A DNA stretch of 32,157 nt, taken from contig JAKSPR010000001.1 in NCBI GenBank assembly GCA_024404655.1, forward strand, positions 1 through 32,157. The letters run 5' to 3'. Every line of letters begins with the position of its first letter. Within the stretch, counting starts at the first letter, position 1. The stretch comes from Clostridia bacterium. GTDB taxonomy: Bacteria; Bacillota; Clostridia; Oscillospirales; CAG-272. Positions 1 through 32,157 of the stretch are shown here, piece after piece. Made by a program: the position numbers and the translations under genes. The notes beneath the pieces were generated by a model that saw only the letters and a list, made by a program, of their open reading frames with translations, did no database searches and had not been told where the DNA came from.

Positions 1-243
1 CTGCTGCTCCTTGATGAGCCCAGTATGGGCTTGTCTCCTCTGTACGTCAGCACGATCTTTGATATGATCAAACAGGTCAACGAAGAAGGTACGACGGTCC
101 TGCTGGTGGAACAGAACGCAAAGAAGGCTCTGGCGATTGCTAACCGTGCTTATGTTCTGGAAATCGGCAACATTGCAAAGACCGGTACCGGCGAAGAGCT
201 TTTGGCCGATGACAGTATCCGTAAAGCATACCTCGGCGGCTGA
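1..243 (+). CDS. livF: Branched-chain amino acid ABC transporter ATP-binding protein, C-terminal part (5' end lies outside the window)
   Basis: Frame 1 is open from nt 1 (LLLLDEPSMGLSP...). It shows Walker B 'LLLLDEPS', then 'TVLLVEQNA' and the C-terminal 'IRKAYLGG' typical of LivF/BraG-type ATPases. Stop TGA at 241-243. Confidence 0.85.
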   Translation: MLLLDEPSMGLSPLYVSTIFDMIKQVNEEGTTVLLVEQNAKKALAIANRAYVLEIGNIAKTGTGEELLADDSIRKAYLGG

Positions 244-268
244 TACGGTAAAAAGAATAAACGCAAAA

Positions 269-315
269 AGGATGCTCCCGTGTTTTCATACCGGGAACAT
301 CCTTTGTTTCTGTTT
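269..315. terminator. Bidirectional intrinsic terminator between convergent livF and the MATE gene
   Basis: 12-bp stem with one mismatch (AGGATGCTCCCG 269-280 / CGGGAACATCCT 292-303). It is followed by TTGTTTCTGTTTT on + and by TTTTTGCGTTTATT on the - strand. Confidence 0.75.
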
Positions 316-322
316 TGGGGAA

Positions 323-1717
323 TCAGTGTTCTTTGATTTTGGAGGTATTGGCACGCTTGACCCATCCGCCGCAGAAATAGCGGATTAAGTTAATTGAGCC
401 GCGGACTGTCTGGTCTGCGGCAATCGCCACACGGGCAGCGGCGACACCATAGCCGAGCACCTGGATCAGAAGGTAGGACAGTACAAGACGGAATATCCAA
501 AGGCTGCAGAAAGATGCGATCAGCGGCGTTTTGGTATCTCCTGCGCCGCGGAGTGCTCCTGCGATGGGAAGATGGGTACAGACACCGGGCAGGCCGCTGG
601 CGGTGATGGCGAGGATTCTTGCGGCGTTTCTGGCGATATCGGAATCTGGGGTATACAAAGCGGTGATGTGTTCACCGAACAGAAGAAAAACAGCGGCGAT
701 CACGGCACCAAAGCACAGGGAGGTACACCAGATCATCATCGTGACACCGTGGGCTTTGTCAGCGCGGCCCTCACCAAGTGCCTGTCCCATACAGGTGGTG
801 GAAGCGGCGTTGCAGGCCTGTCCGGGCTGCCATGCAAGACCCTCAATACTTCCGGCGATCTGATTGGCAGCAAAATCAACGGTCGGGACGGTAGCTACAA
901 CTTTGGTGGTCAGCACAGCGCCGGACTGAAGAAGCAGCTGTTCACAGCCTGCCGTGATGCCGACCCGGAAGATCCGTTTCAGAATCACAGACTTCGGGCG
1001 GAAGCTGTCGCCGCGGCGATAGCTGATTGCCTGACGACCGAAAAAGAAAATCGAGACGGCAGAGAGGAATGCGACGATCTTGGACAGCGTTGTTGCCAGC
1101 GCAGCACCGGAAATTCCCATTGCGGGGAACCCGAGCTTGCCGTAAATCAGGATATAGTTAAAAAGCACATTGACCGACGCGGAGGCCAGGTTATAGAGCA
1201 TCGGAACTCTTGTAACGCCGATACCCCGCAGGGATGCGGTCACGGAGATGGTGATGGCCTGAAAGAAGAATCCGGCCGCGATCAAACGGTAATAGGAGAC
1301 GGCAAAATCCAGCGTTTCCGGCTTGGCTCCGGCAAAACGCATCATGGGTCTTGCGAACAGGATGGCAATCGCGGTCAGGACAAGACCTGCGGCTGTCATA
1401 ATAACGAGGGACTGCCGGGCGGCGCAGCGGGCATTATCAGGCTCTCCTGCACCGGTATACCATGCAATGGCGGCGGTAGTGCCGATACAGAACGCGGTCA
1501 TGACACAGACGATCAGATTGATGGGATTGGTGGCGATGCCGACGGCTGCAATCATCGGAGCAGAATCCGGTACGTTGCCCAGCATCATGGTGTCCACCAT
1601 GCCGAATACCTGGGAGATCACCAGTTCTACCAAAGCCGGCAGCATGATGGAGAGAAATTTCCGGACGTCCTGTTTTCCGGGACGGTAAGCGGGGAGATCC
1701 CGCAGCGCGGATTTCAT
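323..1717 (-). CDS. MATE family efflux transporter
   Basis: 464-aa polytopic protein. The N-terminus 'FLSIMLPALVELVISQVFGMVDTMMLG' is a MATE-type signature and the hydrophobic architecture is duplicated. ATG at 1717, TGA at 323-325. Confidence 0.88.
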   Translation of the reverse strand: MKSALRDLPAYRPGKQDVRKFLSIMLPALVELVISQVFGMVDTMMLGNVPDSAPMIAAVGIATNPINLIVCVMTAFCIGTTAAIAWYTGAGEPDNARCAARQSLVIMTAAGLVLTAIAILFARPMMRFAGAKPETLDFAVSYYRLIAAGFFFQAITISVTASLRGIGVTRVPMLYNLASASVNVLFNYILIYGKLGFPAMGISGAALATTLSKIVAFLSAVSIFFFGRQAISYRRGDSFRPKSVILKRIFRVGITAGCEQLLLQSGAVLTTKVVATVPTVDFAANQIAGSIEGLAWQPGQACNAASTTCMGQALGEGRADKAHGVTMMIWCTSLCFGAVIAAVFLLFGEHITALYTPDSDIARNAARILAITASGLPGVCTHLPIAGALRGAGDTKTPLIASFCSLWIFRLVLSYLLIQVLGYGVAAARVAIAADQTVRGSINLIRYFCGGWVKRANTSKIKEH

Positions 1718-1723
1718 GGCGGA

Positions 1724-2659
1724 TCAATCGCGGAACATGTCGGTGGAGAGGTAGCGCTCTCCGGTATCCGGCAGAAGTACAACGATATGTTTTCCGGCAG
1801 ACGTTGGACGGCTTGCATAAGCAATGGCTGCGTGCAGAGCTGCACCGGAGCTGATGCCTGCAAGGACGCCTTCTCTTGCGCCAAGCAGACGACCTGCGGC
1901 GTAGGCTTCCTCTTCTGTGACAGTAATGATCTCATCATAGACGGAGGTATCCAGAACTTCCGGAACGAAGTTTGCACCGATGCCTTGCAGCCCATGCTTT
2001 CCTGCGTGTCCTTCGGAGAGAACAGGGGAATTTTTCGGTTCCACGGCGATAACGGTAACAGCGGGATTCCTTGATTGCAGAGGCTGACCGATGCCGGTGA
2101 TGGTACCGCCGGTACCGACGCCTGCGACAAAGGCATCAACTTCGCCGTCAAGATCTTCCCAGATTTCCGGGCCGGTGGTGGCGATGTGCGCAGCGGGATT
2201 GGCGGGGTTGACAAACTGTCCTGCAATCAGGCTTCCGGGAAGCTCCTTATGGAGGCGTTCTGCCTCGGCAATGGCACCTGCCATACCGAGTGCGCCGTCA
2301 GAGAGTACCAGTTCCGCGCCGTATGCTTTCATAAGCAGTCTCCGCTCCATGGACATGGTGTCCGGCATGACAATGATGACGCGGTAACCGCGGGCGGCAG
2401 CAACACAGGCAAGACCGATGCCTGTATTGCCGGAAGTGGGCTCAATGATAACGGAATCCGGGGTCAGAAGGCCCTTATCCTCTGCATCATTGATCATAGA
2501 CAGAGCAACGCGGTCTTTGGCGGAACCGGCGGGATTGAAGGATTCCAGCTTGGCGTAAAGGTGGGCTTTCAGATCAAATTTTTTCTCCAGGTTTGTCAGT
2601 TCAAGCAGCGGTGTTTTGCCGATCAGCTGTTCAACGGAGGTATATACATGTTTTGCCAT
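1724..2659 (-). CDS. cysK: Cysteine synthase A (O-acetylserine sulfhydrylase)
   Basis: 311 aa. PLP-lysine motif 'FNPAGSAKDR', 'EPTSGNTGIGLA' and the glycine loop 'GVGTGGTITG'. AGGAG (2668-2672, - strand) lies 8 nt upstream of the ATG at 2659. Confidence 0.93.
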   Translation of the reverse strand: MAKHVYTSVEQLIGKTPLLELTNLEKKFDLKAHLYAKLESFNPAGSAKDRVALSMINDAEDKGLLTPDSVIIEPTSGNTGIGLACVAAARGYRVIIVMPDTMSMERRLLMKAYGAELVLSDGALGMAGAIAEAERLHKELPGSLIAGQFVNPANPAAHIATTGPEIWEDLDGEVDAFVAGVGTGGTITGIGQPLQSRNPAVTVIAVEPKNSPVLSEGHAGKHGLQGIGANFVPEVLDTSVYDEIITVTEEEAYAAGRLLGAREGVLAGISSGAALHAAIAYASRPTSAGKHIVVLLPDTGERYLSTDMFRD

Positions 2660-2701
2660 GGGGATGGCTCCTTTCTGCGTATCAAAAAATCTGTTTCTAT
2701 C

Positions 2702-2729
2702 ATTATATCACATTCAGAAAAAAAGTAAA
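2702..2729 (-). promoter_or_regulatory. Putative sigma-A promoter for cysK-MATE
   Basis: Read on the - strand: TTTACT (2729-2724), 16-nt spacer, extended -10 TGATATAAT (2710-2702). The leader is only about 40 nt. Confidence 0.45.
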
Positions 2730-2815
2730 GATAAAAATCGGAATTCTTTTGCCCGCAAAGGGTGTTTTTTGTGGTTCTGTACAAGAATTTTTCGATAGAT
2801 TTGTGACATCCGTTC

Positions 2816-2844
2816 ATGACAGAATGAAGGAAGTGTAGTATAAT
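2816..2844 (+). promoter_or_regulatory. Putative sigma-A promoter for the Gfo/Idh/MocA gene
   Basis: ATGACA (2816-2821), 17-nt spacer, TATAAT (2839-2844), about 50 nt upstream of the ATG at 2894. Confidence 0.5.
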
Positions 2845-2893
2845 GAATACAGAAGCAATCATTTTATAAGTAAACGGAAAGGACTATGAGATT

Positions 2894-4111
2894 ATGGCAG
2901 AAATCAGAATGGGTGTCTTCGGCGCATGGCGCGGTAATTCTTACATTGATCTGATGCTGAAAGAGCCGCGGATCGAAATCGTTGCCATCTGTGACAAGAA
3001 TATCGGTTCCATGGGAATCGGAGAAAATGAGAAACTGAAGCAGGCAACGCTCTTTACGGGCTTTGATGAATTTCTTGACTACGGCAAAGCGCACGGCATG
3101 AATGCGGTGTTCCTTGCCAACTATTTCCATCAGCATGCGCCCTATGCGATCCGGGCTATGGAAGCGGGAATGGATGTCGTCAGCGAGTGTACTTCAGCCG
3201 GGACGCTGAAGGAGTGCGTGGAACTTGTGGAAGCTGTGGAACGTACCGGAAGAAAGTACATGATTGCGGAGAATTATCCCTTCATGACCTTCAATCTTAA
3301 AATGAACCAGATTGTGGAAAGCGGGAAACTGGGAACGCTGCTCTATGCGGAGGGCGAATACAATCACTCCGGCAACAACGAAGAACTCAAGAACCTGACA
3401 CCGGGTCCGTATCACTGGCGCGCGTGGATGCCGAGAACCTATTATGTTACCCATGCCATGGGGCCGCTCATGTATATGTCCAAATCCATGCCGAAATACG
3501 TGTCTGCCCGTGCGGCACATTCCGATCTGCTTTATGAGCTCAAGGACTGGCGGCACAATTACGATGGTGCTGCGATTTTGTTCTGCGAGATGGACAACGG
3601 TATGATCGCCCGCTTTACCGGATGCACCGCTATGGCCAGCGACTACAGCCGTTACCGCATCGTCGGTGACCGCGCCAGCATCGAGGGCGGCGGGAATATC
3701 GGCGGAGATCAGGTCAGACTTTTCTATTTCCATCACACGAAGCCCGAAAATGAGGATGGCTGCCAGATTCTGACAGCAGACCTTGCCGAGCTCGGCGAGC
3801 GCGGGAAAGAGGCTAAAAATGCCGGACACGGCGGCGGAGACTATTGGATCATCCAGAATATGCTGGACTATTTTATCGACGGGAAAGAGCCGTTTTTCGA
3901 TGTTTACCGCGGTGTCGCCATGTCCGCAACGGCGATTCTCGGCTGGAGAAGCTGTCTGAATCACGGAGAAAACTATAAAATTCCCGATTTCAGAATTCCC
4001 GCAGATCGTGATGCTGTACGGGATGACGATCTCACTCCGTTCCCGGACGAGAACGGAAACGGCGCAACACTTCCTCCGGCAATGCCCTATCACCCGAAAA
4101 CGGAAGCATAA
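2894..4111 (+). CDS. Gfo/Idh/MocA family NAD(P)-dependent oxidoreductase
   Basis: 405 aa. N-terminal Rossmann segment 'IRMGVFGAWRGNSYIDL...IVAICD', and the 'AENYPF' and 'AEGEYNH' blocks typical of the family. RBS GGAAAGGA at 2875-2882. Confidence 0.88.
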   Translation: MAEIRMGVFGAWRGNSYIDLMLKEPRIEIVAICDKNIGSMGIGENEKLKQATLFTGFDEFLDYGKAHGMNAVFLANYFHQHAPYAIRAMEAGMDVVSECTSAGTLKECVELVEAVERTGRKYMIAENYPFMTFNLKMNQIVESGKLGTLLYAEGEYNHSGNNEELKNLTPGPYHWRAWMPRTYYVTHAMGPLMYMSKSMPKYVSARAAHSDLLYELKDWRHNYDGAAILFCEMDNGMIARFTGCTAMASDYSRYRIVGDRASIEGGGNIGGDQVRLFYFHHTKPENEDGCQILTADLAELGERGKEAKNAGHGGGDYWIIQNMLDYFIDGKEPFFDVYRGVAMSATAILGWRSCLNHGENYKIPDFRIPADRDAVRDDDLTPFPDENGNGATLPPAMPYHPKTEA

Positions 4112-4126
4112 ACAAAATGAGAAAAC

Positions 4127-4167
4127 AAACCTGACTGATACAGTTTGCTGCGTCAGTCAGGTTTTGA
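4127..4167. terminator. Bidirectional intrinsic terminator (Gfo/Idh/MocA gene versus msrC)
   Basis: Perfect 12-bp stem AAACCTGACTGA (4127-4138) / TCAGTCAGGTTT (4153-4164), with T-rich tracts on both strands. Confidence 0.8.
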
Positions 4168-4174
4168 CGTATTT

Positions 4175-4621
4175 TCAGATCGCGGCTTCTATGATTGCCG
4201 CAAAGGCTTCCAGTCCTGCCCGGTCTTCATCGGAGAAGCGGCCAAATAACGGACTGTCGATGTCGAGGACACCGATCACGGTACCGTTTTTCCGCAGCGG
4301 GACAACAATTTCGGAATTGGAAGCACTGTCGCAGGCGATATGTCCCGGAAATTTATGGACGTCCGGAACCAGCTGGGTACGATCTTCCTTCACAGCAGTT
4401 CCGCAGACACCGCGGCCGACGGGGATTTCAATGCAGGCGACTTTACCCTGAAAGGGGCCGAGGACAAGGGTCTGATCCTCCAGAAGATAGAATCCCGCCC
4501 AGTTCAGATCGGGCAGTGTATCCCATAAAAGAGCGGAAGCATTGGCAAGGTTGGCAACCGGATGGGGAACGCCCTCCACAAGCGCCGCAAGACGACGGTT
4601 CAGATCACGGTAATCGGTCAT
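4175..4621 (-). CDS. msrC: GAF-domain free methionine-(R)-sulfoxide reductase
   Basis: 148 aa from the internal ATG at 4621 (MTDYRDL...). Family blocks 'WAGFYL', 'LVLGPFQGKVACIEIPVGRGVCGTA', 'FPGHIACDSASNSEIVVPL' and 'VLDIDS', with the three conserved Cys positions. The 60-aa N-terminal extension in the ORF track has no family support. Confidence 0.85.
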   Translation of the reverse strand: MTDYRDLNRRLAALVEGVPHPVANLANASALLWDTLPDLNWAGFYLLEDQTLVLGPFQGKVACIEIPVGRGVCGTAVKEDRTQLVPDVHKFPGHIACDSASNSEIVVPLRKNGTVIGVLDIDSPLFGRFSDEDRAGLEAFAAIIEAAI

Positions 4622-4656
4622 AGCATCATTTTCCTTTCGCTTTTTCTGATAGAAAG

Positions 4657-4685
4657 AGTATACCATATAAAGGAAATGTTTGCAA
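4657..4685 (-). promoter_or_regulatory. Putative sigma-A promoter for msrC
   Basis: Read on the - strand: TTGCAA (4685-4680), 17-nt spacer, TGGTATACT extended -10 (hexamer 4662-4657). Confidence 0.5.
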
Positions 4686-4727
4686 GCTTTTCCGCAATTT
4701 GCCTCGAGAAAAATATGCGTTTGGCTA

Positions 4728-4768
4728 TAGGCAAAAATAAACACCCGCGGGGGAATCCCCTGCGGGTG
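4728..4768 (-). terminator. Intrinsic terminator of the wall-protein gene
   Basis: GC-rich 12-bp stem with one mismatch (4742-4753 / 4757-4768). On the - strand it is followed by TTTATTTTTG. Confidence 0.8.
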
Positions 4769-4813
4769 CGATGGATTGCCGCTCATGCCACGTTGCAGCA
4801 AATCATATCGGAA

Positions 4814-5995
4814 TTAGTGCTTCTTGGAGAGGACAACTGCAGCTGCGCAAGCCATAACGACTGCTGCAACAACAACGCCTGCATCTGCGGTCTTGGGGGA
4901 GGTGGGAGCAGGAGCAATAACTGCGGGTGCATCCTCGCCGCCTTCAACTGCGGGAGCGTCATCAACTGCAGGAACTTCTTCAACAGGAGCTTCCTCGACC
5001 GGGAAGTTGATCTCGTTGGAAACGAGGATTGCATCAGCACCCTGGTCAGCCATGTAGATACGGTTGCCGATAACGCCCAGCTGAGTGAAGTTGGTAGCGT
5101 TGTCGTAGCCGATGTGCATGACCTCGGAGAGGTCTTCCTGGTTCAGGACATAGAGCTGGGAATCAGCACCCTGGTAGGTGCAGACCAGCAGGTAGCCGCC
5201 GAGAGCGGTAACACCGAAGCACTCGTCGACTGCGTGGTCATACATGTAACCGGTACCGGTGTAGTCGATCTTGATGACAGTGTCACCCTTGGAACCCTTG
5301 CCGGTGTTGGCTGCCATGTAGATCATACCGTCTGCAGAAACACAGATGTTGTTGCAGTCGGTGATCGGGAAGGTGTTAGCCAGGTCAACATAACCGCCGC
5401 CTGCACCGTTGCCGAAGCTGGTGTTCAGAACAGGGTTGTTGACATCGGTGACATCGTAGCAGTAGATTCTGTCGGTGTCATAGTTGGTAACGAAGTACAG
5501 GTAAACCTTGCCGTCCTTTTCAAGAACGTCAGCACCGTTGATACCAACCTTGCCTTCGATCTCGATCTTGACCCACTTGATTTCCTTCAGGCCTTCAGCC
5601 TGGCAGATTGCAAAGTAGACAGCGCCGTTGTTTGCCTTGTTGGCAACACCCATGTAAACATAACCACGGGTATCAGCAGCGATAGCCTTGATGTATGCGC
5701 CGGGATCTTCGTCTTCGTCGAAGATGTAGGAGCAGACTTCCTTACCGGTTGCAGCGTCGAACTGATAAACAGTGGGCGCCGGACCCTGTAACAGACCGCC
5801 GTAAACATACTTGCCGTTGGGATCAACAGCAAATGCACGCATCTGGTATGCATCCAGATCGCCGTTTTCGTACAGAGCGAGCTCAGACAGCTTGAGGCCT
5901 GCGAGAGCATCATCGTACTTGCCGGCACTTACTGCACAGGTCGCGATCATCATGACAGCGAGAAGAGCAGCAAAGAGCTTAACCATTTTTTTCAT
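4814..5995 (-). CDS. Secreted, probably cell-wall-anchored protein with a beta-propeller-like repeat body
   Basis: Start chosen at MKKMVKLFAALLAVMMIATCAVSAG (signal peptide), with GGAGG (6005-6009, - strand) 9 nt upstream. Recurrent strand motifs: YVYGG, YVYMGVA, VYLYFVT, IYCYDVT, MIYMAANTG, IYMADQG. A Pro/Ala/Glu/Val linker is followed by 'SPKTA-D', an 18-aa hydrophobic stretch and 'SKKH'. Confidence 0.8.
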   Translation of the reverse strand: MKKMVKLFAALLAVMMIATCAVSAGKYDDALAGLKLSELALYENGDLDAYQMRAFAVDPNGKYVYGGLLQGPAPTVYQFDAATGKEVCSYIFDEDEDPGAYIKAIAADTRGYVYMGVANKANNGAVYFAICQAEGLKEIKWVKIEIEGKVGINGADVLEKDGKVYLYFVTNYDTDRIYCYDVTDVNNPVLNTSFGNGAGGGYVDLANTFPITDCNNICVSADGMIYMAANTGKGSKGDTVIKIDYTGTGYMYDHAVDECFGVTALGGYLLVCTYQGADSQLYVLNQEDLSEVMHIGYDNATNFTQLGVIGNRIYMADQGADAILVSNEINFPVEEAPVEEVPAVDDAPAVEGGEDAPAVIAPAPTSPKTADAGVVVAAVVMACAAAVVLSKKH

Positions 5996-6100
5996 GATTC
6001 TATTCCTCCATAAATATTGTCGCAGAGACATCAAGTGGCAGTTGATATCCGGAGCGAATTCCGTTTCCGCAAAAACGAGCGGAAACCTCGACTGATTCCT

Positions 6101-6129
6101 ATTATAGCATAGCAGTTCAAAAAAATCAA
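6101..6129 (-). promoter_or_regulatory. Putative sigma-A promoter for the wall-protein gene
   Basis: Read on the - strand: TTGATT (6129-6124), 17-nt spacer, extended -10 TGCTATAAT (6109-6101). The roughly 100-nt leader contains an 8-bp hairpin (6063-6070 / 6079-6086). Confidence 0.5.
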
Positions 6130-6233
6130 CAGAATTTTCTATATTTTTTCATAAAAAGGTCTTTTTTCACCTCTTTATTTTTGTCAGCATACCATGTTTG
6201 CGGTGAAAAAGGTGCAAAAATCCGTAAAAACAG

Positions 6234-6262
6234 TTGAAAACAGGGAAGATCCGTAGTATAAT
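6234..6262 (+). promoter_or_regulatory. Putative sigma-A promoter for the GH2-TIM barrel operon
   Basis: TTGAAA (6234-6239), 17-nt spacer, TATAAT (6257-6262), 55 nt upstream of the ATG at 6318. Confidence 0.55.
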
Positions 6263-6317
6263 ACAGACAGACGAATGGTCCATCCCCCCGGAATTCTGAA
6301 AAACAAAGGAGACAACG

Positions 6318-8654
6318 ATGATGAGAGAACGTATTTCCCTTGACCGCGGATGGCGGTTCCACCGCGGCGACCTTGATTACGGTCCTGTGCGCGACAAAGG
6401 GCCGATGTATATCCAGGCCAAGACGGAGCGGAAATTATTTGGTCCTGCCGCAAGACTGCATCCGGCAAACGGAGACAGCTACAGCCTTGACAAGGAAATC
6501 AATCCCGAACACTGGGATGTAGTCGATCTGCCGCATGATTATATCGTACTTGGTACCCCCGATGAACATGAGAATAATGCGCTCGGTTATTTTCATTATG
6601 ATAATGCGTGGTACAGAAAGATTTTCCGCCTGACAAAAGAGGATGAGGGCAAACGTATCTGCATTTATTTTGAAGGTGTGGCAACCAGGGCAACGGTTTA
6701 CTTCAACGGCTGTCTCATGGGACATAACTTCTGCGGCTATACAGGATTTGAAATCGACATTACCGATTATGCAGAGTTTGACCGGGACAATGTGCTGGCA
6801 GTCTATGTAAACACCGAAGAGCATGAGAGCTGGTGGTACGAGGGCGGCGGCATCTACCGTCACGTCTGGCTGGAAAAAACGGAAAAGCTGGCATGTGACC
6901 GCTGGGGTCTTTACATGATCCCCCGCCGTATTGTCGGCGACAGATGGAGCCTTACCGCGGAAAATACCATCCGTAACGACAGTGATCAGCCAATGGACTG
7001 TATCGTCCGCACGGAGGTCTTTGAAGGGGAAGAAGCTGTCCTTTCCATGGAAATGCCTTACTCCGTTCCCGCAAGAGAAAAGACGGTTCGCAGAATGCAG
7101 GCGGAGCTTACCGCACCGCACCTCTGGAGCTGTGATGATCCCTATCTTTACCGTGCCGTGACGACCGTAGTCCGGGACGGTGAGGCAGTTGATACCTATG
7201 AGACACCTTTCGGCTTCCGGTATTACGAATTTGATCCCGAAACCGGCATGAAGCAGAACGGGAAACCCGTTGTCATCAAGGGCGTGAGCATGCACGCAGA
7301 TTTTGGTCTGACAGGAAAAGCGGTTCCCGACAACATCCAGTTCCACAAAATCGCGATTCTGAAAGAAATGGGGGCAAACGGTCTGCGGTGCAGTCATTAT
7401 CCCCACGGAGAGGCCACCATGCAGGCACTGGACGAAGCGGGTTTCATCACCATGGCGGAAACCAGATGGTTTGAATCCACCAAAGAGGGTATGGAGCAAC
7501 TGGAAATGCTCATAAAGCGGGACAGAAATCATCCGTGCATCCTTTTCTGGTCGGTGGGCAATGAGGAACCGAAATTCATCACCGAGTCCGGACGGCGCAT
7601 TGCTAAGACGATGATTTCCTTTGTGAAAAAGCTGGATGACACAAGACTGGTGATTTCTGCCAATGACATGTCTCCTGATGTTGCAACGGTCTATGATGAG
7701 CTCGATGCAGTGGGCATCAACTATAACCTTGACAAGTTCGATATGGTACACGAAAAGTACCCGGAAAAGCCTATCTTTTCTTCCGAATGCTGCGCAACCG
7801 GAACGACCCGCGGTTGGTACTATGACGATAATCCCGCAAAGGGTTATATCAATGCCATTGATAAAGATACCAACAGCTGGTTCCGGGGCAGAGAGGTGAC
7901 GTGGAAATTCCTGCGTGCCCGCCCGTGGATCCTCGGTGGATATCAGTGGATCGGCATTGAGCACAGGGGCGAATGTATGTGGCCGAGACTTTGTTCCCAG
8001 TCCGGTGCGATTGATATGTTTTTACAGAAGAAAGATGCGTTCTATCAGAATCAGTCTCATTGGATCGAGGACAGACCGATTCTGCATCTTCTCCCGCACT
8101 GGAACTGGAGCGGTCTGGAGGGCGAAATGGTCCGGGTCGTTGCTTATACCAACTGCCCGGCAGTGGAGCTGTTTGTAAACGGCGTGTCCGCTGGAAAGAT
8201 TGCTGTGGAGCGCTACGGTCATGCGGAATGGAGTGTTCCCTATGTGCCCGGTACCATTGAGGCGGTCGCATACGGAGAGGACGGCGGAATTCTTGCAAAA
8301 GATTCCCACACCACGACCGGAGCACCGACAGCGCTGAAGCTGTGTGCGGAAAATATTGTTCCGAAGGCAAACGGAGCGGATATCCTCCTTGTCACCTGTT
8401 CCTGTGTGGACAGTGAGGGCAGAGAAGTACCGGATGCTTCTCCCACGGTGGATTTCACGACCAATGCGCTCGGAAAAATCGTCGGTACCGGTTCGGATGT
8501 ATCGGATCATGAGCCGCTGCCTATGACGGTGCGGAAAATGCGTGCCGGAGCAATCTCCGTTGCCGTGAAGGTCGGAGACCGGGCGGGCGAACTGAAACTG
8601 TATGCGTCGGCAGACGGCCTTGCATCGGCTTGTCTGACGGTAAATCTTGATTAA
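6318..8654 (+). CDS. Glycoside hydrolase family 2 (beta-galactosidase-like; specificity not assignable)
   Basis: 778 aa. 'ISLDRGWRF' N-terminus, acid/base block 'FWSVGNEEP', nucleophile region 'PIFSSECCA', then 'GGYQWIGIEHRGE...SGAIDMFLQKKDAFY'. No signal peptide. RBS AAAGGAG at 6305-6311. Confidence 0.9.
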   Translation: MMRERISLDRGWRFHRGDLDYGPVRDKGPMYIQAKTERKLFGPAARLHPANGDSYSLDKEINPEHWDVVDLPHDYIVLGTPDEHENNALGYFHYDNAWYRKIFRLTKEDEGKRICIYFEGVATRATVYFNGCLMGHNFCGYTGFEIDITDYAEFDRDNVLAVYVNTEEHESWWYEGGGIYRHVWLEKTEKLACDRWGLYMIPRRIVGDRWSLTAENTIRNDSDQPMDCIVRTEVFEGEEAVLSMEMPYSVPAREKTVRRMQAELTAPHLWSCDDPYLYRAVTTVVRDGEAVDTYETPFGFRYYEFDPETGMKQNGKPVVIKGVSMHADFGLTGKAVPDNIQFHKIAILKEMGANGLRCSHYPHGEATMQALDEAGFITMAETRWFESTKEGMEQLEMLIKRDRNHPCILFWSVGNEEPKFITESGRRIAKTMISFVKKLDDTRLVISANDMSPDVATVYDELDAVGINYNLDKFDMVHEKYPEKPIFSSECCATGTTRGWYYDDNPAKGYINAIDKDTNSWFRGREVTWKFLRARPWILGGYQWIGIEHRGECMWPRLCSQSGAIDMFLQKKDAFYQNQSHWIEDRPILHLLPHWNWSGLEGEMVRVVAYTNCPAVELFVNGVSAGKIAVERYGHAEWSVPYVPGTIEAVAYGEDGGILAKDSHTTTGAPTALKLCAENIVPKANGADILLVTCSCVDSEGREVPDASPTVDFTTNALGKIVGTGSDVSDHEPLPMTVRKMRAGAISVAVKVGDRAGELKLYASADGLASACLTVNLD

Positions 8655-8677
8655 TTTACAGAAGGGAAGAATATAAA

Positions 8678-9535
8678 GTGTATCAGGTCAGATTATGTAT
8701 CGGCACCATGGGTGCCTTCGGAAAAATGCCCGATGAGCAGGTGAAGCTCATTAAGGATGTCGGCTTTGACGGCTTCTTTACAGGCTGGGCGCCTGGCGGC
8801 GGAGTACAGTTATACCGCGAAGCGGCTGACAAGTACGGGATGCTGTATCAGTCCATCCACGCACCGTTTACAAAGGCGAAAGCAATGTGGGGAACAGGTG
8901 AGGCTGCGGATATTGCGGTAAACGAGCTTCTTGCCTGCCTTGAAGACACTGCAGCTGTTCATGTACCGATTATGGTTGTCCATACTTTCATTGGTTTTGA
9001 AGATCATACCCCAACCCCGGAAGGTATTATCAACTTCGGAAAAGTTGTTGACCGCGCGGAGGAACTCGGCGTGACGATCGCATTTGAGAACACCGAAGGT
9101 GAAGAGTATCTTGCTGCGCTGATGGACGCCTTCAAGGACAGAAAATCTGTCGGTTTCTGCTGGGATACCGGCCATGAGATGTGCTATAATCACAGCAAGG
9201 ATATGATGGCGCTCTACGGTGACCGTCTTGTGGGTACCCACATCAACGACAATCTCGGCATCAAGGATTTTGACGGCGTGATCACATGGATCGACGATCT
9301 GCATCTGCTTCCCTTTGACGGAATTGCAGACTGGGATTACAATACCGCACGTCTTGCAAAGCACGGTTTTGCAGGTCCTCTGACTTTTGAGCTCTCCATG
9401 GATTCCAAACCCGGACGTCATGAAAACGATGTCTACCACGGCATGAGCGGAGAAGAATATCTCACCGAGGTCTACAAACGTGCCTGCCGTGTGGGAACGC
9501 TGTTTGTACGGAACCAGGGCAAATACGGAAAATAA
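8678..9535 (+). CDS. Xylose-isomerase-like TIM-barrel protein (sugar phosphate isomerase/epimerase family)
   Basis: 285 aa with a GTG start, 23 nt after the GH2 stop. Metal-ligand-type blocks 'IAFENTEG', 'CWDTGHE', 'GTHINDN' and 'LTFEL'. Confidence 0.82.
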   Translation: MYQVRLCIGTMGAFGKMPDEQVKLIKDVGFDGFFTGWAPGGGVQLYREAADKYGMLYQSIHAPFTKAKAMWGTGEAADIAVNELLACLEDTAAVHVPIMVVHTFIGFEDHTPTPEGIINFGKVVDRAEELGVTIAFENTEGEEYLAALMDAFKDRKSVGFCWDTGHEMCYNHSKDMMALYGDRLVGTHINDNLGIKDFDGVITWIDDLHLLPFDGIADWDYNTARLAKHGFAGPLTFELSMDSKPGRHENDVYHGMSGEEYLTEVYKRACRVGTLFVRNQGKYGK

Positions 9536-9537
9536 TC

Positions 9538-9567
9538 AAAAAAGCGGGGGGCACCCCCTGCTTTTTT
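9538..9567 (+). terminator. Intrinsic terminator after the GH2-TIM barrel operon
   Basis: AAAAAAGCGGGGGGCACCCCCTGCTTTTTTAC: a GC stem followed by a T6 run. Confidence 0.85.
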
Positions 9568-9643
9568 ACGATCTCTGATAGAATTTGCGATGTTTTTTTC
9601 TGAATGTTTGCAGGATTGTTTTCTTTTTTTGCAGTATAGGGTA

Positions 9644-9672
9644 TTTTATGGATCCCGTCGTAATGTTATAAT
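9644..9672 (+). promoter_or_regulatory. Putative promoter of the binding-protein-led operon (extended -10 type)
   Basis: TGTTATAAT extended -10 (hexamer 9667-9672), with a weak -35 TTTTAT (9644-9649) at 17 nt. Confidence 0.35.
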
Positions 9673-9747
9673 TAAGATGCAGGCGGGATGATGCATCCGG
9701 TTATACAGCGACATAGCTATACAGCCTGCGGAAAGGAACAATCCGAT

Positions 9748-11241
9748 ATGAATCATTCTGTAAACCTGAAAACGGCGGCTGTGTCCGTTCTGCTCCTGTC
9801 AGCGATTCTGACAGCCTGCGGCGGGGAGACCGCACAGAATCCCGTGACGACAAACGCACCGGGCGGCACGGCTGCAGCCCCTGCTGTCACAGAGGCAGTG
9901 ACCGAAGAAAATCGTCTTTACCCAGCCTACGAACTTGATCTTGGCGGTTCGGATTTCCACATGTTCTATTTTGATGAGGTCGGTATGTGCGGATGGTCAA
10001 GCGAGATCCCCAACGACCTGTATGCAGCGGAGGAAACCGGTGATATTCTGGCGGATGCGGTTTACCGCCGCAATCTTTCCGTGGAGGAAAAATACAATGT
10101 CAAGCTGACGGCAGAAGCCTGCCCGGACTGGGATATCACCGCGCGTGTGTCAAAATCCGTTTTGTCCGGTGCCGGCAGCTATGATGCGGTGTTCCCGCAC
10201 TGGCAGATCATGCAGCCGCTGATCACGGGGAACTATCTGACCCAGCTGGACAGTTATCTCGACGTTTCCATGCCGTGGTGGGATGCGCGCTCCAAAGAAG
10301 GCTTCTCTGTGGGCGGAAAGACCTTTGCATTGTCGGGAGACCTGACCTTTATGGATAAGTTGACCGACATTGTTCTGTTTTTCAATAAGAAGATGGCGGC
10401 AGACTATGATCTCGGTGATATCTATCAGATGGTCGTTGACCATAAGTGGACTTTTGATAAAATGCTGGAGATCTGCTCGAACCTGTCTGCGGACCTTGAC
10501 AATAACGGCAAGTATGATAAAAACGACCGTTTCGGTTTTGCCGGACAGAACGATGCTTCGTATGAGCTTTTCAACTCCTCCGGTGAGAAGTTCTGCTCCA
10601 TCGGTTCCGACGGTGTTCCGTATCTTTCCAACGACAGCGAGCGCGCCATCGGCGTCATGATGCGGGTATATGAGTTCATGAACGATTCCCGCAGCTTCTT
10701 CAACCGTCAGGCGGCGAACCTCTCAGTTGCGGATGCCATCAATATGTTCAAATCCGATAATGTCTTTATCCTTATGCGCCCGCTGCAGACGGTCATGGAG
10801 CTGCGTTCCATGAATGCGGACTTCGGTATCATCCCCACACCGCTGATGGATGATGCACAGACGGATTATTACACTTCCATTGGCTATACTGTTGCCATTG
10901 CGACCTGTATTCCCTCGGATGCCAAGGATGTCACAGTTTCTGCAGCGATTCTCGACACCATGGCAGCGGAATCCTATTACTCCATGAATGAAGTTTTCTA
11001 TGACATGGTGCTCGGCTCCAAGGTGATCCGGGACGATATTTCCCGGCAGAATCTGGATATTATTTTTGAAAATCATCTTTATGATCCCGGCTGTATATTC
11101 GGCTTCGGCGGCATGGCATCCGAATTCCTGAACAACTATAAGAACCGGACCGACAAGGTGGCATCCACCATTGAAAAATTCAAGCCCAAGGTCGAAAAGG
11201 ATATCGAGAAGTTCATGGATACCCTTGCAAATCTGGAATGA
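9748..11241 (+). CDS. ABC-transporter extracellular solute-binding lipoprotein (large, about 500-aa sugar/oligosaccharide type)
   Basis: Start chosen at MNHSVNLKTAAVSVLLLSAILTAC|GG (lipobox LTAC), with GAAAGGAA 8 nt upstream. Size and composition fit a family-1 binding protein. No permease or ATPase gene is adjacent. Confidence 0.85.
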   Translation: MNHSVNLKTAAVSVLLLSAILTACGGETAQNPVTTNAPGGTAAAPAVTEAVTEENRLYPAYELDLGGSDFHMFYFDEVGMCGWSSEIPNDLYAAEETGDILADAVYRRNLSVEEKYNVKLTAEACPDWDITARVSKSVLSGAGSYDAVFPHWQIMQPLITGNYLTQLDSYLDVSMPWWDARSKEGFSVGGKTFALSGDLTFMDKLTDIVLFFNKKMAADYDLGDIYQMVVDHKWTFDKMLEICSNLSADLDNNGKYDKNDRFGFAGQNDASYELFNSSGEKFCSIGSDGVPYLSNDSERAIGVMMRVYEFMNDSRSFFNRQAANLSVADAINMFKSDNVFILMRPLQTVMELRSMNADFGIIPTPLMDDAQTDYYTSIGYTVAIATCIPSDAKDVTVSAAILDTMAAESYYSMNEVFYDMVLGSKVIRDDISRQNLDIIFENHLYDPGCIFGFGGMASEFLNNYKNRTDKVASTIEKFKPKVEKDIEKFMDTLANLE

Positions 11242-11269
11242 TTCCGGAAAATGAAAGGAAGAAACTAAA

Positions 11270-12019
11270 ATGAGTTATCAGAATAAGACCGTAATAATCA
11301 CAGGCGGCGCATCCGGTATGGGTCTGCTCTCCGGTCAATGTTACGCAAGAGAAGGCGCAAACGTCGTCCTTGTGGATATCAATAAGGAAATGCTGGAGGA
11401 AAAGTGTGCGGAGATTGCAGCATATCCGGCAAATGTGCTGGGTGTGTGCATCGACATCCGCAATTATGATCAGGTGGAGGATGCCTGCCGTCAGGCGGTA
11501 GAAAAATTCGGCTCCATTGATCTGCTCATCAACAGCGCAGGCGGCGCAGAGACACGGATCTGCAAGGTCGGCGGAGAATTCCAGGATATTCCGATCGACG
11601 TCTATGATTTCGGTATTGACGTCAATCTGAAAGGTGCGATCTATTTTGATCATGCTGTCATGAAGCAGATGGCAAAACAGAAGAGCGGCGTCATCATTCA
11701 TCTCGGATCCATCACGGGACAAGAAGGATGTTCGGTCAACATCGCCTACAGTGCTTCTAAATCCGCGCTGATGAACGGTGTAACGAAATCCATTGCACTG
11801 GCAGGTGCGAAGTACAATATACGCACGGTCTGTGTCGCACCCGGTCCGGTCCTTACCCGTCCCGGTATGGCAGGTATGAAGACCCTCTGCGGCAGAGCGG
11901 CAGAGCCCCAGGAGATCGTCGATATGATCATGTATGCGGCATCCGATAAGTGCGCGTTCTTGAATGGAACCACTATATTAATGGATGGCGGACGCAATGT
12001 CATGTTCAATAAAACCTGA
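11270..12019 (+). CDS. SDR family oxidoreductase
   Basis: 249 aa. 'TGGASGMG' dinucleotide motif, 'NSAGG', catalytic 'YSASK'. RBS AAAGGAAG. Confidence 0.9.
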   Translation: MSYQNKTVIITGGASGMGLLSGQCYAREGANVVLVDINKEMLEEKCAEIAAYPANVLGVCIDIRNYDQVEDACRQAVEKFGSIDLLINSAGGAETRICKVGGEFQDIPIDVYDFGIDVNLKGAIYFDHAVMKQMAKQKSGVIIHLGSITGQEGCSVNIAYSASKSALMNGVTKSIALAGAKYNIRTVCVAPGPVLTRPGMAGMKTLCGRAAEPQEIVDMIMYAASDKCAFLNGTTILMDGGRNVMFNKT

Positions 12020-12037
12020 TAATATGAGGATGGATTT

Positions 12038-12769
12038 ATGAAACGCTTTGAGGGGAAATGCGTCATGATCACCGGTGCCTCGGTGGGCATCGGGCAGGCA
12101 TGCGCAGAGCAGTTTGCAAAAGACGGTGCCAATTTGGTTCTTGCTGATGTTGATCTGGAAAAACTGGAAATTCTTGCAAAGACACTGCAGGACACCTGTC
12201 AGGTCAGGGTTTTATTTGCATTATGTGATGTCTCCAATGATGCGGCTGTCCGGAAACTTGTCAGTGATGCCTGTGAAGCATTCGGACGGATCGACATCCT
12301 TGTCAACAACGCCGGAATCTGGCGGCGGTTCATGCCCTTTACTGAGACGACGAGTGAGATGTGGAAAAAATACATTGATGTCAACATTCTCGGCACCATG
12401 TACTGTACGCATGCGGTGCTGCCGGGCATGCTTTCTGCCGGATGGGGCCGGGTTATCAATGTCGGTTCTGTTGCCGGAGTTTATGGCAATGCCAATATGG
12501 TGGACTATTCCACGACAAAGGGTGCGGTTATCGCCTTTACGAAAGCTCTGGCAAAGGAAGTTTCGCCCAAAGGCGTAACAGTGAACTGCGTCTCCCCGGG
12601 CAGCGTCAGCAACCATCAGGATGAGATCGAGCCCTCGGAGCTGTCTTTCATGGGACGCACCGGAACACATACGGAGAACGCAAACATGATTTGTTTCCTC
12701 GCAAGCGACGAGGCAGCTTATATTTCCGGTCAGAATATTCAGGTTGACGGCTGCAGGAAAAAGATGTGA
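12038..12769 (+). CDS. SDR family oxidoreductase (second paralogue)
   Basis: 243 aa. 'TGASVGIG', 'NNAGI', catalytic 'YSTTK'. RBS GAGGA 7 nt upstream. Confidence 0.9.
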   Translation: MKRFEGKCVMITGASVGIGQACAEQFAKDGANLVLADVDLEKLEILAKTLQDTCQVRVLFALCDVSNDAAVRKLVSDACEAFGRIDILVNNAGIWRRFMPFTETTSEMWKKYIDVNILGTMYCTHAVLPGMLSAGWGRVINVGSVAGVYGNANMVDYSTTKGAVIAFTKALAKEVSPKGVTVNCVSPGSVSNHQDEIEPSELSFMGRTGTHTENANMICFLASDEAAYISGQNIQVDGCRKKM

Positions 12770-12803
12770 CAGGAGCAGAAAAAGAAAGGTACGGTTATCC
12801 GAT

Positions 12804-13580
12804 ATGATCTATAAACCAACATTTTTGCATCAGAACCGTCCGCTCAACACCTGCATGATCCAGACGGATCGTGCGGATATCGCGCGGAATCTGAGCCGGG
12901 ATGCGGCTTTTGACGGCTGTGACGCTTACGGCTTCCAGATGGAATGCTTTGATAAGAACAGCCGAACGGAGGATGTGATCCGAGGCATTTTTTCCTTCAT
13001 GGACGGGAAACCCATTTACGTCACCAATTACCGTTATCAGCAGAACGCAGGAATGACGGACGATGAACTGTCCGAGGGATTATTTTTCCTCCGCCGCTGC
13101 GGGGCAACCCTGCTTGATGTGATGGGAGATTATTATTGTCCCACGCCGGGTGAACTCACCATGGATCCGGATGCCATTGCAAAACAGAAGGATCTGATCG
13201 CGCGGATCCATGACGCGGGCGGAGAGGTCCTCATGTCCTCCCATGTGCTGAAATACACCCCGGCAGAAGAAGTGCTCCGTATTGCAAAGGAGCATGAAGC
13301 CCGCGGCGCGGATATCGCCAAAATCGTCACGGCAGCAAACACCGAGGAAGAAGAACTGGAAAACCTGCGCATCACCACGCTTCTGCGGCGTGAGCTGAAC
13401 ATCCCGTTTCTGTTCCTCTCAGGCGGCAGTCACTGCCAGCTGCACAGGACCATCGGTCCGATGCTGGGCTGCTGCATGTGGCTGACTGTCCATGAGCAGA
13501 CGAACACGGCTACCAAATCCCAGCCCTCGACCCGTGCCATCCGCGCAATCGCCGATAATTTTTCGTACACACACCCGTGA
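12804..13580 (+). CDS. Type I 3-dehydroquinate dehydratase (AroD)-like protein, outside any shikimate-pathway context
   Basis: 258 aa from the ATG at 12804. It aligns by eye with the C-terminal half of E. coli AroD: 'EVLMSSHVLKYTPAEE' (His-143 region), 'GADIAKIVTAANTEEE' (Schiff-base Lys-170 region) and 'FLFLSGGSHCQLHRTIGPMLG' (the MSMxxxGxxSR region). Confidence 0.72.
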   Translation: MIYKPTFLHQNRPLNTCMIQTDRADIARNLSRDAAFDGCDAYGFQMECFDKNSRTEDVIRGIFSFMDGKPIYVTNYRYQQNAGMTDDELSEGLFFLRRCGATLLDVMGDYYCPTPGELTMDPDAIAKQKDLIARIHDAGGEVLMSSHVLKYTPAEEVLRIAKEHEARGADIAKIVTAANTEEEELENLRITTLLRRELNIPFLFLSGGSHCQLHRTIGPMLGCCMWLTVHEQTNTATKSQPSTRAIRAIADNFSYTHP

Positions 13581-13629
13581 CTATGCCAATATACATATCT
13601 GTGACCTATGCAAAAAGGAGAAACCTCAA

Positions 13630-14619
13630 ATGAAAGCCATTCTTGTTAATCCCGATAAAAGCCTTGTCTGGACTGACGTCCCGACCCCTGTTCCCGCCGA
13701 TGATGAAGTCCTTGTGGAGATTTGCTGCGCAGCGCTGAACCGTGCAGACCTCATGCAGCGCGACGGCGATTATCCGCCCCCTCCCGGCTGTCCCGAATGG
13801 ATGGGACTGGAAATCTCCGGTTATGTCCGTGAACTGGGCAAAACCGCGCAGAAGATGAGTGGCTGGAAGATCGGAGATGCGGTCTGTGCATTGCTCGGTG
13901 GCGGCGGATATGCCCAGTATGTCACAGTCAAATATGACATGCTGATGCCCGTCCCCAAGGGCCGCACGATGGAAGAAGCAGCGGCAATCCCCGAAGCTTA
14001 CTGTACCTCTTATCTGAATCTGTTTATCGAGGGCGGAGCGAAAGCGGGAGATACCCTGCTCATGCAGGCAGGTGCATCGGGACTGGCTTCTGTTGTCATC
14101 CCCATGGCAAAAGCGTTTGGACTTCGTGTCATCACAACTGTCATCAGCGATGAAATGGCGGAGCGCATCAAGCCTCTCGGAGCGGATATCATTGTCAATA
14201 CTGCAAAGGAAGCGCTTTCCGATGTACTTCGGGCGCAGCTGGAAGCGGGTACTCCTGTGGATATTGCTATTGACTGTCTCGGCGGAGCATCCATGGGTTC
14301 GTGTCTGCCTTATCTTGCCCGCGGCGCGCGGTGGATCATGATCGCAGCGCTGACCGGACAGATCACGGAAATTGATCTGAAAAACATCTATGTCCGCAAT
14401 GTCCGCATCATTGGTTCGACCCTGCGTTCCCGCACACCGGAGTTCAAGGCAGAATTGCTCCGGAAACTGGTGGCAGAGGTCTTCCCGAAGATGGAACAGG
14501 GGCTCATCCCGCCTTTCATTTACCGCGTCCTTCCCATTACGGAAGCGGAAACCGCTCATGCGATTATGGCAGAAGGAAAACACAACGGCAAGATTGTCAT
14601 GACTGTGCCGCATGATTGA
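13630..14619 (+). CDS. Zinc-independent MDR, NAD(P)H:quinone/enone oxidoreductase (PIG3/Qor type)
   Basis: 329 aa from the ATG at 13630, with GGAG 9 nt upstream. 'ALNRADLMQRDGDYPPPPG' signature and 'AGASGLAS' nucleotide loop. Confidence 0.87.
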   Translation: MKAILVNPDKSLVWTDVPTPVPADDEVLVEICCAALNRADLMQRDGDYPPPPGCPEWMGLEISGYVRELGKTAQKMSGWKIGDAVCALLGGGGYAQYVTVKYDMLMPVPKGRTMEEAAAIPEAYCTSYLNLFIEGGAKAGDTLLMQAGASGLASVVIPMAKAFGLRVITTVISDEMAERIKPLGADIIVNTAKEALSDVLRAQLEAGTPVDIAIDCLGGASMGSCLPYLARGARWIMIAALTGQITEIDLKNIYVRNVRIIGSTLRSRTPEFKAELLRKLVAEVFPKMEQGLIPPFIYRVLPITEAETAHAIMAEGKHNGKIVMTVPHD

Positions 14620-14628
14620 ATAACGACG

Positions 14629-14668
14629 CAGCGGACCAGCTCTGAAAGCTGGTCCGCTGTTTGTTTCA
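14629..14668. terminator. Intrinsic terminator between convergent MDR and TIM-barrel genes
   Basis: Perfect 13-bp stem CAGCGGACCAGCT (14629-14641) / AGCTGGTCCGCTG (14647-14659), followed by TTTGTTTC on +. The T-tract on the - strand is weaker. Confidence 0.8.
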
Positions 14669-14676
14669 CTTGATTC

Positions 14677-15534
14677 TTATGCAAGGCGTTCCAGAATCCG
14701 GATCGACTGGCGCACGCCCTCATCAAAGGGTTCCGGATGGCAGAGTTCCAGCGCATAGACACCGTCATAGCCGGCTTCACGCAGAACTTCCATACAGCCG
14801 GTGATGTTGACCGTGCCGTCTCCGGTGAGCACATCCCGCAGCCACATCTGATTCTTTCCGTTCTCCATGGGCAGCCAGTAGATACCGGGCTGTTCCGGAG
14901 ATTTCTTGCGCAGATAGTCCTTGACGTGGACGTGCCGGATCTCTTTGGCATAAGCACGGAAGAAATCCTCCGGCTCAGTGCCGACGAACAGGGAGTTGCC
15001 CATATCGCCGCAGACGCCGACATTCGGACAGACGCGCCTGACTTCATAATAGAACTTTCCGAAGTTCTCAACACCGTTTGCATACATGCCCTGATCTTCA
15101 TAGAGGCAAGTCAGTCCCAGCGGGGCGGACGCACGGGCAATGCGGACAGCAGCTTCTGCCGCGGTTTCCAGCGCTTCCTCAGCATTTGGAATATCCGCTC
15201 TCGGACGGAGACCGGGGATCAGCGTGTGATGGAGGAACGGGGAACCGATGGCAGCAGCCAGCTCCGCATGGAGGAGCAGGTTTTTCTCGGATTCCGGGTC
15301 ATGGTACAGATTGACGCCTACCGAATAGCAGGCAAGGGAGATACCGCGGGCAGACAGAGCGGCTCCGGCCTGTTTTGCAGTGTCGGTATCGCGGAGCAGC
15401 GGTGTTTTGCCCGGTCCGGCAGTATCCAGTACCTCCCCATAGGGAAGACCGAGTGACAGCATCTTATCGGCGGTTTTATCTGTGCCTGCTTCCAGAAGCA
15501 ACTCGATGAAGTTTGTATACATGGCAAATTTCAT
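14677..15534 (-). CDS. Xylose-isomerase-like TIM-barrel protein (second, divergent copy)
   Basis: 285 aa. Blocks 'CLYEDQG', 'CGDMGN', 'HVHVKD' and 'ALEL'. GAGG 9 nt upstream of the ATG at 15534. Confidence 0.82.
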   Translation of the reverse strand: MKFAMYTNFIELLLEAGTDKTADKMLSLGLPYGEVLDTAGPGKTPLLRDTDTAKQAGAALSARGISLACYSVGVNLYHDPESEKNLLLHAELAAAIGSPFLHHTLIPGLRPRADIPNAEEALETAAEAAVRIARASAPLGLTCLYEDQGMYANGVENFGKFYYEVRRVCPNVGVCGDMGNSLFVGTEPEDFFRAYAKEIRHVHVKDYLRKKSPEQPGIYWLPMENGKNQMWLRDVLTGDGTVNITGCMEVLREAGYDGVYALELCHPEPFDEGVRQSIRILERLA

Positions 15535-15561
15535 GGTTTGGGTCCTCGTTTCGTCAATGGA

Positions 15562-15581
15562 ATTTTTCTGATATCATTATC
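15562..15581 (-). promoter_or_regulatory. Candidate shared operator / -10 region upstream of the second TIM-barrel gene
   Basis: The - strand reads GATAATGATATCAGAAAAAT. 14 of 15 central positions match the GH78 promoter region (26011-26030), including the palindrome TGATATCA (15569-15576). Confidence 0.35.
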
Positions 15582-15650
15582 TTCCGGGAACGTGACAGCC
15601 CGGTGAAAAACAGATATATATTCACAAATCATTTACAATATCGGAAGAAC

Positions 15651-15680
15651 TTGACAAAACCGCATGAACTGCGATATAAT
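15651..15680 (+). promoter_or_regulatory. Consensus sigma-A promoter of the four-gene operon
   Basis: TTGACA (15651-15656), 18-nt spacer, TATAAT (15675-15680), 31 nt upstream of the ATG at 15712. Confidence 0.6.
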
Positions 15681-15711
15681 AGGCACAGGAAAACATAGGA
15701 GGACACCCGAA

Positions 15712-16386
15712 ATGAAACTGATTTTTGTCCGGCACGGTCACCCGGATTACGTGACCGATACGCTGACGGAAAAGGGACATCCGCAGGCCGAAGCCGCTGC
15801 TCATCGTCTGGAACGGGAGCATATTACAAAGATTTATTCTTCTTCCTGCGGCCGGGCGGTCCAGACGGCGGAGCATACAGCAAAGCTTCTGGGGCTACCC
15901 GTGACGCAGCTTGAATTTATGCGGGAGATCCGCTGGGGCGTGCCCGGCGGGGATAATGCCGTCTACAATCCATGGAATGCCGCGCTTCGCATGGCCGGAG
16001 AGGGTATTGACCTGTTCCATCATGACCCCAAGGACGATACGATCTGGAAAGGTACCTACCTTGAAGAATCCGTGAAAAAGGTCAGGGAAGGGTTTGATGC
16101 CCTGCTTGCGGAACTCGGATATCAGAGGGAGGGCGGATGCTATCGCTGTGTGAAGCAGAATGAAGATGTGATTGCCATTTTCTCTCACGGCGGATCAAGC
16201 TCTGCTGCCATGTCACACCTGCTGGGCGTTGAAATGCTCGGTTTTGCTGCGGTATACTGTATTGATTATACGTCGATCAGCATTTTTGAATTCCGTATGG
16301 GAGAGGGCGAGATCGGACTGCCCTCACTGGTTTTATTCAACGATCACGCGCATCTCGAATCCGCGCTTCCCAATGCGTTCTTTTAA
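15712..16386 (+). CDS. Histidine phosphatase family protein (phosphoglycerate-mutase-like)
   Basis: 224 aa from the ATG at 15712, with AGGAGGA upstream. Catalytic 'FVRHGH' (RHG motif) and a distal 'FSHGG' His. Confidence 0.87.
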   Translation: MKLIFVRHGHPDYVTDTLTEKGHPQAEAAAHRLEREHITKIYSSSCGRAVQTAEHTAKLLGLPVTQLEFMREIRWGVPGGDNAVYNPWNAALRMAGEGIDLFHHDPKDDTIWKGTYLEESVKKVREGFDALLAELGYQREGGCYRCVKQNEDVIAIFSHGGSSSAAMSHLLGVEMLGFAAVYCIDYTSISIFEFRMGEGEIGLPSLVLFNDHAHLESALPNAFF

Positions 16387-16421
16387 TAACAAGTAACATA
16401 GACTGTCAGGAGGATATTCCG

Positions 16422-17453
16422 ATGGAAAATCAGAAATTCATGCAGCCGATGGAGCATCTCCACATGCTGCTCGATACCGAAGTCCCGTCCATGCGCTGGG
16501 ACGGCGTCACCCCGATTGCAGATTGGCAGAAATGCGCAAGAGAAAAGCTGGCGGCGCTTGTAGGTCTTGATGAAATCGAGCCTTACAGAACCGATGCGCG
16601 TCTGGAAATCGAATTTGACCGCATCTGCGAAGAGGAAGGCTTCCGCGAGATCCGTTTCCGCTTTTATTCCGAAGAAAACGTCTCTGTTCCATGTCATCTG
16701 GTTCAGCCGCTTGGCGCAGAGAAGCCGTTGCCGGTGGTGATCTGTCTGCAGGGACATTCCAAAGGAATGCATATTTCCCTCGGCAGACCGATCTATCCGG
16801 GAGACGAGGAAACCTGTCACGGCGGAGACCGTGATTTCTGCGTTCGTGCAGTCAAAGAGGGCGTCTGCGCCATCGCAATGGAGCAGCGCTGTTTCGGCGA
16901 ATCCGGTGGTACCGAAAAGGGACCCGACTGCAGACAGGCTGCCATGCGTGCGATCCTGCTCGGACGGACACTGATCGGTGAGCGTGTATGGGATATCATG
17001 CGCCTGATCGACGTCATTGAACAGAACTTCACTGAAATCTGTGATAAGGATAAGATTATGTGCCTCGGCAATTCCGGCGGCGGTACGGCAACGGTTTATG
17101 CGTCTGCTCTGGAGACCCGCATCAGATTCGCCGTTCCGTCCTGCGCAGTATGCCGTTTCGCGGATTCCATCGGTGCGATGATGCACTGTGAGTGCAACTT
17201 TGTTCCGGGAATTGCAAAGGTCTTTGATATGGGAGAATTGTGCGGTCTGATCGCGCCCCGCAAGCTGGTGGTGGTCTCCGGTCACAACGATCCGATCTTC
17301 CCGCTGGATGGGGCGAAGGCGTGTGTCGCAGAAGCAAAACGCATTTATACTGCATTAGGTGCGCCCGACAACATTGCCCATGTGGTCGGCGATGGCGCAC
17401 ACCGGTTCTATGCTGGTGACGCATGGCCGGTCATTCATGCCATGGCGGACTGA
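16422..17453 (+). CDS. Alpha/beta hydrolase (acetyl-xylan-esterase / dienelactone-hydrolase-like carbohydrate esterase)
   Basis: 343 aa. Nucleophile elbow 'LGNSGGG', and C-terminal 'GHNDPIFP' and 'GDGAHRF' supplying the Asp/His candidates. RBS CAGGAGGA. Confidence 0.82.
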   Translation: MENQKFMQPMEHLHMLLDTEVPSMRWDGVTPIADWQKCAREKLAALVGLDEIEPYRTDARLEIEFDRICEEEGFREIRFRFYSEENVSVPCHLVQPLGAEKPLPVVICLQGHSKGMHISLGRPIYPGDEETCHGGDRDFCVRAVKEGVCAIAMEQRCFGESGGTEKGPDCRQAAMRAILLGRTLIGERVWDIMRLIDVIEQNFTEICDKDKIMCLGNSGGGTATVYASALETRIRFAVPSCAVCRFADSIGAMMHCECNFVPGIAKVFDMGELCGLIAPRKLVVVSGHNDPIFPLDGAKACVAEAKRIYTALGAPDNIAHVVGDGAHRFYAGDAWPVIHAMAD

Positions 17454-17547
17454 AAAAGAAATCTTACAGGGCTGCCTGGTATTACAGCCGCAGCCCATAT
17501 ACTTTCAATATGAAAATGATGAACGTCAGGAGGGAGAAATAGACACC

Positions 17548-18507
17548 ATGAAGCACAATTTCGATTTTGACACGATTCTTGCCCACATTCGCAGCGATGC
17601 ACGGAAAGCGCTGATTCTGGATACGGATACCTATAACGAAGTGGACGATCAGTTTGCCGTCGCCTATGCTGCGCTGGCGGAGGATATCGACCTGCGCGCC
17701 CTGACGGCTGCACCATTTTATAATGATCGGTCTTCCTCACCTGAGGATGGTATGGAAAAGAGCTATGAAGAACTGCTTCGTGTGCGCAGCCTGCTTGGGG
17801 ATGACTGTCGGACACCGATCTGCCGCGGCTCCCGCGGATATCTCACTTCAATGACAGTACCGCAGAAAAGTGAGGCAGCGGACACCATTGTCAGACTGGC
17901 AAAAGAATCGGAGGACATTTTATACGTTGCCTGTATCGGATGTTTCACCAATGTGGCTTCTGCTCTGCTCCTTGACCCGTCGATTACGGAAAAGATCATT
18001 GTGCTTCTTGTGGGAGGCAATGATTTCCGTCATGAGAGCGCAAATGAATTCAATCTGGAGCAGGACCGCCTTGCTGCCCGAGTGATCTTTGAGTCCGGCG
18101 TACCGGTGATCCTTCTGCCCGCCTATGACGGGACCTGTGAACTGCGAACGACCACAGGTGAGGTCGCCTATTTCCTCGGGGACGGAAAAGCCGGAGCAAT
18201 CGGAGAGTATCTTGTTTCCCTTTTTGAAACCAACGAGGGGAAAGCAGTCGGGGAAGACGGGGTCTGCTGCTCTCATCAGCGTGTGATCTGGGATATTGCG
18301 GCGGTAGCTTTTCTGCGGGGACCGGACCGGTTCTGCCATGTATTCTCTGCAGATAGCCGTACAGTGGATGCACGCGGTTACTGGACTCCACTGGACAACG
18401 GCCGCCGGATGCTCTCAACGGAACATTTCAACCGCAATGAAATTTTCTCCGATCTGTTTACGGTTCTGGAAAAGAACTGTGCGCAGAAAAGCAGAATAAA
18501 CCGATAA
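17548..18507 (+). CDS. Nucleoside hydrolase (IUNH) family-like protein with a non-canonical Asp cluster
   Basis: 319 aa from the ATG at 17548. The N-terminal 'LILDTDTYNEVDDQFAVAYA' resembles the DxDxxxDD fingerprint but has five rather than three residues before the DD. Confidence 0.78.
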   Translation: MKHNFDFDTILAHIRSDARKALILDTDTYNEVDDQFAVAYAALAEDIDLRALTAAPFYNDRSSSPEDGMEKSYEELLRVRSLLGDDCRTPICRGSRGYLTSMTVPQKSEAADTIVRLAKESEDILYVACIGCFTNVASALLLDPSITEKIIVLLVGGNDFRHESANEFNLEQDRLAARVIFESGVPVILLPAYDGTCELRTTTGEVAYFLGDGKAGAIGEYLVSLFETNEGKAVGEDGVCCSHQRVIWDIAAVAFLRGPDRFCHVFSADSRTVDARGYWTPLDNGRRMLSTEHFNRNEIFSDLFTVLEKNCAQKSRINR

Positions 18508-18526
18508 GAAACGGGAGGACGATATC

Positions 18527-20332
18527 ATGATTCAGATTCAGGCTGACAGAACAGCCATTACCGTATCTGATGGCAGCCGCATTCTGCGTACTGCGCCGTG
18601 GGACTGCCGCATCATACTCCCGGATGGCAGGGTATCACGTTTTTCCGACGCCGTCTGCGCATCCGAGCCGCTGAAAAACGGAATCGGTGCCGGCGTAAAA
18701 CAACGCTGGAGCGGGTTTCCGGAAATTCCTGCGCTGGAGCTGGAATGCCGTATTTATGCGGAAAATGCGACAGGGGACATTATTTTTGAACTCATCCCCA
18801 TACACGATGCGGAAATCGAAGAAATTCTCTGGCCCGCACCGTTTGAAAATCCGAAGGCGGACGCCTATACCGTGCTTCCTCTGATGCAGGGTGCACTTGT
18901 GCCGAACTATACCAAGCAGACTTTCCCGGATGCGTGGGATATCATCCCCGGCTATACGGAGTACCGGCACAGTTGCTCCCGCTCCATGTATATGTCATTC
19001 TTCGGACAGTATGATGGAGAAGGCGGCTCGATGACGATTCTGGAAACCCGCTATGACGCGGCGATGACCGTGCAGAGCGGAGAAGGACAACCTGTTCTCT
19101 GTGCTGCCCGCTGGAGAGAATCGCTGGGAATGATCCGTTATCCCCGCCGTCTGCGGGTCAAGTGCTTTGCGCCTGGTGCGGATTATAACGACATGGCGCA
19201 GGCATACCGTGCTTATGTGGATGCACAGGGAGAACTGATTACCCTGAAACAGAAAGCCGCGAAGAATCCGAAGGTCAAAGAGCTGATCGGAAAACCGATC
19301 GTCCATACGCATATCTGGTATCATACCCAGCCGGACAGCGACGCTTATGACAAAGACCACCCGGAGAAGAACGACCGCAGACAGAGCTTTGATGCTGTCG
19401 GAGAAAAACTCCGCCGCTTAAAGGATCATGGACTTATGGATGCCGTTGTTCATCTGGACGGATGGGGACGGCGCGGATATGACAATCAGCACCCGGATTA
19501 TCTGCCCCCGGCGGAGGATCTCGGCGGATGGGACGGCATGAAGCGTCTTGCCAATACCTGCCATAAGCTGGGCTATTTCTTCGGTACCCACGACCAGTAC
19601 CGCGATTATTTCTATGACGCAGATACCTTTGATGAATCCTATGCCGTACATAACCGGGACGGCGGGGTGTCCTCCCATGCGATCTGGATGGGCGGAAAGC
19701 AGACATTCCTCTGTGCGACACAGGCACCCTATTATGTCAGACGGAATTTCGGTGAAATCAAAGCCCACGACATTCATCTTGACAATACGTATCTTGACGT
19801 TTTCTCCTGTGTGGAACTGGACGAGTGTTATTCTCCCGAACATCCCATGACACGGGAGCAGTGCGCGGAGTACCGGATGAAATGTTTTGATCTGGTTTCA
19901 TCGGACGGAATCCTTGTGCAGTCCGAGGAAGGCATTGACTGGGCGTTTCCGGGTCTGATCTTTGTCCATCATGCGCCCTTTGCGCCGAGCAACTGTCCCG
20001 GTCCCGAAAAATCCGCAGGTATTCCGATTCCGCTTTTGGAAATGGTCTATCACGATTGTCTCATTACCCCCTATACGCCCTCCGGAGACAATCTCCTGTT
20101 CGGCTGGCTGACAGGCGGTGCAACCTATATCGACGAAGATGCGGATGCAGAGACCATTGCAGAATGTAATGCCCGCACGGCATGGCAGAAGCAGGTTCAG
20201 ATGCGGAAGATTATTCATCATGAATTGATCGACGGCAATCCCTGCCGTCAGAAAGTCAGCTTCGAGGGCGGATTTACCGCAGAAATTGACCTTGATCATC
20301 AGTGCTGGACGGTATCCGGACCGAGAAAATAA
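18527..20332 (+). CDS. Uncharacterised 601-aa cytoplasmic protein, possibly a glycoside-hydrolase-like (beta/alpha)8 enzyme
   Basis: Strong RBS GGGAGGA 7 nt upstream and no signal peptide. I recognise no family signature. The central 'VVHLDGWGRRGYDNQHPDYLPP...GGWDGMKRL...GYFFGTHDQYRDY' resembles the barrel-strand pattern of TIM-barrel glycosidases. Confidence 0.75.
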   Translation: MIQIQADRTAITVSDGSRILRTAPWDCRIILPDGRVSRFSDAVCASEPLKNGIGAGVKQRWSGFPEIPALELECRIYAENATGDIIFELIPIHDAEIEEILWPAPFENPKADAYTVLPLMQGALVPNYTKQTFPDAWDIIPGYTEYRHSCSRSMYMSFFGQYDGEGGSMTILETRYDAAMTVQSGEGQPVLCAARWRESLGMIRYPRRLRVKCFAPGADYNDMAQAYRAYVDAQGELITLKQKAAKNPKVKELIGKPIVHTHIWYHTQPDSDAYDKDHPEKNDRRQSFDAVGEKLRRLKDHGLMDAVVHLDGWGRRGYDNQHPDYLPPAEDLGGWDGMKRLANTCHKLGYFFGTHDQYRDYFYDADTFDESYAVHNRDGGVSSHAIWMGGKQTFLCATQAPYYVRRNFGEIKAHDIHLDNTYLDVFSCVELDECYSPEHPMTREQCAEYRMKCFDLVSSDGILVQSEEGIDWAFPGLIFVHHAPFAPSNCPGPEKSAGIPIPLLEMVYHDCLITPYTPSGDNLLFGWLTGGATYIDEDADAETIAECNARTAWQKQVQMRKIIHHELIDGNPCRQKVSFEGGFTAEIDLDHQCWTVSGPRK

Positions 20333-20342
20333 ACAGAATACA

Positions 20343-20385
20343 AAAAGATGCTGCTGTGAATCGGGTCACAGCAGCATTTCTGTTT
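20343..20385. terminator. Bidirectional intrinsic terminator
   Basis: Perfect 12-bp stem ATGCTGCTGTGA (20348-20359) / TCACAGCAGCAT (20366-20377). TTCTGTTT follows on + and CTTTTTGTATTC on -. Confidence 0.82.
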
Positions 20386-20392
20386 GGAGATA

Positions 20393-21466
20393 TTATTTCA
20401 AACCAAGCTCTTCCAGCGCACAGGGATAGACCTCCCCGCGGCCCTGATTCGGGGCATTCAGGACATGCTCGGCAAAGAAGACGGTGACAGCATGGGTTCT
20501 GTCTATGGCGAGATAGGAATTTGCGGCACCGTCCCAGCCGAAATCAACAGGACTGTCGGGACCTGCTCCGGGTCCGGGGCAGCGGACTCCGAGACCGTAG
20601 CCGTAAACCGGATTGTACCAATAGGATTTGATCTGACTGTCCGTGAGTTTGTTTTCCGCCATCAGGTCCGTGGTTTCCCGGCTTATAAGAATATCTCCTT
20701 TGCGCATGGCTTCAAGAAACAGGATGTAGTCGGAAACGGAGGAAATACATCCCGCGCCGCCGCTCTCATATTCTGTGCCCAGCTTATAGCCCTGAATCTG
20801 TTTGCCACAGTTGACAAAAGATTTATTCTCATGATCGTAGCGGTATTGTTCGGCGAGGGTATCAAGCTCTGTATCGGGCAGAGAAAAGGTAGATTCCTTC
20901 ATGCCGACGGGATCAAAAATATGGCGCTTTACATAGGTTCCGAACCGCTCACCGCTGATGACTTCCACAAGGGCTGCTAAAACGTCATGACAGAGACTGT
21001 AGTTCCAATGTTCACCCGGTTCAAAGCAAAGGGGTTCTTTTGCAAGATAACGCATGGTTTCCCGTGTGGGACAGCGTCCGGCGGTTTCCTCTCTTGCTTT
21101 GCGGAGGGCGGGGGACCAGAGATCATAGGAAAATCCTGCGGTCATCGTGAAAAGATCCCTGATGCGGATGGGATGCTCTGCCCGCCGCACATCATCCCCG
21201 GCACCCACTGTCATATCTCCGAACTCCGGCATATAGTCGGCCAGAGCATCGTCGAGGCGGTAAAGTCCTTTTTCATAAAGCTGCAGAGCGGCAGTACAGG
21301 TGATGGGCTTGGAGCAGGAATAAATATTATAGCGAAAAGGCGCGTTTTCGGCATCTCCGAAACGGCGGCGATAGACGATATCTCCCTGGTATGCGACAGT
21401 ACAGTCACAGCCGGGGACACCGATTCCGATATAGCTTTCCAGAATGGAAGTCAGTTTTTCAAACAT
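20393..21466 (-). CDS. Serine hydrolase, beta-lactamase (class C / esterase EstB-like) family
   Basis: 357 aa from the ATG at 21466, with AGGAG 9 nt upstream. SxxK motif in 'YSCSKPIT' and a 'WNYS' Tyr motif. No signal peptide. Confidence 0.87.
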   Translation of the reverse strand: MFEKLTSILESYIGIGVPGCDCTVAYQGDIVYRRRFGDAENAPFRYNIYSCSKPITCTAALQLYEKGLYRLDDALADYMPEFGDMTVGAGDDVRRAEHPIRIRDLFTMTAGFSYDLWSPALRKAREETAGRCPTRETMRYLAKEPLCFEPGEHWNYSLCHDVLAALVEVISGERFGTYVKRHIFDPVGMKESTFSLPDTELDTLAEQYRYDHENKSFVNCGKQIQGYKLGTEYESGGAGCISSVSDYILFLEAMRKGDILISRETTDLMAENKLTDSQIKSYWYNPVYGYGLGVRCPGPGAGPDSPVDFGWDGAANSYLAIDRTHAVTVFFAEHVLNAPNQGRGEVYPCALEELGLK

Positions 21467-21506
21467 ATCCGATTTCTCCTTTTGGTTAGATAATCCGTAA
21501 TTTATC

Positions 21507-23108
21507 TTAGAAGCCACAGTTGCTCACGAGTGTCTTCCAGTCGGAATTCCAGAAACTCTCCTCATTTGCATAAGGGGAAAGATCCGGACGGACAGTTTCA
21601 TTTTCAAGTTCGGCAACGGGGGTTCCCATGGTGAGATATTCGTTCAGTTTTCTTGCAAGATAAGCAAACCGCACGCGCTGGGCACCAAGGAAGATCTGGT
21701 CGATTTCCAATCCGTAAGGCATATTGTCGCAAAGCCATGTATCCTCATAGACAGGAATGTAGTCGTCAAGTGCCTGCTGCAAAGCGGAAAGCTGTCCGGC
21801 ACAGTCGGCAAGAGCTACTGTATCGTGCTCTTTATACGCCCTTCGCAGTCTGACACCGAGGGTGGATTTGAGTGACAGGACAATCGCGAATTTCTCCGCG
21901 CAGCGGAACAGATGTGAATAAGCGCCGCCCGCACCGGAATCAGCGATGCTTCTGTAATGTTCCGATAGTTTCTGATATGCTTCCGGTGTCTTTGGATTCA
22001 GCATCAGATCCCAGCCGCCGTTTGCGATGTCGGTCAGAAAGATCCAGAAAGAACGGTTTCCGTGCCAATCCGCGGGGCGGTTGTCAAAAATGTCATCGAG
22101 ATTGTCAAGGGACAGAAGCGCATCATAGTCGCCGCCTGTCAGGTGAGAAAAGCGTTCCTTGTCCGGTGTGCCGACGCCGTTCCATGTGCCGCGGGCATAT
22201 TCTGCGGCGGCATAAAGCGCGGGGAGCACGGAATAATTATTGACCCAAGCACCGTTATCCGACCACAGCGTCACCATGAAGGAATCCAGTCCTTTTTCCG
22301 CGGCAATCTTCATCTGCGGGATCAGACGGGCTAAACTGAATGTGTTCAGAGATGTCATGGAGCCGCACTTGAAGGCAGTTCCCGCATAAGCGACTTTGTC
22401 GGCATAGTGCTTCATATCGTCCAGCTTTTTTTGCAGGGCGATTTCGTCCTTTTCCCAATAGTCCCAGTACCAGACTGTGACATCGTCCGGAAGCGCCGCA
22501 CGGACGTCACGGGATGTCACATGGGTATTGTCGGTCTCGACCAGCATATCATGCCAGATTTCACAGGTATAGCCGAAACTTTCTGCAATTTTCAGAACCT
22601 GTTTCAGATGGCGGAGCAGAATTTCCTTTTTGTCGGCAGGGCCGTGTTTTTTCAGATAATTTCCGGTACCCAGACCCCAGCATTCATCGAAACCGATGTG
22701 GATGCGCCGGGAAGACAGTCCCTCGGAAATAGCGGAAAACATGTGTTTAATCAGCGTGTAGACCCGTTCATCATCTGCTAAGAGGATGTTTTTCGTATCC
22801 ATCATATCCCGGTAGGACTCATGCCGCTCCAGAAAGTCAAGATGGCCGAGGGTCTGGATATTGGCGATCAATTCGATGCCGCAGGAGTGGGCGTGCGCGT
22901 CCATGTCCTTGAGTTCCTCTGTCGTATATCCGCCCCGTTTGTAATTGAAATAGGGTTCTTCCTTGATCTTATAAGCATCGGTAAGTCCGAGATACAGTTC
23001 CGTATATCCCATTCCGGAAAGCATTGTCAGAAACCGCTTGACGGTCTCCGGTGTCGGTGTTGACCCGGTGGAACATTCGATCAGCGCGGATAGATGTTTG
23101 AATTTCAT
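21507..23108 (-). CDS. Glycoside hydrolase family 20 (beta-N-acetylhexosaminidase-like)
   Basis: 533 aa from the ATG at 23108. The TIM barrel starts with 'LSGMGYTELYLGLTDAY', and the catalytic pair lies in 'RIHIGFDECWGLG' (HxGxDE). No signal peptide. Confidence 0.83.
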   Translation of the reverse strand: MKFKHLSALIECSTGSTPTPETVKRFLTMLSGMGYTELYLGLTDAYKIKEEPYFNYKRGGYTTEELKDMDAHAHSCGIELIANIQTLGHLDFLERHESYRDMMDTKNILLADDERVYTLIKHMFSAISEGLSSRRIHIGFDECWGLGTGNYLKKHGPADKKEILLRHLKQVLKIAESFGYTCEIWHDMLVETDNTHVTSRDVRAALPDDVTVWYWDYWEKDEIALQKKLDDMKHYADKVAYAGTAFKCGSMTSLNTFSLARLIPQMKIAAEKGLDSFMVTLWSDNGAWVNNYSVLPALYAAAEYARGTWNGVGTPDKERFSHLTGGDYDALLSLDNLDDIFDNRPADWHGNRSFWIFLTDIANGGWDLMLNPKTPEAYQKLSEHYRSIADSGAGGAYSHLFRCAEKFAIVLSLKSTLGVRLRRAYKEHDTVALADCAGQLSALQQALDDYIPVYEDTWLCDNMPYGLEIDQIFLGAQRVRFAYLARKLNEYLTMGTPVAELENETVRPDLSPYANEESFWNSDWKTLVSNCGF

Positions 23109-23163
23109 GTCTGATCTTTCCTCTCTGTGAAACAGCATATTTTCACATTTTTCTGATGAAAAC

Positions 23164-23192
23164 AGTATAGCACACGCCGGAGGGCGTGTCAA
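23164..23192 (-). promoter_or_regulatory. Near-consensus sigma-A promoter for GH20 and the serine hydrolase
   Basis: Read on the - strand: TTGACA (23192-23187), 17-nt spacer, TGCTATACT extended -10 (hexamer 23169-23164). Confidence 0.55.
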
Positions 23193-23199
23193 GGGAAAC

Positions 23200-23240
23200 G
23201 TGAAAACAGCAGCCGCAGGTTCTGAGGCCTGCGGCTGTGT
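23200..23240 (-). terminator. Intrinsic terminator of the GH78 gene
   Basis: Stem AGCCGCAGG (23211-23219) / CCTGCGGCT (23228-23236). On the - strand it is followed by TGTTTTCAC. Confidence 0.7.
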
Positions 23241-23264
23241 ATTGCATTTCGGGGGATAAATGTA

Positions 23265-25955
23265 TTACCAGACAAATTCATAATCACCGGAACCGAGGGT
23301 GATCATCTCGCCGGTCGTGGGAACGGTAAGGACTGCAGTTGCATTGACCGGAACGGTGCAGGTATAATGAATCTTTTCGCCTTCATACGCCCATGCGCTC
23401 TTAATGAGACCGCAGACGGAATTGTAGCAGGCGGAGAGATGTCCGATGCGTGCATCCGGGGTCGGAGCCAGCGTGATTGTCTGATAACCGACAGTCTGCG
23501 GACGGACACCTGCAGCGTAGCCAAACAGCCACTCGGAGACACAGCCGTATGCGTAGTGGTTGAAGGAGTTCATGCCCACATCGCCGAAGCCGTCCTTGAT
23601 GGAGTAGGAGTTCCAGCGCTCCCAGATGGTGGTGGCACCTGCCTTGACACTGTAAAGCCAGGAGGGCATTGCATCCTGCAGAAGCAGCGTATAAGCGATA
23701 TCGTTGAGACCGCAGTCAGAGAGGGTCGGCAGCAGGATGCTGGTACCGAGGAAGCCTGTCTGCAGGCGGTTGCCGCTGTTTGCAATATTGCTTGCCAGCT
23801 GTGCTTTGACGGCTTCCACGGACTTTTCATCCGGCAGAAGTCCGAGCTTCAGAGCAAAGAGTGCTGCACACTGCTGGGACAGCTTAACGGTGCCGTCCTC
23901 ATTTACGTAAGTTTTCTCAAAATAAGCCTTCTGCTCCTCATAAACGGCTTGATAGCGGACTGCATCGTCACACTTTCCAAGTGCTTTTGCCATGTCAACC
24001 ATCAGCGCAGCATCCCATGCTTTATAGCAGACGCCGAGCATGGTCTGCAGCTCCTGATCGTTGGGCTCAAAGGACAGCCAGTCACCCCAGATATTGACGG
24101 TACCTGCCGTGCCGCGGTGACGCATGAAGCAGTTCATATAGAGCTTCATGGACGCATAGTTCTCTTTGAGAATGGTATCGTCGCCGGACATTCTCCAGAC
24201 ATAATAGGGAACAAGAATACCTGCATCGGACCAGCCGGTGCCGCCCAGTTCATTGCCGTAGCGTCCGCGGGGCGCAACACCGGGATAGGAGCCGTCAAGA
24301 CCCTGAGAATCCCGGAGGTCCTGGGTCCATTTCTCGTGGAAAGACTGGGTAGAGGTGGAATAATACTGTGCTGTGGTGGTATAAACCTGCGTATCTGCCG
24401 TCCAGCCGTAACGCTCGTCACGCTGCGGACAGTCGGTGGAGATGGAGAGGTAGTTGGAGATCATACCCCAGCGGGAGTTGGAGATCAGCTGATTGACATA
24501 AGTGTCTCCGGTTTCTACCATACCGCTGTCGTAGTTGATGCTCGTCACGACCTCACCGACGATGGAGGAGAAGTGAACATCCGCATCTGCGGTGATGGAG
24601 AGATAACGGAAGCCGTAGAAGGTATAAATCGGGCGGAATGCTTCTTCCTTGTCGGAACCGATGATATAGTTGGTTGCAGCCTGTGCACCGCGGAGATTTT
24701 CGATATAGACAGCACCTTCAGGACCGTCATTGCCGCGGGAGCGCTTGCCGTTGCCGTCGCAGAGCATTTCGCTGTGACGGATGGTAATCTTCGTGCCGGC
24801 TTTGCCCGTGACGTGGAAATATTCCCGTCCGGCGGCGTTCTGACCGAAGTCGATGACAGCGGTCTCACCTGCATGCAGGATGAAATCGGTGGAATCGTAG
24901 TTTACCACATTGTCGATCTTACCGTATTCCTTAACGGCGCGGTCTTCGCTGTCCACAGCACCGACGGCACCCTTATAGGTGTAAACCTTAACTGCTTTGC
25001 GGGTCAGGTCATAACGGCAGATGACGGAATCACCGACCATGGACTGGACGATACCTTCAAAACCGTGGGAAACGACTGCGTTTGCCCATGCGGAGTCGTC
25101 AAAACCGGGCAGCATATAAGCGCAGGAAATACGTGCGTCGTAGGTCTCGCCGCCGTAGACGGATGCGTTTACAACGGGATGCTCTGTGGAAACTTTCCAT
25201 GCGGAGCTTGTTGCGATGACCTCAGAAGTTCCGTCTTCATATTCCAGAACGAGGGCGGCCTTGAAGATGGCAAGCTCACCTGTGTGATCTGCGATCACGT
25301 CAGACCACCAGCCGGAGGTGACGGTGGCGGTGATGCAGTTGGCACCTGCTTTTACCAGCTCCGTGACGTTATAGCTGTGATAGAATTTGCGCTTGAGAAT
25401 CTCGGTGAAGCCGGGCTTCATCTCATATTCGACTTTATTGCCGTCAGCATCATAATTGAAGGGTCTGACACCGTTGATATATGCTTCGTACATACCGGCA
25501 CCGACGGTGAACAGCTTTGCTGCTTTGACCGTCTTTGCCGGGGTAAACTCATGACGGAATGCAGGAACGGATTCCGGGCTGACGCCGGGGACGCGGGGCA
25601 GGGAGAGGAAATCGGCATTGTCTAAAAGTCCGGAGTCCATAACGCCGGTGGAGAAACAGATCGTCTTTTCTGCGGTTTTGCCGTCGGAGAGGGTGGTTTT
25701 CAGGGTGACGGTATAGTCTTTTGCTGGTTTCAGTGCTTCTGCAGCATAGGTGACGTGTTTCTTATCAGTGGTAACAATGCCGCTGTCCCATACGGTTTTT
25801 CCGCAGGCACAGACAACTTTGATCTGATAGGATGTCTGCACAAGGTTCTTGTCTGCGGCCTCTGCTGCATAATTCCAGGAAAACCGGGGGTTCTGGGTAT
25901 CAATACCCACCGGAATGGTGAGCTTTTCTGCTTTCAGGCTTGCAAGTACTGCCAT
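23265..25955 (-). CDS. Alpha-L-rhamnosidase, glycoside hydrolase family 78
   Basis: 896 aa from the ATG at 25955, with AGGAG 8 nt upstream. 'GIDTQNPRFSW' N-terminus and six-hairpin catalytic block 'STDCPQRDERYGWTADTQ'. No signal peptide. Confidence 0.93.
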   Translation of the reverse strand: MAVLASLKAEKLTIPVGIDTQNPRFSWNYAAEAADKNLVQTSYQIKVVCACGKTVWDSGIVTTDKKHVTYAAEALKPAKDYTVTLKTTLSDGKTAEKTICFSTGVMDSGLLDNADFLSLPRVPGVSPESVPAFRHEFTPAKTVKAAKLFTVGAGMYEAYINGVRPFNYDADGNKVEYEMKPGFTEILKRKFYHSYNVTELVKAGANCITATVTSGWWSDVIADHTGELAIFKAALVLEYEDGTSEVIATSSAWKVSTEHPVVNASVYGGETYDARISCAYMLPGFDDSAWANAVVSHGFEGIVQSMVGDSVICRYDLTRKAVKVYTYKGAVGAVDSEDRAVKEYGKIDNVVNYDSTDFILHAGETAVIDFGQNAAGREYFHVTGKAGTKITIRHSEMLCDGNGKRSRGNDGPEGAVYIENLRGAQAATNYIIGSDKEEAFRPIYTFYGFRYLSITADADVHFSSIVGEVVTSINYDSGMVETGDTYVNQLISNSRWGMISNYLSISTDCPQRDERYGWTADTQVYTTTAQYYSTSTQSFHEKWTQDLRDSQGLDGSYPGVAPRGRYGNELGGTGWSDAGILVPYYVWRMSGDDTILKENYASMKLYMNCFMRHRGTAGTVNIWGDWLSFEPNDQELQTMLGVCYKAWDAALMVDMAKALGKCDDAVRYQAVYEEQKAYFEKTYVNEDGTVKLSQQCAALFALKLGLLPDEKSVEAVKAQLASNIANSGNRLQTGFLGTSILLPTLSDCGLNDIAYTLLLQDAMPSWLYSVKAGATTIWERWNSYSIKDGFGDVGMNSFNHYAYGCVSEWLFGYAAGVRPQTVGYQTITLAPTPDARIGHLSACYNSVCGLIKSAWAYEGEKIHYTCTVPVNATAVLTVPTTGEMITLGSGDYEFVW

Positions 25956-25988
25956 GATTGTATCTCCTTTTTCGGTTCGTAGCATTTA

Positions 25989-26026
25989 TGTAATATCTGT
26001 GCGGATATTACACATTCTGATATCAG
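25989..26026 (-). promoter_or_regulatory. Two palindromic candidate operators just downstream of the GH78 promoter
   Basis: Perfect 9-bp inverted repeat TGTAATATC (25989-25997) / GATATTACA (26004-26012), and the perfect 10-bp palindrome CTGATATCAG (26017-26026), which overlaps the -10 hexamer by 2 nt. Confidence 0.4.
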
Positions 26027-26053
26027 TATATCATGACACAAGCGCATTGTCAA
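26025..26053 (-). promoter_or_regulatory. Near-consensus sigma-A promoter for the GH78 rhamnosidase
   Basis: Read on the - strand: TTGACA (26053-26048), 17-nt spacer, TGATATACT extended -10 (hexamer 26030-26025). Confidence 0.6.
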
Positions 26054-26085
26054 CTGTTTTTGATAATAACGTGCTATTGGATATT

Positions 26086-26739
26086 TTATCGGATTTCCCA
26101 GACAAATGCCGCAGTATCGTTGACCTCGATATCATCCGGTTCGATTTCCATGGCTGCCATCTTCGGCATTCCCATGCAGCGATCATCCATTGCATAATTG
26201 GTACGGGAAAAGAGTTCGATTTCTCCCCAGTTATAGTTGATGGTGAGCAGCTGTCCCAGCTGTACTCCGGAGGCTGCAGCAAGGATTTCCGCCTTGGCAC
26301 GCGCGTTTTCGGCAGCACTTTTCAGCAGAGCTTCACTGACTGCTGCCTTGTCTTTCACGGAGAAATGAATGGAGAGTTCCGGCTCTGAAATACATCCTGT
26401 GACAGCGGACAGGACTTTTGATAACTGCGCTGTATCAAAATCAAATTCCAGCTTGAGGTCCTGACGGCAGGTGTAACCTTTGAAGACGGACTTGTAATTG
26501 CCGTTTGCATCCCGGACGCTGTCGTACTCAGTGCAGACATTGAAGTTCGTGGTTTTCAGGTCTTTTTTGTCAAATCCGATGGCGGTGAGCGCGGTCTGCA
26601 GAGCACTCAGTTTTTCGTTTGCATCCTCCATAGCTTTTTCGTAGACCTTCTTTGTGCTTTTCAGCGTGAAGGTGACAACCGTGAGATCGGGTTTCAGATT
26701 CAAATGGCCGATGCCTTTGACGGTGATGGTTCTTTCCAT
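26086..26739 (-). CDS. SIMPL (DUF541) domain protein
   Basis: 217 aa from MERTITVKGIGHL. This start has AAAGGA 11 nt upstream; the ATG at 26748 has too short a spacing. The sequence has the pattern typical of SIMPL/DUF541 proteins ('TVKG...', 'AAENARAKAEILA'). No signal peptide. Confidence 0.8.
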   Translation of the reverse strand: MERTITVKGIGHLNLKPDLTVVTFTLKSTKKVYEKAMEDANEKLSALQTALTAIGFDKKDLKTTNFNVCTEYDSVRDANGNYKSVFKGYTCRQDLKLEFDFDTAQLSKVLSAVTGCISEPELSIHFSVKDKAAVSEALLKSAAENARAKAEILAAASGVQLGQLLTINYNWGEIELFSRTNYAMDDRCMGMPKMAAMEIEPDDIEVNDTAAFVWEIR

Positions 26740-26827
26740 AATTTTCATTGTCCTTTCATGTTTGTTTTTTGAATTGTCTAGAAATGTGCAGTCAAAAAAG
26801 ATCCAAAATCTGAAATAATGTAGTAAA

Positions 26828-26878
26828 CGAAGCAGTTTCACGGAGTGTAGCGAAGCGGAACGGAGTGAAACTGCTTCG
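26828..26878. repeat. Perfect 14-bp inverted repeat (hairpin with a 23-nt loop) abutting a GC-only palindrome
   Basis: CGAAGCAGTTTCAC (26828-26841) pairs with GTGAAACTGCTTCG (26865-26878). It is followed immediately by the palindrome CGCGCCGCGGCGCG (26881-26894). Confidence 0.6.
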
Positions 26879-27049
26879 CGCGCGCCGCGGCGCGGTGGTT
26901 AGGCCGCCGAACTGGACATTTGGGCATCAGCCCATTTGCGGTAACTGAACGGCGGCATTCCAAACGGGTTCGATGAATAGGCACGGATCTGATTGTAATA
27001 GAAAAAATATACCGAAAAATAATCGTCTTAACCTGTTCTGACGACACCG

Positions 27050-27184
27050 TCAATCTGCCAGCGTATTGTATGGAATCCCGAGCTGGGCTGCTGACTTTTT
27101 GATTCCTATCTCATCCGACAATTTGATGGCTTCTTCTTTGAATTCTTTATTATACGTCGAAATATTTCTTTCCTCTTCTCTCAT
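27050..27184 (-). pseudogene. IS3-family transposase OrfA (helix-turn-helix) N-terminal fragment
   Basis: A 44-codon ORF that is too short to appear in the ORF track: MREEERNISTYNKEFKEEAIKLSDEIGIKKSAAQLGIPYNTLAD*. It has the pattern of IS3/IS150-type OrfA N-termini (Y-x-KEFK-x-EA(I/V)KL ... HTH ... TL-x-x-W). It ends at TGA exactly where the conserved Trp codon (TGG) is expected, and no OrfB follows. Confidence 0.6.
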
Positions 27185-27263
27185 ATAATGTGTTTTCTAT
27201 TATATCAGATTTTTGGGTGTTTGTCGACTCCACTTATAGTATAACACTCCACAAATAGTCAAA

Positions 27264-30200
27264 TTACTTCTCACAGAGTCCCATTTTATCGTATGGGACA
27301 TTTCGATATTCTGGCATTGTATTCCAAATATCGGAGTTTTCGGGAATCTGATACCGTTCATTGAGCGGATTATTTTTTGAAATCAGGTTGCAGTCAAGAC
27401 CGTCGGCTGTTTTTAGCCCTACCTCAGAGATATTGAAAGCAGTTTTGGCATCAATGATGATATTATTTTTATATATGTTCCAAGCAGGCTCTCTGAGCAG
27501 ATCCTCGAGCGCATTTCTTGTATATCCGGGCACCTCGGTTTCCTGAGCATGTTTCTGCATTGATTCATAATAAGTTGTGAAAATCGGATAACGGGCTGCA
27601 AATGCGCTGTTTGAAACCTTGTCGGCTCCATTTGAAAGCACGCTTTCTCTGATTGCAGGCCAGCGCACAGAAGTCTGTGCATAATAATTCGCATTGTCAG
27701 CAAATGCAGAATTCGTCGCTCCGATCGTGATATTGTTCCAGAAAACACATTCTCTGCCGTTATGCAGTCGGTATGTCATTTTTCCATTGAATGCAGCGTC
27801 AAGTTCAGAATTCTTGACATCCACGATATTGCCGTATACATACTGACCGCTTGCACAGTCATCGATATAGACGCCGGCATGTGATGCAGCCATATCATGG
27901 AGATAATTATAGCGTATATGATTGCCTCTGCTGGATAAATCACAGCCGATCATATATATCATACCTGCGTCTGCAGTCGTCAGAGAACCATGGACAAACT
28001 CGTTGTATTCAAGAATACATTCATTGGAAGGAGATACGGTCGCGATCGCTCCGTCGTAAAGATTATGAGAAATAACCGATCCAACCCCGCTGGTATTTGT
28101 TCCGGTCTGCTCGACACCATCACGGAAGACGCAGTTCTGAATAAAGTTGTAATCGGGTTTCAGTACTGCCCGATTCCCAGAACCAAGAACAGCCTGGGCA
28201 GCACCGTTTGCATAAAACAGCGAATACATGACACCGTTTTTCTCACCCGCTCTGATAACAAGTCCGTTTGTTCCGTTACCAAAAAACGTGCAGTCTTCAG
28301 AGATGACCTCATAACCGTCTGTGATTTCAACCCCCTTTTGCATGGTTCCGGTAACGGTAAGACCATTAAAGACAACACAGGAGGCCTGTGATACCGAGAC
28401 TACAGGATCTTTACTGGTAACAAGAGACATGTCTTTCATATCCCCGTCTGGATAATAATAGAGTTTTCCGGCTTTTGAGTCAAGATACCACTCTCCTGGG
28501 ACATCAAGCGCTTCGAGGACATTATAGAAAAAGTAATAGTTGTCACTTTTCTGAAGTGCACCATAGGTCGCGCTGACCGATGAGGTCACAGTCTTTGTCC
28601 CGGCATCCAGTGTAACCGGATAGTGCAAACGTTCCCATTCCGCATAAACAGAACCAAAGATCCAAAGGTTCTGTGTATCCTGCCAGGTATATGGGGTCGG
28701 ATCATCAAGCCTGATCGTCCATCCGCAGGTCTTTTCGCTGTTTTCAGCATACAGTGCACTGTGTGCACTGGAAACTTTGCCGACCTCAATGACCTCGCCC
28801 ATCAATATCTCACCATCCTCCACGTTGGGATATCTGGCTAGTGTCTGTGCGATTCCATTGACAAAGAAACCGGGACGGCTTCCGGTTTCAAAAGATCCGA
28901 GATCATTTTTTTGATAACCAAGTGCAAAAAGGTCGCATACAAGCACTTTGTCAGCAATATCCGGTTTTAACCGTGTCAGTATGTCATGATCGGTAACCTG
29001 GACAAAATCCTCTTTTGAGATACTTATGCCAGCTGTAAGAACCGGTTTTTCATTGTTCCATGCAGAAATAAAGAGAGGAGAGGCATCTGTGCCGGAGTGG
29101 ATTTCCGTGATAGACAGCGTACCATCCTGTTGGTAGTTCCCGCCGCGCAGCCATATAACTCCTCCAGACATACCAGCCAGACGGTCAAGTCCCGCCTGAA
29201 TGGTTGCAAGCGGTGCCTGCTCTGTACCTGCTGCGCTGTCATCACCGTCAGGGGACACCCAGATCTGGTTTCTCATGGATCTTGGATAATCCTCCGGCGA
29301 GATCCTATTCTGAACGGTAACCTCCTCCGGAAGTTCCGCAATTGCCTGGTTAAATGCCTCCATGACACCACCATCTTCTGCTGCAGAGATATTCATCGCC
29401 TTGTATGTGTCAGGCAGATTGAAGGAGATGAGCGGAGTTATCTGGTTGCGAACAGTTTTTCCATTAAGAGATACTGAAAGAATTTTTTCACCGCTTTCTG
29501 CTTTGACTGCTGAGGAAAGTTCGGAAATTGCTGGAAAATTCTCGTAAAGAAAATCGTTTATGCCGAGAAGAAGTTGATCATCACCGTTTCCGGCGATCAT
29601 GACACTGCCATCCTCACCCGTAATGGTATAGGTTCCGACATCACCTGCCGGAGTCGACAAGATCCGTATGCTGCAGGGTGCATCTGCGAGCTCAGGATCA
29701 ACAATATCCGGATAGACACCGCAGAGCTCGGAAATCCGCTTTGCCAAGTTGATTATGGCATATCCTTCTTTGGTTTGTGGTTTTAGATCAGAAACGATCT
29801 GATATTCTTTTACATCGTGCCCTTGAAGGACAATACGTTCCACCGGATAAACTGCAGTATATAAAAATCCATTTTCGCCTTCCGGCAGCATAAGTATCTG
29901 GTTTTCGGAATCAATGCAGTGCTCACAGAACCATGCAACAGCTGTTTCAGTGGCAGAAGGGCTGCCGCCGAGAATCAGGATTCGCTCTCCCGCAATGCGT
30001 ATAGTAAAATCGTTCTGCCGGAGATCAGAAAGAGCTGTAATGGACTGCGGTCTGTTAGTCTCACCGATCAGAATCTCCCGTCCGCTTTCAGGTACTGTCT
30101 CCCCGCGCTTGACCCAGTCAGTAGTCAGTACGAAATCGCGTCCGAAAGATTCTTTCAGATATTTTCCAAGCGTTATGGCTGCAGCTGTTTCTTTTTCATC

Positions 30201-30371
30201 AGCGAACTCTGCTCTCATAATCACATAGTCCTGTGCCATCGGGAATGGAACCAGTGATATGTTGTCTTTCTCTTCATTCCCGGTATTGTCACATCCGACA
30301 AGAAGAAAAATCATGAAAAGAATTAATATGGAGGAGAAAAAACGGAAAGAGGTGTTCATTATTATGGCCAT
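27264..30371 (-). CDS. Large lipoprotein with a right-handed parallel beta-helix (pectate-lyase-fold) region; putative polysaccharide lyase or hydrolase
   Basis: 1035 aa. Lipobox 'FLLVGC|DN'. Two N-terminal alpha/beta modules ('...REILIGETNRPQS...'). 'DGDDSAAGTEQAPLATIQAGLD...GGVIWLRGGNY' is followed by repeated PbH1-like turns ('FFGNGTNGLVI', 'IQNCVFRDG', 'ISHNLYDG', 'LEYNEFVHG', 'IRYNYLHD', 'VYGNIV', 'FWNNITIG'). The start could be the ATG at 30371 or at 30359. Confidence 0.82.
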   Translation of the reverse strand: MAIIMNTSFRFFSSILILFMIFLLVGCDNTGNEEKDNISLVPFPMAQDYVIMRAEFADEKETAAAITLGKYLKESFGRDFVLTTDWVKRGETVPESGREILIGETNRPQSITALSDLRQNDFTIRIAGERILILGGSPSATETAVAWFCEHCIDSENQILMLPEGENGFLYTAVYPVERIVLQGHDVKEYQIVSDLKPQTKEGYAIINLAKRISELCGVYPDIVDPELADAPCSIRILSTPAGDVGTYTITGEDGSVMIAGNGDDQLLLGINDFLYENFPAISELSSAVKAESGEKILSVSLNGKTVRNQITPLISFNLPDTYKAMNISAAEDGGVMEAFNQAIAELPEEVTVQNRISPEDYPRSMRNQIWVSPDGDDSAAGTEQAPLATIQAGLDRLAGMSGGVIWLRGGNYQQDGTLSITEIHSGTDASPLFISAWNNEKPVLTAGISISKEDFVQVTDHDILTRLKPDIADKVLVCDLFALGYQKNDLGSFETGSRPGFFVNGIAQTLARYPNVEDGEILMGEVIEVGKVSSAHSALYAENSEKTCGWTIRLDDPTPYTWQDTQNLWIFGSVYAEWERLHYPVTLDAGTKTVTSSVSATYGALQKSDNYYFFYNVLEALDVPGEWYLDSKAGKLYYYPDGDMKDMSLVTSKDPVVSVSQASCVVFNGLTVTGTMQKGVEITDGYEVISEDCTFFGNGTNGLVIRAGEKNGVMYSLFYANGAAQAVLGSGNRAVLKPDYNFIQNCVFRDGVEQTGTNTSGVGSVISHNLYDGAIATVSPSNECILEYNEFVHGSLTTADAGMIYMIGCDLSSRGNHIRYNYLHDMAASHAGVYIDDCASGQYVYGNIVDVKNSELDAAFNGKMTYRLHNGRECVFWNNITIGATNSAFADNANYYAQTSVRWPAIRESVLSNGADKVSNSAFAARYPIFTTYYESMQKHAQETEVPGYTRNALEDLLREPAWNIYKNNIIIDAKTAFNISEVGLKTADGLDCNLISKNNPLNERYQIPENSDIWNTMPEYRNVPYDKMGLCEK

Positions 30372-30479
30372 AGCTTTCGCTTTGCGAAAGTTCCTTTCTT
30401 TCGGAATTGAGGCAGTTTTGTCAAAGCCAAATCATTGCCGGAAGGCAATGAAAGACACAAAACGTTGTATCAAAGATTT

Positions 30480-30508
30480 ATTATAACAGAATTCCAACGC
30501 AGTTTCAA
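30480..30508 (-). promoter_or_regulatory. Near-consensus sigma-A promoter for the beta-helix lipoprotein gene
   Basis: Read on the - strand: TTGAAA (30508-30503), 17-nt spacer, TATAAT (30485-30480). The roughly 100-nt leader has hairpins at 30433-30450 and 30374-30390. Confidence 0.6.
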
Positions 30509-30754
30509 GATAATTATTGAGATTTCTTTATTCAGAAAACTGATCTGTCTGATACAGGGAACTACACGAAAAAATAATACAGAGCATCTAATAGAAGCTT
30601 CATAGAGGTTACGATTAGTGATGGATCAAGCTGCAGCTGACAAATGAGAAGCTCCGACACCGGGGCATCTCTATCGTTTGCGACACCAATGGCAGCGGTG
30701 CGGCTTCCGGAAAGTAACGACATTTCTTTGTGTCTATAGTAGACAGGAAAACAC

Positions 30755-30790
30755 ACGTAAAAAGGTCGCCGGGCGGGCGACCTTTTCTAA
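30755..30790 (-). terminator. Intrinsic terminator of the GH78-like gene
   Basis: Perfect 11-bp stem AAAAGGTCGCC (30760-30770) / GGCGACCTTTT (30776-30786) with a 5-nt loop. On the - strand it is followed by TTTTTAC. Confidence 0.8.
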
Positions 30791-30796
30791 AAAATC

Positions 30797-32157
30797 TTAC
30801 TTTAACAATCTGTGATAGTAGTAGGCGGGCATTGCGCTCCAACCGTGGCAGAGACTTCCGGCACCACCGAAAGCCTCAGCACCTTTTTCGGTTTCCCAGA
30901 AGGAGGTCGCACCGGCATCCAGCATCGCACCGTAGGTTTTGTCGATATCCGCAAGGATATAAGGCGCATAAGCTTCTTTGTCAAAGGCCAGCATTGCATC
31001 ATAGAGGAAGCACTTCATGGACAGGGTGATGGGTGTCAGAGTGGAGGTCCCGTCTGCGATGGCGTCAAAGACAGCACGGGCACGGTCCGCGGGCATGATG
31101 CCTGCCATCACGGCAAGGCCGTTGCCGAGTTCACTGTATCCGTCCTCACCGACGACATTAGGATAAGCGGGGATGGAGGAATCTGCACCGAAGGCAGCCT
31201 CTGCTGCGGAGCGCATTTCGGCAAGGGTCTCATCTGCGTCAAAGGCCAGCGGTTTTCCTGTCATGGAGGAGAGCGTCTTCATGGACTCAATCGCCAGAAT
31301 GAGCAGCGCATTGAGCACCACATCACAGTGGGTCTCTTCCGTGGACTTATAACGTCCTTCCAGACCCGGCGCCCACTCGTAGAAGTTCCAGTCCTTCGGA
31401 CCTGTGAAGGTGTCGATCAGACCGTTCTTCACGCGGCGGAGGAAGGTGTTCAGAATATCGCAGAGCTTGTCCCAGTTCTCGGCAGCAAGGGTCGTGTCGC
31501 CGGAAAATTCGGTATACTCCCTGACTTCGGTGAAGTAGTGGAGAGAGAAGGATGGAATCGGCTGATCCCATCCGCCGGGATAGGCGATGGAGAGCAGACC
31601 GTCAGGACGGCGGTCCTGGGCAATCAGCGCAAGGGCAGCACGGGCAAAACGGGTCTCACCGAAGGTATCGTAACCGGTCAGCATCTGGTTGCGGCTGTCC
31701 ATGGCGTAAAGTCCCTGTTCACGCCACGGGCAGTCCTCATAATGCTCGTGCATGCAGAGGCGCAGCGTGCGGACACAGGTATCGTAAATGGCCTGACGAG
31801 TGGGATTGCCGGCGTCAAAGGGCAGCTCCGTCACGGGATAGAGGGTTGGGCGGATGGTGGCTCTGTGAAGGGCGATGGGAGCTTCACAGAACAGCTCCAG
31901 ATACCGCAGACCAAAGCGGCGGTAGGTATTCAGAAATTCGTTTTCTCCCGGTGCGGCAGTGTATTCCACGGAGAAGTCACGATTGCCGATCTTGCGGCGC
32001 ACGCCACCGTCGATGATATGCTCACCGTAGGCAACGGTAATGGTCTGCGCTTTTTCGGAGGCAAGGGAGAGATACAGAAAACCGACATCCTCGCGGCCGA
32101 GGTCCAGAAGAAAATGCGTACCGTTTTCCGCTTTGAGAAGTGTTTCTTTTACCGGCT
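30797..32157 (-). CDS. GH78-related six-hairpin glycosidase (alpha-L-rhamnosidase-like), N-terminus outside the window
   Basis: The frame stays open upstream of the GTG used by the ORF track (...GEHIIDGGVRRKIGNRDF...) to the window edge. Blocks 'HYEDCPWREQGLYAMDSR' and 'SLCHGWSAMPAYY' match the rhamnosidase six-hairpin domain, but the DCPQRDER block is divergent. Confidence 0.82.
   Translation of the reverse strand, partial: PVKETLLKAENGTHFLLDLGREDVGFLYLSLASEKAQTITVAYGEHIIDGGVRRKIGNRDFSVEYTAAPGENEFLNTYRRFGLRYLELFCEAPIALHRATIRPTLYPVTELPFDAGNPTRQAIYDTCVRTLRLCMHEHYEDCPWREQGLYAMDSRNQMLTGYDTFGETRFARAALALIAQDRRPDGLLSIAYPGGWDQPIPSFSLHYFTEVREYTEFSGDTTLAAENWDKLCDILNTFLRRVKNGLIDTFTGPKDWNFYEWAPGLEGRYKSTEETHCDVVLNALLILAIESMKTLSSMTGKPLAFDADETLAEMRSAAEAAFGADSSIPAYPNVVGEDGYSELGNGLAVMAGIMPADRARAVFDAIADGTSTLTPITLSMKCFLYDAMLAFDKEAYAPYILADIDKTYGAMLDAGATSFWETEKGAEAFGGAGSLCHGWSAMPAYYYHRLLK

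Follow-up and report, generated by a model that had tools for sequence, protein, structure and literature searches.

What does a type I dehydroquinase-like (AroD-like) protein do when its gene shares an operon with two SDRs, a PIG3-type MDR, and a binding lipoprotein? The question is raised by a locus of an uncultured Clostridia bacterium, analyzed here in a window of 32,157 nucleotides, the whole stretch of DNA under study. The large ORFs of the window yielded neither a permease nor an ATPase gene of an ABC transporter, and no gene of the shikimate pathway. A sequence-only reading of this DNA had noted the same absence and had proposed that the four enzymes together remove one hydroxyl group from their substrate.

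Organization of the Operon

Five plus-strand genes lie between two terminators (Table 1), in the order binding lipoprotein, SDR1, SDR2, AroD-like enzyme, and MDR. The intergenic gaps are, from 5′ to 3′, 28, 18, 34, and 49 nt. All five genes are preceded by purine-rich RBS motifs, the weakest of which (AAAGG) lies about 15 nt before the AroD-like gene; the predicted N-terminus of the AroD-like protein agrees with those of its homologues. The terminator of the preceding unit is the 5′ boundary of the operon, the closing terminator is probably shared with a convergent gene (14677-15534), and no plus-strand terminator-like site is predicted between 9559 and 14628. The putative promoter element is a candidate only, suggested by its letters. 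The close spacing, the individual RBS, and the identities of the five products are all as the sequence-only reading had described them.

Table 1: Features of the operon and its boundaries, in window coordinates.
Feature	Position	Strand	Detail
Terminator of upstream GH2/TIM-barrel unit	9546..9567	+	GC-rich stem 9546-9558, then TGCTTTTTTA (T-run)
Candidate extended -10 promoter element TGtTATAAT, weak -35	9664..9672	+	Read by eye from the sequence; absent from consensus-scan output
Lipoprotein solute-binding protein	9748..11241	+	Start ATG 9748 (MNHSVNLK...), lipobox LTAC
SDR1, classical SDR	11270..12019	+	adh_short 150.5 bits
SDR2, classical SDR, accessory module member	12038..12769	+	adh_short 199.6 bits
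Divergent type I dehydroquinase-fold (AroD-like) enzyme	12804..13580	+	PF01487 (DHquinase_I) 55.5 bits
PIG3-type zinc-free MDR	13630..14619	+	TIGR02824 331.7 bits
Terminator closing the operon	14628..14668	both	14-pair stem 14628-14660, 9 GC pairs

The AroD-Like Protein

The AroD-like protein scores well above the Pfam cut-off for DHquinase_I (22.2 bits) but reaches only 44.2 bits against the AroD equivalog model TIGR01093, the cut-off of which is 139.3 bits; judged by these profile scores, it is not an AroD equivalog. Its AlphaFold2 model (pLDDT 91.4) has the same TIM-barrel fold as AroD (EC 4.2.1.10; TM 0.75-0.78), and the best 49 Foldseek matches of the model (TMq 0.67-0.78) consist entirely of type I dehydroquinases and bifunctional dehydroquinase enzymes. 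The two proteins are just 15-22% identical, yet H147, K173, and R215 of the AroD-like protein align with the general base His143, the Schiff-base Lys170, and Arg213 of AroD. The segments MSSH, which preserves the M-S-x-H motif, and ADIAKIV line up with His143 and Lys170, so that the catalytic pair recognized from sequence is borne out. Among 322 relatives, at least 320 keep these three residues, and the equivalents of AroD Arg82 and Gln236 are likewise retained in the AroD-like protein. In AroD, Arg213 contacts the substrate carboxylate (PMC13247285).

Several features set the protein apart from AroD. At the position of Glu86, which partners His143, it has Asn, and the homologue P0005 has a deletion; Met205 is replaced by Gly and Phe225 by Val; the β4-α4 loop has an insertion of about 10 residues; and the N-terminus carries a largely conserved KPTFL motif. 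By strand register, Glu46 and Arg48, which we take to be the AroD residues touching the C4/C5 hydroxyls of dehydroquinate, appear to be replaced by Gly43 and Gln45, and for this reason the ligand is probably not dehydroquinate itself. We propose that the protein is a Schiff-base β-dehydratase. Neither a characterized member of this family nor a published account of the module was found.

Recurrence of the Module in Other Genomes

The AroD-like protein has matches in about 413 of 185,579 species genomes. The comparison set consisted of 80 related loci (81 in ORF clustering) from Clostridia MAGs, the majority of animal gut origin and many from herbivores. An SDR adjoins the AroD-like gene in 62 of the 80 loci by tblastn and is held by 71 of the 81 by ORF clustering. 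In most loci an SDR1 orthologue (53-79% identity) lies directly upstream of the AroD-like gene; SDR1 is its conserved partner. Recurring in most of 80 independent loci, this adjacency is more than chance. A PIG3 MDR is found within 5 kb of the AroD-like gene in 32 of the 80 loci (about 40%) and is missing from about half; the conserved core is the SDR with the AroD-like gene, the MDR being optional. Of the 80 loci, 12 (about 15%) carry an SDR2 orthologue (53-66% identity) within 5 kb, and the binding protein is present in about 10%. As for the gene order whose recurrence the sequence-only reading had put in question, the core recurs with or without the MDR, whereas the exact five-gene set is found in this window only. 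Some AroD-like genes stand alone, e.g., that of locus L081.

The triad outlasts deep divergence, as in L092 (LacI/SDR/MDR/AroD-like) and L090 (AraC/AroD-like/extended SDR), and the SDR/AroD-like(/MDR) linkage holds across about 50% sequence divergence under differing regulators. As many as about 48 of the 81 loci have a divergently transcribed AraC-like regulator gene upstream, a figure that sums two possibly overlapping ORF clusters (28 and 20 loci) whose AraC identity was read from sequence; AraC/HTH_18 genes are confirmed by Pfam in L083, L085, L088, and L090. Two assemblies carry two copies (L007 with L046; L044 with L048). In several loci, extra ring-polyol-type dehydrogenases (Zn-ADH, Gfo/Idh/MocA) share the operon. 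The AroD-like gene stands in an AraC-associated SDR/MDR operon, not among aro genes, and none of the module neighbourhoods of the related loci contains an aro gene. With its flanking regulators of AraC-like or LacI type, its two copies in some assemblies, and the few species matched, the module looks like an accessory and inducible catabolic unit rather than a shikimate-pathway unit. The xylose-isomerase-like TIM barrels on either side of the operon, once regarded as a hint of AsbF/QuiC, are not seen again at other loci and lack informative relatives, so that this hint carries no weight.

Proposed Reaction Sequence

SDR1 displays the motifs TGGASGMG, NSAG, and YSASK, and the Asp ending its β2 strand suggests NAD(H) as cofactor; its proposed role is the interconversion of a secondary alcohol and a ketone. 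SDR2 has the motif YSTTK. The MDR exceeds the TIGR02824 cut-off for PIG3 (296.8 bits), its nearest PDB relatives are the human PIG3 entries 2j8z and 2oby, and it carries GLE in place of the zinc-ligand motif GHE. The known activity of PIG3 itself is quinone reduction. The role proposed for the MDR, that of an NAD(P)H-dependent enone (C=C) reductase, is suggested by analogy with the wider QOR-type MDR group.

What is observed is the fold, the catalytic residues, and the linkage and distribution of the genes; from these we infer the following order of reactions and role of each reductase. Acting on a carboxylated polyol, an SDR would first turn one ring hydroxyl into a ketone, and the product would carry a 2-hydroxy-4-oxo-acid motif, as in 3-dehydroquinate. 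Lys173 of the AroD-like enzyme would then form an imine on the ketone, His147 would take the alpha proton, and the beta hydroxyl would depart as water to leave a conjugated enone, the substrate carboxylate being held by Arg215. The C=C bond would be reduced by the MDR, and the second SDR would return the ketone to an alcohol. The linkage of the AroD-like gene with an SDR, and often with an MDR, is what ketone formation, imine-assisted β-dehydration, and enone reduction predict, and it supports this chemistry.

The oxidize-dehydrate-reduce logic of the sequence-only reading is therefore plausible, but not its redox neutrality. Conversion of R-OH to R-H is a two-electron reduction, and since one oxidation is set against two reductions, the loss of one hydroxyl would spend one net NAD(P)H, as in a fermentative electron sink. 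Because about half of the loci have no MDR, the full four-step cycle cannot be general. A parallel is the bai 7-alpha-dehydroxylation of gut Clostridia, in which an SDR yields a 3-oxo intermediate, a dehydratase follows, and ene-reductases and an SDR complete a net reductive electron sink. The bai enzymes, however, belong to unrelated families (BaiE is SnoaL-like, BaiCD and BaiH are flavoenzymes) and act by CoA thioester chemistry on a steroid.

The Substrate and the Binding Protein

Our leading guess for the substrate is quinate/shikimate-type hydroaromatic acids from plant material. In E. coli, ydiB, the quinate/shikimate dehydrogenase gene, lies immediately 5′ of aroD with a transporter gene nearby, a likeness that counts for this guess; YdiB, however, has the AroE fold rather than the SDR fold, an ene-reductase is absent, and AroD is there a housekeeping enzyme. 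Lactobacilli reportedly convert quinate and shikimate to dihydroxycyclohexanecarboxylate (work attributed to Whiting and Coggins, 1971-74), and gut flora are said to turn them into cyclohexanecarboxylate or benzoate (attributed to Adamson, 1970, and Brewster, 1978). These conversions would share with the module the oxidize-dehydrate-reduce logic, a hydroaromatic acid, and the role of electron sink in anaerobes, but they concern other organisms and were described by biochemistry; we know of no genes assigned to them, so that no sequence link can be made. Among the gut polyphenol enzymes covered by a 2024 review are esterases releasing quinic acid, but none acting on it (PMC11572103).

The binding protein falls below the Pfam threshold for SBP_bac_1 (22.7 against 26 bits). 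Its AlphaFold2 model (pLDDT 87.6) has as best Foldseek matches the oligosaccharide-binding proteins 5f7v, 7vfr, 2gh9, and 7x0l, and the modeled fold resembles the carbohydrate-type CUT1/MalE-like class rather than organic-acid binders. Being of oligosaccharide type, the protein fits free quinate poorly, and sugar acids or conjugates stay in play. Homologues (46-59% identity) adjoin the SDR/AroD-like pair in L011, L024, L026, L038, L040, L047, L049, and L088, and the protein recurs beside the module without permease genes; neither a permease nor an ATPase gene was found in the present contig. It may capture the substrate or its conjugate for an ABC transporter encoded elsewhere.

Alternative Explanations

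A serious rival, which we nevertheless consider rather unlikely, keeps the same chemistry and replaces the substrate with a sugar acid, i.e., a pyranose 3-deoxy-2-ulosonic acid (KDG, 4-deoxy-5-hexosulose uronate, Kdo/Dha, or sialic acids) or a uronic acid such as 4-O-methylglucuronate. SDR oxidation of the matching hydroxyl would give a ring-oxygen analogue of 3-dehydroquinate, from which the AroD-like enzyme would eliminate water, a glycosidic group, or a methoxy group, the reductases handling the enone. The fold of the binding protein agrees with such a substrate, as does the glycosidase-rich window (GH2, two GH78, GH20-like, and GH141-like, plus a CE15-like glucuronoyl esterase). Glycosidases and esterases also occur in module neighbourhoods elsewhere and count against quinate-type acids: SDR, AroD-like, binding protein, AraC, and GH10 genes recur as an arrangement in L011, L047, and L088, and without the binding protein in L083. 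Upstream of the module in L037 are genes for an SDR, an SMP-30 lactonase, and a UxuA-like dehydratase, the latter two again pointing to sugar acids rather than to quinate; downstream are those for a complete ABC transporter, a GDSL esterase, and a GH30-like protein with a weak, below-threshold score. Folds that include known lactonases accompany the module (MBL-fold in six operons, Amidohydro_2 in L046), and the apparent change of Glu46 to Gly may free space for a substituent.

SDR-type 2-keto-3-deoxy-acid 4-dehydrogenases are known from non-phosphorylative rhamnose, fucose, and pentose routes, and NanOx/YjhC works by 4-keto-sialic chemistry; both count for a sugar acid. In the 3-keto-glycoside lyase pathways, as with NanOx/YjhC, oxidation of a ring hydroxyl activates β-elimination and the ketone is re-reduced, and the window and some related operons contain Gfo/Idh/MocA and TIM-barrel genes. 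There, however, elimination is due to metal-dependent TIM-barrel lyases or to the dehydrogenase itself, whereas here a Schiff-base dehydroquinase homologue would act and an added ene-reductase would make the sequence net reductive. Against sugar acids, the module has no recurrent companion across loci among kinases, aldolases, isomerases, or sugar-acid dehydratases, the carbohydrate-active neighbours are in the minority and differ between loci, enone reduction of a ulosonate would lead to a dead-end anhydro-deoxy acid, and the carbocycle-specific AroD fold and residue set are kept.

We consider it improbable that the AroD-like protein is no dehydratase but works as a class I (Schiff-base) aldolase or C-C lyase, splitting a keto acid into aldehyde or ketone fragments for the SDR and MDR to process. 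Type I dehydroquinase is indeed a member of the TIM-barrel superfamily of class I aldolases and has its Schiff-base Lys on strand 6, the residues near the substrate hydroxyls are altered, and the lactonase and dehydratase genes of L037 would suit an oxidative sugar route closing with aldol cleavage. Yet the dehydroquinase residues His143, Arg213, and Gln236 and the MSxH motif are retained, there are no aldolases among the best 49 structural matches, and an upstream dehydratase making a 2-keto-3-deoxy acid is absent from nearly all loci.

A housekeeping or salvage role, in which a genuine 3-dehydroquinate dehydratase and SDR1, in place of AroE/YdiB, would feed quinate or dehydroquinate into aromatic amino-acid synthesis with the other genes as bystanders, is very doubtful. 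It would suit the NCBI family label (type I 3-dehydroquinate dehydratase), the retained catalytic and carboxylate-binding residues, the resemblance of the minimal SDR/AroD-like pair to ydiB-aroD, and the stand-alone members. It is opposed by a score far under the equivalog cut-off (44 against 139 bits), by the loss of Glu86 and the apparent loss of Glu46 and Arg48, by the flanking regulators, two-copy assemblies, and patchy distribution, by the lack of nearby aro genes, and by a frequent MDR partner without a role in that route. That the five genes are mere neighbours, or are co-transcribed without a common pathway, is already disfavoured and most improbable, for although the exact set is confined to this window and only a minority of loci have the binding protein or SDR2, the linkage persists over wide divergence and varied regulators, the genes are closely spaced, and no terminator is predicted between them.

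Taken as a whole, our tentative reading, held with less than even confidence, is that the SDR and the AroD-like dehydratase form an accessory module by which these gut Clostridia may de-hydroxylate a hydroaromatic acid as an electron sink.

Organization of the Operon

The five genes of the operon are read from the + strand and encode a lipoprotein solute-binding protein, two short-chain dehydrogenases (SDR1 and SDR2), a divergent protein of the type I dehydroquinase fold (AroD-like), and a PIG3-type MDR. The gaps between them measure 28, 18, 34, and 49 nt. All five have a purine-rich RBS, that of the AroD-like gene being the weakest. The set lies between two terminator-like hairpins with no further terminator-like site predicted on the + strand between them, and a plausible candidate for an extended -10 promoter element stands at its 5′ side (see the table). 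Rfam and tRNA scans of the window were empty and so gave no sign of a riboswitch or leader in front of the operon. The sequence-only reading had described exactly this layout, five closely spaced + strand genes with their own RBS between two terminators, and it is confirmed here. The accompanying claim that the window has no other shikimate gene, and the binding protein no permease or ATPase beside it, stands as well: a search of the large ORFs revealed none for an ABC permease, an ABC ATPase, or the shikimate pathway.

Both SDRs are classical members of their family by length (about 250 aa) and by the TGxxxGxG, NNAG-type, and YxxxK motifs of their translations, and they score 150 bits (SDR1) and 200 bits (SDR2) against adh_short. 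The homologues of SDR1 are all named "SDR family oxidoreductase," with nothing more specific. The MDR reaches 331.7 bits against TIGR02824 (cut-off 296.8) and is thereby assigned to the PIG3/quinone-oxidoreductase-type subfamily. Its catalytic zinc motif is absent, with GLE in place of GHE, and its closest PDB relative is human PIG3.

Coordinates of features in the window and in related loci (L numbers: loci of other genomes with an AroD-like gene or a binding-protein homologue)
Feature	Location	Strand	Basis or remark
406-aa protein	4814-6034	-	Hydrophobic N-terminal segment; no Pfam match
Terminator-like hairpin	9546-9558		5′ of the operon
Candidate extended -10 element	9664-9672		TGtTATAAT
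Lipoprotein binding protein	9748-11241	+	ORF listing and translation; MNHSVNLK..., lipobox LTAC
SDR1	11270-12019	+	ORF listing and translation; adh_short (Pfam)
SDR2	12038-12769	+	ORF listing and translation; adh_short (Pfam)
AroD-like protein	12804-13580	+	ORF listing and translation; DHquinase_I 55.5 bits
MDR	13630-14619	+	ORF listing and translation; TIGR02824 (PIG3)
Terminator-like hairpin	14628-14660	both	14 pairs
Alpha/beta hydrolase	16422-17453		Fungal glucuronoyl esterase (CE15) model 47.8 bits; AXE1 also matched
Beta-lactamase-fold protein	20393-21517	-	PF00144
GH78-type gene	23265-25985
1,035-aa predicted lipoprotein	27264-30371	-	Right-handed beta-helix; weak GH141 insertion-domain match
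GH78-type gene	30797-32002
Last gene of the window	30797-32157	-	Open frame of the second GH78-type gene; six-hairpin domain of rhamnosidase alone
Aldo/keto reductase-ferredoxin fusion	L012 3755-4909
Aldo/keto reductase-ferredoxin fusion	L081 11350-12474
Aldo/keto reductase-ferredoxin fusion	L088 13922-15055
PF00144 protein	L037 8774-9898		Immediately after the AroD-like gene
Region with a distant binding-protein homologue	L088 151-4559		By a glycyl-radical enzyme and activase module
Region with a distant binding-protein homologue	L089 5447-10485		By a glycyl-radical enzyme and activase module

The AroD-Like Protein

Type I dehydroquinase is considered to have a single function, in the shikimate pathway. 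The AroD-like protein belongs to the same superfamily, with 55.5 bits against Pfam PF01487 (gathering cut-off 22.2), and stays below the cut-offs of the equivalog TIGR01093 (44.2 bits; cut-off 139.3) and of NF002683 (24.5 bits; cut-off 329). PDB sequence and profile searches returned dehydroquinases only, including the bifunctional dehydroquinase/shikimate dehydrogenase. The AlphaFold2 model (18 homologues) has a pLDDT of 91.4, and every one of its top 49 Foldseek matches is a type I dehydroquinase or a bifunctional dehydroquinase enzyme, with TMq values of 0.67-0.78 (0.70-0.78 for the top 46) at 13-19% identity.

His147 corresponds to His143 of E. coli AroD and Lys173 to Lys170 in phmmer, hmmsearch, MAFFT, and hhalign alike, and Arg215 is aligned with Arg213 by the PDB searches, MAFFT, and hhalign. 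The latter two methods find equivalents of Arg82, His143, Lys170, Arg213, and Gln236. Over 322 family sequences, His147 and Lys173 are each present in 320, Arg215 in 321, Arg77 (equivalent to Arg82) in 290, and Gln240 (equivalent to Gln236) in 301. The expectation drawn from sequence motifs, that the Lys/His pair and the AroD fold are kept, is thus borne out by the profile and structure comparison that had been proposed for it, in which both residues align and the eight-stranded TIM barrel superposes on solved AroD structures. Arg213 of AroD forms a salt bridge with the substrate carboxylate (PMC13247285). It is concluded that the AroD-like protein has the dehydroquinase fold and acts as a Schiff-base enzyme; it most likely still performs imine-assisted β-elimination on a carboxylated substrate, and a function as an aldolase is less likely.

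The hydroxyl-binding side is another matter. In AroD, Glu46 and Arg48 contact the C4/C5 hydroxyls of dehydroquinate. The N-terminal half of the AroD-like protein has no confident alignment and lies outside the hhalign coverage, and the pairing of Glu46 depends on the method, being Asp40 by MAFFT and Gly43 by the strand register of the AlphaFold2 model. This modelled register suggests that Glu46, Trp47, and Arg48 are replaced by Gly43, Phe44, and Gln45, respectively. Glu86, the partner of His143, is not kept: the AroD-like protein has Asn81, and 245 of the 322 relatives have Asn while 26 have a gap. Met205 and Phe225 are changed to Gly and Val, and about 10 residues are inserted in the β4-α4 loop. 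Because the hydroxyl-binding side seems changed, a substrate other than dehydroquinate itself is suggested.

Distribution and Genomic Neighbourhoods

A 90%-clustered collection contains 3,276 AroD-like family proteins at E ≤ 1e-3, and all those with an organism name come from uncultured Clostridia-type MAGs; 227 clusters (50% identity) are found at E ≤ 1e-30. A scan of 185,579 GTDB species genomes gave 413 loci, the best 80 of which are nearly all labelled Clostridia-type MAGs, with roe deer, goat, sheep, buffalo, chicken, and human guts as named sources. Two assemblies carry two AroD-like genes each, JAZRXB01 (L007 and L046) and JAZSMX01 (L044 and L048); these copies lie on separate contigs in different gene arrangements.

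The neighbourhoods were surveyed by tblastn and by ORF clustering. By tblastn, an SDR of at least 50% identity adjoins the AroD-like gene in 62 of 80 loci, and by ORF clustering an SDR was found in 71 of 81. Genes in the related loci were called with a crude routine of ORF detection and clustering, and all counts are approximate. A PIG3-type MDR lies within 5 kb in 32 of the 80 loci (23 of the 49 with full flanks), an SDR2-type SDR occurs in 12 of 80, and a binding-protein orthologue (at least 40% identity, within 5 kb) in 7 of 80 and also in L088. SDR1 upstream, an SDR2-type SDR, and the MDR are all present in a single one of the 49 loci with full flanks, and in none of these together with the binding protein. 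The sequence-only reading had treated the five genes as a set whose order might recur in other Clostridia. The census upholds the pairing of SDR and AroD-like gene and not the full order: what is kept is this core, with or without the MDR, and the full set is found in no other locus. That the five genes are unrelated neighbours is a less likely reading.

Two ORF clusters reading as AraC-type regulators are located divergently upstream in 28 and 20 loci, and AraC/HTH_18 genes were confirmed by Pfam in L083, L085, L088, and L090. Also found repeatedly in these operons are a Zn-ADH with a Gfo/Idh/MocA oxidoreductase, MBL-fold hydrolases, GDSL proteins, and β-lactamase-fold, M20 peptidase-family, and NAD-epimerase-like proteins. 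IolM and IolG are among the best NCBIfam matches of the Zn-ADH (where IolM is tied with two other families) and its Gfo/Idh/MocA partner, but these matches are far below the cut-offs, and the identification was rejected in favour of a family-level resemblance. The theme is kept in more divergent family members, with the arrangements LacI, SDR, MDR, AroD-like (L092) and AraC, AroD-like, extended SDR (L090). In a Pfam census of 116 neighbouring ORFs of L001-L032, every family was present in at most 5 ORFs. In 7 loci (cluster 14), a fusion of an aldo/keto reductase with a 4Fe-4S ferredoxin-like domain is encoded within a few kb of the AroD-like gene.

No kinase, aldolase, CoA ligase, or aro gene is recurrent near AroD-like genes; aro genes are absent from the window and from the 80 neighbourhoods. 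A housekeeping role of the protein as AroD proper is less likely, given this absence, the failure against TIGR01093, and the two assemblies with two copies. The AroD-like family is a large, discrete, and uncharacterised branch of the fold that has been drawn into regulated catabolic operons alongside dehydrogenases and an ene-reductase, and the operon exemplifies a module that is widespread, regulated, and uncharacterised and is built around a repurposed dehydroquinase fold. Full-text searches on quinate and shikimate in gut, rumen, and lactobacilli, on dihydroshikimate, on AroD-like proteins, and on hippurate gene clusters yielded no paper describing the family or the module.

The Binding Protein and a Possible Glycan Context

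The binding protein gave no significant match in a PDB sequence search (one at E = 0.91), and its Pfam match is below threshold. Its model (pLDDT 87.6) has the two-lobed fold of CUT1/MalE-like oligosaccharide-binding proteins, with Foldseek E values of 1e-14 to 1e-12, and the lipobox supplies the lipoprotein signal. The ligands of the structural matches are cycloalternan, lacto-N-tetraose, maltotriose, sophoro-oligosaccharides, and cellodextrins; on the strength of this predicted fold, a glycoside, oligosaccharide, or conjugate is a more likely ligand than a free small acid.

Orthologues adjoin the SDR/AroD-like pair in several loci, and their frequent companions are either an intracellular GH10 together with a second AraC-like gene or a GDSL esterase. 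No permease or ATPase gene lies beside the binding protein in the 32-kb contig or, among the ORFs scanned, beside its homologues in the ORF maps of L011, L024, L038, L047, and L049 and the called genes of L088. Since no permease was seen next to the relatives in other loci either, the "orphan" state is a conserved property of this family. Distant homologues in L088 and L089 stand alone, without permease genes, by glycyl-radical enzyme and activase modules with AraC-type regulators, and the family seems to accompany diverse catabolic modules.

The window also encodes the glycosidases GH2, two GH78-type rhamnosidases, a GH20-like, a DUF5696/GH101-like, and a GH141-like β-helix lipoprotein, together with a CE15-like esterase, a β-lactamase-fold protein, a Gfo/Idh/MocA oxidoreductase, two xylose-isomerase-like TIM barrels, a nucleoside-hydrolase-like protein, CysK, and a MATE pump. 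The β-helix lipoprotein, the two GH78-type genes, and GH2 suggest a pectin or rhamnose-rich glycan context. The CE15-matching hydrolase is encoded 2 kb beyond the downstream end of the operon and may have to do with glucuronoxylan or ester conjugates. The PF00144 protein, possibly an esterase for substrates of the same class, shares about 50% identity with its counterpart in L037; in L059 and L065, too, a PF00144 protein is encoded after the AroD-like gene. The last rhamnosidase gene may be truncated at its 5′ end, because its reading frame is open up to the contig end. The 406-aa protein ends with a hydrophobic anchor, preceded by a stretch rich in Ala, Pro, Glu, and Val. The TIM barrels on either side of the operon had been taken as a hint of AsbF/QuiC-like chemistry; neither the PDB nor NCBIfam offered informative relatives for them, other loci contain no counterpart, and the argument was dropped.

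Proposed Chemistry

In the proposed sequence, an SDR would produce a ketone, the AroD-like enzyme would build an imine and expel the β hydroxyl, the MDR would reduce the resulting enone, and the second SDR would reduce the ketone. The conserved triad fits this order, which survives from the sequence-only reading as a good working model once its five-gene unit, its TIM-barrel argument, and its redox balance are corrected. The route had been described as redox neutral; because one oxidation is set against two reductions, one NAD(P)H would be consumed net, which makes sense as an electron sink for fermenters. Bile-acid 7α-dehydroxylation is a precedent for the oxidise/dehydrate/reduce logic, and lactobacilli and gut flora offer a second one in reducing quinate and shikimate, conversions to which no genes are known to be assigned. 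3-Dehydroquinate is a 2-hydroxy-4-oxo acid, and this motif is likely the common denominator of the substrates.

Candidate Substrates and Significance

Hydroaromatic acids of the quinate/shikimate type are ranked first among the substrates, as a tentative choice. They are favoured by the dehydroquinase fold with its retained carboxylate-binding residues, by the extra ring-polyol-type dehydrogenases of some operons, by the many source MAGs from herbivore guts, and, as an analogy, by the ydiB-aroD arrangement of E. coli. A 2024 review of gut polyphenol enzymes covers esterases that free quinic acid and no enzyme for its further metabolism (PMC11572103).

A sugar acid comes second and is somewhat unlikely. 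It is favoured by the binding-protein fold, by neighbouring glycosidases and esterases, and by the L037 locus with its lactonase and UxuA-like dehydratase; moreover, the oxidised pyranose forms of 3-deoxy-2-ulosonic acids would be ring-oxygen analogues of dehydroquinate.

Starting from the preferred quinate/shikimate substrates, a bolder and rather unlikely proposal can be formulated. The module would supply the genes with which anaerobes of gut and rumen carry out a reductive dehydroxylation of quinate and shikimate, freed from chlorogenic acids and forage, to cyclohexanecarboxylate precursors of benzoate and urinary hippurate, with the repurposed dehydroquinase as the dehydroxylating enzyme and the whole serving as a fermentative electron sink. 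The gut microbial transformation of quinate and shikimate was described decades ago and contributes to urinary hippurate.

The module is more general than the single window showed, being widespread, regulated, and uncharacterised. With a sugar acid as its substrate, it would represent a new way of removing substituents from keto-sugar acids, by Schiff-base elimination. Should quinate or shikimate be the substrate, its genes would be markers for the microbiome transformation that feeds urinary hippurate, and gut fermentation would have an additional electron-sink pathway.

Follow-up and report, generated by a model that had tools for sequence, protein, structure and literature searches.

NagBb is the GH129 alpha-N-acetylgalactosaminidase of Bifidobacterium bifidum, and its residue Glu478 is reportedly catalytic, a role said to come from the work of Sato et al. 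in 2017. Asp435 of the same enzyme has been named catalytic (PMC5698469), Trp398 is the stacking platform for the sugar (PMC8106489) and the protein, which is devoid of a signal peptide, is thought to be cytosolic (PMC7232152). Nucleoside hydrolases (NHs) carry in front of their last Ca-binding Asp either a His (group I) or a Trp (group II; PMC8910321). Among carbohydrate esterases, the RG-II pectin methylesterase BT1017 uses a GxSxGG nucleophile elbow (PMC7939467). In the 32-kb window analyzed here (the whole stretch of DNA, 32,157 nucleotides), we examined a unit of four plus-strand genes, g1 to g4, which encode a histidine phosphatase, an esterase-like alpha/beta hydrolase, an NH-fold protein and a GH129 protein, respectively. 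The four proteins are new members of known families. No NH, histidine phosphatase or esterase partner has been described for NagBb, unlike for g4, which has all three in its unit.

The last gene of the unit, g4 (18527-20332, + strand), encodes a 601-aa protein that the initial annotation had listed as an unknown and, at the same time, as a probable glycosidase. We observed that it is a full-length GH129 glycoside hydrolase of the NagBb type (Pfam DUF5696) by homology to 5WZN, with conserved catalytic residues. The "unknown" can thus be given a family name, and the glycosidase prediction was borne out. The g4 sequence alone matched NagBb (5WZN) with a phmmer E value of 2.9e-123 (residues 40-597 against 50-629) and its family profile matched the same entry over the full length with an E value of 2.3e-251. 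D424 (in YLDVF), E467 (in SEE) and W387 of g4 align with D435, E478 and W398 of NagBb and were invariant in an alignment of 34 homologues. The four residues altered in the NagBb mutant 5WZQ are also kept in g4 (H260, H309, D311 and H355). In the homologue collection, g4 was approximately 40% identical to relatives at a NagBb-like distance. By comparison, DagB (ZGAL_3152), a "GH129-like" 3,6-anhydro-D-galactosidase (5OPQ), is a distant relative of g4 with the same domain layout, and the g4 profile scored it far more weakly than NagBb (129 bits, E value 2.5e-36, versus 839 bits). Moreover, DagB does not have the second NagBb catalytic residue (PMC5698469), whereas g4 carries both. The g4 protein would be a retaining exo-glycosidase of the NagBb type that acts on small glycosides after their import and takes off a GalNAc-like sugar in alpha linkage. 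As the g4 family extends widely beyond mucin niches (Planctomycetota, Verrucomicrobiota and Chloroflexia), other alpha-linked sugars are possible as well. In practice, Pfam DUF5696 amounts to the GH129 family of the NagBb type. Its members are widely distributed among Clostridia and also among environmental phyla for which mucin cannot be the substrate.

The product of g2 (16422-17453, + strand, 343 aa) is a serine carbohydrate-esterase-like alpha/beta hydrolase of the BF1801/BVU_4111 type, which matched Pfam Abhydrolase_7 over residues 17-293 (33.3 bits for a cut-off of 21). Its nucleophile motif is G216-N-S218-G-G-G, the same elbow as in BT1017, and S218, D290 and H327 would form the catalytic triad. 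Its AF2 model (pLDDT 93.9) had as top Foldseek matches 3NUZ and 3G8Y (TM 0.75-0.84), which correspond to BF1801 and BVU_4111, two uncharacterised Bacteroides alpha/beta hydrolases of Pfam Abhydrolase_7. At the sequence level too, BF1801 was matched across almost the entire g2 protein (E value 2.8e-5). The characterised neighbours of this type are the CE15 glucuronoyl esterases and BT1017. The model scored lower with CE15 members (TM 0.54-0.71) than with 3NUZ and 3G8Y, and gave a TM of 0.70 with BT1017 (6GOC), for which no sequence match was found at E<=0.01. The CE15 nucleophile motif is GCSRxG. An assignment of g2 to the CE15 glucuronoyl esterases was rejected, the g2 motif being GNSGGG; sequence matches to CE15 PDB entries were partial (E values from 2.5e-5 to 5.5e-3) and the one to Pfam GCE_fung spanned 52 residues only. 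We propose that g2 acts as an esterase with a Ser-Asp-His triad and belongs to the BF1801/BVU_4111 family, which is large and has no characterised member. The nearest characterised structural relatives of g2 (CE15 and CE19) cleave uronic acid esters.

The third gene, g3 (17548-18507, + strand), encodes a divergent nucleoside/riboside hydrolase-fold protein of 319 aa (Pfam IU_nuc_hydro, PF01156, E value 8e-20), with a score of 72.1 bits for a gathering cut-off of 34.2. The top PDB matches of its AF2 model (pLDDT 93) were all NHs (TM 0.65-0.73). Its identity to any solved NH was 16-22%, and no solved structure closer to g3 than the canonical nucleoside hydrolases was found. Like the group II (purine-specific, IAG-type) NHs and E. 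coli RihA/B/C, g3 shows the NH fold, the Asp cluster and the TN and EFN motifs (T134-N135 and E-F-N169), and the ribose/Ca-site motifs are conserved. As in group II NHs, the residue in front of the last Ca-binding Asp is a Trp (W248-D249), and D249 is invariant among the aligned relatives. Unlike in canonical NHs, the fingerprint DTDTYNEVDD (from D25 to D34) is two residues longer than DxDxxxDD and reads DxDxxxxxDD. The pattern D-T-D-x-x-N-E-x-D-D is present in g3 and all 41 aligned relatives, with invariant Asp residues. Scores against the RihA, RihB, RihC and UriH equivalogs of NCBIfam (27.6-48.4 bits) were far below the cut-offs (382-459). The subfamily defined by DxDxxxxxDD and Trp-Asp is large, with no characterised member and no close solved structure. 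The g3 protein would be an N-ribohydrolase of the Ca2+ type, with Trp-Asp as its leaving-group signature.

The first gene, g1 (15712-16386, + strand), encodes a 224-aa histidine phosphatase of branch 1 of the superfamily (Pfam His_Phos_1, E value 1e-25, 91 bits for a cut-off of 21.7). The catalytic RHG (R7-H8-G9) and a C-terminal SHGG were read from the translation. Scores against the named NCBIfam equivalogs CobC, PspA, GpmB and SixA were all far under the cut-offs, and the g1 subfamily is small, with 45 representatives at E<=1e-30 and a top identity of 52%. The classes first assigned to these three proteins (phosphatase for g1, alpha/beta hydrolase for g2 and nucleoside-hydrolase-like for g3) were right. 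Acting together, g1 and g3 could convert a nucleotide or another phospho-riboside to base and ribose. We infer that the unit divides into a riboside part (g1, g3) and a glycan part (g2, g4).

The architecture announced for the unit was largely recovered. A sigma-70-type promoter lies at 15651-15680 (+ strand), with TTGACA at 15651-15656, an 18-nt spacer and TATAAT at 15675-15680. No other exact 12/12 consensus match occurs in the window, for 0.01 expected from 100 shuffles. The predicted 5' UTR is only approximately 25 nt, which leaves no room for a riboswitch, and neither the leader nor the intergenic gaps matched an Rfam family. The four genes follow with spacers of 35, 94 and 19 nt, as claimed, and a uniform GC content (0.51-0.54). 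Strong ribosome binding sites had been reported for all of them. Those of g1 (AGGAGG), g2 (GGAGG) and g4 (GGGAGG) each lie 8 nt upstream of the ATG; the GGAGGG of g3 is less ideal because it lies 13 nt from the start. None of the four N-termini resembles a signal peptide and a cytoplasmic location, as initially proposed, is therefore reasonable. Read from the DNA, the operon-like organization holds and the four genes are probably co-transcribed.

Separate transcripts, for instance g1-g2 and g3-g4 or other subsets, split by the 94-nt gap or by an internal promoter, are a distinctly unlikely alternative. The promoter-like site with 10/12 matches within g1 (16229-16258) and the suboptimal spacing of the g3 ribosome binding site would agree with it, as would the g2-g3 gap itself, in which a 7-bp GC hairpin is found (17469-17475 / 17490-17496, + strand). 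However, the scan put no promoter-like site in the g2-g3 and g3-g4 gaps and no terminator-like site between any two genes of the operon. The stem of the 7-bp hairpin is indeed present, but its suggested modulation of distal expression received no statistical support, as the gap folds at chance level (z = -1.6; 13/200 shuffles as stable) and no U-tract lies 3' of the hairpin.

At the end of the unit, the perfect 12-13 bp hairpin (20348-20377, stem 20347-20378) is a probable bidirectional intrinsic terminator. None of 200 shuffles was as stable as this hairpin, which has a z-score of -5.5 for the + strand and -6.4 for the - strand. The terminator scan called it on the minus strand only, where the T-run is better (CTTTTTGT); the tail behind it on the + strand is UUCUGUUUGG. 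Because it lies between g4 and a convergent beta-lactamase-like gene (20393-21517, - strand), it is probably a shared, bidirectional element. The hairpin described at first as a terminator of the unit exists, but it would be common to the convergent minus-strand operon rather than private to g1-g4. Transcription would start at the strong, probably constitutive sigma-70 promoter and give one mRNA ending at this common hairpin.

We analyzed the linkage of the four genes in other genomes by tblastn and phmmer, in 177 loci (2.16 Mb) anchored on homologues of g4 (86 loci), g3 (87) or g2 (4). The nearest genomes with usable flanks were 68% (g4) and 82% (g2) identical at the amino acid level, so that the result applies beyond the genus. 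A g1 homologue was present in 0/177 loci. An NH homologue was beside GH129 in 0/86 loci and a GH129 homologue beside the NH in 0/87 (0/173 altogether), and no NH gene lay upstream of g4 homologues in the 77/86 loci with at least 1.5 kb of upstream sequence. The closest relatives of g2 (82%), g4 (68%) and g3 (54-59%) are each found in a different, unrelated context, and none of the three junctions (g1-g2, g2-g3, g3-g4) exists there. The usual neighbours of GH129 genes were AraC regulators (18/74) and GFO/IDH/MocA oxidoreductases (14/72), and the partners of g3 homologues elsewhere were NUDIX proteins (L090, L178), ADP-ribosylglycohydrolase and PfkB kinases. In these loci the four genes were thus essentially never linked, an outcome that the initial annotation had itself named as refuting its pathway. 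Since the four never occur together in the other sampled genomes, we consider the locus an ordinary local gene bundle and not a new pathway: with moderate confidence, a lineage-specific group of four scavenging hydrolases in the cytoplasm that are most likely transcribed together and serve no dedicated conserved pathway. Nevertheless, tight packing behind a very strong promoter would be equally expected of a functional unit.

The initial annotation had proposed such a unit, in which the four enzymes form one cytoplasmic pathway that strips a single small, multiply decorated glycoconjugate stepwise of a phosphate, an ester (acyl or methyl), an N-ribosyl and a glycosyl group. The perfect promoter, the tight spacing and the single terminator fit this view, as does the fact that each of the four is a hydrolase lacking a signal peptide; elsewhere, GH129 and an esterase are fused, and a HAD-family phosphatase lies directly 3' of a g2 homologue of 70% identity (L175). 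We nevertheless regard it as very unlikely, given the missing g1 homologues and NH-GH129 pairs, the absence of all three junctions in the closest relatives and the other recurrent partners of each family. Moreover, no known compound requires such a set of activities.

A narrower coupling, in which only g2 and g4 pair, the esterase lifting an ester that blocks GH129 on one and the same oligosaccharide, and g1 and g3 are unrelated passengers, seems unlikely too, though less so. A g2-type esterase accompanied GH129 in 2/86 loci, both of one fusion-protein lineage found in Planctomycetota, with GH129 and an Abhydrolase_7/GCE-like esterase in one polypeptide (L005, 977 aa; L079, 1006 aa). This fusion in one lineage implies that at least two of the four proteins may truly cooperate. 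In addition, g2 and g4 share one operon here, and g2 homologues lie near exo-acting glycan enzymes (GH141-like in L174; GH39 and GH28 in L176). Conversely, the two fusions are secreted-looking; they are orthologues, 70% identical over the full length, and therefore represent one evolutionary event; their esterase domain is approximately 25% identical to g2, no g2-type gene was found in the other 84 GH129 loci (0/84), and g2 and g4 are not adjacent in this operon. If real, the coupling would imply an ester-blocked substrate for GH129 enzymes.

There is also a very slim chance that the bundle acts on fragments of a phosphorylated, esterified alpha-HexNAc polymer, with cooperation of the phosphatase, the esterase and GH129. 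Speculatively, this could be a teichoic-acid-like or capsular polymer in which GalNAc, itself bearing ester substituents, is joined in alpha linkage to a small polyol phosphate. If true, there would be an undescribed, esterase-dependent route for GH129, of which the Planctomycetota fusion and the HAD phosphatase of L175 would be the marks. The gene pairing in L175 echoes g1-g2, but its phosphatase is not homologous to g1.

Under the local-bundle reading that we prefer, little changes: one more small hydrolase operon of idiosyncratic composition is recorded for an uncultured gut Clostridia bacterium that degrades glycans, and what is useful beyond this bears on the protein families, not on the locus. 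Glycan-catabolism genes crowd the 32-kb window, with GH2, GH20, two GH78, a GH141-like protein, sugar-type TIM barrels and dehydrogenases.

We analyzed the layout of the four plus-strand genes, referred to here as g1 (histidine phosphatase, 224 aa; 15712-16386), g2 (alpha/beta hydrolase, 343 aa; 16422-17453), g3 (nucleoside hydrolase (NH)-fold protein, 319 aa; 17548-18507) and g4 (601 aa; 18527-20332). The TTGACA-18-TATAAT promoter read at 15651-15680 by the initial annotation was confirmed, and this is the sole exact match on both strands of the 32-kb window, with 0.01 expected from shuffled sequences. The four open reading frames are separated by 35, 94 and 19 nt, as had been reported, and the distance from Shine-Dalgarno to start is 8 nt for g1, g2 and g4 and 13 nt for g3. 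GC content is uniform (0.51-0.54) throughout the unit. A promoter scan detected no promoter-like sites in the intergenic gaps and a 10/12 promoter-like site within g1 (16229-16258). Division of the four genes into separate transcription units seems quite unlikely, the signals in favor of it being weak.

The hairpin at 20348-20377, previously assigned as the terminator of the unit, is real and highly significant against shuffles (z of -5.5 and -6.4 on the two strands). It lies between g4 and a convergent beta-lactamase-like gene (20393-21517, minus strand), and its T-run is better on the minus strand; it is best described as a predicted bidirectional terminator shared with the convergent unit. 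At the other end, the 5' UTR is predicted to span about 25 nt, too little to accommodate a riboswitch. A search of positions 14500-21000 for Rfam families (E<=1) returned only chance-level eukaryotic matches and none in the leader or gaps, so that no riboswitch or leader RNA is present in this stretch. The 7-bp hairpin in the 94-nt gap between g2 and g3 is present, but its suggested modulation of distal expression was not supported: the gap folds at the level of shuffled sequences (z = -1.6, 13/200 shuffles being as stable) and has no U-tract, and we rejected the hairpin as an attenuator or terminator.

The product of g4, initially described as an unknown, proved to be a GH129 homologue of NagBb, the alpha-N-acetylgalactosaminidase of Bifidobacterium bifidum (PDB 5WZN), with an E-value of 2.9e-123 for g4 alone and 2.3e-251 for the family profile. 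Residues D424, E467 and W387 of g4 align with Asp435, Glu478 (which we take to be the second catalytic residue) and the stacking Trp398 of NagBb, and are invariant in 34 homologues. A DagB-type 3,6-anhydrogalactosidase was discarded, since that comparison gives 129 bits versus 839 for NagBb, and g4 keeps both NagBb catalytic residues. NagBb has no signal peptide and is thought to be cytosolic, acting on imported GalNAc-Ser/Thr (PMC7232152); g4 likewise lacks a signal-like N-terminus. A literature search on DUF5696 found no paper, and a contig scan of species-representative genomes found no g4 homologue above 58%.

The g2 protein is an alpha/beta hydrolase with a nearly full-length Abhydrolase_7 match and short GCE_fung and AXE1 matches. 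Residues invariant in 30-33 homologues define a G-N-S218-G-G-G elbow, and S218-D290-H327 is the probable catalytic triad. Its AF2 model (pLDDT 93.9), built from an alignment that left out the esterase domains of fusion proteins, best matched BF1801 (3NUZ) and BVU_4111 (3G8Y), with TM of 0.75-0.84, followed by CE15 glucuronoyl esterases (0.54-0.71) and the RG-II methylesterase BT1017 (6GOC, 0.70). BT1017 carries a GxSxGG motif, which the GNSGGG elbow of g2 fits, and has 3NUZ as its closest structural neighbour (PMC7939467); 3NUZ has been described as outside the CAZy catalogue. Membership of g2 in CE15 itself was rejected because of the motif and the partial similarity. On these grounds, g2 belongs to an esterase family with no characterised member, and the closest neighbours of that family with a known activity cleave uronic acid esters. 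Besides Ser-Asp-His, two alignments of the g2 family (A6 and A7) have an invariant His/Cys set (H112, H117, C170, C241, H255, C256 and C258) which could be a metal site, recalling the Zn site reported beside the oxyanion hole of BT1017.

With a score of 91 bits and an RHG motif at residues 7-9, the g1 protein is a histidine phosphatase of branch 1; it falls far under the cut-offs of all named equivalogs, including CobC, PspA, GpmB and SixA. Its subfamily is small, with 45 cluster representatives at E<=1e-30 and a top identity of 52%, and the domain fusions of its relatives (GNAT-His_Phos and His_Phos-DUF4298) gave no functional clue. For g3, the top PDB matches of the model (pLDDT 93) are all nucleoside or riboside hydrolases (TM 0.65-0.73, 16-22% identity), so the modeled protein has the NH fold. 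In the family alignment, g3 retains the Asp cluster, both the TN and the EFN motif, and the last Ca-binding Asp, with a fingerprint (DTDTYNEVDD) 2 residues longer than DxDxxxDD. A Trp directly precedes this last Asp, and in this g3 resembles the group II (purine-type) NHs, of which it is a signature (PMC8910321). The literature on DUF1593, PF07632 and "nucleoside hydrolase-like" yielded only papers on the HopQ1/XopQ effectors, irrelevant here.

The initial annotation had proposed that the four enzymes successively strip one decorated glycoconjugate, a pathway to be checked by linkage of the genes in other genomes. We therefore searched, by tblastn and by phmmer against all six-frame ORFs, 177 loci anchored on homologues of g4 (86 loci, 37-68% identity, 1.42 Mb), of g3 (87 loci, 38-59%, 0.67 Mb) or on the closest homologues of g2 (4 loci, 67-82%). 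No g1 homologue was found in any of the 177 loci, no g3 homologue near g4 (0/86, 77 of them with at least 1.5 kb upstream) and no g4 homologue near g3 (0/87, 46 with at least 2 kb downstream). A g2-type gene lay near g3 once (1/87), on the opposite strand, and g2-type and g4 sequences occurred together in 2/86 loci, both times as single polypeptides. None of the g1-g2, g2-g3 and g3-g4 junctions recurs in the loci searched, and comparative support for the single-substrate pathway is absent. A 70% g2 homologue abuts a downstream HAD-family (Hydrolase_3/S6PP-like) phosphatase in one locus (L175:3071-4959), a single case and a non-homologous analogue of the g1-g2 pair; even with this echo, one pathway on a single substrate is very unlikely, and the cooperation of phosphatase, esterase and GH129 on an esterified, phosphorylated glycoconjugate with alpha-HexNAc is highly improbable.

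The two single polypeptides (L005:9394-12327, 977 aa; L079:91-3108, 1006 aa, from a Pirellulales MAG) carry an Abhydrolase_7/GCE-like esterase domain C-terminal to GH129. The two match each other at 70% identity from end to end and share a signal-like N-terminus (in L079, a hydrophobic segment starts the fusion-containing ORF), which makes them products of a single fusion event in one lineage. A genuine functional pairing of g2 and g4, for which this one fusion lineage speaks, is unlikely.

Elsewhere the partners differ. The 68% g4 homologue lies between a heparinase-II/III-like gene and a GNAT acetyltransferase (L006), and 58% homologues stand alone amid housekeeping genes (L001) or 3' of ThuA, ADH and a TIM-barrel gene (L002-L004). 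The 82% g2 homologue precedes a 1253-aa GH141-like protein (L174), and the 67% homologue is on its own with GH39 and GH28 nearby (L176). For g3, the 59% homologue occurs in the order GH106, NH, ThuA, UxaC (L087) and the 57% homologue follows a GH5/42-like gene (L093), while a DUF2809, NH, NUDIX order is conserved around 54-56% homologues (L090:7580-9952; L178:5583-7926). In a neighbour census, whose counts are lower bounds because simple ORF picking sometimes took shadow ORFs (e.g., downstream in L087), more distant NH relatives had an ADP-ribosylglycohydrolase neighbour in at least 7/121 cases and a PfkB kinase in at least 5/121. Together with NUDIX, these neighbours point to riboside or ADP-ribose-type substrates for the NH subfamily of g3. 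GH129 genes (L007-L086) had an AraC regulator upstream, mostly divergent, in at least 18/74 cases and a GFO/IDH/MocA oxidoreductase downstream in at least 14/72. This AraC, GH129, GFO/IDH/MocA arrangement recurs in Lachnospiraceae-type genomes (e.g., L023, L026, L034, L047, L057, L069 and L081); GH109 alpha-GalNAc-ases have the same fold as these oxidoreductases.

Overall, we lean, with modest confidence, toward a bundle of cytoplasmic scavenging hydrolases that is specific to this lineage and probably co-transcribed. The partner genes found elsewhere suggest two loose themes, in which glycan fragments would be the targets of g2 and g4, and phosphorylated ribosides or nucleotides those of g1 and g3, the latter theme because the NH subfamily neighbours are of NUDIX, ADP-ribosylglycohydrolase and ribokinase type. 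Each of the four proteins adds a new member to a family already known, and their arrangement is idiosyncratic.

The unit lies in a region dense in glycan catabolism (GH2, two sugar-type TIM barrels, an orphan solute-binding protein, dehydrogenases, GH20C-like, two GH78 and GH141-like genes). The convergent minus-strand operon at 20393-25985, which shares the end hairpin of the unit, comprises a GH78 rhamnosidase (23265-25985), a GH20C-like hexosaminidase (21507-23192) and the beta-lactamase-fold serine hydrolase, with an overlap of 11 nt between the start of the last gene and the end of the GH20 gene; GH20 beside GH129 hints at HexNAc-containing substrates. On the plus strand, 6318-14619 encodes GH2, a xylose-isomerase-like TIM barrel, a 517-aa solute-binding protein without adjacent permease genes, two SDRs, a type I dehydroquinase-like protein and a Zn-dependent dehydrogenase, a run of genes suggestive of sugar-acid or cyclitol-type catabolism. 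The preceding 2.2 kb or so (4112-6317) contains long overlapping ORFs without Pfam match (4562-5791, plus; 4814-6034, minus), adjoined by a GAF-domain ORF (4175-4801, minus). Finally, GC content drops to 0.41-0.48 at 27001-31000, over the GH141-like gene (27264-30371, minus) and its flanks, versus 0.50-0.56 elsewhere, and this segment may be a more recent acquisition.
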